The translations under genes and the position numbers were made by a program. Source: Minisyncoccota bacterium (GTDB lineage: Bacteria > Patescibacteriota > Minisyncoccia > Phycocordibacterales > UBA1550). Taken from it: a stretch of 63,201 bases of DNA. The notes under the pieces are model-generated. The model had not been told where the DNA came from. It was given only the letters and a program-made list of their open reading frames with translations, and did not search any database. This document shows positions 1 to 63,201 of this stretch, piece by piece. The stretch lies in contig JAQTPS010000002.1 of NCBI GenBank assembly GCA_028712595.1, forward strand, positions 1 to 63,201, given 5' to 3'. Within the stretch, counting starts at the first letter, position 1. Each line of letters starts with the position of its first letter.

Positions 1-1629
<1,629 letters not shown>

Positions 1630-1677
1630 AGAAAGACCATTGTACCACAACAAGGCAAAAACTGCATTTAATACAAC

Positions 1678-1706
1678 TTGTAAAAACTGCGTAGATGTGT
1701 CATAAT
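1678..1706 (+). promoter_or_regulatory. sigma70-like promoter, -35 TTGTAA / 17 nt / -10 CATAAT, 9 nt before ATG 1716
   Basis: Hexamers read directly at 1678-1683 and 1701-1706. Confidence 0.4.
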
Positions 1707-1715
1707 CACAAAACT

Positions 1716-2435
1716 ATGGAATCAGTACCCCTCACCTTCCCGGCTAGAATTAACCGTTACCTCGCGCACAAGGGCTTTAGCACGCGCCGTGGAGCCGACG
1801 AACTCATAACCCAAGGTTTTGTCAAAATCAATGGTAAAATCGCAAAATTGGGCGATAAGGTGACTGAAACAGACGTTGTGGAGGTCTCTGAAAACGTCCT
1901 TGCAAAGAATGCCCTGCGTCATCGTTATGTTGCTTACCACAAGCCACGCGGTGTATCAACCGATGTCCAGCACGACTCTAAGTCTATATCATCCGAGCTT
2001 CCGGCGCTTCGCGGACTTTTTCCTTTAGGTCGCCTTGACAAAGATTCTCACGGTCTCATCATTTTGACCAATGATGGTCGTCTTACAGAACGCCTTCTTC
2101 ATCCTTCTCGTAATCACGAAAAAGAATACCACGTGCGTGTCAACAAACCCGTCACTGATACTTTTATCCGACACCTAGAACGAGGAATCCTCATCGAGAC
2201 CTATAAAACCAAACCGGCAAAAGCTCGTCGAAGCGGAGAAACGCTTTTTAATATTACTTTGACCGAAGGTAAGAAACATCAGATTCGCCGAATGTGCACG
2301 GCTGAAGGTTACAATGTAGAAGAACTTACGCGTATTCGAATAATGAATGTAAAATTGGACGACTTGAAAGAAGGTGCTTATCGGAACATCGAAGGTGAGG
2401 AACTTCTAACTTTTCTAAAAACTATAGGATTGTAA
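1716..2435 (+). CDS. rRNA pseudouridine synthase, RsuA/RluB family (S4 domain + PseudoU_synth_2)
   Basis: ORF 1695..2435. RINRYLAHKGFSTRRGADELI is the S4 domain; HKPRGV...GRLDKDSHGLIILTNDG is the catalytic Asp motif. The start is either 1695 or 1716; 1716 fits the promoter. Confidence 0.82.
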   Translation: MESVPLTFPARINRYLAHKGFSTRRGADELITQGFVKINGKIAKLGDKVTETDVVEVSENVLAKNALRHRYVAYHKPRGVSTDVQHDSKSISSELPALRGLFPLGRLDKDSHGLIILTNDGRLTERLLHPSRNHEKEYHVRVNKPVTDTFIRHLERGILIETYKTKPAKARRSGETLFNITLTEGKKHQIRRMCTAEGYNVEELTRIRIMNVKLDDLKEGAYRNIEGEELLTFLKTIGL

Positions 2436-2440
2436 TTCTA

Positions 2441-2785
2441 CTAAAAATGGCGGGAAAAAAGAATCACGCCGATAACCAGAGCTCCAATAGCAACCACGAG
2501 TACGAAACCCGAAGTAATATCTTTAATCTTTCCAATCAAAGGATCTGTTTTGGGCTCTACCTTGTTGCACAAATCTTCAATGGCTGTGTTTATCATCTCT
2601 GCCGACAAAACCGCAACAATACAATTTATTAGAATAATCCATTCAAGAAAATTAATTTTTAGATAAATTCCAAGCGCGATAACCGCAATGGTGACCCAAA
2701 CTTGAATACGAAAACTAGCTTCTTCTAGCCACACGGTATAAATACCATTTATTGCATACAAAAAACTTTTAATTAATCTTTTCAT
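2441..2785 (-). CDS. dgkA: diacylglycerol / undecaprenol kinase (DgkA family)
   Basis: 114-aa protein with 3 TM segments. Motifs SFRIQ and SAEMINTAIEDLCNKV. Overlaps the upstream gene's stop by 4 nt. Confidence 0.8.
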   Translation of the reverse strand: MKRLIKSFLYAINGIYTVWLEEASFRIQVWVTIAVIALGIYLKINFLEWIILINCIVAVLSAEMINTAIEDLCNKVEPKTDPLIGKIKDITSGFVLVVAIGALVIGVILFSRHF

Positions 2786-4902
2786 TTGGGTTGTTTAAGT
2801 GAAATTATATAAAAATTGCCATCTGTAAAAAATGTGTCTCCAGCAAAATTCGTACCCATTGCCGATTTAACAGATTGCTCTTTTTTGAAACTAAGCACAA
2901 GGTTGTTTTTTTGCAAATCAGAAAACAAAAATTCTCGTTCCACATCTATTGCAGGGTCTATTTTATGAGCAATCAGAGATTTAATGCCGATATCCAAGCT
3001 AGCGGTTCCTACGTAAATACTTGCCCCGTCTTTTGTTTGGAAGTCCGTTTTCCAAAACCGCGCATGATGACGTTCGCGGACAGTCATTGCTTCTGTTGGT
3101 TTTTCAAAACCAAAGTCGTGGGTTTTAGCATTCCAAAATGAAGGTGTCATCGGAGCGGTAGTGTAGTTTTCGTTGTAGAATACTCGTTTTGCCAAGATTG
3201 CCATTGAAACAATGTTTGGCTCTTCCGCGAGGAACCATCCTGCTTTTTGCATTGCATTGATCAACTCTTGGTCACTACCGGCAACCAGAATCACATTAAG
3301 AGGTTCTTGTTTGTTGCCAACCAAAGTCTCTGTATAACGAGGTAACTGATAACTTTGAAAAGCACTATCTACGCTTTCCACAACGATTTCTTTTGGAGCT
3401 TCTTTAAGAATAATGGGGATGGGACGATATAAGTAAGAAAAAGTTGCGTAAAAGAAAATTCCGGAAAAAAGTAGGGCTACGGAGAGGAGTTTGATGTGTC
3501 CCACAGGGACAAAAGGTAATTCTTTTTTTGTTCGTTCTTTTGCGATGAGCCACTCGGCAATACCGACCCCGATAATCAACCACAGAAATCCAAGCAAATA
3601 TCCTCCCCATACGTCGCTCAAGAAATGAACGCCGAGATAAAGCCGGCTAAATCCGATTCCAAAAATAATCAATATACCCCAGAACAGAATATTGGTTTTT
3701 TGTTTCCAGCCATGTCGATTTCTATATAGTATGTAAGTAATAAAACCATAAAATGCGACTGCGGTTATGGCATGTACGCTTGGAAACGAAAAAGATTGTT
3801 CCACATAAATTGCAACTTCAGGGCGAGGTCTATGAAATATTATTTTAGTAATAAACCCGGCAAAACAACTACCCGCCAGGGTTATATACATTGGAATAAT
3901 ATAAGCTCTCTTTCCCCATACCAACAAAAGAAGTGATGCAATTGCGCAAAAAATGCCGACCACCTGCCATTTTCCCAAAACAGTTATCCATAAGAAAAAA
4001 CTCGTCAATTCGGGGGCTCGAAAAATTACCAGCAAATTTTCTATTCGTATATCTGACGAAACAACCGGGTCCGACAAAAGTACATTTTGAATAACACCAA
4101 AAAACAGAAAGGATACATATGCAAAAGTGACGGCAAAGAACGTAAGTGGCCTCCCAGAGAGTTGGTCTTTGAGGAAACGTTTCTTCAAAAAACCAAAAAA
4201 GGACGGGTGTTTTTTGATAAAAAGCTGAACCTCTGGGTCAGTGAGGATGGCATCTACGACGGAAGAGAATATCGAACCAATAAACAAAAAGAGGGGCTTG
4301 CTCTTTTTCACCATGAGCCAGATTAAAAATACAAAGAAACAAACCACTATTACCACAACGCTTGCGCGAGTAAGCCATTTTTCTATGCCAACAGAGCCGA
4401 GAGTGCCTCCGAAAAAATATCCCAGCAAAACACTTCCGGGAGCCCACAGTAAAGCGCTCAAAATAATCCACTTAATGAAAGTTTTCCGATCCATCCGTGT
4501 AAGTCCAGCAACAAACGGAATGACAGCTCTAGTCACTCCAGCGAATCGCGCCAACAAAATACTTTTATCACCATGAAGAGCAAAAAACTTTTTGCCCTGC
4601 TCTAAATGAGCCAACTTCAAAAATTTATTCTCGTGCTTAAAAAATTTTGTTCCTTTGGTGCCAAAATAATAGCTTATGGAATCACCAAAAATTGAGCCTA
4701 TGGCGGCAAAAATTATAAGCAACCCGACATTCCAATACCCTTGAGACGCTAAAAAACCAGAAATTACAATAATAGTTGTTCCGGGAATTATAGCCCCAAT
4801 AAAGGCTATGGATTCAAGAAAAGAGATAACCAATATTATCAAATAGCCCCAAGAACCAAGGTACTCAAATATTGGCAAAAAATTGTTAATGAGATTATGC
4901 AT
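2782..4902 (-). CDS. three-domain membrane fusion: DedA (SNARE-associated) + PAP2 lipid-phosphate phosphatase + LssY-like C-terminal domain
   Basis: 706 aa. N-terminus: FLESIAFIGAIIPG...GDSISYYFG...LARFAGVTRAVIPFVAG (DedA). Middle: KIIFHRPRP / FPSVHA / SRLYLGVHFLSDV (PAP2 motifs C1-C3). C-terminus: NVILVAGSDQEL...RHHARFWKT...GTASLD (LssY_C-like). Confidence 0.75.
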   Translation of the reverse strand: MHNLINNFLPIFEYLGSWGYLIILVISFLESIAFIGAIIPGTTIIVISGFLASQGYWNVGLLIIFAAIGSIFGDSISYYFGTKGTKFFKHENKFLKLAHLEQGKKFFALHGDKSILLARFAGVTRAVIPFVAGLTRMDRKTFIKWIILSALLWAPGSVLLGYFFGGTLGSVGIEKWLTRASVVVIVVCFFVFLIWLMVKKSKPLFLFIGSIFSSVVDAILTDPEVQLFIKKHPSFFGFLKKRFLKDQLSGRPLTFFAVTFAYVSFLFFGVIQNVLLSDPVVSSDIRIENLLVIFRAPELTSFFLWITVLGKWQVVGIFCAIASLLLLVWGKRAYIIPMYITLAGSCFAGFITKIIFHRPRPEVAIYVEQSFSFPSVHAITAVAFYGFITYILYRNRHGWKQKTNILFWGILIIFGIGFSRLYLGVHFLSDVWGGYLLGFLWLIIGVGIAEWLIAKERTKKELPFVPVGHIKLLSVALLFSGIFFYATFSYLYRPIPIILKEAPKEIVVESVDSAFQSYQLPRYTETLVGNKQEPLNVILVAGSDQELINAMQKAGWFLAEEPNIVSMAILAKRVFYNENYTTAPMTPSFWNAKTHDFGFEKPTEAMTVRERHHARFWKTDFQTKDGASIYVGTASLDIGIKSLIAHKIDPAIDVEREFLFSDLQKNNLVLSFKKEQSVKSAMGTNFAGDTFFTDGNFYIISLKQPK

Positions 4903-4954
4903 AACGAACAGACTGAACTATTTAGAGCATTGTAACATAACAACACTTCCCAAC

Positions 4955-4990
4955 AAAAAACCGCCGAGCACCATTTCTGGCGCTCGGCGG
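4955..4990 (-). terminator. rho-independent terminator after csp
   Basis: 9-bp GC stem ccgccgagc/gctcggcgg (4961-4969 / 4982-4990), followed on the minus strand by T6. Confidence 0.65.
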
Positions 4991-5006
4991 TTTTAAGCTA
5001 AGCGTA

Positions 5007-5204
5007 TTAAACGCGTGTTACGTTCTTTGCGCTAGGACCCTTCTGGTCCTGGACAACGTCAAAAGTAACTTTGTCGCCTGTCTTGAGGTCGTCAAATGCT
5101 ACTCCGACCAAGTCCTTTGAGTGAAAGAAAAGATCCTTTGCTTCGCCTTCGCGAGAAATGAATCCAAATCCTCTCTCTGTGAGTGTCTTGATTGTTCCTG
5201 TCAT
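5007..5204 (-). CDS. csp: cold-shock protein (CspA family)
   Basis: 65 aa. GTIKTLTERGFGFISREG...DLFFHSKDL contains the RNP1/RNP2 motifs. Confidence 0.93.
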   Translation of the reverse strand: MTGTIKTLTERGFGFISREGEAKDLFFHSKDLVGVAFDDLKTGDKVTFDVVQDQKGPSAKNVTRV

Positions 5205-5271
5205 ATTTTTCTAATTTTTTTGTTATTTTCTGCTTTTACTTCGAAACTCGACTCCATTTTTTAGTGCCCAT

Positions 5272-5300
5272 ATAATAGCATGATACTGAAAAAATTGCAA
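5272..5300 (-). promoter_or_regulatory. csp promoter, -35 TTGCAA / 17 nt / -10 TATTAT, giving a 5' UTR of about 60 nt
   Basis: Hexamers read on the minus strand (5295-5300 and 5272-5277). A long leader is typical of csp genes. Confidence 0.5.
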
Positions 5301-5317
5301 GGGGGCCGATGGGAGTT

Positions 5318-6787
5318 TTATTTCCTTTTCTTTGTAATACTAATTCCAAGCTCTTTTAATTGTGTATCGCTAATGTCAGACGGCGCATTCATCATAAGGT
5401 CTCTTCCCTCTCCGGTTTTTGGAAATGCAATCACTTCGCGAATATTTGGCTCTCCGGTCAAGAGCGTGACAAAACGATCGAGTCCCCATGCAATACCTCC
5501 GTGTGGAGGAGCTCCGAAAGAAAACGCATCGAGCATGTGACCAAAGTTTGATTTAATTTGTTCCTCTTTGTGTCCCATGATTTCTAGAACTTTGATGAGT
5601 GCTTTGGCTTCGTGATTACGAATACTTCCGCCACCGATTTCAAAACCGTTAAGCGCGATGTCATATTGAGTTGTCAAAATTTCGCCAATTTTTTCTTTCT
5701 TCATTAAACACTCATAGTGCTCTGGTTTTGGCGCAGAAAATGGGTTGTGTGTAAATGTCCATCCGCCTTCTTTGTCTTTCTCAAAAAATGGGAAATCCAA
5801 GACCCAGCAAAAAGCCAATAGGTTTGGGTCATTTTTGTCCTTGCGAAGGTCTGGGCGGTCGCTCCCATATTTTTCCATTGACTCCTTATAAGTAATTCTT
5901 GGGAAAGGGATTTGCTGTATTTTTTTCTCTGGAGCAAGCGTTTGAACGAGTTCAATCAAAAGTTTTTCGTTTATCGCTATAACGTCTTCCTGTTTAACGA
6001 AAGACATCTCAATATCGAGCTGAGTAAACTCTGGTTGACGATCACCTCTGGTGTCTTCATCGCGCATACAACGAGCAATTTGGAAATATTTATCTACGCC
6101 TCCAACCATAAGGAGCTGTTTGTACTGTTGGGGAGATTGAGGGAGCGCATAAAACTTTCCCGGTTCAACACGAGAAGGAACAACGTAGTCGCGTGCGCCT
6201 TCAGGGGTAGATTTTGTGAGAATAGGAGTTTCAACTTCTATAAATCCGTGCTTGGTAAGAAAATTACGAATATGAAGAATAATCGCATGACGAATGCGGA
6301 TGTTTCTTTGAAGTCGAGGACGACGAAGGTCAAGGTAGCGGTATTTTAGGCGAATTTCCTCTCCGATTTCCTGTCCGTCTGTTGTTACGTCCATGGGCGG
6401 GGTTTGCGCTTCATTAAGCACCACCATACCTGTTATTTCGACTTCTATATCGCCATTTAAGCCCTCTTTAACCATCTTTGGAGGGCGTTTGTTGACCAAT
6501 CCGGTTACTTCCAAAACCCACTCTGAACGCACCCTGCTTGCAACTTCTACTGCCTCTTTGTGGCTTGGAAGAGCAACCATTTGAACTTTGCCCGACATAT
6601 CTCGAAGATCAAGGAAGATAAGTTTGCCGTGATCGCGGCGAATATCAACCCAGCCGAAAACTTTGACTTCCTGTCCCACTTTTTCTTTCAGATCTTTGAT
6701 GTATGTTCGTTCCACCCCGTTAGAGGCAGGTCGCTGTTGTCCTTCCACATTAGATTCCATTTCTTTTTGATTGTTTTGATTTTTCAT
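5318..6787 (-). CDS. aspS: aspartyl-tRNA synthetase, bacterial type but lacking the GAD insertion domain
   Basis: ORF 5318..6829. FYALPQSPQQYKQLLMVGGVDKYFQIARCMRDEDTRGDRQPEFTQLDIEMSF (motif 2) and GGGSIRNH...FGAPPHGGIAWGLDR (motif 3). The likely ATG is at 6787 (MKNQ...). Confidence 0.9.
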   Translation of the reverse strand: MKNQNNQKEMESNVEGQQRPASNGVERTYIKDLKEKVGQEVKVFGWVDIRRDHGKLIFLDLRDMSGKVQMVALPSHKEAVEVASRVRSEWVLEVTGLVNKRPPKMVKEGLNGDIEVEITGMVVLNEAQTPPMDVTTDGQEIGEEIRLKYRYLDLRRPRLQRNIRIRHAIILHIRNFLTKHGFIEVETPILTKSTPEGARDYVVPSRVEPGKFYALPQSPQQYKQLLMVGGVDKYFQIARCMRDEDTRGDRQPEFTQLDIEMSFVKQEDVIAINEKLLIELVQTLAPEKKIQQIPFPRITYKESMEKYGSDRPDLRKDKNDPNLLAFCWVLDFPFFEKDKEGGWTFTHNPFSAPKPEHYECLMKKEKIGEILTTQYDIALNGFEIGGGSIRNHEAKALIKVLEIMGHKEEQIKSNFGHMLDAFSFGAPPHGGIAWGLDRFVTLLTGEPNIREVIAFPKTGEGRDLMMNAPSDISDTQLKELGISITKKRK

Positions 6788-6838
6788 TTTGTTTGTATTT
6801 AAGTGACCGCGGCCTCTAACGGGGTCCATAAATTTTTA

Positions 6839-7804
6839 TTAAATTAATCCAACTTTCTCGCGCACTTCTTTCATCATCTTTTTTGCTTCTTTGCGCACCA
6901 CTTCCCCGCCGTCTCGCAAAATTTTCAAAACCGCATCGGGGTCTTTTGCGATTTCTTCGCGACGTTTACGCATTGGACCAATAAATGCTTTCATTCTTTC
7001 AACCAAAATATCTTTTGATTCTTTGTAACCGATTGTTCCAGATAGATATCGCTTTTTAAGCTCCGGCAAATCTTTACCGCCCAAAAGCTCGTGGAAGGCA
7101 AAAACATTGCATTTCGTTGGGTCTTTTGGCTCGTTGACGCTTTTTGAGTCCGTAGGAATGCTCATCACGGCTTTCTTGATTTCCTCGTCGCTCGCGAAAA
7201 GACCTATACCATTTCCGTAACTTTTGCTCATCTTGCGACCATCGGTTCCAATAACGGTTTTTACTTCATCCAAAATGATAGGTTCTGGTACTTTGAATGT
7301 GTTCCCAAAAATACGGTTAAATTTTTGCGCAGTGTCACGTGCTATTTCCACGTGCTGTTTTTGGTCTTGACCAACAGGCACGACGTCAGAACCGTAGATT
7401 AAAATATCTGCAGCCATAAGAATCGGATAGTCGAAGAGTCCGACATTCACTTCTTTATTTTTTGCCTCGGCGTCTTTGAACGCGTGAGCGCGCATCAAGT
7501 ACGGTACTGTGGTGATGTTATTAAAAATCCAAGCAAGTTCTGTCACTTCCGGCACATCGGACTGTAAAAAGAGAGTCGTCTTTTTTGGGTCAAGACCTAT
7601 AGCCAGAAAATCCATCGCAATTTCAAGCGAAAGCTTGCGAAGAAGTTCGCTATTAGCGACACTCGTCAAAGCATGATAGTTTGCGATAAAAATGAACGAG
7701 CGATACTTGTCTTGGAAATCAACAAATTGACGCATAGCGCCAAAATAGTTCCCAATATGAAGCTCGCCTGTCGGCTTTATTCCCGAAAGAAGTGTTTTTT
7801 GCAT
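6839..7804 (-). CDS. trpS: tryptophanyl-tRNA synthetase
   Basis: 321 aa. GIKPTGELHIGNYFGA (HIGH-type motif) and KMSKS are both present. Confidence 0.93.
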   Translation of the reverse strand: MQKTLLSGIKPTGELHIGNYFGAMRQFVDFQDKYRSFIFIANYHALTSVANSELLRKLSLEIAMDFLAIGLDPKKTTLFLQSDVPEVTELAWIFNNITTVPYLMRAHAFKDAEAKNKEVNVGLFDYPILMAADILIYGSDVVPVGQDQKQHVEIARDTAQKFNRIFGNTFKVPEPIILDEVKTVIGTDGRKMSKSYGNGIGLFASDEEIKKAVMSIPTDSKSVNEPKDPTKCNVFAFHELLGGKDLPELKKRYLSGTIGYKESKDILVERMKAFIGPMRKRREEIAKDPDAVLKILRDGGEVVRKEAKKMMKEVREKVGLI

Positions 7805-7852
7805 TTCTCTATAGTACCAGAAAACTAGCGTTTTTTAAAGAGTTGCTTCTAC

Positions 7853-9499
7853 TTAAGCATTTTTTGCGTTGAGTTCAATAAAGAATGTTGAGCCCTTGCC
7901 TTCACCTTCTGATTCTACCCAAACTTTACCGTTGTTGGCTTCTATCATTTTCTTCGCAACAAAGAGTCCGAGCCCTGTACCGCTGACATTGGTCTTGCTT
8001 GCATCTTTTGCTCGACTAAATTTAGCAAAAAGTCTCGGCAAGGTTTCTTTGGAGATGCCTATGCCCGTATCTTTCACGGAAACCGTTATCTTCCCATTCT
8101 TTCGTTCCACACGAACTTTCACGCCACCCTTTGGCGTATATTTTATTGAATTGTCCAAAAAGTTTCCAACGATTTGTTTTATTTTCCCAACATCTCCATT
8201 GACCATGAAATCCTTGTCATCGCTATTGCTAAATTCATACACCTCAAAACCTTTCTTTTCAGCATTCGGGCGAAGCTCATTAAAGACCTCAAGCACAAGC
8301 TCTTTGAAGTCAAAATCAGAGAATGTATATTTCATCCCACCCTGCTCGATGCGCGAAATATCAAGGAATTCGCCGACAATCCTAATGAGACTCTTTGAGG
8401 ATTGGTCCATAATTTCGATTGAGTTTTTTACTTCATCTGAAATTGGACCAAATGTTCCTTCCAGAAGCATGGATGCATAGCCATTTATTGCAGTAAGTGG
8501 TGACCTTAGCTGATGTGAAGCAAACGACAAGAATTCTGATTTCAAAAGGTCAAGATCGCGGAGTTTGTTGTTTACTCGTAGCAATTCTTCCGCAAGTCTT
8601 TCAATTTTTTGACGTGCCTTAACTTCCCTCTGGTCACTTCTTATTAAAAGGATTGCAAACCCCAACGACAAGAGAAAAGTAATAACAGTCAATACTTTGT
8701 TGGTACTATTTTCAATAAAGAAAAATTGCGAACCCACCATGATAATAAGTAAATACGCAAGAAGTTGTGTTCCAATTAATCTTAGATTAAATGTCTCTAG
8801 GTTAACAATAGAGTATATAATCATGAACAGGAACAGAGGCAAGACAAACAAGCTATATAAATTAATCTCGTATATGCCCGTTGTGCTTGAAATATATTCC
8901 GTCACAGAAAAAACGGTAAAAAAAAGTAGCATCGCAAAACCTACAATAACAACTTGTTTCCTTTTTGCCACATTACCTTTTATAAATTTCAAAACCCCAT
9001 AAAAAACAATTAAAATGGTTGAAATAATCTCAACCACAAGTTTGTATTGTGTTAACCATTCGTTATTAAAAGATTCGCACAGTGGTTGATCAAATCCGTG
9101 TATCGACTGACCAGAAATTGTTAGCCACCATGAGGGCAATAATAAAATGAACAAAAATAATTTTTGCCATATTGATATATCCTCCTCATTGAGAAATACA
9201 ACAAAGAAGTAAACTCCGGAAAGGAAAAAGAGGATATTTATATAGTCTAGGGGTGCCCAAACAAAGGAGATAAGATTGTAATCTGAAGATATCCAGACAA
9301 GCAAATCACTAATCAGCCATAAAGAAAACCCGGCAACAAACACAGAGAAAATTTTTGCTATTAGAGAAAATCTTGTTTTAGTCAAAGTAAAGAAAACCAA
9401 GATCAGCGCGATAACGACAGGAATAAGGTGAGAATAGTAGATCAAAGAGAAAAACCCTGGGTCTACGCTATTTGCAAATTCAATACAAGTATTTTGCAT
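7853..9499 (-). CDS. sensor histidine kinase with a multi-pass membrane N-terminal domain
   Basis: 548 aa. About 8 TM helices, then a coiled coil, FLSFASHQLRSPLT (H-box), and the N, G1 and G2 boxes (NSIKYTP, DTGIGI, GTGLGL). Confidence 0.87.
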   Translation of the reverse strand: MQNTCIEFANSVDPGFFSLIYYSHLIPVVIALILVFFTLTKTRFSLIAKIFSVFVAGFSLWLISDLLVWISSDYNLISFVWAPLDYINILFFLSGVYFFVVFLNEEDISIWQKLFLFILLLPSWWLTISGQSIHGFDQPLCESFNNEWLTQYKLVVEIISTILIVFYGVLKFIKGNVAKRKQVVIVGFAMLLFFTVFSVTEYISSTTGIYEINLYSLFVLPLFLFMIIYSIVNLETFNLRLIGTQLLAYLLIIMVGSQFFFIENSTNKVLTVITFLLSLGFAILLIRSDQREVKARQKIERLAEELLRVNNKLRDLDLLKSEFLSFASHQLRSPLTAINGYASMLLEGTFGPISDEVKNSIEIMDQSSKSLIRIVGEFLDISRIEQGGMKYTFSDFDFKELVLEVFNELRPNAEKKGFEVYEFSNSDDKDFMVNGDVGKIKQIVGNFLDNSIKYTPKGGVKVRVERKNGKITVSVKDTGIGISKETLPRLFAKFSRAKDASKTNVSGTGLGLFVAKKMIEANNGKVWVESEGEGKGSTFFIELNAKNA

Positions 9500-9502
9500 A
9501 TA

Positions 9503-10342
9503 TTAAAATATACCACTTTTTTTTAATTTTTTATCAACAACCTTAAGAATCTCCGGATGGTGGAACATCCAGAACAAATCTCCATTTGCATCATTTGGTT
9601 CAAGCGCTACAATTAGAGGTTTTTTTCCATTTTTTTTCCATACTTCTATAAATGAAGGAAGGAATTTTTTTTCTATAAATTCCAATTCATCCCCCTTAAG
9701 TACAAAGTCTTCAAATAAAATGCCATTTCTTACAAAAAAAGCTAGAACCCTACAATAGTATTCCTTGATACTACCTGGTTGTGCACGAAGCCATTCAGAA
9801 GCATCAAAAATATATTTAGTACTGTTCGGGAAAACCCTCTCAAGAAGTTGATGGTGAAAATCAACCAGCGGTTGACCCCAAACAGTAACAACCTCTTTAA
9901 TCTTCATCCCATCGCTTTCAGCAAAATTAATAACATTCCTTGATTCCATTTTTATATGAGCTTTTTTCCCTATTCCCTCCTGAAATCTCATTTTGCCCAA
10001 AGAGTTCTTGAGGGGGTTATTAGAAGTAAACTTGTCTTCGTGGTATTCCAAAAATACGGGGTTCACATTAAAAACATCCGGTACATTCATAAAACGTCGT
10101 AATTCATAATTTGGCGTAAAAAGTTGTCTCAAAAGTACCGCATTAAAACCGCCTGCAAGCAACGCTGGAACATCTCCACCAAGATAAGCACGTAACTCCT
10201 TCTCCAACTTTTTATTCTTCCAACGCCTTGGCAATTCTTCCATGGCATCCAAGAGGGGTGTGTACACAAACTCACAAAAAGCTTTTTTGTCAGATATCAA
10301 TTGTTTTATATCAACATTCTCTAAATTAACAACTTTTTTCAT
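9503..10342 (-). CDS. hypothetical cytoplasmic protein (279 aa), no recognisable domain
   Basis: Long ORF with no competing frame. Its stop lies 3 nt before the kinase start. Confidence 0.5.
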   Translation of the reverse strand: MKKVVNLENVDIKQLISDKKAFCEFVYTPLLDAMEELPRRWKNKKLEKELRAYLGGDVPALLAGGFNAVLLRQLFTPNYELRRFMNVPDVFNVNPVFLEYHEDKFTSNNPLKNSLGKMRFQEGIGKKAHIKMESRNVINFAESDGMKIKEVVTVWGQPLVDFHHQLLERVFPNSTKYIFDASEWLRAQPGSIKEYYCRVLAFFVRNGILFEDFVLKGDELEFIEKKFLPSFIEVWKKNGKKPLIVALEPNDANGDLFWMFHHPEILKVVDKKLKKSGIF

Positions 10343-10358
10343 ACAGAATTAATCTCTT

Positions 10359-10724
10359 TTACTGTTGCGAATCTGGAAATACAGTGCAAGTATCTTCGGC
10401 TGAAATGCCACACTCAATAGGTTCACACTTTATTGTTCCGCCTGAACATTTTTCTCCACAAGAGTTATCTGAGCATTTCGTGAAATCATAAGCTTTAATA
10501 TAATATTTTTTGTACACAGAAAGACCGCCTGGTGGACAATCGTCGGGGTTGGTACAATCTCTATAAAAACAATTATCCAGTGCTGGGTCGCACTCTACTT
10601 CAATAAGATAATTATAATCTTTGGTGTAATAGTATTTATAAAAACTAAAGGCAACAGGAAGCGCTAATACTACGAAAAAAAATAATCCAAATATCCACCT
10701 CTTTAAAGCTTTTGAAATAAACAT
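10359..10724 (-). CDS. small membrane-anchored Cys-rich protein
   Basis: ORF 10359..10775; the first ATG is at 10724. One N-terminal TM segment, then 12 Cys in about 85 residues (CDPALDNCFYRDCTNPDDC...CSDNSCGEKCSGGTIKCEPIEC). Confidence 0.5.
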   Translation of the reverse strand: MFISKALKRWIFGLFFFVVLALPVAFSFYKYYYTKDYNYLIEVECDPALDNCFYRDCTNPDDCPPGGLSVYKKYYIKAYDFTKCSDNSCGEKCSGGTIKCEPIECGISAEDTCTVFPDSQQ

Positions 10725-10773
10725 CACATTGAATTGTACCACATCAACACTAAAAATCAAGAACAATACTAAC

Positions 10774-10809
10774 AAAAAACTTGTAGATAAAATTTAATTT
10801 ATCTACAAG
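10774..10809 (-). terminator. rho-independent terminator
   Basis: 12-bp stem cttgtagataaa/tttatctacaag (10780-10809), followed on the minus strand by T6. Confidence 0.55.
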
Positions 10810-10812
10810 CTT

Positions 10813-11319
10813 CTAATTAAGACCAAACAAGAAATGTATAATTTTTAACACCCCAGTAACTAAAAGTGTCCATGAAGTATTACTTACAATAACGCCAGCA
10901 ATAAATACTCCCCAATCCCGTCTTGATAAGCCAGAATAGGACCCCCGTCGAAACAAGAGCGTAAGCTTAAAGGGCTCAATGTATATTGATAAAACTAAGA
11001 CTCCTAGAGCAGTTTTTAGAGTATCTATTTTATGACTACCTTCTTTCTTAAGAAACCATGCAACAAATTTCCATGATTTCATCTTTTCAAAGCCCAGCAA
11101 ATCTTTTCCCATCCAATCATAAACAATAAACTGAGCCCATGTTCCCAAAAAAGAAACGGTCACCATAAACAATCCGCCGTACAGCATTCCACCGATTTCG
11201 ATGGCAATTGGATAAAGCACATATTCAAACCAGTGGTCTGTCAACCAAAGTACCAACCATCCTGTTCCAGCAAGGCCAAACCACTTAAAGAAACTTTTTG
11301 GGTTTTTTACTGTCTCCAT
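10813..11319 (-). CDS. hypothetical integral membrane protein (168 aa, about 4 TM)
   Basis: Hydrophobic-segment pattern, with a terminator immediately downstream. Confidence 0.5.
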   Translation of the reverse strand: METVKNPKSFFKWFGLAGTGWLVLWLTDHWFEYVLYPIAIEIGGMLYGGLFMVTVSFLGTWAQFIVYDWMGKDLLGFEKMKSWKFVAWFLKKEGSHKIDTLKTALGVLVLSIYIEPFKLTLLFRRGSYSGLSRRDWGVFIAGVIVSNTSWTLLVTGVLKIIHFLFGLN

Positions 11320-11418
11320 TTTTTTGCATTATATCATTATTTAAGATGGCCCACTAACGAAAAACTCGTAAATAAATTTAATTTATCTAAAAAGTCAAGG
11401 GCACGTGCGCGGAGTAAC

Positions 11419-11449
11419 AAAAACACCCTCTTTCTCGGCAGAAAGAGGG
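11419..11449 (-). terminator. rho-independent terminator
   Basis: 9-bp stem ccctctttc/gaaagaggg with loop tcggca, followed on the minus strand by T5. Confidence 0.45.
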
Positions 11450-11482
11450 GTTGGGGCAAAGTGTTGCATGTCTCCAGGCGAC

Positions 11483-11626
11483 TTATATTCCACATCCGTT
11501 ATAACAACTGGGTCCACCTTGAACATCTTTGGGGTCATCACGTTTTGGCATTTCTTTTTTGTTTATCCTGTTTTCTGGAACTTTTGGTGTATCCATGTCA
11601 TCGTTTGGGTCTCCGTTGCTATTCAT
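11483..11626 (-). CDS. possible 47-aa small protein (below the ORF-track cutoff)
   Basis: Own translation: MNSNGDPNDDMDTPKVPENRINKKEMPKRDDPKDVQGGPSCYNGCGI*. It is the only minus-strand ORF in a 430-nt gap and is followed by the terminator above. Confidence 0.2.
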   Translation of the reverse strand: MNSNGDPNDDMDTPKVPENRINKKEMPKRDDPKDVQGGPSCYNGCGI

Positions 11627-11751
11627 ATTGTAAATGGGAAGGAAATAAAAAAAGAATATAGAATTCTTGGTTGCAAAACAATCCTACAAATAACTACTCC
11701 CTACTTAGAACGTATCACACGCACCCAAAATGAGTCAAGAGTTGAAATAAA

Positions 11752-12333
11752 TTACTTCTTGCGTGTAATAAAATGAAACTGGTGAAAGCGCTTCAGTTTT
11801 CCGAGGGCGCTTTTCTTTTTTACATCTTTTTCCTCAATTTTTATAATCTCCATACCAGAGAACAGGTCCTCCGTTTGTTTTTTTGATAGATATGTTAACC
11901 GTACACCAGGAATAATACTCTGGTCGTAGTCGCCAAAGATTTGTCCAGCAAAGATACCACCTGTTTTTAAAGACGCCTTAATGCGTTCCATAACAAGATT
12001 AAAATTTTCTGGCGATATGTACGAAAGTGAAAATTGTGCATTTATGACATCAAAATGCTCTTTTGGAAAAGTAAAGTCCTCAAATTTACTCCGCACGAAA
12101 GAAAAGTTCCTGGAATCAATACGTTTTGCGTATTCTTCCGCCGTTTTATCGCTGTCTATGGATGTAACATGTTTGAACCCTTCAGAAAGAAGATGTTTTG
12201 AATCCAACTGAGCCCCAGAACCAAGGTCAAGCGCCTCCCCTTTTGATTTGACAAACTGCAAAGCTTCCACCAAGAGTGGCCTTGTTTTAGATTCACTTGT
12301 TTTATCAATATATTTTTTCCAAGAAGTTTCCAT
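11752..12333 (-). CDS. class I SAM-dependent methyltransferase (TehB-like)
   Basis: ALDLGSGAQLDSKHLLSEGFKHVTSIDSD (motif I and post-I). Confidence 0.72.
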   Translation of the reverse strand: METSWKKYIDKTSESKTRPLLVEALQFVKSKGEALDLGSGAQLDSKHLLSEGFKHVTSIDSDKTAEEYAKRIDSRNFSFVRSKFEDFTFPKEHFDVINAQFSLSYISPENFNLVMERIKASLKTGGIFAGQIFGDYDQSIIPGVRLTYLSKKQTEDLFSGMEIIKIEEKDVKKKSALGKLKRFHQFHFITRKK

Positions 12334-12351
12334 AATTTAAATATTACAACT

Positions 12352-13440
12352 TTAAATCCCCTCTTTGCGTAAATCTTCGATGAGTTTTTGGGCTTGGCGC
12401 GAGAGCTTAGCGGGAGTTTTGACCTCAATTTTTATAAATAGATCGCCACGATGCCTTGTGTCTACCGGAACACCCTTGCTACGCACACGAAGAACGTCAC
12501 CAGTAGAAACACCTTTTGGAATAGTGAGTTCTATTTCGCCATCCAGTGTTTGCACGGGATAAACAGCGCCCAAAATCGCATCCGTGAGTTTGACATTCAG
12601 GTTCATAACAAGATTTTCTTGTTCACGCTTGAAAACAGAGTGAGGAACAACGTGAATTTTTACATACAAATCCCCCGTCGGACCGTTTTTAACTGCTTCG
12701 CCTGCGCCTGTCATACGAAGGGTTTGTCCATTTTCAATACCCGACGGCACTCGGATTGTAATTTCTTCTGCCTTGCGAAGGACTCCATCTCCTTTACAGG
12801 TAGCACATTTTTCGTCAGGAATTTTTCCAGAACCGCCACAAGTTGGACATTCACGAACTTGAGCAAAACTCCCAAGGAATGAGCGTTTGATTTCTTTCAA
12901 ACTTCCCTGCCCTTTACACTCACCGCAGGTCTTCATAGCGCTTCCCGGTCTTGCGCCAGAACCCTTACATGACTGGCAAGCCGAAACTTTTGTTATTGTA
13001 ACTTTTCTTTCTACGCCAAAAACAGCTTCAGAAAAGCTAATTTGCAGGTCTACCGAAATATCTCTTCCACGGCGCGCTTTTCCGGAACTCCTTGCGCTAC
13101 GTCCGCCAAAAAGATCCCCAAAGATGTCATTTAGGTCAATATTTTCAAATCCTTGACCGTTAAAACCGCCACCAAAGCCCGAGAAATCAAATCCTCCGGT
13201 TTGGCCCTGGGCGCCACCAAAGCCCGCGCCACCGCCTACGGAGCCGTAAGTGTCATATTCAGCGCGTTTTTTCTCGTCCGAAAGGACTTGATAGGCCTCA
13301 TTAACTTCCTTAAACATCTTTTCATCACCACCTTTGTCGGGATGATGTTTGTGCGCAAGTTTACGGAACGCTTTTTTGATTTCGTCCGCGGAAGCGTTTT
13401 TTTCTACGCCTAGTGTTTTATAATAATCTTTCTTAGGCAT
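12352..13440 (-). CDS. dnaJ: molecular chaperone DnaJ
   Basis: J domain with HPD ([12 protein letters not shown]), a G/F region, and four CxxCxGxG zinc repeats. Confidence 0.95.
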
Positions 13441-13446
13441 TTTTTA

Positions 13447-15339
13447 TTAGCCCTGCTTTTTGTCATCGCCCTCTTTGAACTCTGCATCTCGAACATTTCC
13501 ATCACCTTCTTTCTTTGCTTCGCCAGAAGATGCCTCCGCATTCTTTGCCATTGCCTCGCCTATCTTTGAAAGTTCAGTTGAAAGTTCCGTTCCGGCCTTT
13601 TTCATAGCTTCAACATCGGTGCCAGCGCTTGCTGTCTTTGCCGATTGAATCTTTGCCTCAACTGCGGTTTTAATATCAGCAGGAACCTTATCGCCATTGT
13701 CGCGAAGCGCTTTTTCAGAACTGTAAACAAGCTGATCGAGTATGTTTTTGTTCTCGGCAATGTCGTGTTTCTTTGCATCTTCAGCAGCATTTACTTCGGC
13801 TTCTTTCTTCATTCGCTCGATATCTTCTTTGCTCAAACTAGATCTTGCTTCAATTCGAATTGACTGCTCTTTGCCGGTGGTTTTTTCTTTTGCTTTTACT
13901 TGCAAAATGCCGTTTGCGTCAACGTCGAACGTTACTTCAATTTGAGGAAGTCCGCGAGGCGCCGGTGGAATGCCGTCCAAGATGAACTTGCCGAGCGACT
14001 TGTTGTCAGGAGCCATTGGACGCTCGCCTTGCACGACGTGGATTTCTACAGAAGTTTGATTGTCAGCTGCAGTTGAAAAAACTTGCGAACGCGATGCCGG
14101 AATGGTCGTGTTCTTCTCAATAAGTTTTGTTGCCACATTTCCGAAAGTTTCAATGCCGAGAGAAAGTGGGATAACATCGAGGAGAAGAACATCTTTGACA
14201 TCTCCCTGAAGAATTCCTGCCTGAATTGCAGCACCAACAGCCACAACTTCGTCTGGGTTGATTGTAAGATTTGGCTCTTTGCCAAATAGATCTTTGACGG
14301 CTTTTACTATAGCAGGCATTCTAGTCTGTCCTCCAACCATTATGATTTCGTCAATATCTTCTTTTTTGAATGGTGATGCGGCAATTGCGCGTTTTGTGAT
14401 TTCAATTGATTTATCAATGTACTCACGAGCAAGTTCCTCAAGTTTTGTTCGAGTGAGTTTGAGTAGCAAGTGTCTAGGGCCAGAGGCATCTGAAGTGATG
14501 AACGGAATGTTTACTTCTGCTTCGAGCGTCGTCGAGAGTTCGTGTTTTGCCTTTTCTGAGGCTTCCTTGAGGCGCTGGAGAGCCATTACGTCCTTCGAAA
14601 CGTCTATGCCTGACTCTTTCTTAAACTCATCGGAAATCCAGCGAATAATCTTTTGGTCAATGTCTTCGCCCCCCATATGCACATCTCCATCCGTTGATTT
14701 GACTTCGATGACATCATCTCCTACTTCAAGAACGGAAATATCAAATGTTCCTCCGCCGAAATCGTATACCGCAATTTTTTCATCTTTCTTTTTATTAAAT
14801 CCGTACGCGAGAGCTGCGGCTGTTGGTTCATTGATAATGCGCTTAACATTAAAGCCAGCAATTTGTCCGGCATCTTTTGTCGCCTGCCTTTGTGAGTCGT
14901 TAAAATATGCAGGAACAGTGATTACCGCTTCAGTAATTTTTTCTCCGAGTTTTGCTTCAGCATCTTGCTTTAGTTTTTGCAAAACCATTGCTGAAACTTC
15001 CTCTGGACGATAGAAGCGATCACCCATTTTCACTTTAACTCCGCCGTTGTCTGCGCGCTCAATTGTGAAAGCGGCATTTTTTTTGTCGCGCTGAACACCG
15101 TCATCGTCGTAGCTGTGACCAATCAAACGCTTGATGCCAAAAAGCGTATTAAGCGGATTTGTTACAGCCTGGCGCTTTGCAAGGAGCCCCACAAGGCGCT
15201 CGCCACTCTTTGAGAGAGCTATAACAGACGGCGTTGTTCTCACGCCTTCAATATTTTCAATTATTCGTGGCTCTCCGCCTTCGATAATTGCCATTGCGGA
15301 ATTTGTTGTTCCTAAATCAATACCTAAAATTTTTGTCAT
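13447..15339 (-). CDS. dnaK: molecular chaperone DnaK (Hsp70)
   Basis: [17 protein letters not shown]-type ([10 protein letters not shown]), and VGGQTRMP. Confidence 0.97.
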
Positions 15340-15390
15340 AATGTTTATTGGTAAATTAAAGTTTTAATAATTTTTTCGACTCTTTTCTTT

Positions 15391-16023
15391 TCATTCTTTG
15401 ACAACACCCACTTTTACTTTTGCCGGACGAATAATTTTGCTGTGTAGCCGATATCCTTTTTGTACCACTTCCACAACGGTGTCTGTGTTGGGAGGACCGC
15501 CTGCCTGCGCGGGCGGATCAATATTTACTTCCTCTACTGTAATATGTAAACGCGGATCTACTTTTTCACCTACTGTACCAATCGAAGCGAGGCCCCTGGA
15601 CTCCAGAACCGAAACTAGTTGACCATAAATATACTCAACCCCTTTTCGCCAATTCATATCTACTTTTTCCCATGCTTCTTTGTTTGCAAAAGCCATTGTA
15701 AAACTATCCAAAACAGGAAGTAAGTCCTCAACAAGGCCTTCGGAAGCAAACTTTATGAGCTCTCCTCGGCGCGCATCATCTTCTTTCCTGGCATTGATAA
15801 AATCGGCGCGCATTCTCTGCCAACCGTCCAGATATTCTTTCTTTTCCTGCTCGCATTTGTGGAGCTTTTCTCTGACTTTTTTTAGAACGAGAGAGCTGTT
15901 TTCGCTTTCTTCCTCATTTTCAAATTCTAGTTCTTCTGAATCAACTGGTACTTCAGGAAGAAGCCTCTCTTCCTCGTCTTTTGTAAGCTCTTCTTTGGGA
16001 TTTTTATCTGTTGTATCTATCAT
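15391..16023 (-). CDS. grpE: nucleotide exchange factor GrpE
   Basis: Acidic N-terminus, coiled coil, and a C-terminal beta domain (KGYRLHSKIIRPAKVKV). Sits in the operon position upstream of dnaK. Confidence 0.9.
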   Translation of the reverse strand: MIDTTDKNPKEELTKDEEERLLPEVPVDSEELEFENEEESENSSLVLKKVREKLHKCEQEKKEYLDGWQRMRADFINARKEDDARRGELIKFASEGLVEDLLPVLDSFTMAFANKEAWEKVDMNWRKGVEYIYGQLVSVLESRGLASIGTVGEKVDPRLHITVEEVNIDPPAQAGGPPNTDTVVEVVQKGYRLHSKIIRPAKVKVGVVKE

Positions 16024-16121
16024 ATTGGAGTAGTATTATAGCATACTTGGACCTATTAAAAAAGATGAATTATCAAGGACAATTTCATCTTTTTTGTTTT
16101 TACAAATCAAACTTAATGCGC

Positions 16122-16598
16122 TTAGCGCTTTGACCACTGTGGAGCCTTGCGGGCTTTCTTCAAGCCGAACTTTCGGCGTTCTTTTACGCGTGGATCACGC
16201 TTCAAAAATCCGAGCTTCTTTAGGCGACTTCTGCTTTCTGCATCGTATTTTACAAAGGCTCGAGAAAGGCCGTGACGAATAGCTTCCGCTTGAGAGTGAA
16301 TTCCTCCTCCGCTTACAATAACAGTGATTGTGAATTTCCCAACAATTTTTGATTTTTCGATAGCATCGTTTACGATGTTTCGCAATTCTATAGTAGGAAA
16401 ATAAGACGGAACGTCTTTGCCATTTACGGTCATGTTCCCTTTTGAGGATTCCGTGAGACGTACGCGTGCAGTTGATGTCTTGCGACGACCAATTGTTTCA
16501 ATATAAGACGAATCTGCCTTTTTTGTAGATTTAGCAGTAGGCTTTTTCCCCTTGATTGCTTTCTCTTCAGTTTTGGTTTCTGTTTTTGATGTCGTCAT
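16122..16598 (-). CDS. rpsI: 30S ribosomal protein S9 with a Lys/Thr-rich N-terminal extension
   Basis: C-terminus GGGIHSQAEAIRHGLSRA...RDPRVKERRKFGLKKARKAPQWSKR. Confidence 0.94.
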   Translation of the reverse strand: MTTSKTETKTEEKAIKGKKPTAKSTKKADSSYIETIGRRKTSTARVRLTESSKGNMTVNGKDVPSYFPTIELRNIVNDAIEKSKIVGKFTITVIVSGGGIHSQAEAIRHGLSRAFVKYDAESRSRLKKLGFLKRDPRVKERRKFGLKKARKAPQWSKR

Positions 16599-16605
16599 AT
16601 AATTA

Positions 16606-16959
16606 TTAATCGGTGACTGTTAAACGCTTCATTCTTTCTTTATGTAAACGATTGCGAGGGACCATTCGCCCTACTGCGTGAATAAAAACTTCTCCATATC
16701 CTTTGTTCTCGATCATATGAGCCACACCTCTCTCTTTTAGTCCTCCTGGGTAACCTGAATACATTTTTGACTGAACTTCTTTGAGTTTTGGGGCGTCGAT
16801 GATTACTTTTGATGCATTTTCAATGACCACCTGAACATCGGCAACTTGATTTTTCTGAAATTTTACTGAAGTTTTTCCCATAAGCACGCTTGCAGCCTCG
16901 GTTGCTACGCGCCCCACGGACTTTCCTTTTGCGTCAATTTTGTATGCTGTAGTTGTCAT
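16606..16959 (-). CDS. rplM: 50S ribosomal protein L13
   Basis: ORF 16606..17007. The ATG at 16959 (MTTTAYKIDAKGKSVGRVATEAA...) avoids overlapping rplQ. YSGYPGGLKE motif present. Confidence 0.9.
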   Translation of the reverse strand: MTTTAYKIDAKGKSVGRVATEAASVLMGKTSVKFQKNQVADVQVVIENASKVIIDAPKLKEVQSKMYSGYPGGLKERGVAHMIENKGYGEVFIHAVGRMVPRNRLHKERMKRLTVTD

Positions 16960-16963
16960 GTGT

Positions 16964-17323
16964 TTATACAAATTCAATAATTGCCATCTTGCTTGCATCG
17001 CCTCCACGACGAGGAAGCTTCATAACCCTTGTGTATCCGCCCGGACGAGTGGCATAGCGAGGAGAAATTTCGCTGATAATTTTTTTTGCAGCTACTTCTC
17101 CTTCTGTTCCTCCAAGTCGCGAAATGATGAGCTGGCGTGAAGCCAAATCTCCCTTACGGCCTTTTGTGATCAAGCTCTCAATAAAAGGACGAAGCTCTTT
17201 AGCTCGCGCTTCTGTGGTTTCTATGTGTTCCTCTCTAACTAGAGCAAGAGCGAGAGATCGCATAAGCGCCAAGCGCCCTGCATGATCTCTTCCGAATTTT
17301 CTCATCGACTTGTGGTGTTTCAT
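16964..17323 (-). CDS. rplQ: 50S ribosomal protein L17
   Basis: MKHHKSMRKFGRDHAGRLALMRSLA...IETTEARAKELR. Confidence 0.94.
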   Translation of the reverse strand: MKHHKSMRKFGRDHAGRLALMRSLALALVREEHIETTEARAKELRPFIESLITKGRKGDLASRQLIISRLGGTEGEVAAKKIISEISPRYATRPGGYTRVMKLPRRGGDASKMAIIEFV

Positions 17324-17342
17324 AAAATTTATCTAAATACTA

Positions 17343-18308
17343 TTATTCCTTGATTGTGATGTTGTACTGTGCGAGGGCGCGCTTGATTTCCTGAATTCCC
17401 TTGTCTCCAAGCCCATCAATCTCAAGGAGATCCTCTTCAGTCTTTCTTGCAAGACCTCCAACCGTACGAATGTTTGCGTTGGAAAGAGCGTTGTTTGTGC
17501 GAGTTGAAAGATTGAGATTTTCGATGCGAACTTTCAAAAACTCGCTGTCTCCCGCATCTTTCTTTGAAGCCTTCTCTGTGGTTGCCTCGCTGGCAACTTC
17601 TTTTGTTTCTTTCGGCTCAACAAAGCCGATAACCGCCTTGAGCTGTTTGATCATAATTTCAATTGACGCCTCAAGCGCGCGACGTGGCAAAATCGTGCCG
17701 TCTGTTTCAATCATTATGGTCAAGCGGTTGTAGTCTGTGCGATCTCCAACACGCATGTTGTCAACTTCGTACTTAACATAACGAATAGGAGTAAAGATTG
17801 CATCTACAGCAATCGTGCCAATATCAATCTTCCCCTTTTGGTGAACTTCCTTGGAAACATAGCCGAACCCTTTTACTATTGTCATTTCAATAACGAGTGA
17901 TGCGCTTTTGGAAGTTAGCGTTGCAATTTTAAGTTCTGGATTTAGAACTTCAACTTGACCAGAAAGAGTAATGTCTCCAGCAGTCACTTCTTTTACTCCC
18001 TTAACGGAAAGAGTCACAACCTGTGGTTCATCTGTTGCTAGCTTAAAACGAATCTTCTTCAAATTGAGAAGAATGGTTATGACGTCTTCCTTAACTCCCT
18101 CAATAGTAGAGAACTCGTGCTCTACTCCTTCAATCTTAACTGTGGTGATAGCTGCGCCCAAAAGAGATGACAAAATTATACGGCGAAGCGAGTTGCCAAG
18201 CGTATGCCCGTAACCAGGATAAAGTTCTCCAATTTCATAAGTTCCCTTAAAACCATCCTCCGAGAGGACTTTTGGTTTTGATGGCAAAGTGATGTTGTAA
18301 TCCTGCAT
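17343..18308 (-). CDS. rpoA: DNA-directed RNA polymerase alpha subunit
   Basis: GYGHTLGNSLRRILLSS-type N-terminal domain, and a C-terminal domain with LNLSTRTNNALSNANIRTVGGL. Confidence 0.95.
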   Translation of the reverse strand: MQDYNITLPSKPKVLSEDGFKGTYEIGELYPGYGHTLGNSLRRIILSSLLGAAITTVKIEGVEHEFSTIEGVKEDVITILLNLKKIRFKLATDEPQVVTLSVKGVKEVTAGDITLSGQVEVLNPELKIATLTSKSASLVIEMTIVKGFGYVSKEVHQKGKIDIGTIAVDAIFTPIRYVKYEVDNMRVGDRTDYNRLTIMIETDGTILPRRALEASIEIMIKQLKAVIGFVEPKETKEVASEATTEKASKKDAGDSEFLKVRIENLNLSTRTNNALSNANIRTVGGLARKTEEDLLEIDGLGDKGIQEIKRALAQYNITIKE

Positions 18309-18370
18309 AATGGTAAAAATTAGACGATGAAACTATACATTATATTCCTAATAAAAGCAAACAAGGAACA

Positions 18371-18981
18371 TTAACGGCTGTAAAACTCAATGACGGATGT
18401 AAGATTGAACGTGTGCTCGCCCTGGGTGGCTTTCGGCTTGCCCTGGACGGTGGCTGTCTGTTTAAGCGGATCCACCTTAAGCCACGTAGGCGCTACTAGA
18501 GCAGTCAGTTTTTCGGTCAATCCAAAAAAAGTACGGAGCCCTTACTGCCTTCGCGAATCGCGACAACATCTCCGGTGTGAAGACGGCGAGATGGAATGTA
18601 GCAACGACTGCCATTTACTGTGATGTGACCATGCGACACAACCTGACGAGCCACCGCGCGGGAAGAAACAAAACCTGCGCGCAAAACCACGTTATCTAAA
18701 CGAGACTCAAGTGTCTCGAAAAGATATTCGGCAGGGTTGATACCTTTTTTGCCGAATGCTTCTTTCACATAGTTCCCGAACTGTTTCTCGCGTAAACCAT
18801 ATGTATTGCGAACCTTCTGCTTCTCACGAAGCTGGTTGCCGTAGTCAGTCTGAGGAGAGCGGTGCTTGCGGTCAGAAAGAAGTCGTCCTGGTGGGTAAGG
18901 ACGAGTTTTAAATGCACACTTCTCACGGCCACAAAGTGACTCTCCGAGACGACGACAAACTTTACATGCAACTCTGGTCAT
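18371..18981 (-). CDS. rpsD: 30S ribosomal protein S4, interrupted: residues 1-154 in frame 0 (18517..18981), C-terminal ~48 residues in the -1 frame (18371..18516)
   Basis: The N-terminal ORF ends ...REGSKGSVLFLD* just after a T7 run (A7 at 18524-18530 on the plus strand). Own translation of the -1 frame gives TEKLTALVAPTWLKVDPLKQTATVQGKPKATQGEHTFNLTSVIEFYSR*, the canonical S4 C-terminus. Confidence 0.88.
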
Positions 18982-18994
18982 ATTTTATAATATA

Positions 18995-19429
18995 TTAAAT
19001 CCTTCTTGGCTTCTTTGGCTTCGGACCATTGTGAGGCACAGGCGTGACATCGCGAATCAAAGTGATATCAATACCTTTTGAGTTGAAAGCGCGGATGGAG
19101 CTTTCACGTCCTGCTCCAACACCTTTTACAACCACATCAACCTCTTTAACTCCCATCATCGCTGCTTTTTCCCCCAATAGTTCGCCAACTTTTGCAGCAG
19201 CAAATGGAGTTCCCTTCTTGGCGCCTCTAAAACCGAGAGACCCGGAAGATGACCAGAGGAGCAAATTGCCCTTCTTGTCTGCAAGCATCAATTTGGTGTT
19301 GTTGTAAGTAGATTGAACAAAAAGGATCCCAGAAACATGCTTCTTTTTTGTACTCTGAGAAAGCGAGCGGGATACCAATCCCTGATCTGCTGTCTGTCCT
19401 TCTTTCTGGATAATTCTTTTTTTGCCCAT
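18995..19429 (-). CDS. rpsK: 30S ribosomal protein S11
   Basis: GSLGFRGAKKGTPFAA...GAGRESSIRAF...DVTPVPHNG. Confidence 0.95.
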   Translation of the reverse strand: MGKKRIIQKEGQTADQGLVSRSLSQSTKKKHVSGILFVQSTYNNTKLMLADKKGNLLLWSSSGSLGFRGAKKGTPFAAAKVGELLGEKAAMMGVKEVDVVVKGVGAGRESSIRAFNSKGIDITLIRDVTPVPHNGPKPKKPRRI

Positions 19430-19456
19430 AGTGATAATATATTGATTCTGAATCTA

Positions 19457-19837
19457 TTATTTCTTTTCTTCTTTGCGACGCCCTGAACCCATTGTCTTTC
19501 TAACGTTTCCACGAACAGTGCGTGAGTTTGTCTTTGTACGCTGTCCACGAGTAGGAAGTTTTTTTGCGTGGCGAGAACCTCGATAAGACTTGATGTCTTT
19601 GAGGCGCTTGATTGCATTCGAAACCTTGCGCTTGAGGTCACCTTCGAGAGTTACTCCTTCGAGTTCCTTCCTAATAGCTACTTCCTCCTCGGCTGTTAAA
19701 TCTTTTGCGCGTTTGCCATAATCAATGCCAGTTTTATCCAAAATGGATTTTGCGCGAGATCTCCCGATGCCGTAGACGGCCGTAAGACCTATTTCTAATC
19801 GCTTTTCATTTGGTAGAGTGACTCCTAAAATACGCAT
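19457..19837 (-). CDS. rpsM: 30S ribosomal protein S13
   Basis: MRILGVTLPNEKRLEIGLTAVYGIGRSRA...SYRGSRHAKKLPTRGQRTKTN. Confidence 0.95.
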   Translation of the reverse strand: MRILGVTLPNEKRLEIGLTAVYGIGRSRAKSILDKTGIDYGKRAKDLTAEEEVAIRKELEGVTLEGDLKRKVSNAIKRLKDIKSYRGSRHAKKLPTRGQRTKTNSRTVRGNVRKTMGSGRRKEEKK

Positions 19838-19857
19838 ATTATAGTATAAATTTAATA

Positions 19858-19971
19858 TTAGCCCTGGCGCTGTTTGTGTTTAGGGTTTGTGCAAATAACA
19901 CGAATGCGGTCGCCCCTCTTGACCGTTTTACATTTAACGCAAATTTTCTTTACTGATGATCTTACTTTCAT
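19858..19971 (-). CDS. rpmJ: 50S ribosomal protein L36 (37 aa; not in the ORF track)
   Basis: Own translation: [37 protein letters not shown]. Confidence 0.92.
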
Positions 19972-20063
19972 AAAAACTCTCTCGTGTTCCCCATAAAAAA
20001 TCAGGGTTCAGGAGAGAAGGCGAAAAAACTACAAACAAACTTACCGAACAAAACAATGGGGCC

Positions 20064-20092
20064 ATTCTATAACACTTTGAAATTAAATGCAA
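20064..20092 (-). promoter_or_regulatory. internal promoter between infA and rpmJ, -35 TTGCAT / 17 nt / -10 TAGAAT
   Basis: Hexamers read on the minus strand (20087-20092 and 20064-20069), inside an unusually long 170-nt infA-rpmJ spacer. Confidence 0.4.
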
Positions 20093-20141
20093 GGGATAGC
20101 TTCATAGAACCGAAAACTGCCCAGAGGGAGTCAAAATGGGT

Positions 20142-20357
20142 TCACAATCGCTTCACAATACGACCTTTTCCGCCGTACGGATCAAGCTTAACAATAACCT
20201 TGTCTCCTATGAGAACCTTGATGCGATGAAGGCGCATTTTACCAGCTAGATAGCAAATCAAAACCTTCCCATCTGGAAACTGGATACGAAAAGTGGCACT
20301 CGGTAATGCTTCAATTACTTCTCCCTGGACCAATTCTTCTTTCTCTGTTTCTACCAT
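20142..20357 (-). CDS. infA: translation initiation factor IF-1
   Basis: 71 aa. GEVIEALPSATFRIQFPDGKVLICYLAGKMRLHRIKVLIGDKVIVKLDPY. Confidence 0.94.
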   Translation of the reverse strand: MVETEKEELVQGEVIEALPSATFRIQFPDGKVLICYLAGKMRLHRIKVLIGDKVIVKLDPYGGKGRIVKRL

Positions 20358-20408
20358 TGTGGAGCTATATGCTAACAGATATAATACCTTGAGTCAACGA
20401 ATCCATTT

Positions 20409-21746
20409 TTACTCTGAAACGAGTTTTACGTAGATTTTTCCGGAATCGACTGGAAATGAGTTTTTCCATGGAGGAAACATACTCACATTTGCTCTTTCTA
20501 TGCTGTTTTGTTTAGAAATTATTTTTGTAAAATCTGTTTTATCCTTTCCGGCAAGATTGGCGCTTAGTTCCTCTGTATTAATTTCACCTACAAAAATAGC
20601 ATCTCCGGTAATGTGAAAACGGACTTTTGCAAGATCAGCAAGAACCACATCGTCCACTTTGTCTACAAAAGTAAATGAAAGATTTTTAAGATTTGAAATT
20701 GAGAGCGTAGAGCCTGTGTATTTTGGGAGAGCATTCTCCGCTATCTTTTTTGTTAGAACTGCTGTATCAAAAAAGAAAACTGATGCTGTGGCGCTTATTA
20801 TTATCTTCTCGTTTTCTCCCACAACAAGTTCTTCGGGCTTTTCTTCAAATTTCAAGACAACACTGCCCGGGAAAAAAGAAAAGTCTTTAGGTATTTGGGC
20901 GGAGGCCTTTTCGAGAATGGTTTTTTTTAATTCTTCTTTGATGTCGTTTTTAGCTTTTAGGGTGTCTTCAGGAGAAGGAACTTCCATAGTTCCAGAAAAA
21001 CCCCCGGAAAGCGGAGCTTCCACATTGGAGCGCGCGGTAAATTTCAAATATTTCGGGTCACCCTTGAATCCCGGAATTACAAAATCAGAGAGACCGATGT
21101 TGTACTCCTTGCCAGGCGCATCAGCATAAATAGATACCACAACACTGCCTGGTTGCGTAACTTTGCCTCCGACTATCTTTGCGCCCGGCACAACCACCGA
21201 GTCGTTGATTCTAAAAATCTTATGGTCGGGTGATTCTAGTCGCGTATTTTTTATTAAACGTTGAGATGCTTCACTATAAAAATTGTAAATCGTTGCTTTG
21301 CCGGAAGCTTTTTTCTGTATGTTCTGCTCCACGGTTCCTTTTACCTCTTTTGTGCCCTCTTCACTTAAACTCATAAACTGAAGCGCAAGGTCACCGGAAA
21401 CCGTTGTACCTTTTGTTGCCGTGAAGTCACTGTCAAGGTGGGCGCTTTGAGTAACCGGGACAATGCTAATAGTTGCAGAAGAAAAATGATCGATTGCTAA
21501 AAAACCAAGCGCCAAAAGAACCAAGATCCCTGCCACCAACAAGAGTAGCTTTGGTCGAAACGGCTGACGAGGATTTTCTTCTATTAAGTGAGTTTTCTCG
21601 CGACGTTCTGTTTTTAAAAATGGGTTTTCTTCTATACGATGCGTTGGTTTGATTTCTGGAACAAATCGAAATTCCTCTGCTCGCAATGGAGTTGGTTTTC
21701 GTTTGATATCACTTATTGGTTTTTGTTTAATTCCATCAATCATCAT
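20409..21746 (-). CDS. hypothetical bitopic membrane protein (445 aa): basic cytoplasmic N-terminus, one TM, large extracytoplasmic domain
   Basis: TM segment LLLLVAGILVLLALGFLAI; repeated H(R/L)IEENP motif in the N-terminus; no recognisable domain. Confidence 0.55.
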   Translation of the reverse strand: MMIDGIKQKPISDIKRKPTPLRAEEFRFVPEIKPTHRIEENPFLKTERREKTHLIEENPRQPFRPKLLLLVAGILVLLALGFLAIDHFSSATISIVPVTQSAHLDSDFTATKGTTVSGDLALQFMSLSEEGTKEVKGTVEQNIQKKASGKATIYNFYSEASQRLIKNTRLESPDHKIFRINDSVVVPGAKIVGGKVTQPGSVVVSIYADAPGKEYNIGLSDFVIPGFKGDPKYLKFTARSNVEAPLSGGFSGTMEVPSPEDTLKAKNDIKEELKKTILEKASAQIPKDFSFFPGSVVLKFEEKPEELVVGENEKIIISATASVFFFDTAVLTKKIAENALPKYTGSTLSISNLKNLSFTFVDKVDDVVLADLAKVRFHITGDAIFVGEINTEELSANLAGKDKTDFTKIISKQNSIERANVSMFPPWKNSFPVDSGKIYVKLVSE

Positions 21747-21780
21747 TGTATTTTTTGTTCAAAATCTTTAAATCCGACCT

Positions 21781-22965
21781 TTAAATCAGAATTTGTGGTA
21801 AAAGTTTCTTGGCAAAAAGAGCTTCAATTATTAAAAACGGGTCTCGTTTAACCTCGGTCTCAAAAAACACAAAATCTGAAACTATAAACTGATCAAAATA
21901 TCGCGCCTGTAAAACAGCACCATTTGGCAAAAGCTCTGATTCGTAAGCCTTTACCATCCCTGCAAACAACTCTGAAATGTCAGAATCACTCGTAAAAAAG
22001 ACCATCTTCGGGAGCGAGCCTTTCTGGGAAAGAGTTGCAAGGGCTTTTTCAAAAAAAATGGTCCACTCATTTTTACTTTGCTCCACAATCTTTTGAACCC
22101 GCATATCACTCTCTTTGTCTAGTTTATCATGAATAAACATTCCAAAAAGTGTTATGGCTTCTTCGTTTGAGGTATTCAATCCGCTTGAAATTTCACGTAT
22201 AAAAAAGTTTTTGCCTCTTGGAAAAGAGATATTTCCTAAAAGAATATCGTTGTTCACAATTGATACTTCGGTGGTTTCGCCGGTTATATCCATAAAGAGA
22301 AAATCCCGATTCAGAGGAAAGATATCACGAATGGCGCTGAATGTTGCCACAGGAAACGAACCAAAATGAACGGAAGAAACCGGAAAGACGTGGTGTACGT
22401 AGCGCTCAATGCTTTGGAGTATCCGTCTCGAGGAAACTGCCACGCTTGCTACAAGCTCCATCTTTTTAGTTATTTTACCAAGCGGGTCTTTGATTTCGTG
22501 CCCGTTTAGCTTAACTTGAATAATCTTTTTTTCTATGATTTCAATATCTTCTGGCGGAATATCTTTGAACTCCCCCTTTAGTTGCTCAATATCTTTGCTA
22601 AAGAAATCATTGAGCATACTTTCGGTAATCTCAAACGGTTTTTCTTCTGAAATTAATATTGGTCTAATTTTTAAAATAAACCAAGGGGAAGAAAGAGTGC
22701 AAAAAATATGGGCCGGGATCGATGGTGTTTTTGTTTGGATTTTTCCCAAAACATTCTCGAGAGCATGGTTCATTGAAATCAAAAATCGCGAAGAAGAGAG
22801 TTTCTCTTGAAATGAAATGTCTTCTCTCTCTGTTGTTAAAATATGAACAGGTTTTTCTCTTTCAATTCTTACTAGAGAAGCGCCCACGCTCGAAGAGCCG
22901 ACGTCAATTAGAAGAGAGAGTCCTTCATCTTGTCTTTGTTTAGTAAAAAAAGAAAATAACCCCAT
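21781..22965 (-). CDS. divergent actin-like ATPase superfamily protein (FtsA/PilM-like)
   Basis: LLIDVGSSSVGASLV (phosphate-1-like) and FLFMDITGETTEVSIV (phosphate-2-like). The assignment is tentative. Confidence 0.45.
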   Translation of the reverse strand: MGLFSFFTKQRQDEGLSLLIDVGSSSVGASLVRIEREKPVHILTTEREDISFQEKLSSSRFLISMNHALENVLGKIQTKTPSIPAHIFCTLSSPWFILKIRPILISEEKPFEITESMLNDFFSKDIEQLKGEFKDIPPEDIEIIEKKIIQVKLNGHEIKDPLGKITKKMELVASVAVSSRRILQSIERYVHHVFPVSSVHFGSFPVATFSAIRDIFPLNRDFLFMDITGETTEVSIVNNDILLGNISFPRGKNFFIREISSGLNTSNEEAITLFGMFIHDKLDKESDMRVQKIVEQSKNEWTIFFEKALATLSQKGSLPKMVFFTSDSDISELFAGMVKAYESELLPNGAVLQARYFDQFIVSDFVFFETEVKRDPFLIIEALFAKKLLPQILI

Positions 22966-23013
22966 GTTAATAGTATAACATGGGGCTATTTACCTTCAAT
23001 GCAAAAACGTTAA

Positions 23014-23373
23014 TTAAAATAGTTTACTGCCGATTTTTGCTTCTACAAGCGGTGTAATAATAGTGGCTTCCCCACTATCTTTTTTGGGATATTGAACGCC
23101 CAGACAAAGAAACTCTGAAATTGTTGTCCCGATCTTTCGAGAACCAAAATTTAGCACCCCAAGGATAAGTTTACCTTTCAATTCTTCCATAGCATGTGTC
23201 GTAAATCGCCCAACAGAAGTTTTTATGCCAAACTTTCCAAAATCAGCTCGTATAACATAAGCCGGCTTCGGCGCCTCCGGAGCGGGCTCAATAGAAATTA
23301 TTTTTCCAAGACGAATTTCTAGTTTATCAAACGTGTCTTCTTTTGAAATAACAGATTTTATTTCGTCAGACAT
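23014..23373 (-). CDS. stand-alone tRNA-binding domain protein (CsaA/Trbp111/EMAP-like OB fold)
   Basis: ORF 23014..23418, ATG at 23373. LEIRLGKIISIEPAPEAPKPAYVIRADFGKFGIKTSVGRFT...LILGVLNF. Confidence 0.8.
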   Translation of the reverse strand: MSDEIKSVISKEDTFDKLEIRLGKIISIEPAPEAPKPAYVIRADFGKFGIKTSVGRFTTHAMEELKGKLILGVLNFGSRKIGTTISEFLCLGVQYPKKDSGEATIITPLVEAKIGSKLF

Positions 23374-23377
23374 ATTT

Positions 23378-25276
23378 TTACGATAGAACGGCCTTGATGC
23401 GTCGTATGCCTTGAGCAACCGCTTCTTCTTTTAGTATTTTGAAGTGTCCGAGCTCGCTTGTATTTTTTACGTGAGGACCACCACAAAATTCCATCGAATA
23501 TGCTTTTTCGTATTGAGGATCTTGCTCCGTTGCCTCTTTAGGGCCAACAGAATAAATGGAAACTCGGTCGGGATATTTCTGCCCAAACTCGTGTTCAGCG
23601 CCAAGCTTCTCGGCTTTTTCTTTTTCTAGCTCCGAACGAACTACCGGAAGCGCTTCTTTTATTTTTTCATTCACAATTTTCTCTACTTCTTTCTTCTGTT
23701 CATCTGTCATTTTTGCTCCATGCAAAAAATCTATTCGTAAACGCTCTTCCGTAATATTTGAACCTCGCTGTTTGACTTCCGGTCCAAGCACAATCTGAAG
23801 CGCCTTGAGCAAAAGGTGGTGAGCGGTGTGTAGGCGAGTTGTTTTTTCTGAAGTATCGGCAAGACCGCCTTTGAATTTTTGTTCTGAACCGGCGCGAGAT
23901 AACTCACGATGCGCTTTATTTAACTTTTCAAAGCCCTTTATGTCAACTGTTTTGATATTTCTAGCGCTCGCTTCTTCTTTTATGAGCTCAATTGGGAAAC
24001 CATAGGTCGTAACTAGCTGAAAAGCATCTTCGGCAGAAATAGAACCGTCTTTTGCGAGGCGCTCAAACTCACGAATGCCTCGAGAAAGCGTCTTACGGAA
24101 ACGATTTTCCTCTTCTGCAATAGTTTTTGTAATATTTTCTAATTGAGCATTAATCTCGGGGTATGAATCCTTATACATTTGCGCAACCGGCAGAACAACC
24201 TCCGAAAGAGTGCTTTTTGTAATGCCGAGCACATCAGCATAACGAACCGCGCGCCTCAAAAGTCGTCTCACGAAATAACCTTGTTCTGTATTCCCAGGAC
24301 GCACGCCATCAGAGATAAGAAACACTCCAGCTTTTATGTGATCCGCTATTATTCTAAATGCTTTAGTTTCCTCGGGATTTTTTCCATATTTTTTCCCTGA
24401 AGCTTTTTCTAGATGAGTAAGTACCGGATGATGACACACGGCAATAATGTCGGGGCTCTTTGTAGACGCCATCACTAAACGTTCGAGACCGCCACCAAAG
24501 TCAACGTTTTGTTTCGGTAAAAGCGCAAAAGTCCCATCATCCTGTTTTTGATATTGCATAAAAACGGAGTTACATACCTCGAGAAAGCGTCCGCAGTCGC
24601 AGTTCGGATGACACTTAGGACCAAATTTCGTATCGTGCGGAGTGCCAAAATCAAAAAATACTTCAGAGTCAGGTCCGCCCGGTTCTCCTGCTGGCATTTT
24701 TTCTGGTTTTCCAGCGCGGCTCCACCAATTTTTCTTTGCATCGTAATAAAAAATGCGTTCGCCGGCTTTTATTCCCTTTTTGTAACCGTCTTCTTCAGAA
24801 CCAATCTCAGATTCTTTTGCGTCTATTCCCTTTTCCTTAAATAATTTTTTCCAAAGCTCTACGGATTCAGTATCGCGAGGCAAATTATTTTTTTCATCTC
24901 CCATAAACGCAGTCACGTAAAGATTTTTTGGGTCAAGTCCAATTTCTTCCGTCAAAAATTTAAAACACCACGATAATTGGTCTTTTTTGAAGTAGTCACC
25001 AAGCGACCAATTTCCAAGCATCTCAAAAAATGTCGTGTGGCGGTTGTCTCCTATTTCTTCTATGTCTTCTGCGCGAAAAGCTTTTTGAGAATCAGCAATG
25101 CGAGCGCCCTCTGGGTGATCTTTCCCCAACAGGTACGGCACCATCGGTTGCATACCGGAACCAGTAAAAAGCGTGGTTGGGTCATTTTGCGGAACGAGCG
25201 AGGCAGATGGAATTATCGCGTGCCCTCTGTCTTTGTAAAATTTCAGATACTTATTTCTTATCTCATTTATATCCAT
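23378..25276 (-). CDS. alaS: alanyl-tRNA synthetase, short form (catalytic + tRNA-recognition + editing domains, no C-Ala domain)
   Basis: 632 aa. FTGSGMQP, WSLGDYFK, editing-domain HxxxH (TAHHLLLKALQ) and CGGPHV. The protein ends right after the editing domain. Confidence 0.93.
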   Translation of the reverse strand: MDINEIRNKYLKFYKDRGHAIIPSASLVPQNDPTTLFTGSGMQPMVPYLLGKDHPEGARIADSQKAFRAEDIEEIGDNRHTTFFEMLGNWSLGDYFKKDQLSWCFKFLTEEIGLDPKNLYVTAFMGDEKNNLPRDTESVELWKKLFKEKGIDAKESEIGSEEDGYKKGIKAGERIFYYDAKKNWWSRAGKPEKMPAGEPGGPDSEVFFDFGTPHDTKFGPKCHPNCDCGRFLEVCNSVFMQYQKQDDGTFALLPKQNVDFGGGLERLVMASTKSPDIIAVCHHPVLTHLEKASGKKYGKNPEETKAFRIIADHIKAGVFLISDGVRPGNTEQGYFVRRLLRRAVRYADVLGITKSTLSEVVLPVAQMYKDSYPEINAQLENITKTIAEEENRFRKTLSRGIREFERLAKDGSISAEDAFQLVTTYGFPIELIKEEASARNIKTVDIKGFEKLNKAHRELSRAGSEQKFKGGLADTSEKTTRLHTAHHLLLKALQIVLGPEVKQRGSNITEERLRIDFLHGAKMTDEQKKEVEKIVNEKIKEALPVVRSELEKEKAEKLGAEHEFGQKYPDRVSIYSVGPKEATEQDPQYEKAYSMEFCGGPHVKNTSELGHFKILKEEAVAQGIRRIKAVLS

Positions 25277-25346
25277 ATAGTAAAGATAGTATCAGAAATA
25301 TCGCTTTGAGCAATATCAGGGCCTCCGGAAAGAATTGGGAAAAACG

Positions 25347-25838
25347 CTATTCTTCTTTCGTGGTAGCTTCGAGATGAGCAAGAGCTTTCACTCTGTTCTC
25401 AAGATGCCAAAGCACTGTAAATACAAAAATTGCAAAAAGTGTCGCAACAACAGCGAGGGTATATAGTCCATAACCAATCGCCATACCAATACCAGCTGAA
25501 ACCCATATCGAAGCGGCGGTTGTGACACCACTTATACTGTCACCTTTTATAAAAATCAACCCCGCGCCGAGGAAACCGATGCCCGTTATAATTTGTCCGG
25601 CGAAGTGGAGAGATTGGATATTTGCATCACTGCCTAAAACTCCTCCGCCACCCGCAATAACTCCGATAATCACAAATAGCGCCGAACCCATCGTGACAAG
25701 GCCATAAGTTCTCATCCCCGCAGTTTTTCCAATAATAGCGCGTTCGATACCGAGAGACATTCCGAGGCAAAGTGCGGTAAAAAGTTTTAAATAAATCTCG
25801 ATGTTCGGATCGCTAAAAAATGTTGTGATGATTTCCAT
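25347..25838 (-). CDS. MgtC/SapB family membrane protein
   Basis: LGIERAIIGKTAGMRTYGLVTMGSALF. Confidence 0.8.
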   Translation of the reverse strand: MEIITTFFSDPNIEIYLKLFTALCLGMSLGIERAIIGKTAGMRTYGLVTMGSALFVIIGVIAGGGGVLGSDANIQSLHFAGQIITGIGFLGAGLIFIKGDSISGVTTAASIWVSAGIGMAIGYGLYTLAVVATLFAIFVFTVLWHLENRVKALAHLEATTKEE

Positions 25839-25870
25839 AAATTAATTCTATCAAAATATTTATAAAACGG

Positions 25871-26728
25871 CTAATTGAACTCTTGACACACCATATCTAT
25901 TTCAGAAGCAATACTTTTTATTCTCTCTCCTGAAAAACCAAGTGTTCTTAAAAGAGAATCATTTTTCTTGAGATCGTGACACATCACCATTCCGCGCGCG
26001 AGCAAATCGGCTTTTTCTTTCGTTGTAAGAGTGGTGAGGAATGTAAGTGGATGCACTCCTGTCTCCAAAATAAGGTCATGAAGGTGGCCTTTCTCCGGAT
26101 AATTCCACCCGATGAGTGTAAGTCCAGCGCAGTTTGCGTATTGAATCGCATCGGCTGTGAGTTTTGTATTTGTAACAAGCCAACCCTCGTGAATTTTTGG
26201 AGAATCAATCTCGTTTAGGTCGTGTCCTTTTGTAAGGTCAAGAAAACGAGCGTGCACGTATAGGGCAACCTTTATATCAACCTTAGCTCCCGGCTGGTTT
26301 CTAAATTTGCATTCAACAAAAACATGTTTGTTGTCTTTTTCCATTAGTATGTCAACTTCGTGCGAAACACAAAATCCCTTTAGCATAACTCCCGTTCGCG
26401 CTGCATAACCTTTGCGACGAAGAATCTCCGCAACATACTTCTCAAAAGGAAAACCGCTCGGCCCAAGCTCCATAACTGCCCTGCGAAGCGAATAACGAAT
26501 TGCAACAGGATATTTTGTCTTCTTTAGCAGAGAAAAAGCGTGTTTATATATTGCAGAAGTCCTCATTCCGTTTTTTATCTCCGGGGTAATATCTGAAACC
26601 ACCATTTCTACGGTTGCAGTATCGGCCCCAGAACGCAAAAGAGAACGACGCAGTTTCTCGAAAGAAAAAGGCTCGCGCTCCCCAGAATTTTTTATAACCC
26701 AAGTTGTATTTACTCCTTGTTTTTTCAT
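25871..26728 (-). CDS. ATP-cone domain fused to a PD-(D/E)xK (Mrr-like) restriction-endonuclease-fold domain
   Basis: N-terminus VIKNSGEREPFSFEKLRRSLLRSGA (ATP-cone). Middle EVDILMEKDNKHVFVECKF (D...ExK nuclease core). Confidence 0.68.
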   Translation of the reverse strand: MKKQGVNTTWVIKNSGEREPFSFEKLRRSLLRSGADTATVEMVVSDITPEIKNGMRTSAIYKHAFSLLKKTKYPVAIRYSLRRAVMELGPSGFPFEKYVAEILRRKGYAARTGVMLKGFCVSHEVDILMEKDNKHVFVECKFRNQPGAKVDIKVALYVHARFLDLTKGHDLNEIDSPKIHEGWLVTNTKLTADAIQYANCAGLTLIGWNYPEKGHLHDLILETGVHPLTFLTTLTTKEKADLLARGMVMCHDLKKNDSLLRTLGFSGERIKSIASEIDMVCQEFN

Positions 26729-26792
26729 ACTTAATCATATCATCTCATATTTTGGAGAAATATGAAATGAACGATTTAGGCGTGGAATACCC

Positions 26793-27887
26793 TTATATAT
26801 CCTCAACAATACCGCCACCAAGACATAAAAGACCATCGTATACGACGGCGGATTGCCCCAAAGCCACTACAGCAGGTTTTTTAAGGCGAAGAAGAAGTTT
26901 TTCCCCGGCCAATTGCCCGAGAGTGCATTCGTAAGGTTCACCATGATATCTAACAGCCACATTATATTTCTTTTTCGTGTCAGGATTAATTCCGGTACAA
27001 AAATTCACATCGCTTAAAGTTATTTCCTTGGTGGCGCATTCTAGTGGGTTTTTTGAAACTGCGCTAGCAACCGTGAGAGTATTCTTCAAGATATCTTTTG
27101 CAATAACATAATAAGGCGAATCGTTTGTTTCTTTTTTTGTGATTGTAAACCCGTGTCGCTCGCCGAGAGTGTAAAACCAGGCACCGTGATGCGTGCCTAT
27201 CACTTCGCTCTCCTCATTCAAAACGGCGCCTTCTTTTTCTTTTATAAAATGAGCGAGAAAATCTTTCATCTCAAGTTTCCCTACAAAACAAAGGCCCTGA
27301 CTGTCTTTTTTGGTCGCTGTGGGTAAGCCAAATTTTTTTGCAAGCTTGCGTACTTCGGATTTCTTAAATTTGCCTACAGGAAACAAGGTTTTTGACAGTT
27401 CTTTTTGCCCAAGCGTCCACAAAAAATATGACTGGTCTTTTGTTTCGTCTATACTGGCAAACATTTCATACAATCCAGTTTTTTTGTTTTTTCTAACCTC
27501 TGCATAATGTCCCGTAGCAACAAAATTCGCGCCCTCTTTTATTGCGCGCCTGAAAAATGCTCCAAATTTTATTTCTTTATTGCACATCACGTCTGGGTTT
27601 GGAGTTCTTCCTGCTTTGTATTCAGAAATCATATAGTCGGCTACTTTTTCTTTGTACTCGCGTTCAAAATCCCAAGTGAGAAGTGGTATTCCAAGATGAG
27701 CAGAAACACGCATAGCATCGAGACGTTCTTCTCTCCAAGTACACGGCAAAAACGAGGGGTGCCATACCTTCATAAAAACCCCGGTGACGTCATATCCTTG
27801 CCTTTGCAAAAGAGTTGCGGTAACAGAGCTATCAACCCCGCCAGACATTGCCACAAATACTTTTCCTTTTGTTTTTTTGAATGCCAT
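26793..27887 (-). CDS. mnmA: tRNA 2-thiouridine(34) synthase MnmA
   Basis: VFVAMSGGVDSSV PP-loop, and ...TGHYA.... ATG at 27887 (the ORF-track start 27926 is a TTG). Confidence 0.92.
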   Translation of the reverse strand: MAFKKTKGKVFVAMSGGVDSSVTATLLQRQGYDVTGVFMKVWHPSFLPCTWREERLDAMRVSAHLGIPLLTWDFEREYKEKVADYMISEYKAGRTPNPDVMCNKEIKFGAFFRRAIKEGANFVATGHYAEVRKNKKTGLYEMFASIDETKDQSYFLWTLGQKELSKTLFPVGKFKKSEVRKLAKKFGLPTATKKDSQGLCFVGKLEMKDFLAHFIKEKEGAVLNEESEVIGTHHGAWFYTLGERHGFTITKKETNDSPYYVIAKDILKNTLTVASAVSKNPLECATKEITLSDVNFCTGINPDTKKKYNVAVRYHGEPYECTLGQLAGEKLLLRLKKPAVVALGQSAVVYDGLLCLGGGIVEDI

Positions 27888-27929
27888 AGGAGATTCTGGT
27901 ATACCAAGAAAATTGAGTGGCGTCAAAGC

Positions 27930-28952
27930 TTAACGCAAATATTTTGCTTTGTTTTCTTTGTGTTCTTCAAAAGTTTTTGCGTAGTGCATTACGCCGTTTT
28001 TATCCGAAAGATAATAGAGAAATGCGGTTTTTTGAGGGAAGATTGCAGAACGTATTGCTCCTAACCCTGGATTGCCTATTGGGCCTTCCGGAAGACCACG
28101 ATTAATGTATGTGTTGTAGGCTGATTTTATTTTTAGGTCCGCCAAAGTGAGTTCGTTCGATTCTTTTCCCAAAAGATAATAAAAAGGAGCGTCAACTTGA
28201 AGTGGCATAAGGTTGTCTATTCTTTTCCATAAAATTCCAGAAACAATTGCTTGATCCTCTGGTGTTTTTGCTTCTTTTTCTAAAATTGAGGCCATAATTA
28301 TGATGTCGCGGAGCGAGTGGCCAGATTCTTTTATCTCGCCCAGAAGCGGTTCTATTTTTGTTTGAAAATTGTCAGTGAATATTTTTTCTACATCTTGCAC
28401 ACTGGCGCGACTGGAAAACAAATATGTGTCGGGGAATAAATAACCTTCATGTGGAGCTAAATCTTTTAGAAAAAGAGACGCGTCGAACCCCGGCAAAGAT
28501 TCTGCGAGGATTACAGATATGCCTTTGTTTGAAGTGCCTTCTGGAATAGTGACTTTGGCCGACGGAATTCCGGAAATTCCATGAATAGTGCGCCAGGCAA
28601 TTGTGCATACAGAAGCTGGCTTTTGGAAAAGGTATTCTCCGGCCATTACGCCCTTCCCAACCCCAAGAGAAACCATGCAAAAGTCAAAAGCTATCTCTGA
28701 TTTAATGATGTGCTCGTTCTGTAGGAGTGTGGAGATTTCTTTGAGCGACTCCCCTTTTGGTATAGTGATCAGTTTCTCTTTCGGGAAATCAGATGGTGGC
28801 GCAAAAAAAATGAGGGAAAGAAGCCAAAGAAATACTACTACTCCGATCACAACGATTAAAACAGTTTTTGAAAAACGGGGTTTAATTTTGGAAAAATAAA
28901 ATTCTAATATTTTTGTTTTTATCTTCTGTATTTTTGAAGGTATTTGTTCCAT
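27930..28952 (-). CDS. mltG: endolytic murein transglycosylase MltG (YceG-like), paralog 1
   Basis: N-terminal TM segment; SILEKEAK...LQVDAPFYY...YNTYINRGLPEGPIGNPG. Confidence 0.87.
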   Translation of the reverse strand: MEQIPSKIQKIKTKILEFYFSKIKPRFSKTVLIVVIGVVVFLWLLSLIFFAPPSDFPKEKLITIPKGESLKEISTLLQNEHIIKSEIAFDFCMVSLGVGKGVMAGEYLFQKPASVCTIAWRTIHGISGIPSAKVTIPEGTSNKGISVILAESLPGFDASLFLKDLAPHEGYLFPDTYLFSSRASVQDVEKIFTDNFQTKIEPLLGEIKESGHSLRDIIIMASILEKEAKTPEDQAIVSGILWKRIDNLMPLQVDAPFYYLLGKESNELTLADLKIKSAYNTYINRGLPEGPIGNPGLGAIRSAIFPQKTAFLYYLSDKNGVMHYAKTFEEHKENKAKYLR

Positions 28953-28985
28953 GTTTTCGTATTATACCTCACAGTGCCCGATAAT

Positions 28986-29014
28986 AGAAAAACCCGTTCT
29001 TGCGAGCGGGTTTT
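28986..29014 (-). terminator. hairpin terminator after the 94-aa gene
   Basis: aacccg...cgggtt stem around a GCAA-type loop, followed on the minus strand by a T-run. Confidence 0.45.
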
Positions 29015-29029
29015 CGGGGGTGGCATTTA

Positions 29030-29314
29030 TTAGCCATGCGCAGATAGTGATCCATCTTCACGAAATTTTTGTTCACATTCTGAACAAAATACATTTCCTT
29101 CTGCATCACAACTCATTGTGTCGTTGATGTGACGACACACATTTTCGTCTTCATCCAGATATTCTTTGCCATCCGCGATAGGAACAAACACTTTAGCGCA
29201 ATGGACACAGAATGTCTTTCCTCCTGGAACACGATATATTTCGTGGGTTCCCAATGTGTGTTTAGGACATCGCGTGTCGATTTTCGGTTCAGGGAAAGTA
29301 GCTAATATACTCAT
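29030..29314 (-). CDS. small Cys/His-rich (zinc-ribbon-like) protein, 94 aa
   Basis: Paired Cys/His clusters: CPKH, CVHC, CRH...C, CSEC. Confidence 0.5.
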   Translation of the reverse strand: MSILATFPEPKIDTRCPKHTLGTHEIYRVPGGKTFCVHCAKVFVPIADGKEYLDEDENVCRHINDTMSCDAEGNVFCSECEQKFREDGSLSAHG

Positions 29315-29390
29315 AAAAAATTTATGAGAAAGAGATAAAGATCAAGCCTGTCCTTGAGTAGGGTCTCACATTCACTTCTCTTTGTCAAAC

Positions 29391-29417
29391 AAAAAAACCC
29401 GGGTCAGCGGACCCGGG
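29391..29417 (-). terminator. rho-independent terminator
   Basis: Perfect 8-bp GC stem cccgggtc/gacccggg (29398-29417), followed on the minus strand by T7. Confidence 0.65.
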
Positions 29418-29447
29418 CATGTAGTGTGTAAACTAAAAAAAATCTCT

Positions 29448-29669
29448 TCAGAAACCCGTAGGAATGCGAGGGTCAAAGGTACTGCGGGGCTTTTTCTTAA
29501 AAGGCGATAAAATTCTGTTTTCTTTTCTCCACGAGCTTTGATCCCAAAGTGTCTCCTCGTATTCTCTCATCCTCTTTTTTTCTTCTTCGGTCAAACAGGT
29601 GGATGGGTGTTCCGCTATTTCAAGTTTATCCCGAAGAGCTTGGTATTCTTGGTCGGTTAATAAAACCAT
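29448..29669 (-). CDS. hypothetical small protein (73 aa from ATG 29669)
   Basis: ORF 29448..29705 with its own terminator. Charged, helical-looking sequence. Confidence 0.4.
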   Translation of the reverse strand: MVLLTDQEYQALRDKLEIAEHPSTCLTEEEKKRMREYEETLWDQSSWRKENRILSPFKKKPRSTFDPRIPTGF

Positions 29670-29771
29670 AGAGGGGTGTGGAAAAATGTAAAACGAGACT
29701 ACCAAAAAACTGTTCTAGATGAGAACATAACATACGATACTATCTTTGTCAAATTTGTTTGGGTAAAATTA

Positions 29772-29806
29772 AAAGAGCCAAAACTTGTGATAAGTTTTGG
29801 CTCTTT
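29772..29806 (-). terminator. long perfect hairpin (14-bp stem), bidirectional terminator-like
   Basis: aaagagccaaaact / agttttggctcttt. Confidence 0.55.
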
Positions 29807-29822
29807 ATTTGGGACGATTATG

Positions 29823-30011
29823 CTAACCTTTCTCTTTTACCCTTTCAACTAGCCTGCTCAACGAATCGGAGGCGTCAACACAATTACCGTCCTCGTCGCG
29901 CGCCACAAACTTGTGGTCGCCAAGCAGAACCCCAAGGGGGCTAGGATCCGCCTTTTCGATACCATATTTATGATTATCTGTATAGACGGTGTCAACAACC
30001 TTGTTAGCCAT
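29823..30011 (-). CDS. hypothetical small protein (62 aa)
   Basis: ATG-initiated ORF, followed by the hairpin above. Confidence 0.4.
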   Translation of the reverse strand: MANKVVDTVYTDNHKYGIEKADPSPLGVLLGDHKFVARDEDGNCVDASDSLSRLVERVKEKG

Positions 30012-30184
30012 ATAGATATGGGGGAAAAATACAAAAACAATAGTACTCTGCCTTGGCCGATGTTGTAAAGATCAAGTTCTCTGCATAGGGCAAAGGTGGA
30101 GAAATGAATAATAGTTTCTATCTGAAACTAAACTATACAGTAACAAATGAACTTGTCAATGGTTACCCAATGGAAAAACATTGG

Positions 30185-31423
30185 TTAAATAGGCAAATTG
30201 ATTGGAGCTTCGCTCTTTTTGGACGGAATACGACCAAAGGTTGGAGTTTGCGCAACTCCTCCGGGGAAGTGGAATATAGTCGCCAGCTCTTCGGACGTTA
30301 GCAAAAACGACTTTCGTGGATGAGGCGGATAAAACCAGGAGCGATGCTTGTATGCTTCAAATTGTTCTTTTCGGTTTTGGTTGATATGCGCCATACCATC
30401 TGTGAAAAATTCGGGTATTAAAACAAAGCGGTCAAAGGAATAATATTTCTGCCATGGAAAATCAAATCCAATAGTATGGCCCGTTGGCTTGAAACCGTTT
30501 GCATTGCTATTGCTAAATGGCTTAAGAAGACCAAGAAGTGGCGCAATATTGCCGTAACTAAATTTCTCTTTCTTTGCAACGTAGAGAGCTCTGATGCCAC
30601 AGTCAAAACCGAGCTTTCCCATATGTCGTTCTATGTTTTCTACTGCTTGCGATTCACCTTTTGTTAATATTGGCGGAGGAGCTTTGTCATCTTTGCTTTT
30701 TTTGTTGCGTCCAGCCATTTCTTTTACCAGCTCTGCGCCTTCTTTCTTCCAGTCGTCGCCTGACGCTCTGACAAGGATTTGTATCCAAAATTGCTCATCT
30801 TTCCCCATAGAACCCAGATATTCGATTATAGAAGTTAGTGGATCAATTTTGAATTCCTCTTCAACCTCCTGTCTGTCCAACCCATAATCCACATAAGTTC
30901 TTATAGGCAATGGGTCTGCTTTCGTAAGTTTATATTCGCTTCCAAATACATCCCACTCTCCTTTCATTCCCTTAAAATCAATGTACCTAGTATAATCAGG
31001 AACTTCAAAAATTTCTATGTCAGGATATTGAGCATAAAACTGTGTTTCAATAAGATTTTTATATTTTTTTATACAACGAACAAAAAATTTAACGTGCCCC
31101 TCAATGGAAACCATCTCCAAAGAAAACCAGTCTTTTACTTTGCCGTGCCAATACTTATCGTGCCACTCGCCTGCGCTGGACTGATACAAAGCACCAAGCG
31201 CAATCTCCATAGCAAGCGGAGTTTTTTGGATTTCTTTTGGAAGTTTTATTTCGAGAAGCACCCACTCCATTTTGGCTCTAAAATCAGCCTGAATATAATA
31301 CATCCACTCGTTCCAAAATATGGATATAAGAATGATCGGCCCCCAAAGAGGAAACCATTGAAAAAGGAAAGAGAAAAAGGCGCCAACTTGGGAGACGAGC
31401 TCTATGAGACCTAGAGAATTCAT
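30185..31423 (-). CDS. hypothetical membrane protein (412 aa from ATG 31423): two N-terminal TM segments + large soluble domain
   Basis: ORF 30185..31510 (31510 is a TTG). TATAAT at 31431-31436 lies 7 nt before ATG 31423. WVLLEIKLPKEIQKTPLAMEIALGALY... has no domain I can name with confidence. Confidence 0.55.
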   Translation of the reverse strand: MNSLGLIELVSQVGAFFSFLFQWFPLWGPIILISIFWNEWMYYIQADFRAKMEWVLLEIKLPKEIQKTPLAMEIALGALYQSSAGEWHDKYWHGKVKDWFSLEMVSIEGHVKFFVRCIKKYKNLIETQFYAQYPDIEIFEVPDYTRYIDFKGMKGEWDVFGSEYKLTKADPLPIRTYVDYGLDRQEVEEEFKIDPLTSIIEYLGSMGKDEQFWIQILVRASGDDWKKEGAELVKEMAGRNKKSKDDKAPPPILTKGESQAVENIERHMGKLGFDCGIRALYVAKKEKFSYGNIAPLLGLLKPFSNSNANGFKPTGHTIGFDFPWQKYYSFDRFVLIPEFFTDGMAHINQNRKEQFEAYKHRSWFYPPHPRKSFLLTSEELATIFHFPGGVAQTPTFGRIPSKKSEAPINLPI

Positions 31424-31499
31424 GATATTTATTATACAGGAAAGTGTGAGAATAGAAAAGCCCAGCGTCGTTTGTGGCACTGGGCTTTTCAGAATTGTA

Positions 31500-32534
31500 T
31501 TATCCTTCAATTAAAGAATATTTGCCGTCTTTTGCCTTTTTGAAAAGCTTTGTGTCTTGGAGATTAACAAACACAGTATTTTCTTTGACGTATCGCTCTT
31601 TTAAGACGCGGTCAATGATTTCTTTTTTTGTAAGCGGACCTTCTTTCTTTAGAATTTTTGTAATCACATCTTTGACCACTCCTTTCTCATAACCCCACGA
31701 TTTGAGAGCATAAAGACCGCGACCCACAAGCACAAAGCGGTCGTCTTTTATCAATTCATTGTGAGTAGTAGCAACATGCGCTTTTCTGTTGAACACTTCA
31801 CCGATGGACTTTGCGACCTCGGTAAAGTGCATTGGAGAACCGTGTTTGCGGATAACCAAGTATGCATAATCACGCATTCCGCGAGCACTTACGTTGTGAG
31901 ATTTGGACTTTCCCCATTCTCCAAGAGGATTTTTTGAAATATCTTTGGAAAGGTTGAGCCACCTTTTAACAATTTCTTCATTCTTGTAACCATCTGAAAC
32001 TTCTTTCAGGTGGGTAAGAAATCCAGCCATGATTTCACTTTCAGGAATGAGGTCTTCGTTAGAAAGCTTGTCATAAAGTTTCCGAAGCGCATCATGAACT
32101 TTCATTGATGTTTTGTCGTCTACAATCCAGCGATGCTTGAAGTGTTCGTCTTCTCTTTCTCGAGAAAACTCATGACCAAGAACAAGGAGGAAGTAAATAT
32201 GATTTTGAATACTTTCATCTCGCGAGATGTGCATAAGAAAATCTTCCTCGCACACAACACCACCCATTGCTACGATAAGTTTGTGAAGTTCTGCAAAAAC
32301 AGGGGCTTCTTTTTTGAAAGCGTCTGACTTTTTTATGACGGAAAGAGAAAAATTCTCAATCTGACGAACACGCTCACGAGTAATTTTATAGGAAGCACCA
32401 ATACCCTCAAGGGTCATTCTTCCCGTAGTTTCTCCGAGACCATATCGTTTTGTGATGACATCGAGTGCTCGCGGTGAAAGTGGCGCGAGAAGACGTTTGA
32501 CGACTTGCTTTGGTTTGAATGTGATTGATACCAT
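31500..32534 (-). CDS. DNA-binding protein: sigma-70 region-4-like HTH + C-terminal HARE-HTH/winged-helix
   Basis: LEGIGASYKITRERVRQIENFSL (region 4.2-like) and MRDYAYLVIRKHGSPMHFTEVAKSI (HARE-HTH-like). ATG at 32534. Confidence 0.6.
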   Translation of the reverse strand: MVSITFKPKQVVKRLLAPLSPRALDVITKRYGLGETTGRMTLEGIGASYKITRERVRQIENFSLSVIKKSDAFKKEAPVFAELHKLIVAMGGVVCEEDFLMHISRDESIQNHIYFLLVLGHEFSREREDEHFKHRWIVDDKTSMKVHDALRKLYDKLSNEDLIPESEIMAGFLTHLKEVSDGYKNEEIVKRWLNLSKDISKNPLGEWGKSKSHNVSARGMRDYAYLVIRKHGSPMHFTEVAKSIGEVFNRKAHVATTHNELIKDDRFVLVGRGLYALKSWGYEKGVVKDVITKILKKEGPLTKKEIIDRVLKERYVKENTVFVNLQDTKLFKKAKDGKYSLIEG

Positions 32535-32667
32535 AAAAATTAAAAAAGACGCTAAAGATGAATTTCCACGTACTAAAATTTGGTACACTCTAGCATTAAA
32601 GGCGTTTTAAGTCAATAGTTTCTATTTGGTAAATAATTTCCCCCAAAAACCCTTGTATTATATAGGT

Positions 32668-35127
32668 CTATCCGGCGACTACAAGGCTAAGGAGTTTGCC
32701 CTGAACGAAGATTATTTTCTTTATTTCCTTGCCCTCGACCCATTTCAATACTTTCGGACGAGCAAGAACCATTTCTTTAATCTTCTCTTCTGAAGTATCA
32801 AAAGGAAGAACAATTGTGTCGCGCACTTTTCCGTTCACTTGTACTGCAATCGTCATCTCCCGCGCAACAATTTTTGCAGAATCAAACGAAGGCCATTTCT
32901 CTAAATGTATAGATGTTCTGTTGCCAAGGTCGCTCCAAAGTTCTTCGGTGATGTGAGGAGCAAACGGAGCAAGAAGAACCAGCAGTGTCTCATAGTTGGC
33001 CCTCGAAACAGATGGAGCTTTTTCCATATCATTCAAAAGAATCATCAAAGCCGAGATAGCTGTGTTGAAACTAAACGAAGCAATATCTTCGCCTACTTTT
33101 TTTACTGCTTTGTGCAAAGATTCTTCAATGATCCTTTCGTCGGCAATATCTCCAACTTTTTCCTTGAGTCGCCAAACGCGTTCCAAGAAACGTCGTGGCC
33201 CTATTATTGTTTTTGAACTCCATGCTTTCATATCTTCGATTGGCCCAAGGAACATTTCGTGTAGACGAAGTGTGTCAGCGCCGTACATCTCTTTAATCTC
33301 ATCCGGACCAATCACATTACCCAGAGATTTGGACATTTTGCGACCATCTTCCGCAAGTATCATCCCCTGGTGACGAAGTTTCAAAAATGGCTCGTCGAAT
33401 TTAATATATCCAAGTTTGTTTAGCACTTTTGTAAAAAAGCGGGCATACATAAGGTGAAGCACGGTATGTTCAGCGCCACCCATATACATATCAACTGGTA
33501 GCCATTTTTCTATCGCTTCTTTTGAGGCAAACTCTTTTTTGTTTTTTGAATCGGCAAATCGGAAATAGTACCAGCTAGAGCAAACGAAAGTATCCATTGT
33601 GTCAGCTTCCCTGCGTGCGGGCTTTTTGCATTTTGGACAAACAACATTGTTAAATGTTTTTGAATACTTGAGTGGCGATTCCCCCGTAGGACGAAAATCA
33701 ACATCGGTAGGAAGAAGCACGGGCAAATCTTTCTCCGGAACAGGTATTTCACCGCATTTGTCGCAATAAATAATCGGGATTGGCGCGCCCCAATAACGCT
33801 GGCGGGAAACAAGCCAGTCACGAAGGCGATAGTTTATTTTCTTGACGCCCAATTTTTCTCCCTCGAGCCACGAAGCCATTTTTTCTCGCGCTTTTAGAGA
33901 AGTAAGTCCATTGAAGTTTCCGGAGTTCGCCAATTCCCCATCGTCAATAAAACATTCAGAAACAATGCGAAGGTCTGACTTTGCCCCCACGGCTAAATCT
34001 TCTGCAGACCTTGGAATAGCAAGTATCGAAGGAGGAAGAACGACTTTTTTGATAGGAAGTTTAAACTTTTTTGCAAACTCAAAATCGCGCAGATCGTGAG
34101 CCGGCACTGCCATAACTGCCCCCGTGCCATAATTTCCGAGAACATAGTCGCTCAAAAAAACCGGAACTTTTTCTTTGTTGAATGGATTCACCGCAAAAAC
34201 TCCTTCGAGCTTAACTCCTGTTTTTTCTTTTCCAAGTTCTGTCCGTTCAAGCTCGGTCTTCTTTTCTGTGGCGCGAATATAATTTTCTACTTCTTTTTTA
34301 TTTTTTATTTGAGACTCTAAAGTTTTTACCAATGAATGTTCCGGCGCAAGAACTACATACGTCATACCAAAAACAGTATCAATGCGGGTTGTGTAGACGG
34401 AGATAACTTCCCTTGTGTCAAAAACTGGCATATTAAACTCCACCCCTTCCGACCGTCCTATCCAATTGCGTTGTGCAGACACTGTCGAGGCTGGCCAATC
34501 AACCTTGTCGAGGTCGTTTATAAGACGGTCAGCGTAATCTGTAATTTTGAAGAACCACTGCTCAAGGTCTTTTTGAATTACCTGATTTTTGCATCGTTCA
34601 CAAATGCCTCCTTCGGCTTGTTCGTTTGCAAGAACTGTTTTGCATGATTCGCACCAATTCACTTTTGCTTTGCTCTTGTATGCGAGGCCATTTTTATAAA
34701 GCAAAAGGAAAAACCATTGCGTAAAAGCGTAGTAGTCCGGGCTCGAAGTATCTATCTCGCGAGTCCAGTCATACGAAAGACCTAGGCTTTTTATTTGCTT
34801 GGTAAAATTTTTAATATTTTTATGAGTACTGACATCTGGGTGTGTGCCAGTTTTGATAGCATAGTTTTCGGCGGGCAAACCAAACGCATCCCACCCAATA
34901 GGGTGAAGGACATTCTGGTCATTCATTCTGCTCCACCTTGAGTAGATGCAAGTGGCTGTGTAATTTTCTACGTGTCCTAGATGTAGTCCATCGCCTGATG
35001 GATATGGAAACATATCGAGTATGTATTGCTTCGGTTTTTTACTGTCGTCGCTTGCTTGATAAATTCCCGAGGCTTCCCAGGCGTCCTGCCATTTTTTTTC
35101 TATGGTTTTGTGGTCGTAGTTTTTCAT
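32668..35127 (-). CDS. leuS: leucyl-tRNA synthetase
   Basis: PYPSGDGLHLGHV (HIGH), KMSKSLGN, and the CP1 editing domain. ATG at 35127. Confidence 0.96.
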   Translation of the reverse strand: MKNYDHKTIEKKWQDAWEASGIYQASDDSKKPKQYILDMFPYPSGDGLHLGHVENYTATCIYSRWSRMNDQNVLHPIGWDAFGLPAENYAIKTGTHPDVSTHKNIKNFTKQIKSLGLSYDWTREIDTSSPDYYAFTQWFFLLLYKNGLAYKSKAKVNWCESCKTVLANEQAEGGICERCKNQVIQKDLEQWFFKITDYADRLINDLDKVDWPASTVSAQRNWIGRSEGVEFNMPVFDTREVISVYTTRIDTVFGMTYVVLAPEHSLVKTLESQIKNKKEVENYIRATEKKTELERTELGKEKTGVKLEGVFAVNPFNKEKVPVFLSDYVLGNYGTGAVMAVPAHDLRDFEFAKKFKLPIKKVVLPPSILAIPRSAEDLAVGAKSDLRIVSECFIDDGELANSGNFNGLTSLKAREKMASWLEGEKLGVKKINYRLRDWLVSRQRYWGAPIPIIYCDKCGEIPVPEKDLPVLLPTDVDFRPTGESPLKYSKTFNNVVCPKCKKPARREADTMDTFVCSSWYYFRFADSKNKKEFASKEAIEKWLPVDMYMGGAEHTVLHLMYARFFTKVLNKLGYIKFDEPFLKLRHQGMILAEDGRKMSKSLGNVIGPDEIKEMYGADTLRLHEMFLGPIEDMKAWSSKTIIGPRRFLERVWRLKEKVGDIADERIIEESLHKAVKKVGEDIASFSFNTAISALMILLNDMEKAPSVSRANYETLLVLLAPFAPHITEELWSDLGNRTSIHLEKWPSFDSAKIVAREMTIAVQVNGKVRDTIVLPFDTSEEKIKEMVLARPKVLKWVEGKEIKKIIFVQGKLLSLVVAG

Positions 35128-35191
35128 ATACTTGAATCGCAATTATAACAGATAAAAAATGGTTAGACAATGAATGAATTCTGGGCATTTT

Positions 35192-35220
35192 TTCACAAAA
35201 TTCATTTTGAGTGGTATGAT
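35192..35220 (+). promoter_or_regulatory. promoter, -35 TTCACA / 17 nt / TG-extended -10 TATGAT, 7 nt before ATG 35228
   Basis: Hexamers read directly. Confidence 0.45.
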
Positions 35221-35227
35221 ACGGCAC

Positions 35228-35596
35228 ATGAATACATCCAGAAACGGAAACAATAAAATTAAAGAAGAGAGCAAAATAGAAAGAATGTCTGATGGTGCTA
35301 CAAAATGGATCGGATCTACAAGCTCTTTAGTGATTCACACCGTATTTTTCGTAGCGATATTTTTTTTAATCCTGCTAGGTTGCGGTCTAGATAGAATTCT
35401 TCTTTTCCTAACGACTGTTGTTTCTCTCGAGGCAATTTATTTATCCATTTTCATTCAAATGGCAGTAAACAAAAATACCCGCCAGCTTCATGAAGTTAGC
35501 AGGGACATTGATGACATCCAGGAAGATGTCGAGGATATTTCTGAGGATATCGATGAGATTCAAGAAGACGTCGAGGATATTTCTGAGGAGGACTAA
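35228..35596 (+). CDS. DUF1003-like small membrane protein with an acidic tandem-repeat tail
   Basis: ORF 35174..35596. SDGATKWIGSTSSLVIHTVFF plus 2 TM segments. The tail is DIDDIQEDVEDISE / DIDEIQEDVEDISE. Confidence 0.55.
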   Translation: MNTSRNGNNKIKEESKIERMSDGATKWIGSTSSLVIHTVFFVAIFFLILLGCGLDRILLFLTTVVSLEAIYLSIFIQMAVNKNTRQLHEVSRDIDDIQEDVEDISEDIDEIQEDVEDISEED

Positions 35597-36690
35597 ATTC
35601 TGAACTCAATTACATCGCCGTCTTTTACAATATATTCTTTGCCTTCGATGCGTACGAGCCCTTTTTCGCGAGCCTTTGCATATGAGCCCGCATTAATAAG
35701 GTCTTTCCAAAATATAATTTCTGCGCGAATAAATTTATCTTTGAAGTCCGTGTGAATTGCTTGTCCAGCGACAGGAGCTGTCGAACCAACTTTTACTGTC
35801 CACCCCCTAGTTTCATCTTCTCCGGTCGTAAAATAGGACATCAACCCCAACATCTCATAGCTCTTTTTGATAAGGTTGTTTACTCCGTCATCTTTTACAC
35901 CAAGTTCGCTACGGAAAAGTTCTTTTTCTTCGCCCTCGAGAGCCGACAAATCTTGTTCAACGCCGGCATCCACGACGACATGGTGGGCGCCGAGATTTTT
36001 TAAACAAGACATCAATTTTTCAAAACGCTCATCACCAAGTTCATCCAAATTTCGTCCGTGGGCTTTTTTATTTAGAACATACAAAATTGGCTTCATCGTG
36101 AGGAGCTGAAGGTTCCCGACAATTTGTATTTCATCGGCAGTCAATTGCACAGAGCGAGCAAGGTTTCCTTTGCTTAACGCATCGGATATTTTTTCGAGTA
36201 ATTCTTTTTCTTTTATTGCTTCTTTTACTCCGCGTTTTACATCCTTTTCAATAGTACCCAAATGTTTGGTCACCGTTTGAGCATCCGCAAAAATGAGTTC
36301 TAGGTTTATTGTTTCAATGTCCCCTGTTGGGTCAATTTTCCCATTAACGTGAACTATGTTGTCGTCTTCGAAAATACGCACCACTTCGGCTATTGCGTCC
36401 ACTTCGCGAATATGCGCAAGAAATTTATTTCCAAGACCTTCACCTTCACTTGCTCCTTTTACCAACCCCGCAATATCCACGAACTCGACTGCAGCAGGAA
36501 TGGTTTTTGCAGAATTTGAAAATTTAGAAAGTATCTCCAGGCGCTCGTCAGGCACAGCAACAACGCCTACCGATGGATCGATGGTGCAAAACGGATAGTT
36601 TTCCGCAGGAACGGATTTTTTTGTGAGAGCATTAAAGAGCGTTGACTTGCCAACGTTCGGAAGCCCTACGATACCTATTGAGAGTGCCAT
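35593..36690 (-). CDS. ychF: ribosome-binding ATPase YchF
   Basis: [18 protein letters not shown], a TGS-like C-terminus, and ...DGDVIEFRI. Confidence 0.94.
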
Positions 36691-36698
36691 GATATAGA

Positions 36699-36929
36699 TT
36701 ATTTACCTGTGAGAATTTTTTGAAGTTCGCCTTGATGCGCGCGCATCACTTCCATAGTCGCGGCCTGCTGTGAACGACCTGCTTTGGTTTTCACTTTGAT
36801 TTCATCGCCGATTTTTTTGAAAAACTCTGGATTTTTGCCCACAAGCTCCACGATACGATCAATCTCAGCCTCTGGCATTCCCTTTAGCTGACGCTTTATA
36901 ACCTGCTTAAGTAAAAATTCTTTAAACAT
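36699..36929 (-). CDS. hypothetical small protein (76 aa)
   Basis: ATG at 36929 within ORF 36699..36965. Tightly packed between ychF and the transporter. Confidence 0.4.
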   Translation of the reverse strand: MFKEFLLKQVIKRQLKGMPEAEIDRIVELVGKNPEFFKKIGDEIKVKTKAGRSQQAATMEVMRAHQGELQKILTGK

Positions 36930-36985
36930 ATGGTGGAGCTTAACAAAAAATAATAAATTTAACAAATGAGCGAAGCGGTAATAGG

Positions 36986-38026
36986 TTATACGGCTTTTTC
37001 TTTTGAGACCGAAGAATTGTGCACCTCAAGCAACGCAAAAAGCAAACTCACGACAAGCGGGCCCAAAATTAAACCACTAGGTCCAAAAAAGGCGATGCCC
37101 CCAAGAACTGCTAAGAGAACCAGAAGCGGATGAAGCTCCATTCCTCTTCCAATCAAGTGGGGAGCAAGGAAATTATCCACGAGCCCAACGGCACTTACAG
37201 CCCAAATCAAAAGGCCAAACCCCTGAAACGTTTGGTGAGTAAAAAATAAAAAGATTATCGCTGGCACAAGCACAATACTCGTCCCAAATCCAGGAATAAA
37301 TGAGGTAAACGCCGCAACGCTACCCCAAAAGACCGGCTGAGGGATACCAAACAAGGCAAACCCAATAGAGGCAACAGTTCCCTGAATAAGCGCTATAAAC
37401 AAACTACCCCTCACAACGGAAGTGGCGGAGCGTTCGAGTTTGTTCAAAATCATTTCATCGTAAACATCATCAAGCGGGCTCAAAACGAGTAGCGCTTTTT
37501 TCATCTTTGCGCCATCTTTAATGAAATAGTAAAGAGAAATCAAAAATACACAGAGACTCATGAAAATTTTTGTAACATTAGAAAAGATAACGGTGAAATT
37601 TTGAAGAATGATATTGAGACCTTGTTTTATGTACTCGCCTACATTGACCAAAGAAATGTGCGCTTCTGGGAAAAATTTCTGCATATCCGCAAGCCACATA
37701 TTAAGGGCAACAAGCACACCGCCAACCCCATTGCCGTTTGTTAAAGATCCATATATCTGCCCGACCTCCTGAAAGATCTCCAAGCATAGGAGTACGAGTG
37801 GAACCAAAAGCCCAAATGCGACAATAAAGGTTGTCACGAGTGCCGAAAGTGTACGCCATTTACCGAAAAACTTGCTTACTCTTTTATTGATGGGATTGCA
37901 GACAAGAGCAAACACGATAGCAAAAACTACCGCGTAGAGAAAGGGCTGAAAGATAAAAAAAGTAAGCACAAGGGTCGCCAAGATAGCTCCCGGCAAAAAA
38001 TAAATTCCAATTTTTTTATTAAACAT
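36986..38026 (-). CDS. AI-2E family transporter (PerM-like permease)
   Basis: 346 aa, about 8 TM segments. SFIPGFGTSIVLVPA...LVDNFLAPHLIG. Confidence 0.85.
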   Translation of the reverse strand: MFNKKIGIYFLPGAILATLVLTFFIFQPFLYAVVFAIVFALVCNPINKRVSKFFGKWRTLSALVTTFIVAFGLLVPLVLLCLEIFQEVGQIYGSLTNGNGVGGVLVALNMWLADMQKFFPEAHISLVNVGEYIKQGLNIILQNFTVIFSNVTKIFMSLCVFLISLYYFIKDGAKMKKALLVLSPLDDVYDEMILNKLERSATSVVRGSLFIALIQGTVASIGFALFGIPQPVFWGSVAAFTSFIPGFGTSIVLVPAIIFLFFTHQTFQGFGLLIWAVSAVGLVDNFLAPHLIGRGMELHPLLVLLAVLGGIAFFGPSGLILGPLVVSLLFALLEVHNSSVSKEKAV

Positions 38027-38079
38027 AATTGTATTATAACACTAAATACCCTCTTGCGAATGTTGTACTTCTAAAAATA

Positions 38080-39039
38080 TTAACTTGTTTCGGGCGGGAC
38101 GACACAAGCATTGAATGCCTGAACTTCCCCGTTGTACTTAAGTATCAAGGCATGATTTATTGATATAGAATCCTCGTACTGCTTAATGAGAGAGTTGTAT
38201 TCCACTACATAAGTATTATAAAACGGGTTGACCGGAGAAGTTTTGTCTATCAAAGCTTTTTTAGCATCTATTGCTGTTCTCAAATTTGCGATTTCGGTAT
38301 TATTTGTATCAATTTGAACTTTCAGGTCCTTCTCAAGGGTGGGGCACGCAGAAAGTGGCATACCAAAACTTTGAACCGCTAGCCACGTATTGTTCCCCTT
38401 ATACATTCCTTTTCCAACAGCAACCCCTATTTCTTGAAAACGCGTGTTTAGAATATTTGCGCGGTGTCCAGGACTATTCATCCAAGCGTCAACTAGTTTC
38501 GCATCATTTCCAAAGTCGCCAAGCGCGAGATTTTCTCCAACCAAAACATAAGCATAGCCAGCCCTATTTGCAAGTTCGGCTGGCCCATCGCCTGTCGGCG
38601 AAATATGCTCAAAATATTGTTTTGCAAACATATCATCGAGCTTCATTTTGGCATCTTGGTCAAGAAATAAATTTTCGGTCAGAGCAGGAAGACCCCCGTT
38701 CTGCGCGCGAGCAAGATTGGTGTATGCAATGACTCCATTTGTCGAGAGCGTGTCGGACGATGGAGCCGAAGAAACGGGCGCGCTAAGTGGCGTTGGCGCA
38801 ATTACGACAAGAGAAGGTTCTGTTTGGGATGCAACTTTTGGCAACGAGCTGGCTTTTGCAGTTACTACTTTTGGACTTGCAACTTTTTTTGTAGTAGTAG
38901 CAACCCCTCGCGCCACGAATGGAATTTCCACAGGAGCTTGTGGGATTAGATTTTGTTCAAGAGATGTATAAAGAGATGTGGCTCCTGCGCCGATGGCGAG
39001 GAGAATGCTAAATACGATCTCAACTAGTTTAGTTAACAT
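38080..39039 (-). CDS. secreted CAP/SCP (YkwD-like) domain protein with a C-terminal coiled-coil region
   Basis: YTNLARAQNGGLPAL...HISPTGDG...WMNSPGHRANIL. Confidence 0.75.
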   Translation of the reverse strand: MLTKLVEIVFSILLAIGAGATSLYTSLEQNLIPQAPVEIPFVARGVATTTKKVASPKVVTAKASSLPKVASQTEPSLVVIAPTPLSAPVSSAPSSDTLSTNGVIAYTNLARAQNGGLPALTENLFLDQDAKMKLDDMFAKQYFEHISPTGDGPAELANRAGYAYVLVGENLALGDFGNDAKLVDAWMNSPGHRANILNTRFQEIGVAVGKGMYKGNNTWLAVQSFGMPLSACPTLEKDLKVQIDTNNTEIANLRTAIDAKKALIDKTSPVNPFYNTYVVEYNSLIKQYEDSISINHALILKYNGEVQAFNACVVPPETS

Positions 39040-39081
39040 AATGATATTTTAGCACAACAAAATGACAAAAATTAAAAAGTA

Positions 39082-39897
39082 TTACTTTTGAGCCGACTTC
39101 TGCGCTTCTAGAAATAGAAAAAGTGGAATTTCCATACGCGCGCGATCTTCTGCTTCTTTGCGAGGACCTTCCTCGCTCTCTCTGTGAGAAAGCCACTCCT
39201 CCAAGCGCGCAACACTAAACCCAGCATTTGCAAGAGTTTTGAAATAATATTGAAGAGGTCGATGAAAGGACAGCGTTGTAACTATGCCGGGATGGCTTGG
39301 GTTCATATCTATAACCGCTTTGCTTTCGGTCATATAGCGATCAATCCGCCTGTACTGCGTTTTTGTTTCTTCGTCGTAAGCCCAAGAACTTTCTTTTGGA
39401 ATACGAAAAGCCGGATGGTTCAAAACAATAAAAAGTTTTCCGCCTGGAGCTAAAATGCGTGCGCATTCTTTGAAAACTTTATGCGGAGCTTCTATATTTT
39501 GCAAAGAAAGAACAATGGTAATTTTCTCAAAATATCCATCTTGAAAAACTCCGAGGTCGTCTGCTGCACGTACAAAATATCTAATCTCTTTCGGAGATTG
39601 TTTTTGAGCAAGCGCTATGAGTTCTTTTGAAATATCTACTCCGGCAACTTCCGCTCCTTCGAGAGCAAATGCGCGAGAAAAGAAACCTTGACCGCAAGCC
39701 AAGTCAAGCACTCGAGCACCTTTTTTGATGCTCATCGCTCGGACCAAGTTTGGCAAAATTACCTTTGTTTGGTAGGTGTCGTCGCCCTGTTCGAGTAATT
39801 TGTCATACCAGCCGGCAACCCCGCCCCAAGAGGTCTTTTTTGCCACAAATGTGCCCTTTTTAGACGTCTTTTTGGTTTCTTTTTTGTCTCCTATCAT
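39082..39897 (-). CDS. class I SAM-dependent methyltransferase
   Basis: VLDLACGQGFFSRAFALEGAEVAGVDIS. The ATG at 39897 avoids overlapping the upstream gene. Confidence 0.75.
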   Translation of the reverse strand: MIGDKKETKKTSKKGTFVAKKTSWGGVAGWYDKLLEQGDDTYQTKVILPNLVRAMSIKKGARVLDLACGQGFFSRAFALEGAEVAGVDISKELIALAQKQSPKEIRYFVRAADDLGVFQDGYFEKITIVLSLQNIEAPHKVFKECARILAPGGKLFIVLNHPAFRIPKESSWAYDEETKTQYRRIDRYMTESKAVIDMNPSHPGIVTTLSFHRPLQYYFKTLANAGFSVARLEEWLSHRESEEGPRKEAEDRARMEIPLFLFLEAQKSAQK

Positions 39898-39932
39898 ATT
39901 AAAAATGATTCTAGCATAAACACGGAGCAATC

Positions 39933-41423
39933 CTATAAATTCTCGAGTGTCCTCCAAATAGCGTACATTGCATAGCTATCTAAGCCGCAGTATGTTTTCA
40001 AGTCTTTAATAATTTTATTCTTCTCTGTTTTTGAAATTTTGGTTGTGGTAATTTTGTTCCAACTCTCTGATGCGGTTCCACCTTCTTTTATTGCAAGATT
40101 TTTGTATGAAAGTTCGGGCGCAAGCACAGGCAAAATTTTCTTTATAGATGTGCTTCCGCGAAAATTTTTATGCACATAAAACTGTTTTTTAAAAACATCC
40201 ATTAGGTCGTAAAGTCGAGCGTTCACAGAATCCATAAATTCTTTAGCTTCTGGAATTCTTTCTGCTATTTCTTCATTTCGCCCACGCTCAAAACCCTTAT
40301 TCCATACAATAACGCTTCCCGTGGGTCCAATGTCCTCTTGCAAGGCTTCTGCAAGCGCCATACTCGGGTCATCTTTTTCGGAATACAAAAATTCAAAATG
40401 TTCTGGTTCTTTATCGTCTGGCGAATGAAGCACGTGCAACGAATACTGGAAAGGAATGTGGTCGTAAGGGGAAAATCCATCAAAACGAGGAATCGCCGAT
40501 GGGAATGTTTCGTAATCCAAAAAATAAAGCGGAAAGGTTAGTTTCTCAAGCTCCTCTCGTATGCTTTCTCTATCAATAGTTATTTTGTCAAAGACGTGAG
40601 CATCAATTTGGTTTTGTTGAATTTCAGAAAAGTCCATACTTTCTGGAATGTTGTGAAGTTCAAAAATATTTCCATCAATAAGTTCTCGAAGTTTTGCTTT
40701 GCTTAACCCAATCCGTGAAATGTCGTGGACGCTATATTCCGGTATATTCGGATTTGAATAATCAAACGTGGTGCAATGACCTGACCTGCCTTTAAAAATG
40801 CAAGAACAAGGGCCCTTTGGTTCAGTTTTATTTGAGAGATACGAGAGGGCGGTCTCCATCTCCTCCGCTACATCTTCGCACAAATCTTCTATTTCAGAAG
40901 TAACGTCGTCTATCTTAAATAATTTTGTTATTTCGAGTTCGCCTTCGCGCACATAATCTTTATTCAAATACAAAAGTTGCATTTTGCCGACATCCAAACC
41001 GCACATACGAAGCAAATTTACTTGAAAAGCCAGGTCGTAATAGTGAATATTTTCGTCTATATCGTTGGACGCTTTGATTTCACAAATAGTGTACCTCCCT
41101 GTTTCCTCGTCCAATTTCAAAACGTCAACAGCCGCCAGAAATCCTTCTTTGTGAAAGACCGGTTGAAAAAGAGTTTCTTCTTTTGCCTCCAAGTATTCAG
41201 CAGTTTCTTCCTCCGCGTCTTCGTCGCGACCATGAATTAAAACGCCTGTTGGAAAAAGCTCTCGAGCCACTTCTTCAACCTCATTTCCTGTTTGTATAAT
41301 TAGTTTTTCAAAAGACGACAGCGGGTATTTCTTGTAAATATCCGGTCGATGCTTTTTAAGCCAAGCATTCTTGGGGCAATCTCGATAAACAAGATAATCA
41401 GTTTTTGATATAGTCATTGGCAT
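39933..41423 (-). CDS. DUF2779 family protein (Cas4/RecB-like PD-(D/E)xK nuclease fold with a Cys cluster)
   Basis: N-terminus ISKTDYLVYRDCPKNAWL, CEIKAS nuclease motif, and GPCSCIFKGRSGHC. Confidence 0.7.
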   Translation of the reverse strand: MPMTISKTDYLVYRDCPKNAWLKKHRPDIYKKYPLSSFEKLIIQTGNEVEEVARELFPTGVLIHGRDEDAEEETAEYLEAKEETLFQPVFHKEGFLAAVDVLKLDEETGRYTICEIKASNDIDENIHYYDLAFQVNLLRMCGLDVGKMQLLYLNKDYVREGELEITKLFKIDDVTSEIEDLCEDVAEEMETALSYLSNKTEPKGPCSCIFKGRSGHCTTFDYSNPNIPEYSVHDISRIGLSKAKLRELIDGNIFELHNIPESMDFSEIQQNQIDAHVFDKITIDRESIREELEKLTFPLYFLDYETFPSAIPRFDGFSPYDHIPFQYSLHVLHSPDDKEPEHFEFLYSEKDDPSMALAEALQEDIGPTGSVIVWNKGFERGRNEEIAERIPEAKEFMDSVNARLYDLMDVFKKQFYVHKNFRGSTSIKKILPVLAPELSYKNLAIKEGGTASESWNKITTTKISKTEKNKIIKDLKTYCGLDSYAMYAIWRTLENL

Positions 41424-41501
41424 ATTTACACTAATTGTACCACAGCACGCAAGTTTGGTCTTGTGTTTTTCGGGGTTATTTTTATTCCTTCCAATTTAAT
41501 T

Positions 41502-42137
41502 CTAGAGTCCGTTAGAAAATAAATTATAATCTTTGGGAAAAAACTTTTTCGCCATATGAAAAATTGTGTAAGTGATGAAAAAAGCGGACAATACGTCTAT
41601 TGAATAGTGCAGATGTCCGAGCAGTACTACAACAGCAAAAATAAATGAAGATGCAATAAACACGTATCGCAATTCCTTGTTATTCCAAAACATAAGCGCG
41701 AGGAGAAACGGGAGACCTACGTGGCCAGAAAAAAATAAATCAGCGCCAAATGTGAAATTTCTGAAGAAAAATACATCGGGATTAAAAGCAACTGTTCTAG
41801 GAAAAGGACCCATATGGGTTAGCGTGATAAACACCGAGCGGATGACGGTAAAGAGAGCAACACTCTTCAAAACAAAAGGAATCCTGTTGGGTTCTACAAT
41901 GCAAATATAAGCCACAAACAACCAAAGAATTAATGGCCCGTAGGTAAAAATGCCGTCGACATTAAAAACAGGAGTATTGCTCAAAACAATGTCAGTCACT
42001 GGGTTGCTGGCGATTTCTGTGGCATACATTCCAGCATAGAAATTTACGAACATACTTAAAGCAAGAAAAGCGACAGAGGTAGCGCACGCCAATAAAAAGC
42101 TTTTTTGTGTAAAATAGAATTTATTTTTTTGAAACAT
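41502..42137 (-). CDS. PAP2_C / sphingomyelin-synthase-like membrane phosphotransferase
   Basis: FGADLFFSGHVG and HYSIDVLSAFFITYTIFH match the SMS D3/D4 motifs (CGDxxxSGHT; HYTxDVxxxYxxxxxxFxxYH). Confidence 0.6.
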   Translation of the reverse strand: MFQKNKFYFTQKSFLLACATSVAFLALSMFVNFYAGMYATEIASNPVTDIVLSNTPVFNVDGIFTYGPLILWLFVAYICIVEPNRIPFVLKSVALFTVIRSVFITLTHMGPFPRTVAFNPDVFFFRNFTFGADLFFSGHVGLPFLLALMFWNNKELRYVFIASSFIFAVVVLLGHLHYSIDVLSAFFITYTIFHMAKKFFPKDYNLFSNGL

Positions 42138-42167
42138 ACGAATTGTACAATGATAACACGTTGCTTT

Positions 42168-42833
42168 TTACAAAGTCCACTGTATTCCCTTTTCGCCTTG
42201 TTTTTCAAGGTATGCGTTGGTCTTACTAAAAGGTTTGGAACCAAAAAAAGCGGTCGCCGAAAATGGCGATGGATGAGCCGATTCAAGTACGAGATGTTTA
42301 TCTACATCAATAAGTTTTTTCTTCTCCCTCGCGTATCTTCCCCACAAAATAAACACGATATGCTCTTTTTTGTCGGACAATGTGCGAATGACCGCATCCG
42401 TAAAGTTTTCCCAGCCTTTGTTTTGGTGAGAACCAGGATTACCGGCGCGAACGGTCAGCGTGGCATTCAAAAGAAGCACTCCTTGTTTTGCCCAGTGTTC
42501 AAGGTTACCGTGCGCCGGCATTTTCCCGCCAACATCGTCAATAATTTCTTTATAAATATTCCGGAGGGACGGTGGCATGGCCACTTTTTCAGGAACCGAG
42601 AAGGACAACCCATGCGCTTGTCCCGTGCCGTGATATGGGTCTTGACCCAAAATGACAACTTTAACTTTGTCGAACGGGCATAACTCAAATGCATTGAAAA
42701 CAAATTTTGGTGGCGGATATACTCCCCCATTTTTGTATTCACTTTTTACAAATTCCGCGAGTTCCGAAAAATAAGGAGCTTCAAATTCTTCTTTAAGCGC
42801 CTTTTTCCACGACTGTTCAATGCGGACTTCCAT
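42168..42833 (-). CDS. ung: uracil-DNA glycosylase, family 1
   Basis: VKVVILGQDPYHGTGQAHGLSFSV and HPSPFSA. Confidence 0.93.
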   Translation of the reverse strand: MEVRIEQSWKKALKEEFEAPYFSELAEFVKSEYKNGGVYPPPKFVFNAFELCPFDKVKVVILGQDPYHGTGQAHGLSFSVPEKVAMPPSLRNIYKEIIDDVGGKMPAHGNLEHWAKQGVLLLNATLTVRAGNPGSHQNKGWENFTDAVIRTLSDKKEHIVFILWGRYAREKKKLIDVDKHLVLESAHPSPFSATAFFGSKPFSKTNAYLEKQGEKGIQWTL

Positions 42834-42855
42834 ACAAACAAAGATAGCACAAAAT

Positions 42856-43836
42856 TTAGTTTGCTATATATTTTTTGTTGATTCTAATCGAGACATAACC
42901 AAGCCCAATAAATATAAAACCAAGAACAATGAGAGAAATTGGCCAACCAACGGAATCTGCAAAATATTCGCTTGTGATATACGAAACATGGGCAATAAGG
43001 AAAATGGTGCTCACAACTAAAATGCTACGGCTTTTCATATACACCGACAAATAAAGACCTCCAATCACAAGAAGGAAGTAAACCATCTGCCATGGGACCG
43101 AATCGAACACCTGCGAAAACGCAGCACCAAGAAATCCAGCTATACCGAAAAAGTAAAGAATCCCAATAAGCTGTTTATTCCAGCCGTCACGGAAGGCATG
43201 CGCGAGTAAAAGATAGCTTGCGCCTATCGCCATAGTGAGATAAGCGTACAAATCCTTGAACATATAAGATTCGCCATCAACAATCGCTCCAACGACAAGA
43301 TAAACAAATGCTGTGCCGTTTGCTATCGCAAAAAAAGTCAAAATGGCATTTTTGTGAACATAGTTCAACAATAGATAAAACGCAAAGATAATTCCAAAGG
43401 TGATTGCAACTGGCCACAATGAGACAAAATCTGTATTAAGTTCAGAAAGGGTTACCATTGCTCCTCCGGGAATCAATACGCCCCCGATAAAATGGAAAAT
43501 TGCCCCAAGTTTCTCCTCTGGTTTATTTTTGAGCAACATCGAACCAAGGAAGGCAAAGAGAAAGCCGAGCCCCAGTGTAACCGAGATGCGCCCCAAAGAC
43601 CCTATGTCATACCAAATTTGACGAACAAAAAATACAATCCCAACAATCACGATAGCTGCGCCCAAAATATACAACATCTTTGTCACGGAAAAAGGTGTGG
43701 CATTTTTTGAATTTCCACCCACAATTTCTCTCTGTGCGTTAGTCGCAATGCCAAAACGACTTGCGACTTCTTCGCGACTTATCTCTCCTGTGCTTATTTT
43801 GGCAGAAAGCTCTTGTAACAATTGTTCTTTATTCAT
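42856..43836 (-). CDS. hypothetical polytopic membrane protein (326 aa)
   Basis: Soluble N-terminal helix, then about 9 TM segments. Confidence 0.5.
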   Translation of the reverse strand: MNKEQLLQELSAKISTGEISREEVASRFGIATNAQREIVGGNSKNATPFSVTKMLYILGAAIVIVGIVFFVRQIWYDIGSLGRISVTLGLGFLFAFLGSMLLKNKPEEKLGAIFHFIGGVLIPGGAMVTLSELNTDFVSLWPVAITFGIIFAFYLLLNYVHKNAILTFFAIANGTAFVYLVVGAIVDGESYMFKDLYAYLTMAIGASYLLLAHAFRDGWNKQLIGILYFFGIAGFLGAAFSQVFDSVPWQMVYFLLVIGGLYLSVYMKSRSILVVSTIFLIAHVSYITSEYFADSVGWPISLIVLGFIFIGLGYVSIRINKKYIAN

Positions 43837-43854
43837 AAAATAAATTTTTTATTA

Positions 43855-44442
43855 TTAATTTCTTCCAGGTAGCACCCATCCAATAAATTGAAAATTGTTT
43901 TGGTAATAATACTGATCGGTATTATTTATGAGGTTAATCTTGCTCCTACTTTTTCCTTTTGTAAGATAATAACCAAAGGAAGAGTATCCTCCATCAAAAG
44001 GGAAAAAGTCTCCACCGCTTCTATCATAGTAGCTCGAAACTGTAACACCGTCAGGAGATGTTAAAAGATTGCTAAGTGTCATCGCTTGCGCTTCAGTAAG
44101 TGTTATTTCCCTACTCTCATTCTTTTCTGTATCGTGTAAAAAGATTCGATCGGTATATTTTTCATTAAAATCCAAGATACCGTTTTTGTTGAGGTCTTGC
44201 GTCATGTCAACGGGGTTAACGACAAACTTATCGCCAGCAACTGAATATCGTTTTTGGAGATAACTGTCGCAACGGTACGAATAATAATTATTGCCATCGG
44301 TGCAAGCTGTGTATACAAAGTTGTATTTAGTGGAAAGGAAAAGCGATGGGAGATAAGTACTCAAAGCAACAACAACTATCAATACGATTGGTAATATAAA
44401 AGCAAGCAATATGGCGAAGTTTTTCTTTATAAATTCTTTCAT
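43855..44442 (-). CDS. hypothetical membrane-anchored extracytoplasmic protein (195 aa)
   Basis: N-terminal TM segment; Tyr/Asn-rich ectodomain. Confidence 0.45.
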   Translation of the reverse strand: MKEFIKKNFAILLAFILPIVLIVVVALSTYLPSLFLSTKYNFVYTACTDGNNYYSYRCDSYLQKRYSVAGDKFVVNPVDMTQDLNKNGILDFNEKYTDRIFLHDTEKNESREITLTEAQAMTLSNLLTSPDGVTVSSYYDRSGGDFFPFDGGYSSFGYYLTKGKSRSKINLINNTDQYYYQNNFQFIGWVLPGRN

Positions 44443-44528
44443 AGTTTAATTATACCACTATTTGACGGAGTAGTTAATCTTCTCAATACATGGCTCGACA
44501 ACCCTGTAATTAGGACGTTCTCCTGTCT

Positions 44529-47117
44529 CTATTGGTTACAACCATCAAAAAGACTTTGTTTTGCAAGCCATTTGTAAATTTTTTTCTCGTCCTTTTTCAA
44601 CCACAATATATTTGAATTAATCTTCTCAAGCGCTTGGAGAATAGTGCGGTCTGCGCTAGGAAGCGGATTCTCTTTGAAGAAAGTTTTTATATCGTCATGC
44701 ATCGATTTAAGTGTGTTGCGGTTGAGAACCGATACAATGGTTGACAACATATGGTTTCTTTTACCATATTCTTTTGTTATTTTTTTCCAATTTTTCTTTA
44801 TAAATTTCCAACCAAGAATACGGCCATACGGATTGATGAGCACGTACGCAAACCCGTATACCTTGTCCTGTAAACGAATATGGTCAGTCATAATAAATGC
44901 GAGTGCCTGCTTAAGGATTTTTCTGTCACGAGACGCCGTGAGCGCAAAGAACAGGCGGTCTTTTTCTTCGGGCATATTTTCTTTTTCACAAAGAGCCCTG
45001 ACTTCATCAAATTCTTTCTGACCACCATTCCGAACAATGCTTGCGTATATTAAACTGCGAAAATCTGCTCCGATTGGTTTGATTTTTCTATTTTTGAAAC
45101 GATTTTTTGCTTCTTCCACTACTTCGATATTCTCAAATGACGCCCCAGCGCTAAGAACAAGGATGCGTAAAAGCGCGTCGTTGTGTGGTTCTCCTTTTCG
45201 GGGCTCCCAGCCGACATAACTTATAATCTTCGACAAAATATTCTGCGCGTAAACTTTGAAAAGTTCATAGGATTTTGAACCGAATAAAAGATTATGGAGA
45301 GAAGCAAGCCCAGAAATGATTTCAACCCAAACAATATATTCTTTTTCATTTCTATAAGCCAAAAGCATTTCAAGCAAATAGACAACATCGGATTGTTCAG
45401 CTTCAGCAAGCGCAAATAAATCACGAATAATACCAAGTCTGTCTTGTGGTGTGAGCTTTTCTTCGGAAAGCGCTACTTTGAGCTTTGCCAAGAGATTACC
45501 GTCATACTGCGTGCGATACATTGAACCCTCAAAAGGATTAAGCTTTATGAAGGAGAGCGGAGCGGGTATTGAAATACTCTTTTTATCCATAAGCCCAAGT
45601 GATTCAACACCGTTTGAACTTATAAATGAAAGTGGTATCGGCCAAAGTGTTTTTTGTCCCGATTCCCTGGCGCTAACCCTGCTTGAAAAATACCGCTTTT
45701 GTGAAATATCCAACTTTTTACTTTTTTGATTGATTGACACAGAGACAAGCGGATAGCCCGACTTTTCTGTCCAGATTTCCATCATTTTTTTGACAGGTTT
45801 TTTGGAAATTTTTTCAAAAGCATCCCATAAATGGATAGTTCTCGTATTTTTGTAACTATGTTCTTTCAGATAGAAACGCAAGCCGTCACGAAAATCTTTT
45901 TCACCCAGATAGCTTGCAAGCATACCTATTACCGTAGCTCCCTTGCTGTAAGAAATAGCGTCAAACATTTCACAAATCTCGTCTGGGTTATGTATTTGAA
46001 CTTCTACAACGGGGTGAGTGTTTTTAAGCGCATCAAGCTTGAGCGAACGAGCGAGGTCGTCTGTCACAAATTTTTCCCAAATTTTCCATTCAGGGAAAAG
46101 CGTATCGATTACAATGTATGGCATGTACGACGCAAATCCTTCATTGAGCCAAAGGTCCGCCCACCATTCCATAGTGACTAAATTGCCAAACCACTGGTGT
46201 GTAATCTCGTGGACAATAACATTCGCAACACTTTCTCGCGCGGACGTAGAACTGTGTTCCTTGTCAACCAGAAGCAATTCTTCACGAAATGTTATGGCTC
46301 CCCAATTTTCCATTGCGCCAGCGGCAAAATCCGGAACTGCAATCAAATCAAGCGTATTGAGGGGGTATGGAATATCAAAATATTTTTCATAAAATTCCAA
46401 GGTACGAACTGCAACATCAAGCGCAAATTTCCCCTGCTCTTTTTTCCCAGGAACCGCGATAACTCGGACAAGGACGCCCGAGCTTGTTTTTTGCTCTAAC
46501 CATTCAAAATCACCAACAAGGAAAGCGAGAAGATATGTGGACATCTTCGGTGTCGGAGCGAAAGAGACGATTTCGAAACCAGCTCGATGCTTATTTGTTG
46601 CAACAGGCAAAGTGTTTGATACTGCGGTTTTATTTTTTGGAATAATCAAGTGCACTGCAAAAACTGCTTTCTGCGCTGGCTCGTCAAAACAAGGAATACA
46701 TCTACGCGCATCGGTCGCTTCAAACTGTGTTGCGGCCATAAAACGATTCTTCCCGCCCACCGCATACTTACTTTTATAAAAACCTCGCATATTATTTGCC
46801 AATATCCCAGAAAATTGAAGGTGAAGTCTTGTTTCACCTTTCTTTATTTGTTTTGAAAAGACGAATGTCGCTGTTTCTAATTCTTTGTCGTATAAAATTT
46901 TTTGTGCTTTTATTTTTTCTTTACCACACAAAAGATTGGCGCTCGTGATGTCTAAATCGTTTGAGTGCATGGTGATTTCTTTTACGTTTTTCTCCAGTTT
47001 AATCGTTATCGTTTCTTCCCCCTTAAAAGTATGAGCTTCAAGGTCTGGTTCAAGTGTAATTTCATAGTGGACCGGAAAAATATGTTTAGGCAGTCGTTCC
47101 GATTTATTTTTATCCAT
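44529..47117 (-). CDS. M1 family aminopeptidase (aminopeptidase N / ERAP-like, with an ERAP1-type C-terminal domain)
   Basis: GAMENWG and HEITHQWFGNLVTMEWWADLWLNEGFA (HExxH-18-E). Confidence 0.9.
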   Translation of the reverse strand: MDKNKSERLPKHIFPVHYEITLEPDLEAHTFKGEETITIKLEKNVKEITMHSNDLDITSANLLCGKEKIKAQKILYDKELETATFVFSKQIKKGETRLHLQFSGILANNMRGFYKSKYAVGGKNRFMAATQFEATDARRCIPCFDEPAQKAVFAVHLIIPKNKTAVSNTLPVATNKHRAGFEIVSFAPTPKMSTYLLAFLVGDFEWLEQKTSSGVLVRVIAVPGKKEQGKFALDVAVRTLEFYEKYFDIPYPLNTLDLIAVPDFAAGAMENWGAITFREELLLVDKEHSSTSARESVANVIVHEITHQWFGNLVTMEWWADLWLNEGFASYMPYIVIDTLFPEWKIWEKFVTDDLARSLKLDALKNTHPVVEVQIHNPDEICEMFDAISYSKGATVIGMLASYLGEKDFRDGLRFYLKEHSYKNTRTIHLWDAFEKISKKPVKKMMEIWTEKSGYPLVSVSINQKSKKLDISQKRYFSSRVSARESGQKTLWPIPLSFISSNGVESLGLMDKKSISIPAPLSFIKLNPFEGSMYRTQYDGNLLAKLKVALSEEKLTPQDRLGIIRDLFALAEAEQSDVVYLLEMLLAYRNEKEYIVWVEIISGLASLHNLLFGSKSYELFKVYAQNILSKIISYVGWEPRKGEPHNDALLRILVLSAGASFENIEVVEEAKNRFKNRKIKPIGADFRSLIYASIVRNGGQKEFDEVRALCEKENMPEEKDRLFFALTASRDRKILKQALAFIMTDHIRLQDKVYGFAYVLINPYGRILGWKFIKKNWKKITKEYGKRNHMLSTIVSVLNRNTLKSMHDDIKTFFKENPLPSADRTILQALEKINSNILWLKKDEKKIYKWLAKQSLFDGCNQ

Positions 47118-47170
47118 ATGTCTGGCACTATAACAGAAATCTCCATCTTGGGGAAATGCGCGAGTTTGTG

Positions 47171-47303
47171 TGGAACCAAGAGGATTCTCCTTCGACTAAA
47201 TTTTTGTCGTCACAAAAATTTGTCTAGGCACTGGCTCGCGGCCTTCGACAGCTTCCCCGACATCGCTCCGCCATTCGAATCCTCTACAAAAGCAAAACTT
47301 TTG
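47171..47303 (-). repeat. tRNA-linked structured module, Val copy (antisense tRNA segment - conserved core - hairpin - sense copy of the tRNA 3' end)
   Basis: See findings. Core 47222-47273, antisense T-arm copy 47274-47285, sense copy 47171-47187. Confidence 0.6.
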
Positions 47304-47377
47304 TGGATCCAAGAGGATTCGAACCTCTGACCTTTCGCGTGTGAAGCGAACGCTCTAACCAGCTGAGCTATGAATCC
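47304..47377 (-). tRNA. tRNA-Val (anticodon CAC), no encoded CCA
   Basis: Hand-folded cloverleaf: GGATTCA/TGGATCC acceptor, GCTC/GAGC D-stem, TTCGC-TTCACAC-GCGAA anticodon arm, AGAGG-TTCGAAT-CCTCT T-arm. Confidence 0.93.
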
Positions 47378-47426
47378 GTATTGAAATTTCCGCGGAAGCA
47401 TCCCATGCTTCCGGTTGAGAACAGTG

Positions 47427-47498
47427 TCGGGGTGCCGAGATTTGAACTCGGAGTCTCACGAACCCGAATCGCGCATGTTACCGTTACACTACACCCCG
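47427..47498 (-). tRNA. tRNA-Pro (anticodon CGG), no encoded CCA
   Basis: CGGGGTG/CACCCCG acceptor, CGCGA-TTCGGGT-TCGTG anticodon arm with G37, CCGAG-TTCAAAT-CTCGG T-arm. Confidence 0.9.
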
Positions 47499-47511
47499 AC
47501 ACTGTTCTCAA

Positions 47512-47548
47512 CCCCAAATCCCGCATGTTACCGTTACACTACGCCCCG
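47512..47548 (-). pseudogene. 5' half of a tRNA-Pro(UGG)-like gene (acceptor 5' strand through anticodon loop), with no 3' half
   Basis: 33/37 identity to the first 37 nt of the adjacent tRNA-Pro. The anticodon position reads TGG. No T-arm or CGCCCCG acceptor strand follows. Confidence 0.6.
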
Positions 47549-47605
47549 TATTGCTCTAGCAACATTCAGGTTACCAATTTTGCACCTTGTTGGCAATATA
47601 AAACT

Positions 47606-47636
47606 AAAAAGCCCACGCGATAATGTTGCGTGGGCT
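47606..47636 (-). terminator. rho-independent terminator after the 112-aa gene
   Basis: 8-bp stem gcccacgc/gcgtgggc, followed on the minus strand by T5. Confidence 0.6.
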
Positions 47637-47659
47637 TCAGTACAAAAAATTCGTTCTCG

Positions 47660-47998
47660 TTATGCAAGAGCAAACTTCTTGCTATTTTGTTCCATTCTCC
47701 AATTGTAGATTGCAGCTCCCTGCTCCCATATCTGGTCTAGTAGAATCTCGGCGCTTTTTTGCATATATTCGGTGATTTCTTCAGATGATTTGCGTTTTGC
47801 TAGGGCAAGACACTTTTTGATTATCTTGTCATCAAGTGGAATATTATCTCCTGTTTTTTCTTCCATAATTTTCGCCCACAAATGAGCGAAAATAACAACG
47901 CTGTGGTCATTTTTTTCTATCTGCGCAGAAATAAACCCTTCCATGCTTTTCAAACCTTGACGATACTTGATCTGTGGAAGTTTTACATGGTTTTCCAT
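47660..47998 (-). CDS. hypothetical protein (112 aa)
   Basis: ATG ORF with its own terminator; no recognisable domain. Confidence 0.45.
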   Translation of the reverse strand: MENHVKLPQIKYRQGLKSMEGFISAQIEKNDHSVVIFAHLWAKIMEEKTGDNIPLDDKIIKKCLALAKRKSSEEITEYMQKSAEILLDQIWEQGAAIYNWRMEQNSKKFALA

Positions 47999-48171
47999 AT
48001 AACATACTGGGGAAAAAGAAATAAAAAGAAACTGGGTTTTATAAAGAACTGGGCTTGGAATGAAAATTCCAATTAGTAGAAAACTGTATCACAAGACAGG
48101 ATTTTAGTCAAAACATCCCATAAATACTTGTGTCTTGTGGAAAAATGTTCGCTATTCGACAAAAATAGCTG

Positions 48172-48177
48172 TATAAT
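48172..48177 (+). promoter_or_regulatory. -10 box TATAAT, 8 nt before ATG 48186
   Basis: Read directly (ctgTATAATatatgtaaATG). Confidence 0.4.
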
Positions 48178-48185
48178 ATATGTAA

Positions 48186-49172
48186 ATGGAAAGCACTACG
48201 GTGGAACTTAAAAAAAGGGGTTCGTTTTGGATCAAAGTCGTCGCCCTTGGATGTGTATTTTTTCTTTTGTGTTATCTCCTCTGGCCAAACGGCGCTCCAT
48301 ACCAAAAGTACGAACAGTATTTTAGCGCCGAGAACGCCACACCCAAACAAATTGCTGACGAGCTTTATACGAAGGGCTATTTGAAAAATCGACTTTCATA
48401 TTTTACTTTGCTTATACAAAATGAAATTTTAAAAGGAATAAAAACAGGTGGATATTTTTTGTCAGCAAGTATGAACGTCGCAAGCATTTATGACTCCCTC
48501 TCACATCCGGAATACAAATCCATAACAATCGCGGAAGGTCTTCGCAAAGAAGAAATTGCGCAAATATATCAAAAAAATCTCAACTGGACAGACGCTGAAA
48601 CAGAAACGTTCGCAGAATCTCGGGCGTGCTATGCTGATGACTCCGAAGGGTATCTTTTCCCATCAACATACTATGTTGCTATTGATTCAAAACCAGAAGA
48701 AGTAAAGGAGCAAATGAAAAAACGTTTTGAGGAAACAGTTGGGTCGCCTATCGGGAGCAAAGACCAAGGCATTTTAAATCTTGACACCACGATTACCATT
48801 GCTTCTATCATCCAGCGAGAATCGGGGGGCAAAAAAGATATGAACCTCATTTCAGGAATCATCTGGAATCGCATTTTTGACAATATGGCTCTCGATATCG
48901 ATGCGACACTTCAATATGCTAAAGGCAATGATGGAAAATGGTGGCCAAAAGTTAAGCCTGAAGACAAATACATCAACTCTCCTTACAACACATATCAAAA
49001 TAAAGGTCTTCCACCGGGCGCAATCTCAAATCCAGGACTTGCGGCAATAGACGCGGCTCGCAATCCAGAAGACACCGATTGCTTATTTTATTTGCATGAC
49101 AAAAACAGAAAGATTCACTGCTCAAAGACATACGAGCAACACCTAGCGAAAATAAAGATTTATCTTAAATAG
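48186..49172 (+). CDS. mltG: endolytic murein transglycosylase MltG (YceG-like), paralog 2
   Basis: SIIQRESGG...DIDATLQYA...YNTYQNKGLPPGAISNPG. Confidence 0.82.
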   Translation: MESTTVELKKRGSFWIKVVALGCVFFLLCYLLWPNGAPYQKYEQYFSAENATPKQIADELYTKGYLKNRLSYFTLLIQNEILKGIKTGGYFLSASMNVASIYDSLSHPEYKSITIAEGLRKEEIAQIYQKNLNWTDAETETFAESRACYADDSEGYLFPSTYYVAIDSKPEEVKEQMKKRFEETVGSPIGSKDQGILNLDTTITIASIIQRESGGKKDMNLISGIIWNRIFDNMALDIDATLQYAKGNDGKWWPKVKPEDKYINSPYNTYQNKGLPPGAISNPGLAAIDAARNPEDTDCLFYLHDKNRKIHCSKTYEQHLAKIKIYLK

Positions 49173-49195
49173 TCCAGCTAGTTGGTGGGTCCAAC

Positions 49196-49242
49196 AAAAC
49201 AAGGACTGTCCTTTCTAAATTCTTAAGGACAGACCTTGTTTT
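49196..49242. terminator. bidirectional hairpin between convergent genes
   Basis: 18-bp stem with one mismatch: aaaacaaggactgtcctt / aaggacagaccttgtttt. Confidence 0.55.
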
Positions 49243-50402
49243 TAGCGTTGTTTTTTAAAAGTTTTAGCAATTGCTTTTACCACCCCCTTATCAAAAGGTT
49301 TAGGCAGAATACAATCTACTGTCGGCTTTTTTACGCACGAAGCCAGGGCTTCGGCAGATTTTACGAACATTTTTTGTTCAAATTGCGGTATTTTGCTATC
49401 TAATATTCCACGGAAAATGCCGGGGAAACCGAGAACATTATTCAGTTGGTTGGGAAAATCTGAACGACCGGTTGCAACAATAAAAGCCCCAGCGCTTTTG
49501 GCTTCATCCGGCATAATCTCCGGAGTTGGATTAGCCAAGGCAAAAATTATCGGCTTTTCATTCATAGTCCTTACCATATCTTTAGAAAGTAAGCCGGCCT
49601 TGCTTACTCCAATAAAAATATCTCGTCCTTTTATGGCGTGAGCTAAATCACCAGAAATTTTTTCATAGTCGCCAGTTTTTTCTTTGATGAATTGAAGTAG
49701 CTTTTTCTTTTCATTATTCAAATCCGAACGATTTTCTGACACAATTCCCCTACTATCAACTACAATTATTTTTTTGAAACCGTACAGGGCAAGCATCTTT
49801 GCGATAGCTGTTCCCGCTGCTCCGACTCCATTTATTAAAATTTTAACGTCACCCTTGCCGATCTTTCTTAATTTCAAAGAATTTATCAAACCAGCCAAAA
49901 CCACCGTCGCAGTCCCGTGTTGGTCATCATGCATTACAGGAATATCCAATTCTTTTCTTAACCTCTCTTCTATTTCAAAACAACGTGGAGCAGAGATGTC
50001 TTCCAAATTAATACCACCAAAAACCGGAGCGATTTGTTTGACTGCCTTAATTATTTCTTCCGTATCTTGCGTGTCTAAACAAATTGGAAAAGCGTCCACG
50101 CCAGAAAATTCTTTGAACAAGAGCGCCTTGCCTTCCATCACCGGTATCGCCCCCAAAGCTCCTAAATTACCCAAGCCCAATACAGCCGAACCGTCAGAGA
50201 CAACGGCAACCATATTTTTCTTAACGGTGTAGTCGTAAACCTTCTTGTGGTCTTTGGCAATTTCAAGACAGACCCCTGCCACACCCGGGGTATAAGCCAA
50301 AGAAAGATCCTCCTTGTTTTTTACTGCGACCTTGCTTTTTATCTCAATTTTACCCGAATGCTTTTTATGCAAAGCCAGCGACTTAGTATATATATTTTTC
50401 AT
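49242..50402 (-). CDS. NAD(P)-dependent malic enzyme (short, single-module form)
   Basis: LSLAYTPGVAGVCLEI...VAVVSDGSAVLGLGNLGALGAIPVMEGKALLFKEF. Confidence 0.9.
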   Translation of the reverse strand: MKNIYTKSLALHKKHSGKIEIKSKVAVKNKEDLSLAYTPGVAGVCLEIAKDHKKVYDYTVKKNMVAVVSDGSAVLGLGNLGALGAIPVMEGKALLFKEFSGVDAFPICLDTQDTEEIIKAVKQIAPVFGGINLEDISAPRCFEIEERLRKELDIPVMHDDQHGTATVVLAGLINSLKLRKIGKGDVKILINGVGAAGTAIAKMLALYGFKKIIVVDSRGIVSENRSDLNNEKKKLLQFIKEKTGDYEKISGDLAHAIKGRDIFIGVSKAGLLSKDMVRTMNEKPIIFALANPTPEIMPDEAKSAGAFIVATGRSDFPNQLNNVLGFPGIFRGILDSKIPQFEQKMFVKSAEALASCVKKPTVDCILPKPFDKGVVKAIAKTFKKQR

Positions 50403-50419
50403 GTGGCAAAATTATACCA

Positions 50420-51607
50420 CTATTTTTTCTTATTTTTTCTCCAAATAACCAAAAATGAAGCGAGAAGAATAGCTATCATTATCCACGCGCCAGTATTCCA
50501 AGTTATTACACCATTTCCGAAAAAAGCAGAAGCAGCTTGGTTTGAATTGTCTACTGCATTATTGTTTGCCGTAACTCCCGTCGAAGATGCTTGGTTCCCC
50601 TCTCCGTTTTGATTGCCTGTTGGTTCTCCGACACGGAAAGTGTTTGCGCCCGGCACGGCTACTTCTCCTTGAGCCACTGGATTATTTTGTTCCTCGGTTG
50701 GTGTAGCGAGAGCAAGCGTTGGATTGGTTTCAATTGTACCGTCTTTTCTCAACATAAAAGTATGCTCGTAGCTCACCGTTGGCGGAGATGCTCGCGATAT
50801 GACTCTATAAGAATATATTTGCTCCGGCACGAGTCCGAGAAGTGTAACGGTATGGTATGTCACTTTTGTTAAATCTTGAGCCGTCCCCTGTGGATACCCA
50901 AAATTGTCTAGCGTGAGATTTAATACGTACGGGCCACCTGAAGCCAAGCCGTAAACAACCTGACTTGTCGAAAGCAAGTTTGTATTCCAAGTTACAACCG
51001 CGCTATTCGTCTGTGGTGGCAAAGTGCTGTTTATGGACTCGTCACTTATAACAAGATATTTTGGGCCGATAATTATTGGTCCACCGCCAGCGCCTCCACC
51101 CACAGGATTTTGTTTGCCGACGGACACAGTTGTATCATCAACCACTACATCGAGGTCCTCAAAACCTATTTGAAGGTTAAAACCCATCGTGCTGTTTTGA
51201 TATTCATCGCCTGCCGTAGTTTTGAAAGTAGCGGTAAAGTCAAACTGCACCGATGAATTTGCCGGCACTTGCGGTAAGACTATTTCCGGTTTGCTAAACA
51301 AATCAGAGAAAGTATCGTCGTATAAAATCGTACTGTCTTGCTTTATTACAAGTCCTACGACACTTTTCAAATCCCCTGTGTTGCTTACATTAATAGTGCG
51401 CAAAATGGCGCGATGCGGAACTCCAGTCGTGTTGTTTAGTTTTACCCACTTGGTAACAGAATCACCCGGAACAAAATTCACACTGTTAAAAAGCGGACTT
51501 TGCTCAAATTGAACGGTCGACGCCTGTGCATTTGCCGGGCTGAAAGAACTCGCAAAAACCGTTGCTAGCAATGTTAGATATATTAAATTTTTAGTGATTT
51601 TATTCAT
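50420..51607 (-). CDS. exported protein: AxA signal peptide, TasA/camelysin-like N-domain, Gly linker, Fn3-like domain, C-terminal TM anchor + KKK
   Basis: SPANAQAS cleavage-like site, FVPGDSVTKWVKLNNTTG, VVTWNTNLLSTSQVVYG, and C-terminal WIMIAILLASFLVIWRKNKKK. Confidence 0.55.
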   Translation of the reverse strand: MNKITKNLIYLTLLATVFASSFSPANAQASTVQFEQSPLFNSVNFVPGDSVTKWVKLNNTTGVPHRAILRTINVSNTGDLKSVVGLVIKQDSTILYDDTFSDLFSKPEIVLPQVPANSSVQFDFTATFKTTAGDEYQNSTMGFNLQIGFEDLDVVVDDTTVSVGKQNPVGGGAGGGPIIIGPKYLVISDESINSTLPPQTNSAVVTWNTNLLSTSQVVYGLASGGPYVLNLTLDNFGYPQGTAQDLTKVTYHTVTLLGLVPEQIYSYRVISRASPPTVSYEHTFMLRKDGTIETNPTLALATPTEEQNNPVAQGEVAVPGANTFRVGEPTGNQNGEGNQASSTGVTANNNAVDNSNQAASAFFGNGVITWNTGAWIMIAILLASFLVIWRKNKKK

Positions 51608-51613
51608 GGTGAT

Positions 51614-53035
51614 TTATGGGGTTACGGGTGCTTCCGCTACGGCAGGCGTTTCTACCACAACCGCTGGCTCTGGTTCCGGAACGACTACCGGCTCAACCAC
51701 GGAAACAGGCTCTACGACAGGAGAATCGGGCTCTGCGATAGTCTCCTCTGTGGCTGTTGGTTCAACAATTGGAGCTACTGGTTCTGTTTCTGGAATCGCC
51801 TCGTCTTCTTGCGACGAAGAAGGGTCAACTGTCGGTGGTGTAGCCTCCGGAGGAGCCGAGATGCTTTCATCTGCATCAATCTGTTCAGGTATTGCGGGAG
51901 GAAGTGTGTCGTCGGGCACAACCTCATCAGTTGGTGGGTTTTGAACATCTGGAGGCGCGATCACTTCCGCCCCACCGCCACCCGTCGTCGCATCAGGCAA
52001 AGCATTCACCACTACTTCTTCTACTTTGTTTGACGTTCCAGGTGTTGGTATTGGATCAACCCAAGCTCCCACGCCATCAGGAATTCTAGCGTAAGAAAAT
52101 CCTTCTGGTTTTTCTGTGGTCCAAGAGTAGGAATCAACCAAAACTCCACCAAGACTAATTCTATTCGTAAACAATCTAATGCTATCCGCATCATTATTTA
52201 GAATAAAGTCACCATCGCCATTGCGGTAAACCACAAGGAATCCATGAGAAGCTATTGTGGTGCCACTGCCAGTGTGCGCATTATCCACCGGCACTTCTCC
52301 AACATCAGTAGAATCATAAATATACCAACCGTTCAGATCGAAGCTGACGTTGCTGTTGTTGTAAAGTTCCACCCATTCACCTCCCGGCATTGGCGCATCG
52401 TCTAGTCCAGTCGGATTTGGTAATACTTCGTTTAGTACCACCGCTTTGCCGATTCGAATAGAGCCCAGTTTTTCCTTTACGCTCGAAAAACCGGTGGACG
52501 AATTTGGTAAATCACCTTGCCAAGCTGTATAAGTCCATTTGAAGAAACAGGTTTTCCCCCACACGCTGGGCGGAGTGCTTGGGGCAACCGTAAAACCGAA
52601 ATTCCAAGCAGTGTTTGTTGTTGAGGTCGCGGTGGAAGTAAAATCTTTTATGAGTCCCGTGTAAGTGCTCGTCGGGCTGGTTGCAGTCATTGTGACATAG
52701 TCGCAAGCTGACACGTTGGCGCCAGAAAGTGTGGTTTTCGCAATATATTGAGAACCTAAACTGCCGGTATTTGAAATATTTATTGAAGTAGAAGTGCTGT
52801 CCGTCGGATACAACAAATCCGAATTAAAGGCGGTTGTAGAATCCATACCCAGAGTCAGAGTTCCCGCGGTTAAAGTATTTCCAACGGAGGACTCTGTATC
52901 ACTATAATATGCGACAGTTTCATTGACATTCAGAACGCCAGAGAAAATTGAGACGACAACCAAAACTGCTAACAATTTAGAAAATTGTTTTTTACTCCAA
53001 AAAAGATATTTACTGTTGTTCTGTAACATTTTCAT
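51614..53035 (-). CDS. exported protein: SipW-type signal, TasA-like N-domain, lamin-tail (LTD) domain, Pro/Glu/Val-rich tail
   Basis: VAYYSDTESSVGNTLTAGTL, VVLNEVLPNPTGLDDAPMPGGEWVELYN (LTD), and C-terminal PVVEPVSVVEPVVVPEPEPAVV. Confidence 0.6.
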   Translation of the reverse strand: MKMLQNNSKYLFWSKKQFSKLLAVLVVVSIFSGVLNVNETVAYYSDTESSVGNTLTAGTLTLGMDSTTAFNSDLLYPTDSTSTSINISNTGSLGSQYIAKTTLSGANVSACDYVTMTATSPTSTYTGLIKDFTSTATSTTNTAWNFGFTVAPSTPPSVWGKTCFFKWTYTAWQGDLPNSSTGFSSVKEKLGSIRIGKAVVLNEVLPNPTGLDDAPMPGGEWVELYNNSNVSFDLNGWYIYDSTDVGEVPVDNAHTGSGTTIASHGFLVVYRNGDGDFILNNDADSIRLFTNRISLGGVLVDSYSWTTEKPEGFSYARIPDGVGAWVDPIPTPGTSNKVEEVVVNALPDATTGGGGAEVIAPPDVQNPPTDEVVPDDTLPPAIPEQIDADESISAPPEATPPTVDPSSSQEDEAIPETEPVAPIVEPTATEETIAEPDSPVVEPVSVVEPVVVPEPEPAVVVETPAVAEAPVTP

Positions 53036-53573
53036 CTTTTTTTAATGCAACCTTTCCTTCCCTCATTTTTTTAATTTCCTTGATGATTTTTTGTATTTCA
53101 TCATAAACGATGATGACTGCCGGAATAACTATCACGAGCATCAAACCAACCGGCTTCTTCAAAAAATCCACAATGTACCCGAGAAATGGTATTGAAAAAT
53201 AAACCTTGCCCAAAACTTCTTTTTGCGAAACTTCCTTGCTGTCTTCGGAATTGTTGGCGTCGCCTCTTGTTTTGTAAACAATCTCGCCACTTACCGCTTT
53301 CATTTCTGCGATACGATGAGTGGTTGGAATTTCGGTTTTTGTATTTTTTCCGAAAGTTATAACATCCCCAATCTTATAATCAGAAATTGGTTTAATTATC
53401 ACCACACTTCCGGTATGAATGGTTGGCTCCATAGATCCGGACAGCACCGAAAGCACCTTGATATTGCCCGTAATTGGAAAAACAGAAACTATAAGCAAAG
53501 ACGCAAAAAATAATATTGCGATGAGTGCTATGTAGTAAATTGTTTTGAAGGTTTTTTGCATAGGGTACGTCAA
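53010..53573 (-). CDS. sipW: signal peptidase I, SipW/archaeal-ER type (S26B)
   Basis: LSGSMEPTIHTGSVVII...THRI...TRGDANN, plus a C-terminal TM segment. Confidence 0.8.
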   Translation of the reverse strand: MTYPMQKTFKTIYYIALIAILFFASLLIVSVFPITGNIKVLSVLSGSMEPTIHTGSVVIIKPISDYKIGDVITFGKNTKTEIPTTHRIAEMKAVSGEIVYKTRGDANNSEDSKEVSQKEVLGKVYFSIPFLGYIVDFLKKPVGLMLVIVIPAVIIVYDEIQKIIKEIKKMREGKVALKKDENVTEQQ

Positions 53574-53639
53574 AACTTAACTCAAAACCCCCATACTCAA
53601 TCCCTCTTGTTAGAGAGATTGAGAAGCGAGATTCGAAGT

Positions 53640-54317
53640 TTATTCTGTCACTCCACCACTGCCACCAACCTGTTCAAGAGAGGTGAGAACATCAAAACCT
53701 AGGGTATCTGTCTGTATGATATTTTGATTATATGCTGGATAAGTCCATGCTGTTGGAAGTTGCCACATAACAACTAGATCAACAGATTGATCAGCTGTCA
53801 TTGTCATTATATCGTTCCATCCTGTTAGCATATTGCTCACACTAGTGTAGTGAAAGTCACCACCCCAGAATCCTGGATAAATTGCTTTTTGTCCGCCATA
53901 GGCAAGCTGATAATCTCCGGCGTCAAAAACTCCATTTCTGTTCACATCGAGATAAGCGGCAATCACAAATGATAAATCCAAATCACCTCCGTTGTCATAG
54001 TCGCCAGCTTTTATTTCTGGATCAGTCAGAGGACCACCTTCAGATTGAACCATATTTGCGATTTTTACATCCAAATCACCATTCAAACTGCCTGTAGCGT
54101 TTGTCAGAGTAACTTTGCCTGTGCCAGATTGACCAGGATAAAGATTTGCAACGCTAAATGGAATTGGATTGCCAGCACCAAGCACTAAGTCCAATTTCCC
54201 AGCACTAAAGGTATTTCCTGTTGATGTCTCCGTATCCGAGAAGTAAGCGCGAGTTGCGCCGACTGCTCCGATGGCGACGGCTGCGATAACACTCAAGCTT
54301 AAGATAATTCTTTTCAT
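53640..54317 (-). CDS. TasA/CalY (camelysin, peptidase M73-like) family exported protein
   Basis: ATRAYFSDTETSTGNTFSAGKLDL SipW-type N-terminus, and LYPGQSG...VTLTNATGSL. Confidence 0.7.
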   Translation of the reverse strand: MKRIILSLSVIAAVAIGAVGATRAYFSDTETSTGNTFSAGKLDLVLGAGNPIPFSVANLYPGQSGTGKVTLTNATGSLNGDLDVKIANMVQSEGGPLTDPEIKAGDYDNGGDLDLSFVIAAYLDVNRNGVFDAGDYQLAYGGQKAIYPGFWGGDFHYTSVSNMLTGWNDIMTMTADQSVDLVVMWQLPTAWTYPAYNQNIIQTDTLGFDVLTSLEQVGGSGGVTE

Positions 54318-54334
54318 AGTTTATTTCTTAATTA

Positions 54335-54838
54335 TTATTGTTGAACAGCATCAAAGGTAACACCCAAGTTGCCACTCAATCCCTGATAGCCGTTTCCAGC
54401 ACCTGCAGGGAAAGTAATGTCTACTTCACCTGCGTCACTAGCGTCAGTACCACCAACTGCTGACAAAGCTTCGGTAGTAGTGGCTACACCATCAACTCTA
54501 ACCGCACTGACAACTGGCGCATTTGGATTTTGTAACCCGGAAGTAGCTAGATCTTCATCAACTGACATAATAGCCCCACTAAGTGCTGTTGAAACAGTGT
54601 AATTAAGTGGCAAAGATCCTACATTGTTAACATTAAGAGTTAACGTTTTTACATCGCCCGGTTTCATATTTGTAACATCGGTTGTATAAGTAGCTGTACC
54701 AAGTGTTATATCCAAAGTTCCAGCTGTAAACGTATTTCCTGTGGATGTCTCTGTATCCGAGAAGTAAGCGCGAGTTGCGCCGACTGCTCCGATGGCGACG
54801 GCTGCGATAACACTCAAACTCAAAAGAATTCTTTTCAT
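54335..54838 (-). CDS. TasA/CalY-like exported protein, short paralog
   Basis: The first 38 residues match the neighbouring paralog except at positions 4-5 (II vs IL). MKPGDVKTLTLNVNNVGSLPL. Confidence 0.65.
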   Translation of the reverse strand: MKRILLSLSVIAAVAIGAVGATRAYFSDTETSTGNTFTAGTLDITLGTATYTTDVTNMKPGDVKTLTLNVNNVGSLPLNYTVSTALSGAIMSVDEDLATSGLQNPNAPVVSAVRVDGVATTTEALSAVGGTDASDAGEVDITFPAGAGNGYQGLSGNLGVTFDAVQQ

Positions 54839-54906
54839 ATTTTTACTTTATTTCTAAACTAATTAATTTCTAATAATATTCACCTGATAAAACTTTTCTA
54901 CTTTAC

Positions 54907-54943
54907 AAAAAGCAAGCGATTGGTTCCCAATCGCTTGCTTTTT
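54907..54943. terminator. strong bidirectional terminator hairpin
   Basis: 17-bp stem aaaaagcaagcgattgg / ccaatcgcttgcttttt with a 3-nt loop. Confidence 0.6.
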
Positions 54944-55314
54944 TAATGAACTATCTTCATAAAACTTCGCTCTCGCAAGTTAGTTTTATCTGCATATAAA
55001 TATATACCATACCTGTAGGGTGTCAATCGAAAATAGCGTTTGTTCTCTTTATTTTTTGCTGGTTTTGTCGCTCCCCTCGCACGAGGACTTTACAATAGTT
55101 GTGGACTGTGTTTCGGTACCAAACTAGCCCCTTATTTTGATGCGTTTTCTATCGGACATTCAGATGTCCGATAGAAAGTCAATCTGGGAAGGACGGTCCT
55201 TCCCAGATTTCGGGAGAGAGAATCTCCTTCGAGTAAATTCCTCGACGCAAAGCAAGCAATTGCTTTGCTACTATCTTGTGTGGTCACAAGTTACTAAATT
55301 TTGCCGTCAAAGAA

Positions 55315-55461
55315 GCCGGGAGAGAGAATCTCCCGCGACTCAAAGTTCGTCGTCACTCACTTTGGTCTGGGCACTGCCTCGTCTGTTTCGCAAGCTTGCG
55401 AAACATGACTGCGGCATTCGATTCTCTACGCAAGACGCACCAGCGTCTTGCTCTCCCGGCA
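55315..55461 (-). repeat. tRNA-linked structured module, Leu copy
   Basis: See findings. Antisense copy 55417-55461 (split by a hairpin), core 55366-55416, sense copy 55315-55330. An extra sense copy lies at 55211-55224. Confidence 0.58.
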
Positions 55462-55476
55462 CAAAAACGCGAACCC

Positions 55477-55504
55477 AAAAAGAGTGGACTGCTCCACTCT
55501 TTTT
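55477..55504 (-). terminator. hairpin terminator right after tRNA-Leu
   Basis: agagtgga/tccactct stem extended by an A5/T5 tract. Confidence 0.55.
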
Positions 55505-55512
55505 CGTTTTTG

Positions 55513-55594
55513 TGCCGGGAGAGAGAATCGAACTCTCATGGATTACTCCGCACGATTTTGAGTCGTGTGCGTCTACCAATTCCGCCATCCCGGC
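55513..55594 (-). tRNA. tRNA-Leu (anticodon CAA), long variable arm, no encoded CCA
   Basis: GCCGGGA/TCCCGGC acceptor, CACGA-CTCAAAA-TCGTG anticodon arm, 13-nt variable arm, GAGAG-TTCGATT-CTCTC T-arm. Confidence 0.93.
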
Positions 55595-55667
55595 AATCAA
55601 TCAATAGTATCAGAAAAGCGACGAAAATCAATCGCGTTTGTGAATAGATTATGAAAAGGCTCTAGTG

Positions 55668-55673
55668 TATAAT
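55668..55673 (+). promoter_or_regulatory. -10 box TATAAT, 6 nt before ATG 55680
   Basis: Read directly (agtgTATAATatatgtATG). Confidence 0.4.
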
Positions 55674-55679
55674 ATATGT

Positions 55680-56645
55680 ATGAACAAAATCAGGGTGGGC
55701 GTAATGCGTGGAGGACTTGGTGGAGAATATTATGTATCGCTCAAAACAGGAGCCAATGTTCTCGCAAACTTGCCAAGATATCGTTATGAACCGCACGACA
55801 TACTCATAACAAATATGGGCGAGTGGAACATAGACGGCATTCCCACATCTCCGTCAAAACTTATGCAACGTGTTGACGTTGTTTTTAATGCTCTTCACGG
55901 TGAGTTTGGTGAAGACGGTAAAGTGCAAACTATTCTCGAACGTCACAATGTTCCTTACACCGGCTCGGCTCCTCTCGCGTCAGCTATTGGTATGAACAAA
56001 GAGCTTGCGAAGAAATATTTTTCTTCGGTTGGCATAAAAGTGCCTCGTGGCGTTGTGGTGTCGCGAGGAGAAGAAGTGGGCGAAGTTGTGGACAAAGTTA
56101 CAGCCGAAATAAAAGCTCCCTACGTTGTGAAGCCACTTACTGGTGGATCGTCAATCGGACTTTCTTTCGTGCAAGCAGAAAAAGAACTTGTGCCTGCAAT
56201 AGAGACCGCGCTCGCGCATTCCGAAAAAGCTCTCATTGAAGAGTATGTGCACGGGCGTGAAATTACTGTCGGAGTTATTGATTCGGGGAATGATGAAATT
56301 GCGTATGTGACACCACCGATGGAAGTGCTCCTTTCTTCTGGAGTTCTTTTTGATTACAACAAAAAATACCGCGACGCTAAACATCCAGTAGGTCCTGCTC
56401 GTATGAACGAAGCGGAGCGCAAATCAATCGAGGAAGTAGCGCTTCTTGCGCACAAAAAACTTGGAATCCGCCACTATGCAGAATATGATTTTATCTTGAC
56501 CGAGAATGGTCCATACCTACTCGAAGTCAATACGCTTCCAGCCCTTACAGAAACTTCGTTACTCAAGAAATCTCTTGACTTGCATGGTTTGTCATTCCCG
56601 GATTTTCTTGATTACGTGTTGACACTTGCATTACGGAAAAAATAA
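55680..56645 (+). CDS. ddl: D-alanine--D-alanine ligase
   Basis: ORF 55665..56645, ATG at 55680. FNALHGEFGEDGKVQ, VVKPLTGGSSIG, and EVNTLPALT. Confidence 0.92.
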   Translation: MNKIRVGVMRGGLGGEYYVSLKTGANVLANLPRYRYEPHDILITNMGEWNIDGIPTSPSKLMQRVDVVFNALHGEFGEDGKVQTILERHNVPYTGSAPLASAIGMNKELAKKYFSSVGIKVPRGVVVSRGEEVGEVVDKVTAEIKAPYVVKPLTGGSSIGLSFVQAEKELVPAIETALAHSEKALIEEYVHGREITVGVIDSGNDEIAYVTPPMEVLLSSGVLFDYNKKYRDAKHPVGPARMNEAERKSIEEVALLAHKKLGIRHYAEYDFILTENGPYLLEVNTLPALTETSLLKKSLDLHGLSFPDFLDYVLTLALRKK

Positions 56646-56683
56646 GGTAGAATATCGAAACAAGGGCTAAATACCCTTTAGTT

Positions 56684-56757
56684 GGGCCCGTAGCTCATTT
56701 GGCTAGAGCGCCTGTTTTGCACTCAGGAGGTAAGGAGTTCGACTCTCCTCGGGTCCA
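56684..56757 (+). tRNA. tRNA-Ala (anticodon TGC), G3:U70 present, no encoded CCA
   Basis: GGGCCCG/CGGGTCC acceptor with G3-T70, anticodon loop TTTGCAC, AGGAG-TTCGACT-CTCCT T-arm. Confidence 0.93.
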
Positions 56758-56760
56758 CAT

Positions 56761-56802
56761 CAAACAAAAAAGCCGGAGAATCATCTCCGGCTTTTTTGTT
56801 TG
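56761..56802 (+). terminator. rho-independent terminator (19-bp perfect stem, bidirectional shape)
   Basis: caaacaaaaaagccggaga / tctccggcttttttgtttg with loop atca. Confidence 0.7.
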
Positions 56803-56812
56803 ACTATTGGTT

Positions 56813-57073
56813 CCTCGAGGAGAGTCGAATGGCGGAACGATGCCGAGCAAGCTTGCGAGGCCGTGAGCCAGTGCCCAGCCCGAGCCGAGTGGCGACGAGG
56901 CGAGAGGCGCGGGCGACTCTCCTCGGGTGGCGAGCCAGTGCCCAGAGTTTCTCGAGCGACGGCGAGAGAAAACTCGAGGGCAAGAAATAAAAGAGTACAC
57001 CACTAAAACCGTGAGCCAGTGCCCAGCCCGAGCCAAGTGGCGACGAGGCGAGAGTCGCGGGCGACTCTCCTCG
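56813..57073 (+). repeat. tRNA-linked structured module, Ala copies (one full unit 56813-56928 plus a second rearranged unit; 65-nt direct repeat 56861-56925 / 57009-57073)
   Basis: See findings. G+C-rich, and carries the same core as the Val and Leu loci. Confidence 0.6.
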
Positions 57074-57091
57074 AGCTTTCTGTTTTCCCAT

Positions 57092-57119
57092 TTGCCAATT
57101 TTCCCCATTTGTTTAGTAT
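57092..57119 (+). promoter_or_regulatory. promoter, -35 TTGCCA / 16 nt / -10 TAGTAT, 8 nt before ATG 57128
   Basis: Hexamers read directly. Confidence 0.4.
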
Positions 57120-57127
57120 CTATACTA

Positions 57128-58021
57128 ATGACCCCCAAACTCCTCGTAATCCTCGGCCCAACCGCCTCAGGCAAAAGCGACCTTGCTGTGGAAATAGCAA
57201 AGCTCGTTAACGGTGAAGTCGTTAGCGCCGATTCTCGTCAGGTATACAAAAAACTTGACCTAGGAACTGGAAAAATAACAAAGCGTGAAATGCGTGGCGT
57301 TCCCCACCACCTACTCGATGTCACCAACGCGAAAAAAAGATTTTCAGTAGCAGAGTATCAACTCCTAGCAACAAAAGTAATCACAGCTATTATAAAACGC
57401 GGAAAAATCCCAATCCTCTGCGGAGGCACAGGTTTTTATATTGAATCAATCGTAAAAGGAACAGTTATTCCTGAAGTTATCGAGAACAAATCTCTCCGCA
57501 AAAAGCTTGCCGGAAAAAGCGCCAAGGAACTTTTCGGAATTTTATCAAAGCTAGACCCAAAACGAGCTGAAGAAATTGATGCAAAAAATCCTGTGCGTTT
57601 GATCCGCGCGATTGAAATTGCAAAAGAGCTTGGGGCTGTTCCACGCCTCGCAAAAGAATCTTCCAATTATGAGATTTTGCAGATAGGTATTGCGGTTGAC
57701 CGCGAAACCCTGCTTAAAAGGATTACTGCTCGTCTCCACAAACGACTAAAGCTCGGAATGATTGCCGAATCAAAGCAACTTCACAAAGAAGGGCTATCGT
57801 GGAAACGAATGCACGAGCTTGGACTTGAATATCGCTATATGTCAGAATTTTTGACAAACAAAATTACAAAAAGCGAACTTGAACAGGAAGTAATAAAAGG
57901 AAGTATGGATTATGCGAAGCGTCAGATGACATGGTGGAAGAGAGACAAAAGTATAAAATGGTTTCCGCTTGAACAAAAACCGAAAATATTGAAAGAGGTC
58001 AAAAAATTCCTTAATCTTTAA
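57128..58021 (+). CDS. miaA: tRNA dimethylallyltransferase
   Basis: ILGPTASGKSDLAVEIA (P-loop) and VSADSRQVYKKLDLGTGK. The ORF-track start 56927 runs through the repeat region and is not credible. Confidence 0.92.
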   Translation: MTPKLLVILGPTASGKSDLAVEIAKLVNGEVVSADSRQVYKKLDLGTGKITKREMRGVPHHLLDVTNAKKRFSVAEYQLLATKVITAIIKRGKIPILCGGTGFYIESIVKGTVIPEVIENKSLRKKLAGKSAKELFGILSKLDPKRAEEIDAKNPVRLIRAIEIAKELGAVPRLAKESSNYEILQIGIAVDRETLLKRITARLHKRLKLGMIAESKQLHKEGLSWKRMHELGLEYRYMSEFLTNKITKSELEQEVIKGSMDYAKRQMTWWKRDKSIKWFPLEQKPKILKEVKKFLNL

Positions 58022-58240
58022 ACTAAAATAAAAAAAGGACCCACCTTGTGATTTGGCTTGCACAAATCAGTTAGGTGGGGTCCAGGTGCGGGTTTTTCGC
58101 ACTGAGCTTTCGCTCTAAATTCTAGGGGATTCTTAGCTATTTATAGCTCTTTTAAGAGATATTCCTCATGAGGATTTAGCAAGCGTTTTCTTCATGACGA
58201 CATCTCTCTAAGGGGCACAATACAATATGTAAATAATTTG

Positions 58241-58867
58241 TCAAGTTCTAAGGTCAGTTTTCTTCCAATCCACAAGAGCGCCGGCCTTTCGTTCAAGCAA
58301 ACTAGCTTTGCGAATAAATCTTTCATTCCCTTTCGGCACGAATCGAATATATGGCGTATCAAATATTTTTTCAGCAATATCCCAAAGGTCTTCCTCTTCT
58401 GTTGCCCACTTCGTTCCAAACTTTTTTAGATTTATTGGCCGAGAATATCCAAGCAAAGTTTTTTTGCCGTTCGAATTCAAAAAATACTCGTGGAAATACG
58501 AAAGGGCAAGTTCGCGTGTTGTTTTGTAAATCGGGTCACGGAATCGTAGCACAGCGTGGTTAGTTTTACTTATCGCTCCCCAATATCCATTTTGTTTAAA
58601 CAAGATGACAATGTGGTCCTTGTCCCCTTCCATGACTTTTAAATTAAGGATGAGAGGTTTTTTGTTTTGAAGCATCAGTGCAACAGAGGCCAAGAACGCG
58701 CCCTCAATGCAGTGGGCTTTCCGCTCTCGCAATACTCGCCGTGGCGACATGCATGTCACATCTCTTTTTTCATAATTAATCGGAAGTGCATCCAAAAAAT
58801 CTTGAATCTTTGCGGGAGTGTTTAATCTCTTTAACGTTGTGAGCTCTTTTGAGTTAAGTCCAAACAT
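58241..58867 (-). CDS. hypothetical protein, possibly transglutaminase-like Cys-protease fold
   Basis: KAHCIEGAFLA ... DHIVILF ... spacing resembles a Cys-His-Asp triad. Weak assignment. Confidence 0.45.
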   Translation of the reverse strand: MFGLNSKELTTLKRLNTPAKIQDFLDALPINYEKRDVTCMSPRRVLRERKAHCIEGAFLASVALMLQNKKPLILNLKVMEGDKDHIVILFKQNGYWGAISKTNHAVLRFRDPIYKTTRELALSYFHEYFLNSNGKKTLLGYSRPINLKKFGTKWATEEEDLWDIAEKIFDTPYIRFVPKGNERFIRKASLLERKAGALVDWKKTDLRT

Positions 58868-58876
58868 ATTTTTATG

Positions 58877-60010
58877 TTATTGGTACTGTATATATATCGG
58901 TCGTGGAATCAACCGGAGCAAATCATTCGGAGTCATTAGTGTAGTTCCGGGAGTCAAAACATCGTTCTTGTAAAACAACTTGAAGCCCGTGAACTGAACA
59001 GGGTCCTGGTAGATAAAAGCTTCGTATGTATCAAGCTTGCGTTCTTTGCCTCCCCATCCGTCCATATCCATCACAATCTGCACCTCTGGCAGTGGTTTTA
59101 TTTTACGATAATTTGTGACCATCGCTTCTGTATAACGGTGAACAACAAATATTTTAGGGGTAAGATTATTTTGCTTTACAATGTCGGCTAAATAATTTGC
59201 CACAAAGTTTATGTCTTCAGCGTCAAAGGTTCCAACAACTGTTCCCGGTTTTGCGCCTGTCTTCATAGAAAATTCCGGATCAATACCGAGGTGCACGTTG
59301 GGCATTTTAAGATATTTCTCTAAAAGCGGAATTTCGGTTTGTACGTTGCTTAGTCCAACCTGCACGTCCAAAAAAACAATAGCATTTATTTTTGAAGCCA
59401 TTGCCAAAACTTTGTCTATCTGCGAGTCGGGCATACGAAGTCGGTACTTGCCGTCTTCCCCTTTACTCATTTGAGCAGTTACCGCAATGTAGTGTAGGGC
59501 TGGGATTGCGGGAGTTTCTGGGTCGGCAGTATTCCATTTTTCCACTTCCGCTTGAAGCTTTGCTAGCATCTCGTCTTCTGGGTATTCGCCCAAAACCCCC
59601 ATTCTTGTGGAATAAAGGTTGCCATAGTAAGCAACTATTCGGTTGAACGGAAGTAACGCTCCAGCGTTTGGATAAACTGTTTTTGCTGGCCAGAGACGGG
59701 GTTTCGTAGACGTAGCGGTGGTAGAAGTAGCGGTTGGTTCCGTGCTCGTCGAAACCTTGTAGTTCGCAAGTTTGTTCATCTTTAGGTCGTAGAGCGCAGT
59801 GTCGAGAACAATCTTTTTCGGCACAAAGATTTTTTTTACGATTTTTGTCCCTGCCGGAACAACTTCTTTTTTCTCTGTGAAAATATTGTTGTCAGAAAAA
59901 TTAGTGGCCACAGAAAACAAAATGTCTATAAAAGCCACGAAGCCGACAAAAAACCAGAAGTATCTATTCGTTAAGATACTTTTCCTCTTATTGCTAGAAT
60001 AATTTCCCAT
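58877..60010 (-). CDS. hypothetical membrane-anchored extracytoplasmic protein (377 aa)
   Basis: N-terminal TM segment, Thr/Ser linker, and a conserved-looking globular domain (HLGIDPEFSM...). Confidence 0.5.
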   Translation of the reverse strand: MGNYSSNKRKSILTNRYFWFFVGFVAFIDILFSVATNFSDNNIFTEKKEVVPAGTKIVKKIFVPKKIVLDTALYDLKMNKLANYKVSTSTEPTATSTTATSTKPRLWPAKTVYPNAGALLPFNRIVAYYGNLYSTRMGVLGEYPEDEMLAKLQAEVEKWNTADPETPAIPALHYIAVTAQMSKGEDGKYRLRMPDSQIDKVLAMASKINAIVFLDVQVGLSNVQTEIPLLEKYLKMPNVHLGIDPEFSMKTGAKPGTVVGTFDAEDINFVANYLADIVKQNNLTPKIFVVHRYTEAMVTNYRKIKPLPEVQIVMDMDGWGGKERKLDTYEAFIYQDPVQFTGFKLFYKNDVLTPGTTLMTPNDLLRLIPRPIYIQYQ

Positions 60011-60092
60011 TTATAAAGAGTATACGCAAAATTTGGCTTATTAGCAAAATTTTGCGTTTGATTGGTATATATAACCTGTTATACTCCTCCCT

Positions 60093-60587
60093 ATGACACT
60101 CACAACGCACGCGATAACGGGAGCTGCCATAGCAAGTTTTTTTCCGGGGCACCCTGTACTTGCATTCTCTCTTGGATTTGGAAGCCATTTCTTGCTTGAT
60201 ACTATTCCGCACGCAGATTACAAAATTCTATCTGACTCAATAAATCCAGACATAGGGGATAAAACGAAATTTGATAAGTTATTTTTTCTTGATATTTTGA
60301 GAATAGGAACAGATTGCTTTTTGGGAATTATTCTCTCTTTAATATTATATTCGTCTCCTATTCTTTTCTGGGCTGTTCTTTGGGGCGCTATTGGTGGTAT
60401 TGTGCCGGATTTTCTTCAGTTCGTGTATACAAAGTTTCGCCATGAGCCACTTTTGAGCTTACAGCGTTTTCATCAATACATTCACACCGACATACGTTTC
60501 AAAAATAATCTCGTCTTCGGATGGACCACACAAATAGTTTTTGTTCTCGTTGTTATTTCCCTCTCGTTCTATCTTCATTCTTTTTAA
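60093..60587 (+). CDS. YdjM-like (DUF457) membrane-bound metal-dependent hydrolase
   Basis: MTLTTHAITGAAIA...GSHFLLDTIPHADY. TATACT lies 7 nt upstream of the ATG. Confidence 0.6.
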   Translation: MTLTTHAITGAAIASFFPGHPVLAFSLGFGSHFLLDTIPHADYKILSDSINPDIGDKTKFDKLFFLDILRIGTDCFLGIILSLILYSSPILFWAVLWGAIGGIVPDFLQFVYTKFRHEPLLSLQRFHQYIHTDIRFKNNLVFGWTTQIVFVLVVISLSFYLHSF

Positions 60588-61332
60588 GGGCTCCCTCATG
60601 TTTTGTGCTCCATGCATAAAGAGCGACAGCGCTCGAAGCCGCAACGTTTAGGGATTCACATTGTGGATTTATTGGAATTGAAACCAAAATGTCGCACACA
60701 GCGCGAGTTTTTTCGCGAAGACCTTTTTCTTCGTTGCCTAAAATAAATGCTGTCGGAGTATCAAATTTTTGTTCCGTAACTGTTTCTTTTGCCTCGCCAG
60801 CAAGTCCGTAAATCCAAAAGCCAAGTTCTTTGAGGTCGCGAGCTGTGGTGTTGACGTTGCCAATAGAAACCAGAGGGACGCGAAATGCCATTCCAGCAGA
60901 AGCTTTGATGACTGCGCCGGTCACTGGCGCTTGGTTGTGCTCCGGAACAAGCACACCGGCAACTCCAAATGCTGCTGAAGAACGAATAATTGCTCCGACG
61001 TTTTGTGGGTCTTGAAGTTCTCCCAAAATGACAAGGACCGTATCTCCGTTAACGTTCAATGTCTCTATAAAATCTCTGTACGGGATTACAAGATTTTCAA
61101 CAGACATTTGTCCAATGACGCCCTGATGCACAGCCAATTTATCCATACCCGGAAGAACTTCATTCATTCCCAATGTAAACGTTGGAATGCCTTTTGCCTG
61201 CAACATATCGCGAAGCGAGTCATCGTTAACTTCTTTTTCTATAAAAACTTTTTTTATGCTTTTTGGCGCGTAAGAAAGCGCCTCCAAGAGGACTTTTTTG
61301 CCATAAATATAGATTTTTTCTTGGTTTGCCAT
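60553..61332 (-). CDS. rlmB: SpoU/TrmH-family RNA 2'-O-methyltransferase (RlmB-like)
   Basis: N-terminal L30e-like substrate domain, then QDPQNVGAIIRSSAAFG, LGNEEKGL, and IPINPQCESLNVAAS. Confidence 0.85.
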   Translation of the reverse strand: MANQEKIYIYGKKVLLEALSYAPKSIKKVFIEKEVNDDSLRDMLQAKGIPTFTLGMNEVLPGMDKLAVHQGVIGQMSVENLVIPYRDFIETLNVNGDTVLVILGELQDPQNVGAIIRSSAAFGVAGVLVPEHNQAPVTGAVIKASAGMAFRVPLVSIGNVNTTARDLKELGFWIYGLAGEAKETVTEQKFDTPTAFILGNEEKGLREKTRAVCDILVSIPINPQCESLNVAASSAVALYAWSTKHEGALKKNEDRTRGK

Positions 61333-61399
61333 AAGTATTAATCAGTATACATAAAATCCTAAAAAATCATAAAATGAAAATCTGCGTGTATTAAATTTT

Positions 61400-62083
61400 T
61401 TACTGATTGTTTTTATTGTCCCCCGCAATAGGAATTGTACTACCTAAATATTTTGGAACTCTTAAAAAAGCTAGGTCAAACACGGCTCGCACATTCGCAA
61501 ATAATTCTCGGAAATAATTTTTTATTGAGTAGCTCCCACTGTCAGCGCTGAAACCATAAGCTTTTATATCCAAGCTGTGAGCAATAAAAATTGCTCTAGG
61601 AAGATGAAATGATTGAGTAGCAACAATAATCGAGCTCACCAAAAAAACATCTCTTGCCCTATACATACTGCTGTATGTGTCAAAACCCGCGTGGTCCAAA
61701 AAAATGACTTCATCCGGAATACCTTATTTTAATAAATATTCCCTCACAGGGTTGACCTCGTTATGAGCAAGCGTGCTGTTGTCTCCAGAGACAAGAATCT
61801 TTGTTACTTTTCCAGAGTTATATAGAAGGGTTGCTGCATTTGCTCTGTCTCTTAGGATAGGAGAAAGTTCACCACTATACAATATCGCCGCGCCGGGAAT
61901 AAGAACTGTTTGAGCTCTTGGAATAGAATTGATGTCGCTATAGATGTAGGCTTTCGTTTTTATATTTACAATAAAAGATGTGGTTAAAATAGCCAGAACT
62001 ACTAATATGAAAATCGATAAGATCCACCAAACGAACCGCCTCAAAAGAGGAAGCGATTTGGCAAAAATAGGAAGATAGTTCAT
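61400..62083 (-). pseudogene. sanA: SanA/YdcF (DUF218) family gene with an in-frame TAA at 61724-61726
   Basis: The two ORFs (61724..62083 and 61400..61699) are in the same frame. Read-through gives ...VNPVREYLLK*GIPDEVIFLDHAGFDTYSSMYRARDVF..., one contiguous DUF218 domain. Confidence 0.72.
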
Positions 62084-62144
62084 ATCGTTTCCAAAAATGC
62101 TCTAGACCACGTCAATTTATGGAAGTAAAAGACGCTCCATTTGA

Positions 62145-62666
62145 TTATTGCACAATAATCACTCCGCTGTCACCTGTGCCGTGATTGTGGAAACCCCATG
62201 TACCAACCTTTTCAAACGTAAACGAGTAAGCATTATCCTCAGAACACTGGTCAAATGCTACGCCGGCCGTGTCGGGACAATGTTCGGAAAGTGTAGTTCC
62301 GCTGTAACCATTGTGAGCTGGGTGTGGGTCAGAAGCAACCCACATTTTTTTGCTACTCTTGTTAATAAACAAAACGGTATCCCCTTTTTTAATTGTTGTT
62401 GAAGAAGGCGAGAAACCAGAATCTGTGAGAGCAACTAGCGCTGGAAGAACCATCTTTACCGATACAGTTCCATTGCTGTCAGGGCTGACTACGACTGGTT
62501 TATTGCTCGAATCAGTAGTGGTTGCGCTGGTATCTTTAGGGGTGCCTTCTTCAGTTTTAACCGTTGGAGTAACAACCAAGTCCTCCTTTTTTGCTCCGCC
62601 GGGCAACAAATAATAACCTACCGCAAGAACCACTATCACTGCTACACCAATTAATAATTTTTTCAT
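62145..62666 (-). CDS. membrane-anchored cupredoxin-like domain protein
   Basis: ATG at 62666. TM segment and Thr/Ser linker, then SGFSPSSTTIKKGDTVLFINKS...HPAHNG...HCPD...FHNHG. Confidence 0.55.
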   Translation of the reverse strand: MKKLLIGVAVIVVLAVGYYLLPGGAKKEDLVVTPTVKTEEGTPKDTSATTTDSSNKPVVVSPDSNGTVSVKMVLPALVALTDSGFSPSSTTIKKGDTVLFINKSSKKMWVASDPHPAHNGYSGTTLSEHCPDTAGVAFDQCSEDNAYSFTFEKVGTWGFHNHGTGDSGVIIVQ

Positions 62667-62727
62667 ATTTTTAATACAATTAATTTCCAATCAAATATAT
62701 CGCAATTATATCACAACACGCGACTCG

Positions 62728-62931
62728 CTAGGATTTACTCGTGTCGGGAGTAGCCGTAGAATCGGGTTTGACCGAGCTAGGAATAAAGATAGTTGGATGC
62801 GGACTTCCTAAAAGAATTGGGTTGGGTACTACTTCCGGAGAAAGTTTTTGCTCCCCTTGAAAATATCTAATAAAAAAGACACCGACAACAAGAACGACAA
62901 TAATGATAATTAATATTTTATATTTATTCAT
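62728..62931 (-). CDS. small membrane-anchored protein (67 aa from ATG 62931)
   Basis: MNKYKILIIIIVVLVVGVFFI TM segment. Confidence 0.35.
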   Translation of the reverse strand: MNKYKILIIIIVVLVVGVFFIRYFQGEQKLSPEVVPNPILLGSPHPTIFIPSSVKPDSTATPDTSKS

Positions 62932-62944
62932 ATGACTCTCTGGA

Positions 62945-63201
62945 TTATTCGGAAGTTTTACCGTCAAAGCTTTCCTCGTCGCTTTCGGCTTCGACTTTTG
63001 TCTTGTGTATCACGCCGTCACGATGATTTGGCGGTGAATATACGGTATAAAGCTTCATCGGTTTACTTCCTGATATATTTATTATATTGTGCTTCGTCCC
63101 TGCTGGAACAACGACAGCATCTCCAGAGAGCATCGGGTGTTCTGTCCCCTCCAAAATTGATTTTCCTTGCCCTGCCTCGCACTTAATAAACTGATCGAGC
63201 T
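62945..63201 (-). CDS. cupin-domain protein, C-terminal part (the 5' end lies beyond the window end)
   Basis: The frame stays open to the window edge: ...LDQFIKCEAGQGKSILEGTEHPMLSGDAVVVPAGTKHNIINISG... Confidence 0.65.
   Translation of the reverse strand, partial: LDQFIKCEAGQGKSILEGTEHPMLSGDAVVVPAGTKHNIINISGSKPMKLYTVYSPPNHRDGVIHKTKVEAESDEESFDGKTSE

Follow-up and report, generated by a model that had tools for sequence, protein, structure and literature searches.

We report a family of small, structured elements, each about 115 nt long, that lie immediately 3' of tRNA genes and in which an antisense copy of the T-arm of the neighbouring tRNA (AS) is followed by a conserved core and then by a sense copy of the 3' end of the same tRNA (S2). 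The family is described here from the copy that follows tRNA-Val(CAC), at 47171-47303 on the minus strand of the analysed window, by which we mean the whole 63-kb stretch. The element is predicted to fold as a Y-shaped three-way junction, in which a core of two arms is conserved and the closing helix is tailored to each tRNA. The reading that we favour, to which we attach a probability of roughly 0.45, is that the element may be transcribed by read-through from the tRNA promoter and act in cis on the 3' half of the pre-tRNA, as a clamp that exchanges strands with its own tRNA.

If it is real at the RNA level, the family represents a class of structured RNA, without counterpart in Rfam or the literature, whose specificity helix is written from the neighbouring tRNA; a full-text literature search found no description of such an element. 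If the clamp reading is true, the maturation or fate of tRNAs in the ultra-small, genome-reduced CPR bacteria could be set tRNA by tRNA, by means of an antisense/sense clamp encoded in cis. The family also poses the puzzle of how inverted and direct copies of a 12-40-nt target are formed whenever the core reaches a new tRNA. Furthermore, annotators gain a covariance model and an architecture rule, which account for much of the 'empty' DNA after the tRNA genes of Paceibacteria, and experimenters gain a small, testable and programmable candidate RNA switch.

Architecture and fold of the Val copy

The template of both arms of the module is S1, positions 54-73 of tRNA-Val, and the trailer directly after the gene reads CAA rather than CCA. 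The parts of the element are collected in Table 1. The preliminary description had placed this layout correctly to the base on the minus strand; its division of the interior into a core and a separate hairpin did not hold, since these are really the two arms, P2 and P3/P4, of the three-way junction.

Table 1. Parts of the Val copy and its flanks, with the basis of each assignment
Feature	Position	Strand	Basis or remark
tRNA-Val(CAC)	47304-47377 (ARAGORN 47303-47377)	-	ARAGORN; Rfam tRNA, 71.7 bits
Trailer palindrome, weak A/U hairpin ACAAAAG-TTTTG-CTTTTGT	47286-47304	-	sequence; without U-tract
AS AGAGGATTCGAA	47274-47285	-	exact reverse complement of tRNA-Val positions 54-65 (12-nt run from T54)
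Core as delimited in the preliminary description	47222-47273	-	sequence
Predicted arm P2	47232-47273	-	covariation UGGC/GCCA, UGCC/GGCA, UAGC/GCUA
Junction GUG between P2 and P3	47229-47231	-	invariant alignment columns
Predicted arm P3/P4	47189-47228	-	Y:R and M:K covariation; P4 stem covariation
P4 hairpin AAATTTTTGT-GACG-ACAAAAATTT	47198-47221	-	10 bp, GACG loop
S2 GAATCCTCTTGGTTCCA	47171-47187	-	sense copy of tRNA positions 57-73; 16/17 against the gene, GAATCCTCTTGGATCCA
Spacer from S2 to pepN (M1 aminopeptidase)	47118-47170	-	53 nt; pepN ATG at 47117

The AS of the Val copy is the complement of the T-loop and of the 3' strand of the T-stem, and has no acceptor part. In the closed form it provides the 5' strand of the closing helix P1, the 3' strand of which consists of the S2 bases 47179-47187, leaving unpaired the last three bases of AS (GAA, 47274-47276) and the acceptor part of S2, in which the single mismatch to the gene, A69U, is found. 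Inward of the closing pairs UGGC/GCCA of P2 (47270-47273 with 47232-47235), an internal loop GGA/GA is followed by a stem of 3 bp, a bulged AU and a variable hairpin whose loop is of the AGCU type. The junction lies within the invariant stretch GAGSCAGUGCCYAG, and beyond it P3, with outer pairs CCU/AGG and inner pairs GAC/GUC, encloses the P4 hairpin; other copies have a tandem G.A in P3/P4 in place of UU/AA. Trailer palindromes are present in all copies, the weak A/U hairpin of the Val type being exchanged elsewhere for long, palindromic, terminator-like hairpins.

Folded alone with RNAfold, the Val module adopts the closed form, with a 9-bp AS:S2 helix and two arms (-39.7 kcal/mol, z = -2.3). 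On this structure the aligned copies have compensatory changes on both sides in 29 of 40 pairs, with 88% of the cells paired, and a covariation score of 0.56, against 0.19 or less in slid controls and reached by none of 500 shuffles. RNAalifold independently recovers the identical fold, as does RNAfold on single sequences. These predictions, together with pair counts in which G.U/U.G (13) exceed A.C/C.A (6), uphold the earlier proposal that the antisense and sense copies pair with one another and so close the module. Tandem G.A/A.G pairs occupy 31 cells and replace Watson-Crick pairs at three sites. The excess of G.U and the tandem G.A pairs identify the strand of the tRNA as the functional strand, since on the opposite strand, which we reject, the tandem G.A would turn into C.U mismatches.

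The fold resembles no family that we could name. Rfam 15, searched with cmscan over window positions 45000-59000 at E up to 10, returned four tRNAs and chance hits of miRNA-type models to palindromes, the core being unmatched by any family, among them T-box, tmRNA, hammerhead, twister, pistol, hatchet, HDV-like, YrlA and the group I/II intron domains; the junction was also compared by eye with the consensus of the hammerhead, box C/D, H/ACA, group II domain V, sarcin-ricin and K-turn motifs, none of which fits. No conserved box C/D or H/ACA motif flanks AS in the twelve aligned copies inspected by eye, and the Rfam snoRNA hits fall elsewhere, far below threshold. The TIGR-Tas dual-spacer guide arrays of CPR bacteria, with 36-nt units, box C/D-like repeats and adjacent non-overlapping spacers, were considered and rejected (PMC12045711).

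A family linked to tRNA genes

The window contains three full copies, after tRNA-Val, tRNA-Leu and tRNA-Ala, and across about ten related Paceibacteria (CPR) assemblies the element also follows tRNAs for Trp, Asn, Ser, Val, Pro, Leu, Ala and Tyr. A model-free census compared the sequences downstream and upstream of 39 tRNAs from about ten assemblies. The layout sought was an exact reverse complement of the T-loop from T54, followed by the core and by a sense copy of positions 61-73, in many cases with a terminal CCA; it was found downstream of 24 of these tRNAs and upstream of none. In these 24 copies the exact run of AS, starting at T54, is 10-19 nt long; upstream of the same tRNAs the longest antisense matches reach at most 9 nt and the longest sense matches at most 8 nt, bar one of 11. 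The downstream layout of the Val type is thus far above chance. The covariance model agrees: every hit in the window and at related loci lies just 3' of a tRNA and on its strand, with none away from a tRNA, which bears out the suggestion that the Val element is one copy of a tRNA-linked module.

The core is common to more than ten tRNA specificities. An exact-pattern scan found the type I motif in 2 assemblies among 185,579 species representatives, and a second, related core type (type II), with the same architecture, occurs in more distant relatives. Two genomes that share only about 75% identity in their coding DNA both have modules at tRNA-Leu and tRNA-Ala. The 12 hits of a loose core pattern in IMG/VR are all fortuitous and fall in coding DNA rich in G+C, and a blastn search with the Val module found nothing in 50,697 phage records.

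The genes downstream differ from copy to copy and include pepN, miaA, a TasA-like gene and small ORFs, or there is a terminator. The Val module does occupy the leader of pepN, as had been noted, which does not extend to a conserved link: the pepN loci of relatives have no tRNA or module upstream, and when the pepN and TasA-like loci of relatives were followed by synteny the tRNAs were absent. The closest pepN relative (P0122, 88% identity) has 684 nt upstream of the gene.

Two proposed partners for the antisense arm

In outline, the clamp would work as follows. The module would be transcribed by read-through from the tRNA promoter, and AS would have two mutually exclusive partners, S2 or the genuine T-arm. 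In one state (A) AS and S2 would be paired and the Y closed, which would leave the tRNA free to fold as usual and to be cleaved off. In the other (B) AS would sit on the genuine T-arm and S2 could fill the vacated place on the tRNA body, supplying the T-stem/acceptor strand with its encoded CCA. The conserved Y core would be the likely site for a candidate protein or ligand that sets the balance between A and B, and the candidate outputs are gating of the maturation of read-through pre-tRNA, marking of transcripts for cleavage, or provision of a tRNA-like end on the downstream RNA.

The conservation of the two arms bears on this reading. In 24 of 24 copies AS is 100% identical to the complement of its tRNA over positions 54-61; the identity is 91-95% at 62-64 and about 50% thereafter, while that of S2 to its tRNA is only 59-68% at 57-60 and 86-95% at 62-72, with at least 10 of 13 matches between S1 and S2 at positions 61-73 in 22 of the 24 copies. 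AS is conserved where it would pair with the real tRNA, and S2 where it is able to replace the 3' strand of that tRNA; state A is insufficient to account for this pattern, which A and B account for together. AS also tracks the T-loop where orthologues differ, with TTCGATT/AATCGAA in the window and TTCAATT/AATTGAA in a relative, and the changes in S2 are mostly transitions that keep a G.U with AS (GAGC to GGGU in R_Val; C to U in G_Ser). S2 ends in CCA in at least six copies, the corresponding genes of which carry CAA, CAG, CAT or CTG; among the sampled tRNAs there is no clear association between an encoded CCA and absence of the module.

The idea that AS could equally pair with the genuine T-arm gains further support from folding of the full read-through transcript, tRNA plus module, in which the minimum-free-energy (MFE) structure pairs the 3' strand of the T-stem with AS in the Val, Leu and Ala copies. 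This structure is 5-12 kcal/mol better than the cloverleaf plus closed module by nearest-neighbour energies, which ignore the tertiary structure of the tRNA. In the Leu copy the tRNA body then uses S2, and the Val structure is a variant of state B with a duplex between the 5' acceptor strand and the GAAUCC of S2. The acceptor mismatch of S2 and the missing acceptor part of AS in the Val copy also speak against the clamp. In vivo, state B may not be populated at all, given that the tRNA is the first to fold and that the energies neglect its tertiary structure.

A more specific form of the clamp, which we hold only tentatively, makes the Y-shaped core a sensor of a protein or small ligand that would decide whether AS stays locked, and the tRNA matures, or the T-arm is invaded, with S2 and its CCA substituting; it is part of the same tentative claim that the elements would form a new class of cis-regulatory RNA with arms rewritten at each new tRNA, and that they would control the maturation of tRNAs one by one or give rise to a chimeric RNA with the body of a tRNA.

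Any form of the clamp depends on read-through. No promoter or terminator was called between tRNA-Val and pepN (minus strand, 46900-47800), and since no such site was called in the 53-nt spacer, pepN is probably read through from the tRNA-Pro/tRNA-Val transcript. In the Leu and Ala copies terminator-like hairpins stand between the tRNA and AS, with the module beyond them, and there read-through past these strong hairpins is assumed. In lying directly 3' of a tRNA on its strand, the module resembles dicistronic tRNA-ncRNA genes (plant tRNA-snoRNA genes, MALAT1-mascRNA and bacterial 3'ETS sRNAs), in which an ncRNA adjoins a tRNA or tRNA-like unit and is probably split from it by tRNA-processing enzymes; those RNAs, however, are not known to carry antisense and sense copies of the tRNA or to form a family tailored to many tRNAs, as the module does. 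A point against the clamp is that modules can decay or disappear without obvious harm, and so are not essential at each tRNA.

Two features of the arms could have other origins. The exact AS could be kept by a process at the level of DNA instead, of which gene conversion within a palindrome appears unlikely: the exact segment is only 11-19 nt long, a deleted acceptor part or an inserted hairpin (P0) often stands between it and the trailer palindrome, and in tandem arrays AS lies up to about 230 nt from the tRNA. The CCA of S2, instead of having been selected, could be an ancestral feature or a product of reverse transcription. We also rejected an intron in the T-loop, with S2 as the true 3' exon, given that S1 yields a perfect cloverleaf and that S2 is often defective in its T-loop part (GGGU in R_Val) or mismatched in the acceptor (Val). 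The module recalls the non-canonical introns and split tRNAs of archaea, where extra sequence associated with the T-loop pairs with exon sequence, and module loci also hold orphan tRNA halves with complementary leader and trailer; in contrast to the archaeal cases, the tRNA gene is uninterrupted, there is no bulge-helix-bulge and the host is a bacterium with sigma-70-type promoters and intrinsic terminators.

Mobile elements and other explanations

The family behaves as a duplicative, recombining repeat, as shown by tandem units, decayed copies, gain and loss at orthologous tRNAs and mosaic cores. It is possible, though doubtful, that the module is selfish, a mobile or duplicative element without autonomy (comparable to a MITE, a SINE or an intron) and with the T-loop and 3' end of tRNA genes as its homing site. 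S1 and S2 would then be a long target duplication that spares the tRNA, AS a by-product of insertion through a fold-back or hairpin intermediate, and the Y fold would serve propagation or recognition by a trans-acting enzyme rather than the host. Full or partial units stand in tandem after tRNA-Ala, -Leu, -Trp and -Glu; decayed relics include one at a Yonathbacteria tRNA-Ala and a hybrid remnant at tRNA-Val of L044; the cores are mosaic and do not follow orthology; and the narrow distribution of the type I motif is in keeping with such an origin. The adjacent Pro and Val genes also differ in occupancy. The window has its module after Val, whereas relative R, whose tRNA-Val(CAC) has none, has one with Pro-type arms before Val, and the core of that Pro-type module is 86% identical to the Val core of the window (97% in P3/P4). 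In R_Pro the similarity of S2 and trailer runs over 41 nt, as is typical of DNA duplication. A CCA-ended copy of a gene that has no CCA is a classic sign of copying from mature tRNA, and the CCA of S2 would suit a reverse-transcribed copy.

Set against a purely mobile origin, no copy was found away from a tRNA with the covariance model, the copies within one genome are only 53-92% identical, with no recent burst, and in copies that persist at orthologous tRNAs, despite a coding divergence of about 25%, compensation maintains the helices. Neutral decay after insertion does not predict an AS that remains exact and an S2 that drifts. Pfam and NCBIfam scans of the 63-kb window turned up no transposase, no integrase or other recombinase and no reverse transcriptase; they covered 48 of the 64 longest non-overlapping ORFs of at least 90 aa, that is most of those above about 160 aa and several shorter ones, those outside the scans being nearly all below about 170 aa. 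We know of no transposition chemistry that yields both an inverted and a direct copy of a 12-40-nt target. As compared with MITEs and IS-derived repeats, the sole inverted repeat of the module is derived from its target (AS/S2), the duplication spans 12-41 nt, the copies are 50-92% identical and tRNAs are their only sites.

Small, multi-copy, folded non-coding repeats are familiar as REP/BIME, Correia and RPE elements, and tRNA genes are safe harbours in compact genomes. The module shares these properties with the bacterial repeats, and its link to tRNA genes with the TRE elements of Dictyostelium and Ty3 of yeast; REP-like repeats, however, are not tRNA-linked and TRE and Ty3 are eukaryotic coding retroelements, the module being otherwise on both counts, and to our knowledge none of these elements builds a terminal helix from the sequence of its target. 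An antisense tRNA 3' region embedded in another element also recalls the primer-binding sites of retroviruses and LTR elements and the tRNA-containing cDNA copies of the Mauriceville plasmid. Unlike a primer-binding site, which is complementary to the terminal ~18 nt of the mature tRNA with its CCA, AS covers positions 54-64 (54-65 only in the Val copy) and, where longer, follows the genomic trailer (CAA...) rather than CCA; the sense copy lies on the same strand and the ORFs scanned nearby include no reverse transcriptase. A mobile origin and a host-level switch can both hold, so that this explanation is compatible with the clamp.

We think it improbable that the module is a stable, tRNA-like small RNA that acts in trans once released from the precursor, imitating the acceptor/T-stem minihelix of its own tRNA and carrying an encoded CCA. 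Such an RNA might be a substrate or decoy for RNase P, the CCA-adding enzyme, a synthetase, EF-Tu or tRNA-targeting toxins, or an antisense or dual-strand guide against the tRNA or its gene. In its favour, S2 keeps the 3' strands of T-stem and acceptor, often with NCCA, and many copies have an antisense segment like the acceptor 5' strand, with hairpin P0 inserted exactly at the acceptor/T-stem junction; the copies with P0 (W_Leu, Y_Asn, R_Val, L043 Trp and L044 Leu) thus combine an acceptor-like helix, one arm and a T-stem-like helix. In Y_Asn a terminator follows S2, so that the module can be a discrete RNA. Yet, although the T-stem replica and the acceptor strand of S2 are conserved, the 5' acceptor strand is missing in several copies, leaving the acceptor mimic absent (W_Val, G_Ser, R_Pro) or degenerate (W_Ala, R_Ser); ARAGORN and Rfam call no tRNA-like or tmRNA-like gene, and mimicry leaves the exact T-loop antisense unexplained.

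Scars of classical integrase-mediated integration at tRNA 3' ends (attL/attR), from which the island has been mostly deleted, are a very improbable explanation, and one that the covariation goes most of the way to refute. The hallmark of such integration is a direct repeat of the tRNA 3' end that starts in the T-loop, and attL/attR partial-tRNA repeats amass next to tRNA genes and leave the tRNA intact (10.1101/2020.12.28.424599). The module shares this flanking repeat with the islands of tycheposons and P4-like integrases, and the same genomes contain partial-tRNA repeats without a core, at tRNA-Gln (L031) and tRNA-Pro(GGG) (L044), as well as orphan 5' halves of tRNA-Pro. In place of a tyrosine or serine recombinase gene and kb-scale cargo, however, the module has a non-coding insert of only about 95-190 nt, the repeats lie about 115-190 nt apart, and the DNA between them encodes a conserved RNA fold of 115 nt that covaries, with one core for more than ten tRNA specificities and an additional exact antisense copy; no integrase remnant was found among the ORFs scanned in the 63-kb window.

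We likewise give hardly any credence to the module as a 5' leader or riboswitch for the gene that it precedes, here pepN; no downstream gene is conserved, which makes this unlikely. The short spacer before the pepN ATG, in which no promoter or terminator was called, would suit a leader, and, as in riboswitch and attenuator platforms, the helix that closes the junction shares a strand with an exclusive alternative helix. Downstream genes differ between copies, relatives' pepN genes have no module before them and the linkage goes to the upstream tRNA; in contrast to riboswitches and attenuators, the alternative partner is not a terminator and lies upstream, inside the tRNA. The module contains tRNA-specific sequence, as does a T-box, although there is no RF00230 hit or T-box motif and the downstream genes are unrelated; where a T-box pairs with the anticodon and NCCA in trans, the module is complementary to the T-arm and would pair with it in cis.

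Layout and fold of the module

The window, a complete contig of 63,201 bp, belongs to a Candidatus Pacebacteria/Paceibacterota MAG (CPR), as one of its proteins matches the database entry at 100%. It carries the module, a Y-shaped RNA element of about 115 nt built around a three-way junction, after tRNA-Val(CAC), tRNA-Leu(CAA) and tRNA-Ala(UGC) (see the table). The coordinates that the preliminary description assigned to the Val module are all correct by the sequence, ARAGORN and Rfam, and the sense copy of the tRNA-Val 3' end claimed there matches gene positions 57-73 at 16 of 17 places. The Leu and Ala copies each take their antisense arm (AS, the reverse complement of T-loop and T-stem) and their sense copy of the tRNA 3' strand (S2) from their own tRNA, not tRNA-Val, and comparison of arms and genes shows that the module arms are derived from the tRNA. 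In the Leu copy, where the core precedes an S2 identical to the gene (16/16), a long palindrome spans the tRNA 3' end through the terminator-like hairpin.

Features of the module copies and their surroundings in the window
Feature	Position	Strand	Remarks
tRNA-Val(CAC)	47304-47377	minus	ARAGORN; Rfam 71.7 bits
A/U palindrome CAAAAG-TTTTG-CTTTTG(T)	47286-47303	minus	next after tRNA-Val
AS of Val copy, AGAGGATTCGAA	47274-47285	minus	exact reverse complement of tRNA positions 54-65
Unique 52-nt stretch of Val copy	47222-47273	minus	
10-bp hairpin of Val copy	47198-47221	minus	GACG loop
AGTCGAAGGA	between 10-bp hairpin and S2 of Val copy	minus	
S2 of Val copy, GAATCCTCTTGGTTCCA	47171-47187	minus	
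pepN ORF (M1 aminopeptidase)	start 47117		downstream of Val module
Leu module copy	~55315-55511	minus	after tRNA-Leu(CAA)
Leu acceptor-5'-like antisense segment	55451-55460	minus	after terminator-like hairpin
Leu extra hairpin P0	55431-55450	minus	exactly at acceptor/T-stem junction
TTAGTAACTTGTGACCACACAAG after Leu S2	55275-55297	minus	remnant of type II core 3' arm
Ala module copy	~56758-56929	plus	after tRNA-Ala(UGC); then two partial 3' units up to 57077
Ala partial '3' half' units	~56930-56975 and 57009-57077	plus	GAGCCAGTGCCCAG, P3/P4, S2-like stretch
tRNA-Pro features (orphan half, inverted repeat)	47499-47548 and 47413-47426	minus	
Orphan tRNA-Pro 5' half	47512-47548	minus	37 nt; anticodon TGG; ends at position 37
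112-aa ORF	47660-47998	minus	beside tRNA cluster

The fold was first derived by eye on an alignment of twelve full type I copies (125 columns). The closing helix P1, in which AS pairs with S2, is followed by an unpaired GAA, arm P2, GU(G), arm P3/P4, a single A and S2. Arm P2 leads from a closing UGSC/GSCA helix through an internal loop GGA/GA and a 3-bp stem to an AU bulge and a variable hairpin whose loop is AGCW, and P3/P4 reads CCY-A-GMC, the P4 hairpin with its GRCG loop, and GKC-GN-RGG. Paired cells make up 88% of this alignment, and both sides have changed at 29 of the 40 pairs. The covariation score is 0.56, against at most 0.19 for partners displaced by 1-3 columns, and 500 shuffles never attain it. 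RNAalifold, run without the by-eye fold as input, recovers the junction with 36 pairs, 28 of them compensatory, and the proposed AS:S2 closure of the Val module is borne out by RNAfold, which places the Val copy alone in the junction fold (-39.7 kcal/mol, z = -2.3). The type II copies described below have the same arms and covary independently, with GC, CG, AU and GU as P2 closing pairs and an outer P3 helix GGUC/GACC with UA, CG and GC variants. The alignments thus show a new, covariation-supported RNA fold.

Its polarity is apparent from the exceptions to Watson-Crick pairing. The model-fitted alignment holds 13 G.U/U.G against 6 A.C/C.A cells, and 31 G.A/A.G cells stand as tandem pairs in place of Watson-Crick pairs at three sites; since these would be C.U mismatches on the opposite strand, the selected molecule is the tRNA-sense strand, most simply as RNA. 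Linkage to the 3' side of tRNA genes is strict: a home-built covariance model of the type I alignment, the E-values of which are rough, matches only just 3' of a tRNA and on the tRNA strand, in the window and all related loci.

Distribution and turnover

No Rfam family matches the module at any E up to 10, and no prior description of such an element was found in Rfam 15 or the full-text literature searched. An exact-pattern scan covered 185,579 species-representative genomes as well as other large collections; among the species representatives, real copies are confined to a Yonathbacteria MAG, where they follow tRNA-Trp and tRNA-Asn, and one 5-kb contig, where tRNA-Ser(GGA) precedes the module. 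The scan of JGI metagenomes added one Hainich contig and a 583-kb contig, R, in which copies follow Val(GAC), Ser(CGA), Leu, Ala and a tRNA-Pro fragment, with a partial one after Glu. IMG/VR and phage records gave chance matches or nothing. In all these genomes tRNA-Leu and tRNA-Ala have a Ddl gene between them, and six more relatives were gathered through Ddl (64-84% protein identity). These carry a second, related core (type II) in an unchanged layout, intact in the relatives L041-L045 and often in tandem: tRNA-Trp is followed by two units, tRNA-Ala by three or more. Units that combine type I and type II stand after Glu and Ala in R and after Val in L044.

A model-free census took the 39 tRNAs called by ARAGORN in the window and ten related loci (about ten partial assemblies) and searched, tRNA by tRNA, for an antisense copy of the T-loop and then for a sense repeat of the 3' strand. 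An exact antisense run of 10-19 nt, starting exactly at T54 and abutting the core, lies 18-230 nt downstream of 24 of the 39, and 22 of these 24 then show a sense copy that agrees with positions 61-73 at 10 or more of the 13 places. Upstream of the same tRNAs antisense runs reach at most 9 nt and sense runs 8 nt, apart from a single one of 11. The architecture is thus a real, directional and common feature of the clade, with the proviso that the counts are not all independent, as copies partly share ancestry (those at Trp especially). The specificities with this layout are Trp, Ala, Leu, Val, Ser, Asn, Tyr and Pro, together with Glu in partial form.

Modules at tRNA-Leu and tRNA-Ala are common to the window and R; coding DNA is ~73-77% identical between the two, the orthologous Leu and Ala cores only 62-67%. 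The Val core is 89% identical to that after Val(GAC) in R and 86% to that of the R Pro locus, rising to 97% in P3/P4. Nearest relatives differ from arm to arm, so cores recombine among loci. At the adjacent Pro and Val genes the module follows Val in the window and a Pro-armed module precedes Val in R, where tRNA-Val(CAC) ends in CCA and the next gene is only 29 nt off; L044 keeps a decayed hybrid remnant after Val, and Yonathbacteria tRNA-Ala only part of P2 and S2. The family is also rich in partial 3' units and tandem arrays. It thus undergoes gain, loss and duplication and rewrites its arms. The Ala partial units overlap an annotated 5' extension of the miaA ORF, and the order tRNA-Ala, module(s), miaA recurs in R.

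Two implied partners for the antisense arm

Over the 24 copies, AS is 100% identical to the tRNA at positions 54-61, 91-95% at 62-64 and then ~50%; S2 is 59-68% identical at 57-60, 81% at 61 and 86-95% at 62-72. AS follows a T-loop change between orthologues (TTCGATT/AATCGAA in the window, TTCAATT/AATTGAA in R), and S2 changes are mostly transitions that preserve G.U with AS (GAGC to GGGU in the R Val copy; C to U in the Ser copy G_Ser). The antisense acceptor part is absent, degenerate or split off by P0 in many copies, Val included. CCA directly follows S2 in Yonathbacteria Trp and Asn, R Ser, L041 Trp, L044 Leu and L045 Trp, with CCC in L042 Trp and CCG in L041 Ala, where the genes themselves have CAA, CAG, CAT or CTG. 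Nearly all tRNA genes in the window and related loci, with or without a module, continue from the discriminator into CA(A/G/T/C), not CCA, the exceptions being tRNA-Ser of L020 and tRNA-Val(CAC) and tRNA-Gln of R. A closed module alone requires neither exact antisense to 54-60 nor an exact S2 acceptor strand with CCA; both constraints would follow from a second pairing of AS, with the real T-arm, after which S2 can take its place on the tRNA body. The conservation patterns thus imply two partners for AS.

That AS could equally pair with the genuine T-arm had been proposed for Val, and the folds agree, the read-through minimum-energy structures placing AS on the T-stem 3' strand for Val (-73.1 kcal/mol, against -67.7 for cloverleaf plus closed module), Leu (-136.9 against -125.0) and Ala (-128.5 against -123.1); in that of Leu, the tRNA 5' half takes S2 as T-stem and acceptor partner. 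As these energies take no account of tRNA tertiary structure or of the order of folding during transcription, we regard the two states as close competitors.

Our preferred reading of these computational results, to which we give slightly less than an even chance (about 0.45), is that in read-through transcripts the module clamps the 3' half of the pre-tRNA in cis by strand exchange. AS would pair either with S2, closing the module, or with the T-arm of its own tRNA, whereupon S2 could occupy the tRNA body; the Y core would be the site at which a factor sets the balance. As candidate outputs, it might gate tRNA maturation, dispose of read-through RNA or give the RNA downstream a tRNA-like end. 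The main rival, less probable and compatible with such a switch, is a selfish duplicative element, with AS and S2 as products of the way it inserts. No integrase, transposase or reverse transcriptase was found in the 48 scanned of the 64 longest non-overlapping window ORFs (at least 90 aa), which are housekeeping genes or lack a family match, nearly all those left unscanned being below ~170 aa. A trans-acting tRNA mimic is less likely again, as are classical att scars, with which the direct repeat of the tRNA 3' part would fit. A role as pepN leader is likewise less likely: the module does adjoin pepN here, as first described, but relatives' pepN genes have no tRNA or module upstream and the position is incidental. 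No promoter-like or terminator-like sites were called between tRNA-Val and pepN; promoters and terminators of the window are, by eye, of bacterial type.

Among known systems, integrase-borne islands have in common with the module a direct repeat of the tRNA 3' part, riboswitches and attenuators a P1 strand that also serves an alternative helix, tRNA-ncRNA dicistrons the proposed co-transcription, and primer-binding sites the principle of antisense to a tRNA, but the module departs from each of them in defining features.

Neighbouring tRNA fragments and repeats

The orphan tRNA-Pro 5' half lies directly upstream of tRNA-Pro(CGG), itself enclosed by an inverted repeat of 12-13 nt in leader and trailer (ttgagaacagtg / cactgttctcaa); in R the repeat has another sequence yet remains complementary (taacatcagtg / cactgatgtta) and hence covaries. 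The R Pro locus (L031 14262-14734, equal to L040 ~7990-8470) holds two orphan tRNA-Pro 5' halves and a full tRNA-Pro(CGG), then a tRNA-Pro 3' half with a 16-nt variable-region insertion and the module, whose S2 acceptor CATCCCG matches orphan half B (CGGGATG) and whose S2 trailer is complementary to the linker after half A, an interleaved and not nested arrangement. For the 112-aa ORF of the window, Pfam gives a weak match below threshold to the Thoeris inhibitor Tad4 (E = 2e-4; 21.9 bits, cut-off 25).

At L031 1927-2060, two partial 3' fragments of tRNA-Gln (anticodon arm onward), each preceded by AAACAGTCAATAG, stand after the tRNA-Gln gene; they have no module core and look like classical repeated integration scars. 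At L044 20172-20300, a perfect 24-nt direct copy of the 3' end (T-arm to discriminator) stands 34 nt beyond tRNA-Pro(GGG), with neither antisense copy nor core. Yonathbacteria tRNA-Leu(CAA) (L018 ~5250-5540, minus) has no module, and the ORF after it is by eye a putative LAGLIDADG homing endonuclease (..IIGVAIGDGNLS..). At L041 4961-5040, the tRNA-Tyr terminator palindrome has no core and its stem reaches 12 nt into the acceptor/T-stem 3' strand, so trailer palindromes overlapping a tRNA 3' end also exist without the module.

Follow-up and report, generated by a model that had tools for sequence, protein, structure and literature searches.

On the usual view of bacterial tRNA genes, a single-stranded leader and trailer suffice for processing by RNase P and for 3′ trimming, and the tRNA-Pro(CGG) gene described here raises the question as to why a gene of this kind should be enclosed in a long, perfect leader-trailer helix and preceded by an orphan 5′ half of a second tRNA-Pro. 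The gene lies within a 63,201-nucleotide stretch of DNA (the window, in all that follows) whose closest genomes are those of Candidatus Nomurabacteria/Paceibacteria (CPR), and its neighbours are bacterial housekeeping genes, encoding PepN, MltG/YceG, Ddl, MiaA, malic enzyme, DnaK/DnaJ, RpoA and several aminoacyl-tRNA synthetases. The locus had been picked out in an earlier, sequence-only reading, which left open whether it represents a destroyed gene, an assembly artefact, or a split or unusually processed tRNA. Here we examine its structure, its conservation in a sister genome, and the explanations that have to be weighed for it.

The leader-trailer helix and the orphan half-tRNA

The cluster lies on the minus strand and occupies positions 47304-47596 (Table 1). 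Reading along this strand, the terminator of a gene encoding a 112-residue protein is followed by a conserved block, a small hairpin, the half-tRNA (H), the leader (L), tRNA-Pro(CGG), the trailer (L′), a second hairpin, a 16-nt spacer and tRNA-Val(CAC). The first two G residues of the leader are also the last two of the half-tRNA, and the ends of tRNA-Pro(CGG) are placed by ARAGORN and Rfam at 47426/47427 and 47498. The 112-residue protein is an orphan for which a homologue search came back empty. A strict sigma-70 consensus scan did not call the conserved block as a promoter, a terminator scan did not call the hairpin that follows the trailer, and on the sense strand no terminator-like site was found inside the cluster in either the window or the sister genome. 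Searches of Rfam revealed no family for the half-tRNA, the helix or the associated modules, the helix matching only microRNA-precursor models, far below threshold.

Table 1. Features of the tRNA-Pro(CGG) cluster and their nucleotide identity to the sister genome.
Feature	Position	Strand	Basis	Identity to sister genome
Promoter-like block TTGCCA-N17-TGGTAACCT GAA, upstream of the half-tRNA	47565..47596	-	Sister-genome comparison; promoter role putative	28/32
Spacer before the half-tRNA				5/16 (neutral-like)
Small candidate hairpin TTGC TAGA GCAA, directly 5′ of the half-tRNA	47551..47562	-	Read from the sequence; tentative	
Orphan tRNA-Pro(UGG) 5′ half (H), loop UUUGGGG	47512..47548	-	Repeat search and sister-genome comparison	34/37
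Clamp leader strand (L), 15 nt, GGUUGAGAACAGUGU	47499..47513	-	Inverted-repeat search, fold, covariation	11/15
tRNA-Pro(CGG), intact, CCA not encoded	47427..47498	-	ARAGORN; Rfam RF00005, 61 bits	68/72
Clamp trailer strand (L′), 15 nt, ACACUGUUCUCAACC, starting with the discriminator A at 47427	47413..47427	-	Inverted-repeat search, fold, covariation	12/15
Hairpin GGAAGCAUGGGAUGCUUCC, directly after the trailer, no U-run	47394..47412	-	Sister-genome comparison	19/19
Conserved spacer GCGGAAAUUUCAAUAC, from hairpin to tRNA-Val	47378..47393	-	Sister-genome comparison	13/15
tRNA-Val(CAC), next gene, same presumed transcript	47304..47377	-	ARAGORN, Rfam	

The two arms of the inverted repeat (47413-47434 and 47492-47513) are each 22 nt long, lie 57 nt apart and are 100% complementary, and both the repeat search and direct reading agree with the sequence-only reading that one is the perfect reverse complement of the other. 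The helix consists of the 7 bp of the acceptor stem and 15 bp of leader-trailer pairing, which we refer to as the clamp, with the discriminator A73 paired to U-1. At the local base composition the chance of 15 consecutive Watson-Crick pairs is ∼1.4e-9, and the 22-bp helix is present in both the minimum free energy (MFE) and the centroid folds (z = -5.8). A comparison with 313 other tRNAs shows that contiguous extension of the acceptor stem reaches at most 4 bp and is nearly always 0-1 bp (0-1 bp in the other three tRNAs of the window and in 64 tRNAs from Patescibacteria-type loci, and 0-4 bp in 246 phage tRNAs), the exceptions being the ortholog of this gene and one tRNA-Gln, both in the sister genome; the long clamp is therefore not something that tRNA genes of this organism carry as a rule. 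Pairing between the leader and the 3′ end has to be opened by bacterial RNase P, and as few as two such pairs lower kcat/Km (PMC9433436). Because two pairs are enough to slow the enzyme, a precursor with a 15-bp extension cannot be an ordinary RNase P substrate.

The half-tRNA, read from 47548 to 47512, has the sequence CGGGGCGTAGTGTAACGGTAACATGCGGGATTTGGGG and comprises the 5′ strand of the acceptor stem, the D-arm, the 5′ strand of the anticodon stem and a loop with TGG at the anticodon. It differs at four positions from the first 37 nt of the intact gene, with a direct-repeat spacing of 50 nt and a gap of 13-15 nt between the partial and the complete copy, and its end, at position 37/38 of the anticodon loop, coincides exactly with the start of the inverted repeat; U34 and G38 are the only positions specific to the half. 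Its description in the sequence-only reading as a 37-nt tRNA-Pro 5′ half, 33/37 identical to the gene and with TGG in place of CGG, is upheld by the repeat search and by direct reading, and the lack of a T-arm and of a 3′ acceptor strand holds across the whole window, where we find no matching acceptor strand (CGCCCCG), no second Pro-type T-arm and no 3′ half. The same reading placed the locus in an AT-rich genome, which is true only to a moderate degree, as the window is ∼41% G+C.

Two further pairing possibilities involve the half-tRNA. The MFE fold predicts that its segment GGGAUUU pairs with AAAUUUC in the spacer preceding tRNA-Val, and its segment CGGGAUUUG is complementary to the 3′ strand of the Pro T-arm (CAAAUCYCG), a match that may or may not matter.

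Conservation and compensatory change in a sister genome

A metagenome scan with the tRNA-Pro 5′ sequence recovered 18 loci, one of which, on a 583-kb contig (JGI Ga0172381_10000001, equivalent to ENA ERZ27247350 k141_1778501), has the same architecture; the other 17 are ordinary tRNA-Pro(UGG) or tRNA-Pro(CGG) genes with neither half nor clamp. The ENA copy of this contig was found through its YceG homologue, which is 81% identical to that of the window, and YceG lies directly upstream of the cluster in both genomes. A metagenome search with a pattern specific for the UGG 5′ half gave no match. The synteny with pepN is not kept in other genomes, and no tRNA-Pro or tRNA-Val was found upstream of pepN in 73 genome loci or in the contigs of a 72% relative. 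A further relative (ENA ERZ1426851; 88%/78%) has contigs covering both flanks. Absence of both the half-tRNA and the extended inverted repeat from relatives, which the sequence-only reading had named as counter-evidence, is thus seen in more distant Paceibacteria and not in the sister genome, which has both. On present evidence the design is restricted to one genus-level lineage of Paceibacteria, in two genomes.

Proteins of the sister genome are 81-87% identical to those of the window and four-fold degenerate sites are 41-43% identical, that is, saturated, so that unconstrained DNA should be unrecognisable. The two clusters nonetheless align colinearly, with strongly conserved and diverged short segments interleaved (Table 1), a pattern that speaks in favour of selection, and against the locus having been transferred recently as a whole. 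The differences in tRNA-Pro(CGG) itself include one compensated change in the T-stem. The spacer before the half-tRNA has diverged as expected of neutral sequence, yet a candidate hairpin can be read at this position in both genomes (AGCG TCTATA CGCT in the sister). The half-tRNA, by comparison with this adjacent spacer and with the four-fold degenerate sites, is not evolving at a neutral rate: it matches one sister copy (H1) at 92% of its positions and the other (H2) at 35 of 38. Gene conversion from the neighbouring tRNA-Pro(CGG) could account for part of this conservation, since only U34 and G38 distinguish the half. A destroyed gene in its simple form, one of the options in the sequence-only reading, is contradicted by this level of conservation against the neutral background and by the presence of two copies in the sister genome, and a decaying tRNA pseudogene was rejected on the same comparison.

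The sister cluster is more elaborate than that of the window. Its order is H1, L1, H2, L2, tRNA-Pro(CGG), L2′, hairpin, spacer, a piece resembling a tRNA 3′ half (UUGUG AGAC, a 16-nt arm, a T-arm, CGCCCCG and ACCA), a small hairpin, a structured module ending in AAAUCCCGG CAUCCCG A, L1′, the sequence GGAAGCAU, which is a truncated copy of the post-trailer hairpin, and tRNA-Val. The 5′ pieces are thus stacked upstream and the 3′ pieces downstream, and the outer clamp brackets both H2, with the acceptor strand CGGGAUG, and the matching 3′ acceptor strand CAUCCCG, such that outer clamp and outer acceptor strands correspond. The first unit is enclosed by a second one of like design with a 15-bp clamp of its own, and both nested helices are recovered in the MFE fold of the cluster (z = -9). 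The D-stem of H1 is weakened, so that H1 has not been kept as a functional arm of a tRNA, and it can pair perfectly with the 3′ acceptor strand of the intact gene. The window has a single half and a single clamp and lacks a 3′ piece, tRNA-Val occupying the position of the 3′-half-like piece.

Three versions of the helix can therefore be compared. Relative to the window, the inner clamp of the sister genome (GGGUAACAUCAGUGU / ACACUGAUGUUAACC) has three double, compensatory changes and one mismatch, and the outer clamp (GGUUGAUGAUAUUGU / ACAAUGUCAUCAACC) forms 15 bp with one G.U pair, across a distance of 330 nt. Over the full 22 bp, 98.5% of the cells in the three versions are paired and seven of the 22 pairs have changed on both sides, five of these falling in the 15-bp extension; departures from Watson-Crick pairing are limited to one G.U, a pair that forms in the sense RNA only, and one G.A. 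None of 500 shuffles reached the observed covariation, and sliding the partner strand lowered pairing to 33-49%. The comparison draws on two genomes and three helix versions, and therefore on few independent events, and concerted DNA-level repair of an inverted repeat could mimic such covariation. In having about two helical turns in its 22 bp and pairing kept by compensatory changes, the structure nevertheless resembles the double-stranded processing stems of rRNA precursors to which the sequence-only reading had likened it.

A precursor model and its alternatives

The account that we favour, tentatively and at a little short of an even chance, is that the clamp and the half-tRNA together constitute a lineage-specific, selected architecture of the tRNA precursor that holds the ends of the tRNA in register and is opened in the manner of an RNase III stem. 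The half-tRNA, tRNA-Pro and tRNA-Val would be carried on one precursor transcribed from the conserved block, as suggested by the position of this block ahead of the half and by the lack of terminator-like sites in the cluster. The clamp could then have two roles. It would hold the true ends of tRNA-Pro(CGG) in register, keeping the near-identical half off the 3′ acceptor strand, and as a two-turn duplex it would block RNase P and 3′ trimming until opened by an RNase III-type endonuclease or a helicase; the involvement of RNase III is conjectural, no gene for it having been seen among the 30 window ORFs scanned, which represent part of a 63-kb piece of the genome. A cut in the duplex would also part the tRNA from the half and from tRNA-Val, after which RNase P, 3′ trimming and CCA addition, called for because the CCA is not encoded, would complete the tRNA, and the half would be released as a sequence-conserved leader RNA resembling a tRNA half. 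The arrangement may have originated by nested or tandem duplication of clamp-flanked tRNA-Pro units with a period of ∼50 nt, which would leave 5′ pieces upstream and, in the sister genome, 3′ pieces downstream.

An alternative that is unlikely, although it merits serious weight, is that the locus is a relic at the DNA level with no RNA function, in which a nested insertion or deletion that involved the neighbouring tRNA-Pro(CGG) unit disrupted a tRNA-Pro(UGG) gene within its anticodon loop, the inverted repeat and the half then persisting through gene conversion or palindrome correction and not by selection acting on the transcript. Template switching at quasi-palindromes is a known mutational process, the half-tRNA stops precisely at the inverted repeat, and the 50-nt periodicity suggests duplication; moreover, the outer unit of the sister genome keeps both of its ends (L1 + CGGGATG ... 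CATCCCG + L1′) around a large interruption, the D-stem of H1 is degraded, and the half is an orphan in the window. Such a relic would nonetheless have to have kept 92% identity in the half, 100% in the hairpin and 87% in the following spacer despite saturated neutral sites, and the sister halves have been homogenised neither with each other nor with the intact gene, UGG and G38 being kept in all three copies. The five compensatory changes in the 15-bp extension, together with the one G.U pair, also fit selection on RNA pairing better. This explanation is thus possible for the half-tRNA but leaves the conserved hairpin, the spacer and the compensated clamps unexplained. A recent fold-back or template switch, in which the trailer was copied into the leader and the 3′ half of tRNA-Pro(UGG) deleted, was rejected, as the sister genome shares the design with compensated differences.

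It is improbable, in our judgement, that the locus encodes a split or nested tRNA in which the half serves as the 5′ exon of tRNA-Pro(UGG) and is joined to a 3′ part after excision of the nested tRNA-Pro(CGG). The 3′ part would be the downstream piece in the sister genome (...UUGUG AGAC, the arm, UCCGGGUUCAAAUCCCGA CGCCCCG ACCA) and, for the genome described here, would lie outside the window. Equally doubtful is the corresponding proposal that the half is a working exon of a tRNA-Pro(UGG) made from two parts, excision of the complete tRNA-Pro(CGG) that is nested in the anticodon loop, where the two parts meet, being directed by the 15-bp clamps. The boundary of the half is well placed for such a role, since position 37/38 is the canonical intron and split site, and the loop UUUGGGG is invariant in all three copies. 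A decoder is also needed: 75% of proline codons require a UGG or GGG anticodon and are unreadable by CGG, and the sister contig has a single match to the usual Paceibacteria tRNA-Pro 5′ sequence, with no other gene starting in this way. Furthermore, H1 and the downstream piece together give a cloverleaf with a matched acceptor stem, a G.U-paired anticodon stem and an encoded CCA, and the H2 acceptor strand CGGGATG is matched at 7/7 positions by CATCCCG 300 nt downstream.

Against this reading, neither a 3′ half nor its acceptor strand or T-arm was found in the 63 kb of the window, and the 3′ piece of the sister genome is not conserved there, its place being taken by tRNA-Val. The complement of the leader follows a complete tRNA, and after it come a hairpin and tRNA-Val, not a 3′ half. 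The helix, perfect in the window and with one mismatch or one G.U in the sister genome, forms no bulge-helix-bulge and has no 3-nt bulges. Joining the half to the 3′ half of the CGG gene produces C6.A67 and G29.G41 mismatches, and the join test itself does not discriminate, since ARAGORN accepted every joined chimera, mismatched ones included. A variant in which one 3′ half is shared by two 5′ halves was also rejected: the window half mismatches the CGG 3′ half, as does H2 of the sister genome, and compatibility is therefore not conserved. To our knowledge there is no bacterial enzyme system for joining tRNA halves, and no splicing endonuclease is known to us in bacteria.

The archaeal split and tri-split tRNAs (Nanoarchaeum equitans, Caldivirga maquilingensis) and intron-containing tRNAs offer the closest likeness for this reading, in that a 5′ half ends at 37/38 and is followed by 14-15 nt with a perfect complement elsewhere; they differ in that the locus described here is bacterial, a complete tRNA stands 5′ of the complement, bulge-helix-bulge motifs are lacking, and the window has no 3′ half. 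Archaeal isoacceptors that differ in their anticodons share parts, according to the summary in PMC10714607 of Fujishima et al. 2009. Were the split-tRNA reading true, it would constitute the first fragmented tRNA gene system in Bacteria and a bacterial counterpart of the archaeal split and intron-containing tRNAs, with a bulge-free helix and therefore different enzymes.

Partial tRNA copies beside intact genes usually arise by integration of mobile elements (bioRxiv 10.1101/2022.07.05.498093), and a mobile-element footprint, either an att remnant or a miniature element with terminal inverted repeats that carried tRNA-Pro(CGG) into the anticodon loop of tRNA-Pro(UGG), has to be considered, although we regard it as very unlikely. 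The L-tRNA-L′ unit does have 22-bp terminal inverted repeats, and in three cases ...UUUGG stands to its left and GGAAGCAU to its right; that the right flank is identical is more readily accounted for if this sequence belongs to the duplicated unit. Attachment sites share with this locus a partial direct tRNA copy beside an intact gene, but they enclose a kilobase-scale element with an integrase, usually carry 3′ pieces, and are missing from empty-site relatives, whereas here the copy is a 5′ piece (1-37/38) located 13-15 nt upstream with no element between, and it is conserved at an orthologous, stable position in both genomes. Among the examined ORFs of the window and at the sister locus we detected no integrase, transposase or reverse transcriptase, a Pfam scan of 30 window ORFs showing none of these and no RNA ligase or RNase III. 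IMG/VR has no copies. Scans of viral sequence gave phage tRNA-Pro genes with the same D-arm, three matches to the Pro T-arm/3′-acceptor pattern, one chance match to the half pattern and chance matches to the module core.

Finally, an assembly artefact or a very recent one-off template switch in a single strain is extremely improbable: a perfect inverted repeat does abut a duplication boundary and the contig of a second assembly (Logan, SRR22315508) breaks inside the tRNA, so that the trailer side is represented by one assembly, but that contig is identical throughout the half-tRNA, the leader and the 44 nt with which the tRNA begins, three assemblies of the sister genome (JGI, ENA and Logan, the last matching ENA exactly over 263 nt covering the halves) all show the orthologous arrangement, and the sister differs at four leader and three trailer positions, which is impossible for a fresh event. 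The artefact proposed as one option in the sequence-only reading is contradicted by the same assemblies.

Likeness to known processing stems and to other tRNA loci

In the favoured reading as a selected precursor architecture, the nearest relatives of the clamp are the leader-trailer helices of rRNA precursors, which assist folding and provide a site for double-strand cleavage. As in the RNase III stems of rRNA, the flanks form an enclosing helix of at least 20 bp whose pairing is kept by covariation; the differences are that a single 72-nt tRNA is enclosed here, that the helix is coaxial with the acceptor stem, and that cleavage is presumed. There is also a likeness to the leader/3′-end pairing encountered by RNase P, where catalysis has to await the unwinding of the extended acceptor stem (PMC9433436), but in E. 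coli the leaders that naturally pair in this way form 1-3 pairs with the RCCA end and the clamp has 15 pairs with a non-CCA trailer, which by this analogy would place it far beyond known RNase P unwinding. The half-tRNA invites a different comparison. The 3′ETS-leuZ RNA of E. coli is a regulatory RNA derived from the spacer of a tRNA precursor, and here too the spacer between genes of a presumed tRNA operon has kept its sequence and might be set free during processing as a stable small RNA; it is unlike 3′ETS-leuZ in that the spacer is itself a tRNA half. The clamp may be viewed as a variant of the stems in which precursors are processed or folded, here occurring together with an orphan tRNA half that is also conserved.

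The RNA biology of CPR bacteria is already known to be unusual. A conserved two-turn clamp would mean that a tRNA of these ultra-small bacteria passes through a further step of processing or folding that is otherwise typical of rRNA, and the locus provides a concrete, testable substrate with which CPR tRNA maturation can be studied. It also shows that partial copies of tRNA genes need not be scars of integration or noise in annotation. Beyond this one gene, it points to a broader architecture particular to the lineage, in which tRNA genes are embedded in arrays of their own fragments and a conserved structured RNA module is joined to the 3′ side of several tRNAs.

Other loci in the two genomes have related features. 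A tRNA-Gln(UUG) gene of the sister genome is built in the same manner, in that a 5′ fragment precedes it, its leader and trailer form an imperfect helix of ∼20 bp and two partial 3′ copies follow it, and the clamp appears to occur where partial self-copies adjoin an intact gene, namely tRNA-Pro here and tRNA-Pro and tRNA-Gln in the sister. The other tRNA genes of the window also carry copies of themselves, as the sequence-only reading had noted, with inverted and direct partial copies following each of tRNA-Val, tRNA-Leu and tRNA-Ala.

A structured RNA module adjoining tRNA genes

A conserved structured RNA module lies 3′ of tRNA-Val, tRNA-Leu and tRNA-Ala, and in the sister genome (the relative sharing the tRNA-Pro design, represented by the 583-kb JGI contig L130 and the independent ENA assembly L134) it also follows a 3′-half-like tRNA-Pro segment. 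The closing stem of each module is a copy of the T-stem and 3′ acceptor strand of its own tRNA. Within the core the loops GAAUGGCGGA, AGUGCCYAGA and GAGYGRCGRCGA are invariant, and the core hairpin stems have been wholly rewritten in sequence between the two genomes with their complementarity kept. The core motif occurs five times in the window as compared with 0.07 occurrences expected, and every occurrence adjoins a tRNA. The module matches no Rfam family and was not found in IMG/VR, and it looks like an undescribed family of tRNA-linked non-coding RNAs.

Coordinates of the modules and of other tRNA loci and genes
Feature	Location	Strand	Remark
tRNA-linked module	window 47170-47285	-	Val
tRNA-linked module	window about 55320-55465	-	
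tRNA-linked module	window 56805-57090	+	
tRNA-linked module	L134 9478-9598	-	Pro
tRNA-linked module	L134, Leu and Ala loci		
tRNA-Gln(UUG) locus	L130 1761-2050		sister genome
tRNA-Pro(CGG)	L125 694-766	-	more distant Paceibacteria
112-aa ORF	window 47660-47998	-	between YceG and tRNA cluster
Second YceG/MltG paralogue	window 27930-28952	-	

The Val module of the window and the Pro module of the sister genome occupy the same relative position, and the 3′ part of the Val module core matches the Pro module core at 100% identity; the flanking stems fit tRNA-Val in the window and tRNA-Pro in the sister genome. Such a pattern suggests either that module flanks are re-templated from the tRNA that happens to stand upstream, or that one element was inserted independently in the two genomes.

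Divergence at tRNA-Val

The tRNA-Val(CAC) genes of the window (47304-47377) and of the sister genome (L134 9385-9461) are strongly divergent, with acceptor strands of GGAUUCA and GGACGAU respectively and with differences in the anticodon and T stems. Because the adjacent tRNA-Pro(CGG) genes of the same two genomes are 94% identical, the tRNA-Val genes may not be orthologous. Only the sister tRNA-Val has an encoded CCA; in that cluster (L134; L130 14534-14540) CCA is also encoded after the 3′-half-like Pro segment, and the intact tRNA-Pro(CGG) is without one in both genomes. Comparison of window positions 42856-47117 with L134 9356-9385 shows that a UDG-family gene directly follows tRNA-Val in the sister genome, and that in the window these two genes are separated by an inserted block, downstream of the Val module, that comprises PepN, a 195-aa ORF and a DUF2157 protein.

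Partial tRNA copies and alternative pairing

The sister tRNA-Gln(UUG) is preceded by a 5′ fragment consisting of the acceptor strand and D-arm, and is followed by two partial 3′ copies, each with the repeat AAACAGUCAAUAG ahead of it. Its leader and trailer form an imperfect helix of about 20 bp, 9 of them contiguous. The orphan tRNA-Pro(UGG) 5′ half and the 22-bp leader-trailer helix are absent at the tRNA-Pro(CGG) genes of more distant Paceibacteria (metagenome loci L125 and L128/L129). Downstream of the L125 gene its T-arm and 3′ end are present a second time, with a 28-nt insert breaking the T-loop of the copy, and this is a shorter module-like element; the L128/L129 trailer contains T-stem-like sequence.

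Part of the window's half-tRNA (CGGGAUUUG, 47512-47530) complements the T-loop and T-stem 3′ strand of tRNA-Pro (CAAAUCUCG, 47436-47446) with one G.U pair, and the same complementarity is perfect in the sister genome. In the predicted minimum free energy fold of the sister cluster, the second half-tRNA is paired to the T-arm in the 3′ segment downstream. The complementarity could be a coincidence or an alternative pairing.

Neighbouring protein-coding genes

The sister genome lacks the 112-aa ORF, which has no homologue among 5.8 billion proteins; a relative at 78% (ENA ERZ1426851) has a 112-aa gene in the same position. In Pfam the ORF matches only the Thoeris inhibitor Tad4, at a score below threshold (21.9 bits, where the cutoff is 25; E 2e-4). 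The second YceG/MltG paralogue lies 20 kb from the YceG gene adjoining the tRNA cluster, both within the window.

Follow-up and report, generated by a model that had tools for sequence, protein, structure and literature searches.

Does a compact run of five genes in a Minisyncoccota genome encode a surface fibre of the TasA type and, if so, would such a fibre be held on the cell? The question arises from a stretch of 63,201 nt, called here the window, where a sequence-only reading had noticed a SipW-type signal peptidase among four exported proteins resembling TasA. The claimed minus-strand cluster was found with every ORF in its place (50420-54838), as a tight array in the order P1, P2, SipW, P4, P5 with successive spacings of 17 nt, 66 nt, a 26-nt overlap and 6 nt (Table 1), and each of the motifs quoted in that reading (SGSMEP, THRI, AYYSDTESSVGNTLTAGTL and the terminal KKK) is present in the sequences. 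A promoter-like site stands 35 nt 5' of the P1 start codon. On the same side of the cassette, a terminator-like hairpin marks the end of the unit lying upstream. The answer that we favour, with a probability of about 0.6, is that the five genes form one operon building a cell-attached TasA-type fibre by donor-strand exchange, made of major subunits between an end piece with a lamin-tail domain (LTD) and a membrane anchor able to accept a strand only.

Table 1. Features of the cassette and its upstream flank (positions in the window; a slash within a motif marks the cleavage site).
Feature	Position	Strand	Evidence or remark
P1, 167-aa 'mini-TasA' subunit	54335..54838	-	PF12389, TIGR04088, TasA profile alignment, AlphaFold2/Foldseek
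P2, 225-aa TasA-like subunit	53640..54317	-	PF12389, TIGR04088, hhalign vs P1 family
SipW-type (ER/archaeal-type) signal peptidase I, 187 aa, TTG start	53010..53573	-	Peptidase_S26, TIGR02228
P4, 473-aa end-piece candidate	51614..53035	-	PF00932, PF12389, hhalign vs P1 family
P4 signal anchor, residues 1-42, cleavage TVA/YY	52910-53035	-	
P4 full TasA-like module with donor strand, residues 43-195	52451-52909	-	
P4 lamin-tail domain, residues 198-336	52028-52444	-	
P4 Pro/Val/Glu tail, 137 aa, net charge -30	51617-52027	-	composition
P5, 395-aa anchor candidate	50420..51607	-	PF16656, hhalign, AlphaFold2
P5 ordinary AxA signal peptide	residues 1-29	-	
P5 TasA-like body without donor strand, residues 30-165	51113-51520	-	
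P5 Gly-rich linker	residues 166-186	-	
P5 Fn3-like domain, residues 187-296	50720-51049	-	
P5 disordered N/A/G/T-rich stalk	residues 297-369	-	
P5 transmembrane helix then KNKKK, residues 370-395	50423-50500	-	
Promoter-like site TAGAAA-16-TATTAT	54873..54900	-	consensus scan, 9/12 matches; pattern match only
GC-rich hairpin flanked by A/T runs, resembling a bidirectional terminator	54907..54943	.	read directly (aaaaagcaagcgattgggaaccaatcgcttgctttttg)

The peptidase is what it had been taken for, an enzyme of the SipW/archaeal type, with a match to Peptidase_S26 and 119.5 bits on TIGR02228 (cut-off 51.85). It has membrane segments at both its N- and C-termini, and the motifs of its catalytic Ser-His-Asp triad, which stands in place of a Ser-Lys pair, are SGSMEP (Ser47), THRI (His86) and GDAN (Asp105), conserved in all seven aligned cassette peptidases. 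On the Bacillus SipW equivalog NF046067 it scores 121.6 bits, below the cut-off of 190; going by these profile scores, Bacillus SipW is an enzyme of its type but not its orthologue. Its gene is the sole one in the genome for an ER-type signal peptidase, and a LepB-type enzyme is encoded on contig C16. P1, P2 and P4 share a SipW-type cleavage context, TxA/[YF][FY]. An aromatic P2' residue is reported to block cleavage of TasA by LepB (PMC10269814) and, for the same reason, P1, P2 and P4 would be poor substrates for the LepB-type enzyme.

Regarding the subunits, the proposal of two TasA-like proteins is supported. P1, P2 and P4 score 52, 32.8 and 30.7 bits on PF12389 (Peptidase_M73; Pfam cut-off 22.5), with matches that cover only profile positions about 10-80 of 196, and 32.9, 33.5 and 14.4 bits, respectively, on the NCBIfam model TIGR04088 (cognate_SipW; cut-off 19). 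P1 starts with a signal peptide of the SipW type (residues 1-24, with cleavage predicted at TRA/YF), followed by a predicted donor strand (residues 25-35, YFSDTETSTGN) and a compact putative jelly-roll ending AGNGYQG...FDAVQQ, with a mature length of about 143 residues. The profile of the P1 family (positions 32-160) aligns with residues 5-203 of TasA (5of1) at E 3.7e-12, likewise end to end with the fibre chain 8aur, and also matches the AbpX chains (E 3e-4). In an NCBIfam scan of the five proteins, scores on the TasA equivalog NF046066 fell far below its cut-off. The AlphaFold2 model of P1 has a pLDDT of 75.8 and, besides the first three residues, its sole low-confidence stretch is the predicted donor strand (residues 20-33, below 50). 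The three best PDB matches of this model in Foldseek are all TasA, with probability 1.0 and E 7e-5, at a TM-score of only 0.39, a low value to which the signal peptide and the large insertions of TasA contribute. P2 resembles P1 along its full length (hhalign between the two families, 100%, E 2e-43), and its family profile matches the N-terminal part of TasA at E 4e-7. In the signal peptide and donor-strand region it is nearly identical to P1, and its body carries the acidic loops DPEIKAGDYDNGGDLD and DVNRNGVFDAGD. Either of P1 and P2 could be the core or the adapter subunit.

The names attached to these families would suggest a different function. Pfam calls PF12389 'Camelysin metallo-endopeptidase', and homologues at JGI are named 'predicted ribosomally synthesized peptide with SipW-like signal peptide', which would make the proteins either metalloproteases of the camelysin type (M73) or precursors of peptides made on the ribosome. 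Such a function is hardly credible, since it is structural TasA that is matched over the whole length, the P1 and P2 sequences show no HExxH-type motif for zinc binding, and at 140-450 residues the products are folded domains instead of short peptides.

P4 had been described as a protein combining a SipW-type N-terminus with a lamin-tail domain, and both parts are there: the motif AYYSDTESSVGNTLTAGTL is visible even though the protein stays below the TIGR04088 cut-off, and residues 198-306 match the LTD model PF00932 with 53.8 bits (Pfam cut-off 34.3). Between the signal anchor and the lamin-tail domain lies a complete TasA-like body, as the P4 family aligns with the whole of P1, donor strand included (hhalign 99.5%, E 2.7e-23), and Cys111 and Cys163 are invariant across 42 homologues. 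P1, P2 and P4 are exported proteins with a probable TasA-like jelly-roll. No TapA-family model appears among the Pfam and NCBIfam matches of the five proteins, a result that holds only if these libraries contain one, and the likeness of P4 to TapA is limited to a donor-strand-like N-terminus accompanied by extra domains.

P5 is the anchor candidate of the cassette. Its proposed TasA-like N-domain is not recognised by Pfam, whose sole match in this protein is the Fn3-like PF16656 (residues 195-284, 33.1 bits, cut-off 30), and is recovered by profile-profile comparison, where the N-domain of the P5 family reaches 96.7% with the P1 family and 96.0% with that of P2. Neither Pfam, nor a PDB sequence profile search, nor Foldseek with the whole model, which returned generic tandem beta-sandwiches, gave a TasA-specific match for P5; its apparent likeness to TasA comes solely from the pairwise profile-profile scores. 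With this addition, every protein of the cassette apart from the peptidase has support from profile searches for homology to TasA. In the AlphaFold2 model, the N-domain and the Fn3-like domain are mostly above pLDDT 90, the linkers are below 50, and residues 371-394 form a helix. P5 does not look like a sortase-anchored surface protein, since the C-terminus (...AASAFFGNGVITWNTGAWIMIAILLASFLVIWRKNKKK) has no LPXTG and scores 13.9 bits on TIGR01167, below the cut-off of 15.9.

What sets P5 apart is the start of its TasA-like body. The alignment with the subunits spans from the PGD strand to the C-terminal N.YQ strand and begins past the donor strand, and the distance from the mature N-terminus to the PGD motif has a median of 19 residues in P5 versus 34-38 in P1, P2 and P4. 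The N-domain is matched by 954 representative clusters and, among the 150 of these that were listed, it nearly always starts about 30-40 residues in, right after the signal peptide. The body thus begins at the equivalent of the self-complementing strand of TasA, so that the donor strand and its connector (15-19 residues) are absent. P5 also has no match to TIGR04088 (cognate_SipW; NCBIfam), and an aromatic P2' residue is found in none of 52 homologues.

This difference bears on whether the proteins polymerise at all. They could instead be adhesins or lectin-like proteins, singly displayed or secreted, that share only SipW-dependent export, P5 being a further surface protein with this fold; fibre formation here is a prediction, many PF12389 proteins are uncharacterised, and surface proteins that typically carry LTD and Fn3 domains are monomeric. 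However, the donor-strand segment is the best-conserved portion of P1, P2 and P4, and the 5' ends of the P1 and P2 genes are near-identical (6 differing positions in the first 107 nt) whereas the remainder has diverged. Furthermore, if strands are not exchanged, it is difficult to account for a paralogue that keeps the body yet is devoid of the donor segment, and we regard a non-polymerising system as distinctly improbable.

The cassette recurs in Patescibacteria with a conserved order: subunit or subunits, SipW, LTD protein, and strand-less anchor. Among independent loci, this order was present in all six P5 homologues that were looked up, in 20/20 regions taken from evenly sampled GTDB Patescibacteria genomes, and in 36 of the 38 informative loci from species genomes. 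The sequence-only reading had named three outcomes that would refute it (no profile support for TasA/M73, structure predictions at odds with the fold, and members that do not co-occur in related genomes), and none of them was observed. A SipW-type peptidase accompanies every P5 N-domain match (22/22 sampled genomes), and parts of the cassette can be fused: SipW, cleavage motif and LTD in seven loci, SipW and the P5 N-domain in locus L031, and the P5 N-domain and LTD in loci L019 and L022. The anchor, which belongs to the kit in the window, is not universal. No P5-type anchor was found in the 28 congeners searched, two of which carry a cassette of subunit, subunit, SipW and LTD protein without P5, and only about 23 of the 55 SipW-positive sampled genomes have a P5-type domain. 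Thus, the cassette is accessory, and its anchor is dispensable in some lineages.

Such anchor-free cassettes, and the fact that most of the sampled SipW-positive genomes show no P5-type domain, would fit a fibre or matrix that is released as for Bacillus TasA, with P5 serving as a membrane-bound assembly platform or chaperone that transiently holds the donor strands of newly cleaved subunits or caps them for length control. Bacillus TapA is described as a strand-complementing chaperone (PMC10151520), and the fusion in L031 would place the P5 N-domain where cleavage occurs. Nevertheless, the stalk of about 200 residues in P5 (Gly linker, Fn3 domain and disordered region) suits a wall-spanning tether better than a chaperone at the membrane face, and the published model of the haloarchaeal Tat-fimbriae gives the equivalent protein the role of anchor (PMC11821415). 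Release of the fibre is, in our view, rather unlikely.

For the anchored fibre that we prefer, the following sequence of events is proposed. SipW would cleave P1, P2 and P4, exposing donor strands of the YFSDTETSTGN type. In Bacillus, the donor strand of TasA (residues 28-38) displaces the self-complementing strand (48-61) during polymerisation, and the first strand is predicted to come from TapA (PMC9674648). P4 would similarly give its strand to the first subunit, starting the fibre as TapA does, and would end up at the distal end, displaying the lamin-tail domain and the acidic tail. P1 and P2 would then polymerise head to tail until the strand-less domain of P5 captures the last free donor strand. 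Since P5 could accept but not donate a strand, growth would end there and the fibre would be tied to the membrane through the wall-spanning stalk, its likely use being to adhere to a matrix, a surface or the cell of a host. We infer polymerisation, polarity and anchoring alike in this scheme. The roles originally suggested (major subunits, dedicated peptidase, LTD tip and membrane base) would fit this anatomy, and especially the strand-less P5.

Among the closest known systems is the tapA-sipW-tasA operon of Bacillus subtilis (PDB 8AUR, 5OF1; PMC9674648, PMC10151520), which also includes a dedicated ER-type SipW. The homology of TasA to the cassette subunits begins at the donor strand and extends as far as the C-terminal N.YQG strand, the aromatic P2' cleavage context is common to both systems, and TapA and P4 are both accessory proteins with a TasA-like donor strand and extra domains. 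However, the cassette subunits are much smaller, P1 being devoid of the TasA helical insertions; P4, without a TapA-family match, has a complete TasA-like body and a lamin-tail domain; P5, whose TasA-like domain is without the donor strand and sits on a transmembrane stalk, has no counterpart in Bacillus; and the gene order differs, as does the peptidase, which is below the equivalog cut-off.

The haloarchaeal Tat-fimbriae, or tafi (TafA-G; PMC11821415), comprise the same predicted parts, a likeness of architecture. There, the dedicated S26 peptidase TafD was shown to be necessary for TafA processing, TafC forms the tip and carries an additional domain of the adhesin type, TafA and TafE are core and adapter, and TafF is the membrane anchor, whose N-terminal pilin-like domain is modelled to accept the last donor strand; the anchor and tip roles are AlphaFold-based models (PMC11821415). 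TafF differs from the other subunits in its signal type (Sec), as the AxA signal of P5 differs from the SipW type. In contrast to the cassette, tafi subunits use the Tat pathway and occur in archaea, and TafD has four transmembrane helices and a second domain. The archaeal AbpA bundling pili and the AbpX biomatrix protein (PMC9245690; bioRxiv 10.64898/2026.01.04.697558; PDB 9sj2, 9rhp) belong to the same TasA superfamily of jelly-rolls polymerising by strand donation. abpA has no dedicated peptidase gene nearby (PMC9245690) and, unlike in the cassette, neither an LTD end piece nor a strand-less membrane anchor has been described for AbpA or AbpX. The Gram-negative chaperone-usher pili (Fim/Pap) follow the same logic of ordered donor-strand exchange with an adhesin end piece, repeats and a terminating subunit. 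They have no sequence relation to the cassette, which contains neither chaperone nor usher, and the polarity would be opposite, since the distal piece of the cassette would donate a strand and the basal one would only accept.

The arrangement had been put forward as not known to be characterised in CPR-like bacteria. TasA homologues in Patescibacteria are already in print (PMC9245690); for this group, the literature searchable here goes no further than to note the presence of PF12389. A CPR/Parcubacteria-type bacterium has a conserved five-gene kit related to the Bacillus TasA system, and this kit probably produces a fibre tethered to its cell membrane. The surface biology of these ultra-small bacteria is almost unknown, and a membrane-tethered fibre could serve them as an attachment organelle. 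More tentatively, at somewhat less than even odds, Parcubacteria-type CPR may possess a true anchored fimbria of the TasA superfamily, with an LTD starter at the tip and a strand-less membrane terminator at the base, a bacterial counterpart of tafi with a polarity opposite to that of chaperone-usher pili, encoded by a cassette exchanged horizontally and used for host or surface contact. If this were true, the anchored, SipW-dependent donor-strand fimbria would be an ancient type of appendage common to monoderm bacteria and archaea.

The five minus-strand ORFs of the cassette were recovered on reading the sequence at exactly the positions assigned to them in the earlier, sequence-only reading, and they follow one another as P1-P2-SipW-P4-P5, separated by 17 nt, 66 nt, a 26-nt overlap and 6 nt, which is an operon-like packing. 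We propose that this five-gene cassette builds a membrane-tethered TasA-type donor-strand fibre, with P4 at its distal end and P5 at its base, a reading to which we give a probability of roughly 0.6. The window is the entire contig C36, from a genome of 660 kb that is 93% complete, and the cassette is flanked there by housekeeping genes (an M1 aminopeptidase, YceG, malic enzyme, Ddl, MiaA and tRNA genes). A minus-strand ORF at 47660-47998 (112 aa) matches weakly the Thoeris inhibitor family Tad4 (PF25186), scoring 21.9 bits where the cut-off is 25. A defence-system reading of the cassette was dropped, no PADLOC model matching any of the five proteins.

Features of the cassette, of its upstream region and of the P5 protein
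Feature	Position	Strand	Size or remark
P1	54335-54838	minus	167 aa
P2	53640-54317	minus	225 aa
Signal peptidase (SipW)	53010-53573	minus	187 aa
P4	51614-53035	minus	473 aa
P5	50420-51607	minus	395 aa
Terminator-like hairpin	54907-54943		upstream of P1
Promoter-like TAGAAA-16-TATTAT	between hairpin and P1		pattern-based
P5 N-domain	residues 31-163		confident in model
P5 Gly-rich linker	between N-domain and Fn3-like domain		model
P5 Fn3-like domain	residues 187-294		confident in model
P5 disordered stretch	after Fn3-like domain		~70 residues, model
P5 C-terminal helix	residues 371-394		model

P1 and P2 had been taken for TasA-like proteins, and both match the TasA/camelysin family PF12389 above the Pfam cut-off, with a SipW-cognate signal region recognised in each by NCBIfam. 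Since the Pfam matches of P1, P2 and P4 are partial, covering only the first ~80 positions of the profile, family alignments (A1-A4) were made from database homologues. In a profile search of the PDB, the P1 family retrieves the solved TasA chains 5of1 and 8aur (E 4e-12), the alignment running from TasA chain residue 5, slightly past the beginning of the donor strand, as far as the C-terminal N.YQG...F.A.Q strand; P1, whose mature form has ~143 residues, is thus a shortened 'mini-TasA' without the helical insertions of TasA. Archaeal AbpX chains are also detected by this profile (E 3e-4), and P2 is homologous to P1 across its full length (hhalign, 100%). The predicted structure of P1 is a beta-sandwich with a mean pLDDT of 75.8, of low confidence only in the first three residues and at residues 20-33, where the signal peptide ends and the donor strand is predicted. 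The three top-ranking PDB structures for this model are all TasA (probability 1.0, with TM-scores of only 0.39). The 5' ends of the two genes (54732-54838 and 54211-54317) show 6 differences in the first 107 nt, and their nucleotide similarity falls off fast beyond about nt 120, a pattern consistent with gene conversion or with the signal peptide and donor strand being under strong selection.

The lamin-tail domain (LTD) recognised earlier in P4 is confirmed by Pfam, together with a PF12389 match above the cut-off. Its N-terminal 195 residues align with the whole of P1, including signal peptide and donor strand (99.5%, E 3e-23), and its acidic Pro/Val/Glu tail has a net charge of -30. Within the TasA-like module of P4, Cys111 and Cys163 are invariant across 42 homologues (..ACDY.. 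and ..GKTC.FKW..), suggesting a disulfide specific to this candidate end-piece subunit. Searching the PDB with sequence profiles of the P4 and P5 families gave nothing meaningful.

In TasA, residues 28-38 form the donor strand, and residues 48-61 complement the monomer itself and are displaced in the fibre (PMC9674648). Both segments are retained in P1, P2 and P4, in which, as in TasA, the mature N-terminus lies 34-38 residues ahead of the PGD motif of the body. That the TasA-like proteins would act instead as non-polymerising adhesins seems to us improbable, and that they would be a protease or a peptide precursor, hardly credible.

The candidate anchor P5 has the Fn3-like PF16656 as its sole Pfam match. 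The TasA-like N-domain first read into it by eye is missed by Pfam, and it emerges in profile-profile comparison with the families of P1 (96.7%) and P2 (96.0%), in alignments that begin only at the PGD strand. The mature N-terminus of the P5 family lies a median of 19 residues before PGD, so that P5 retains the body of the subunit but lacks the donor strand and the connector behind it. The P5 model (pLDDT 77.5) retrieves as a whole, in a Foldseek search of the PDB, generic two-domain beta-sandwiches only (Vpr fibril, WxLIP, CfaB pilin, PapD and Fn3 pairs). An LPXTG/sortase type of anchoring for P5 was rejected after an NCBIfam scan. No other part of P5 is as conserved as the Fn3-like domain (window 50720-51049; P5 residues 187-296), with many invariant residues in the pattern TSQVVYG...FGYP...H...YxYRVVSRASPPT.S.E, and this same module recurs, often in several copies, in giant proteins of 1000-3500 aa in many Patescibacteria genomes. 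Its role may be that of a widespread module for binding walls or surfaces and not that of a spacer.

The assignment of the third gene to the SipW/archaeal-type signal peptidases I holds, the protein matching the NCBIfam archaeal/ER-type model with 119.5 bits and retaining the SGSMEP, THRI and GDAN motifs. Within the genome, this type of enzyme is found only in the cassette operon; a LepB-type peptidase is encoded on another contig. The exported proteins carry two kinds of signal peptide: in the P1, P2 and P4 families the cleavage context is TxA|[YF][FY], with an aromatic P2' residue, which by a simple heuristic is present in 0 of 52 P5 homologues. In TasA, such an aromatic residue is reported to result in poor cleavage by LepB (PMC10269814). 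The parts of the cassette are also linked by natural fusions: SipW, the cleavage motif and the LTD form a single ORF in seven loci (L020, L021, L026, L027, L028, L030 and L032), SipW is fused to the P5 N-domain in one (L031), and the P5 N-domain to the LTD in two (L019 and L022). Fusions that place the peptidase and its apparent substrate in one chain suggest self-processing.

In the proposed mechanism, SipW would cleave P1, P2 and P4 and so expose their donor strands. The first subunit would receive the strand of P4, as predicted for TapA with TasA, leaving P4 at the distal end with its lamin-tail domain and acidic tail, and P1 and P2 would then polymerise head to tail. P5, able to accept a strand and donating none, would capture the last one and tether the fibre through a stalk of ~200 residues and the transmembrane helix; cleavage, polymerisation, polarity and adhesive function are all predicted here, whereas the homologies, the loss of the strand from P5, the presence of two signal-peptide types, the arrangement of domains, the synteny and the fusions are shown directly by the data. 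P5 might otherwise be a transient assembly platform instead of an anchor, which we consider unlikely. The closest family by descent is the Bacillus tapA-sipW-tasA system. In architecture the cassette comes nearest to the haloarchaeal tafi, whose AlphaFold-based model includes a tip (TafC), an adapter (TafE), a core (TafA), a dedicated peptidase (TafD) and, in TafF, a strand-accepting membrane anchor with a Sec rather than a Tat signal (PMC11821415). PF12389 homologues in Patescibacteria were noted by Wang et al. from an AnnoTree survey (PMC9245690), and NCBI labels the homologues 'TasA family protein', 'lamin tail domain-containing protein' or 'fibronectin type III domain-containing protein'; our literature searches found no paper in which the cassette, or its anchor or LTD protein, is described from CPR bacteria.

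Synteny was looked up around six P5 homologues (33-50% identity), and in all six cases the cassette is the same and its flanks differ. Of 301 evenly sampled GTDB Patescibacteria genomes, 55 (18%) have a SipW-type peptidase; the P5-type N-domain occurs in 22 sampled genomes, all 22 SipW-positive, and in the source genome. The order subunit(s) - SipW - (LTD protein) - strand-less protein was found in 20/20 regions fetched around N-domain matches, and SipW - TasA/LTD - P5 in 36 of the 38 informative loci among 63 (one genome per species). The full P5-type loci named to lineage all belong to Parcubacteria/Paceibacteria or bear generic 'uncultured Candidatus Saccharibacteria' labels. More broadly, the anchor-domain family comprises 954 representative clusters (50% identity) at E <= 0.001 and 405 at E <= 1e-10; in nearly all of the 150 clusters listed among the 954, some 30-40 residues precede the domain, and of ten divergent matches the two that carry names are both Patescibacteria. 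A CAP/SCP-domain (PF00188) protein is encoded 1-2 genes downstream of the P5 homologue in 4/6 related loci (L006, L008, L010 and L011); no such gene lies in the window, where malic enzyme follows P5 instead. Loci L019 and L022 (G064:C2 and G039:C11) hold two minimal cassettes back to back in divergent orientation, one being subunit - SipW - short anchor domain and the other subunit - SipW - anchor domain+LTD fusion.

Among 28 congeners, none has a P5 homologue and 26 lack a SipW-type peptidase at E <= 1e-10. The other two (L112 = G305:C5 and L113 = G303:C25) carry a different, anchor-less version, made up of a 279-aa and a 466-aa subunit, SipW, and a TasA/LTD protein of 727-741 aa whose N-terminus is extended by a long basic stretch. 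The cassette is therefore accessory, and its patchy distribution points to independent gains or frequent loss. Because of these anchor-less cassettes, and because under half of the sampled genomes with SipW show the anchor domain, the anchor is a frequent option and not an obligatory part. An empty-site test with the adjacent malic-enzyme gene as marker found gene order not conserved in four congeners, so that no insertion boundary can be defined. On a contig labelled uncultured Acidobacteriota (L082, 4970-8000), the cassette order recurs (SipW, subunit, TasA/LTD, anchor, Fn3) in frames broken into short ORFs under codes 11 and 25; since code 25 does not restore them, frameshifts or decay are more likely, and the locus is either a decayed copy, a product of long-read frameshifts or a mis-binned contig.

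The cassette is a real, conserved gene set. To our knowledge, very little is known of how CPR/Patescibacteria cells make contact with hosts or surfaces beyond type IV pili, and this small, modular and widespread cassette offers a concrete, testable model of a second, non-type-IV type of appendage in these bacteria. Together with the natural fusions that join the peptidase to apparent substrates, the strand-less anchor offers genetic access to the starting, stopping and tethering of TasA-type fibres, steps that, as far as we know, are not settled in Bacillus TasA/TapA either. The mini-TasA P1 would be well suited as a minimal system for structural studies of donor-strand exchange. The cassette would also serve as a testable model for the capping and anchoring of TasA-type fibres.

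Follow-up and report, generated by a model that had tools for sequence, protein, structure and literature searches.

Architecture of the tRNA-Leu locus

The window, by which we mean the whole stretch of 63,201 nucleotides of Minisyncoccota DNA that was analysed, contains a tRNA-Leu(CAA) gene on its minus strand at 55513-55594, identified by ARAGORN and by the Rfam tRNA model (58.7 bits). Behind the gene and on the same strand lies a non-coding region in which the 3' end of the tRNA recurs in both antisense and sense form. Its parts are given below in the direction of the tRNA gene, each with the evidence for it.

55513..55594, minus strand: tRNA-Leu(CAA); the copied stretch, S, comprises positions 54-73 (55513-55532)
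55462..55512, minus strand: X, made up of the trailer CA and AAAACG, a terminator-like hairpin and then CGTTTTTG (inverted repeats, terminator scan)
55451..55461, minus strand: S'a, antisense to the acceptor 3' strand and N73, TGCCGGGAGAG (inverted repeat 19/19; 0 mismatches)
55428..55450, minus strand: Px, the hairpin CAAGACGC-TGGT-GCGTCTTG followed by CGT (folds; compensatory A-T to G-C changes in the L132 orthologue)
55417..55427, minus strand: S'b, antisense to the T-stem 3' strand and T-loop, AGAGAATCGAA (inverted repeat 11/11; follows the tRNA change G57A in L132)
55375..55416, minus strand: P2, a UGCC...GGCA helix, a GA-rich internal loop and a perfect 11-bp hairpin centred on AAGCUU (folds, covariation)
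55332..55374, minus strand: J2/3 (GUG) and P3 (folds, covariation)
55315..55330, minus strand: S2, sense copy of tRNA positions 57-72, GATTCTCTCTCCCGGC, and 3' strand of the closing helix P1 (16/16 identity)
55278..55300, minus strand: remnant of the 3' part of a 'type B' module, AATTTAGTAACTTGTGACCACAC (by-eye comparison with type-B cores)
55208..55237, minus strand: degraded second right-end unit, CTCGAAGGAGA and the sense copy GATTCTCTCTCCCG (14/16; repeat finder)
55146..55209, minus strand: two perfect 14-bp hairpins that close the Leu non-coding region (inverted repeats)

An earlier, sequence-only reading of this DNA had described the tRNA, a nested terminator, the antisense copy, the core, a CAAAGT hairpin and the sense copies, and a repeat finder recovered all of these in place. 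The terminator-like hairpin of X (GAGTGGA-GCAG-TCCACTC with a U-run) is nested within an outer stem, CAAAAACG/CGTTTTTG, and positions 55451-55469 pair with 55505-55523 as an inverted repeat around the terminator that is 19 nt long and perfect (19/19) because it runs on into the 3' end of the tRNA. X thereby stands at the centre of a long palindrome whose arms are the tRNA-Leu 3' half and the antisense arm. The whole antisense copy (55417-55461) reads TGCCGGGAGAG[CAAGACGCTGGTGCGTCTTG-CGT]AGAGAATCGAA and is followed by the core of the module (55366-55416). Just past the core comes the P3 hairpin CAAAGU...ACUUUG with its conserved loop GAGUGACGACGA (as DNA, CAAAGT-GAGTGACGACGA-ACTTTG), the base of P3 being CCC-A-GAC / GUC-GC-GGG in this copy, and AGTCGCGGGA lies between this hairpin and S2.

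The exact 16-nt sense copy claimed for 55315-55330 matched the tRNA at 16/16 positions. A second sense copy, which had been given as 14 nt, is also present, its exact extent being 55209-55224 with a 14/16 match; it belongs to the degraded second unit, which the repeat finder returned as a direct repeat of 40 nt with 75% identity. The type-B remnant sits between the two sense copies and was assigned by eye against type-B cores of the form ...CTTAGTAACTCGTGACC in loci L142-L148. With up to three mismatches allowed, the 17-nt 3' end of tRNA-Leu occurs three times in the window against 0.10 expected, with a maximum of one in 100 shuffles; the Leu arrangement is far beyond chance.

The surroundings of the locus gave further observations. 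Beyond the 14-bp hairpins begins the next operon, with a promoter-like site (TTGACA-16-TATATT) at 55026-54999. A perfect 17-bp palindrome, AAAAAGCAAGCGATTGG/CCAATCGCTTGCTTTTT, occupies 54907-54943, and a related palindrome, AAAGCAAGCAATTGCTT, lies in the Leu non-coding region at 55249-55266; the two may represent a further small repeat. A six-gene segment adjoining the Leu module (49242-55300) encodes a malic enzyme, a purple-acid-phosphatase-like protein, three camelysin/TasA-like proteins and a SipW-like signal peptidase, and is missing from the corresponding place in L132, the closest relative. We considered this 6-kb segment as a genomic island at tRNA-Leu and rejected the idea, as it has no recombinase and no third tRNA-Leu repeat bounding it. 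Two YceG-like (MltG) paralogues (27930-28952 and 48186-49172) lie within 20 kb of each other in what is a small genome. At tRNA-Pro(CGG) (47426-47560, minus strand; 14250-14450 in L132), a leader/trailer inverted repeat of 12-13 nt extends the acceptor stem. In the relative the helix persists although its sequence differs (GTTGAGAACAGTG versus GTTAACATCAGTG), and so it covaries. Upstream of tRNA-Pro there are pseudo-copies of its 5' half, one in the window and two in L132.

Distribution, fold and core types of the module family

The Leu copy is one member of a lineage-wide family of structured modules, ~110-170 nt long, that occupy the 3' flank of tRNA genes on the same strand. The family was followed through a Paceibacteria/Yonathbacteria-like CPR clade in a sample of 48 tRNA genes in 14 loci. 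The relatives came from a Yonathbacteria genome, a 583-kb JGI/ENA contig, Hainich groundwater contigs and GW2011 Parcubacteria, and were found by pattern scans and by look-ups of D-alanine--D-alanine ligase (Ddl) homologues. When a genome collection was scanned with a loose pattern, 116 of 118 loci proved to be chance matches in high-GC genomes and two (L001 and L007, both Yonathbacteria) were real; viral contigs gave six pattern matches, none of which was confirmed by the covariance model described below.

Two sister modules lie within the window:

47167..47292, minus strand: sister module of tRNA-Val(CAC), without Px, acceptor complement and terminator (covariance-model match 117 bits)
56811..57083, plus strand: sister module of tRNA-Ala(UGC) with two extra right-half units (covariance-model matches 119.5 and 43 bits)

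The claim that the module is repeated was supported. Copies are found 3' of tRNA-Val and tRNA-Ala in the window and of many tRNAs in the relatives, the antisense and sense arms fit their own tRNA at each locus, and the layout recurs in related genomes. A chimeric collapse of tRNA-Leu paralogues during assembly, which the sequence-only reading had named as a way in which it might fail, is ruled out because the same arrangement recurs in independent NCBI, JGI and ENA assemblies.

The tRNA is succeeded by a short trailer, in which a terminator-like hairpin is usual, and then by S'a, Px, S'b, P2, P3 and S2, to which CCA is sometimes added. Across the family S2 is a sense copy of tRNA positions G57 to N73, and S'b ends ...TCGAA, exactly at T54. 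A cognate 12-nt antisense of tRNA positions 54-65, with at most one mismatch, was found +47 to +85 nt downstream of 26 of the 48 tRNAs, compared with 68 of 1950 non-cognate pairings and 0/48 on the upstream side. A 16-nt sense copy with at most two mismatches accompanies 19 of the 48. From 12 copies we built a covariance model, which found 32 copies, 31 of them just 3' of a tRNA on the same strand; the lone exception is an 18.7-bit match at the start of locus L147, where the upstream side of the locus is absent from the sequence. The tRNAs that bear a module are those for Leu, Ala, Val (two anticodons), Trp, Asn, Ser, Pro, His, Tyr and Glu. At tRNA-Trp the module was present in 8/8 relatives examined, and the S2 flank there, GCCCGCCAC(A/T)TT, is kept although the core type varies; judged by these sequences, the Trp series probably reflects long persistence of the module.

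Several loci show peculiarities of their own. Past the Ala module of the window, 56926-57083 holds two extra partial units (GAGCCAGTGCCCAG and a P3 hairpin), of which the second has a sense copy of its own whose CTCGAG fits the Ala antisense arm better than the tRNA does. In a Hainich contig (L148, ~11170-11290) an N run masks part of the tRNA-Pro and module region, and since its flanks are duplicated module-like sequence, such loci may be hard to assemble. In L001 (5100-5540, minus strand) a tRNA-Leu(CAA) has no module and an ORF lies directly behind it, and when this DNA is translated by eye it resembles a LAGLIDADG homing-endonuclease motif (IGDGNL).

The modules fold into a multi-way junction made of P1 (the antisense:sense helix), Px, P2 and P3, and the Leu, Val and Ala modules of the window share this fold on folding, each with arms that fit its own tRNA. 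RNAalifold returned 33 pairs for the 12 best copies, with compensatory changes in 23/33. With all 32 copies the fraction of cells that pair is 91.5%, whereas shuffles gave 65% and slid controls 34-43%; double changes occur at 30/33 pairs. P2 covaries as UGGC/GCCA, UGCC/GGCA and UAGC/GCUA, and P3 as CCY/RGG and as GAC/GUC versus GAG/CUC versus GCC/GGC. The conserved unpaired nucleotides are UCGAAUGGCGGAG, GAGCCAGUGCCYAG and the loop GYGRCGRCGA. In P1, seven acceptor pairs and five T-stem pairs are followed by 3-4 further pairs into the T-loop part; one side of the helix is the tRNA's own 3' strand, Px branches off where the rest of the tRNA would, and the tail is N73, with CCA in several copies. 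P1 reproduces the acceptor/T-stem stack in the Leu, Asn, His and Trp copies, while its acceptor part is missing in the window Val module and degenerate elsewhere. By-eye inspection for a K-turn, an H/ACA pocket or a bulge-helix-bulge found nothing convincing in the module.

This fold changes two features of the original description. The 23-nt hairpin, which had been taken for an insertion splitting the antisense copy, is instead the conserved module part Px: it is present in most copies with the consensus AGCAAGNC...GNCTTGCGT, without exception where the acceptor complement meets the T-stem complement, and shows compensatory changes between the window and L132. Nor are the sense copies best understood as self-folding minihelices. 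The proposed fold-back of CGGGAGA on TCTCCCG does have 7 bp at the first Leu copy; it falls to 5 bp at the second and is not conserved elsewhere. Moreover, the GGG of CGGGAGA covaries with the CCY of P3 (CG versus UA), and the sense copy pairs with the antisense arm to form P1, in which 6/6 pairs show double changes. The suggested likeness to an acceptor/T-arm minihelix does hold, though for P1 and not for the local hairpin, which is confined to Leu.

At least three core types were distinguished, all of which share the TCGAA-W-GGCG... P2 region and the arms:

type A (window): GAGCCAGUGCCYAG, with the P3 loop GYGRCGRCGA
type B: ...GGGGUCGAGAGUACUUAG-hairpin-CUUAGUAACUCGUGACC
type C: a shorter form

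Pairs are overwhelmingly Watson-Crick. Over all helices G.U and A.C stand at 26:21, and by helix at 11:4 in P1, 2:9 in P3, 6:1 in S:S'b and 1:4 in S:S'a. The wobble pairs of P1 thus appear to favour the tRNA strand and those of P3 the other strand, and the Watson-Crick excess would suit hairpins of DNA no less than RNA. Being bidirectional, the terminator does not fix the acting strand; a reading on the opposite strand, as a convergent tRNA-like gene that shares the terminator, was rejected as weakly disfavoured by the wobble pairs of P1 and Px.

The arms track their tRNAs closely. Where the T-loop reads TTCAA rather than TTCGA (G57A), the antisense arm reads TTGAA, and the two arms keep step with A59 or G59 across the tRNA-Trp series. 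About one third of copies have a degraded S2, with S'b still perfect, and S'b remains perfect or nearly so despite S2 drift in Asn, in the Trp copy of L001 and in Val-GAC. After S2, CCA is encoded in Trp (four genomes), Ser, Asn, Leu and one Pro copy, that is, in at least five tRNA species. Among the tRNA genes themselves, 41/48 encode N73-CA, one C short of CCA (e.g., window 55511-55513 and 56758-56760), and 3/48 encode CCA, all three without a module.

These data bear on the possibility that the modules are functionless scars of past tRNA-targeting island or phage integrations, fused attL/attR arms that share sequence by chance. Partial copies of a tRNA 3' end downstream of the gene are the usual scar of such integrations, and pseudo-copies of the 5' half occur as well at tRNA-Pro. 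We nevertheless consider this explanation very improbable: it is already disfavoured by the covariation, with 30/33 covarying pairs in a structured core conserved across genera and at least ten tRNA species, and the antisense arm matched to its tRNA, the conserved S2 flanks and the streamlined host genomes also speak against it. When copies of types A and B were searched against Rfam, using both the gathering threshold and E<=10, just tRNAs and noise were returned and no module match, and we found no description of comparable elements in the literature. The family is undescribed, supported by covariation and missing from Rfam.

A possible cis-acting RNA or mobile element

Judged by reading the sequences, a convincing terminator stands between tRNA and module at ~70% of module-bearing loci. 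None separates the two at the window Val, L132 Leu, L125 Pro and L145 Leu loci, so that co-transcription of the module would be unavoidable there. The Asn and His modules have a terminator of their own behind them, and a promoter scan of both strands returned no promoter-like site for the module. The genes downstream of the window modules are a TasA-like operon, miaA and pepN, two of them with promoter-like sites of their own.

When a transcript of tRNA plus module was modelled, the minimum-free-energy fold was a cloverleaf with acceptor and T stems closed by S2. The real tRNA 3' half (S) and S' form a long hairpin that includes the terminator and Px, and P2 and P3 complete a giant "T-loop"; DNA parameters gave the same fold. 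The alternative fold, a normal tRNA beside a self-closed module, lay 6-12 kcal/mol higher in the model. Because the antisense arm can also pair with the real 3' half of the tRNA, the precursor is predicted to have two near-isoenergetic folds, and the competing copies S, S' and S2 with these two folds would therefore constitute a strand-swap system.

We tentatively put first, at somewhat less than even confidence, the reading that the module is a cis-acting RNA of the 3' trailer that combines a strand swap with mimicry of the tRNA end. It would be transcribed with the tRNA, by co-transcription at terminator-less loci and by read-through elsewhere, and would act in cis as RNA through its 5' arm S', which would have two mutually exclusive partners. 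Pairing of S' with S2 would close the junction and leave the tRNA free to fold; the S2-closed module would then mimic the acceptor/T-stem stack, with the Px branch and an N73(CCA) tail, and might look like a substrate or decoy to tRNA end-processing enzymes. Pairing of S' with the tRNA 3' half would lock that half in a hairpin of ~30-40 bp, and with S locked, S2 would close the acceptor and T stems, giving a tRNA with a giant T-loop insertion. By strand swap or by mimicry, the module would decide what becomes of precursors extending beyond the tRNA end. It is proposed that the tRNA-specific arms are maintained because both pairings need them, and the common core may be homogenised between loci by recombination.

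The cis-RNA reading explains the need for both arms to match each tRNA, and it fits the persistence of the modules in streamlined genomes, their same-strand placement and the co-transcription at terminator-less loci. Against it, with a terminator at ~70% of loci and no module promoter, most transcripts may never include the module. Tandem partial units, decayed remnants, mosaic cores and varying occupancy look like a selfish repeat, the decay of S2 in about a third of copies leaves S'b perfect, the near parity of G.U and A.C over all helices would suit DNA equally, and the acquisition of matched arms by a new tRNA is left without explanation. A more specific version, which we regard as improbable, is that the modules are tRNA-specific RNA switches, in which a common sensing core (the P2/P3 junction) is combined with arms programmed for each tRNA, and one shared signal (a ligand or protein) decides whether the tRNA 3' half is released or locked. 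If true, more than half of the examined tRNAs would be under post-transcriptional control in these reduced-genome CPR bacteria.

The features of P1 also allow for a free-standing, tRNA-like small RNA, in which a released S'...S2 piece would expose an acceptor/T-stem-like helix and an N73-CCA end identical to those of the cognate tRNA, and would be read by RNase P or Z, the CCA-adding enzyme, the cognate synthetase or a tRNA-targeting toxin, acting towards these proteins as decoy, substrate or titrator. The seven acceptor and five T-stem pairs with an authentic 3' strand, Px at the equivalent of the 7/49 junction, the CCA encoded past S2 in several independent copies with a conserved S2 flank, and the terminators that the Asn and His modules have for themselves all point in this direction. 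However, several intact copies (window Val, window Ala and L122 Ser) have no acceptor part in P1 or a degenerate one, the G3.U70 identity pair is replaced by a Watson-Crick pair or a mismatch in the Ala copies, and the module has no anticodon arm, no promoter and no match by tRNA/tmRNA finders. We consider this reading unlikely.

Comparison between loci shows considerable turnover. The P2 of the window Leu module is 88% identical to that of a relative's Ala module and 67% to that of the orthologous Leu module, and the cores are mosaic and exchanged between loci, whereas the trailers and terminators are locus-specific. Right halves are duplicated in tandem in the window Ala, L132 Leu and Ala, and L142 and L143 Trp modules, and most of the L001 Ala module is lost, leaving a decayed remnant. 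The Pro-Val spacer is empty in the window and holds a module in L132; similarly, the Ala site is empty in L146 and filled in L143. The terminator is common to both of these Ala sites, and the module therefore starts right after it.

It is almost as likely as the cis-RNA reading, though still doubtful, that the module is a miniature non-autonomous mobile or integrative element targeting the T-loop and 3' end of tRNA genes. S and S2 would then be an att- or TSD-like direct repeat, with S2 the displaced original 3' end, and the S:S' hairpin of single-stranded DNA would mimic a double-stranded tRNA-gene target, like the folded attP of CTX phage or integron attC, the element being moved in trans by a recombinase encoded elsewhere. 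A direct repeat of 17-24 bp flanks the insertion and starts in the T-loop, as with T-loop-targeting integrases; across loci it starts at G57 and extends 0-7 nt past N73, and one L132 copy includes ~21 nt of trailer. The order S-X-S'-core-S2 would be the exact product expected of a folded single-stranded circle recombining within S. Empty and filled sites at Pro-Val and Ala, tandem accretion of units, the decayed L001 Ala remnant and the mosaicism of cores between loci are further points in favour, as are the near-perfect Watson-Crick palindromes without wobble bias and the occurrence of S2 with CCA and its own terminator, like an original gene end.

On the other side, none of the 40 ORFs in the window, which are housekeeping genes, has an integrase, transposase, recombinase, HUH or RT domain, and no copy carrying an ORF was seen among the loci examined. 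The trailer/terminator X is locus-specific and common to the empty L146 and filled L143 Ala sites, so X is not element-borne. Arms specific to at least ten different tRNAs would need some retargeting step. Both arms stay matched to their tRNA across deep divergence, and in the loci examined there were no copies away from tRNAs save the one low-scoring match at a locus start. Mobility accounts for the direct repeat, for turnover and tandem units and for helices made of Watson-Crick pairs alone, and leaves the enzyme and the route of retargeting without an answer.

If the modules act as RNA, they would reveal an unseen layer of tRNA biology in an uncultivated lineage with reduced RNA-processing machinery, each tRNA gene having a structured antagonist or mimic of its own 3' end. 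If they are mobile, they would be a new kind of very small element, with tRNA genes as its programmed target and a folded copy of that target within it, with a bearing on structure-specified recombination sites. Either reading would explain puzzling tRNA-end fragments in CPR genomes and offers testable RNAs of ~130-170 nt.

Comparison with known systems

Genomic islands and prophages that integrate at the T-loop, and CIMEs, share with the module a direct repeat from T-loop to 3' end on both sides (S and S2 agree at 16/16 positions at Leu), tandem accretion and varying occupancy. The module differs in that its insert is ~150-200 bp, with an antisense target copy and a covarying folded core inside, in that no integrase or recombinase gene is found among the 40 ORFs of the window, and in that the same core stands at ten or more different tRNA species in one genome. 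Folded single-stranded att sites, such as CTX phage attP and integron attC, similarly use inverted arms to imitate a double-stranded target, and the S-X-S'-core-S2 order fits the topology of a folded-att integration product. Here, the targets would be tRNA genes instead of dif or attI, an Xer/IntI core-site consensus is missing, each locus has arms of its own and phage or cassette content is absent. MITE and REP repeats have fixed terminal inverted repeats and are scattered, whereas the arms of the module differ per locus and equal the local tRNA, and every match apart from the low-scoring one in L147 lies beside a tRNA.

The retroviral primer-binding site and the Neurospora Mauriceville retroplasmid have in common with the modules that the terminal ~18 nt of a tRNA are present as a DNA copy, and some module copies include a CCA that is absent from the gene, an antisense copy of the tRNA 3' end being present as well. 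In contrast to a primer-binding site, the antisense arm matches the gene (N73-CA and trailer) and not the mature CCA end, as it is preceded by TTG or CGTTTTTG, the complement of the gene's trailer; the host is bacterial and there is no reverse transcriptase in the window. The UGGCGGAG in P2 is not a primer-binding site either, because it covaries with its P2 partner. In archaeal non-canonical T-loop tRNA introns, as in the read-through fold, a T-loop insertion is complementary to the adjacent exon. The module differs from these in its bacterial host and in having no evident bulge-helix-bulge, and as its insertion carries a complete alternative 3' end and terminator, no splicing would be needed. 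Group I and group II intron models gave no Rfam match to the module, whose core is ~90 nt with two hairpins.

Among RNA elements, the alternative pairing of riboswitches and attenuators, including the T-box, is akin to that of the module, which has a conserved junction closed by P1, one P1 strand with a competing partner (as predicted in silico), and an aptamer-like arrangement with covariation and conserved unpaired nucleotides. Unlike a T-box, the module lies in a tRNA 3' trailer and not a 5' leader, and has no specifier, T-box sequence or UGGN bulge; the T-box covariance model gave no match over the modules (Rfam gathering threshold and E<=10), and the modules follow tRNA genes instead of heading an aminoacyl-tRNA synthetase or amino-acid gene as its 5' leader. 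It differs from riboswitches in having no known ligand and in that the competing partner is the tRNA's own 3' half, in cis. ARAGORN and the Rfam tRNA/tmRNA models recognised just the four authentic tRNAs of the window and none of the modules. The tRNA-like domains of tmRNA (TLD), viral 3' ends (TLS) and YrlA Y RNA likewise place an acceptor/T-stem-type helix with a discriminator base and, as in some module copies, CCA on a non-tRNA body; in the module, by comparison, this helix copies the neighbouring tRNA and differs per locus, and two hairpins replace the T-loop. None of the known families tested accommodates the modules, which we therefore regard as a new kind of tRNA-associated element.
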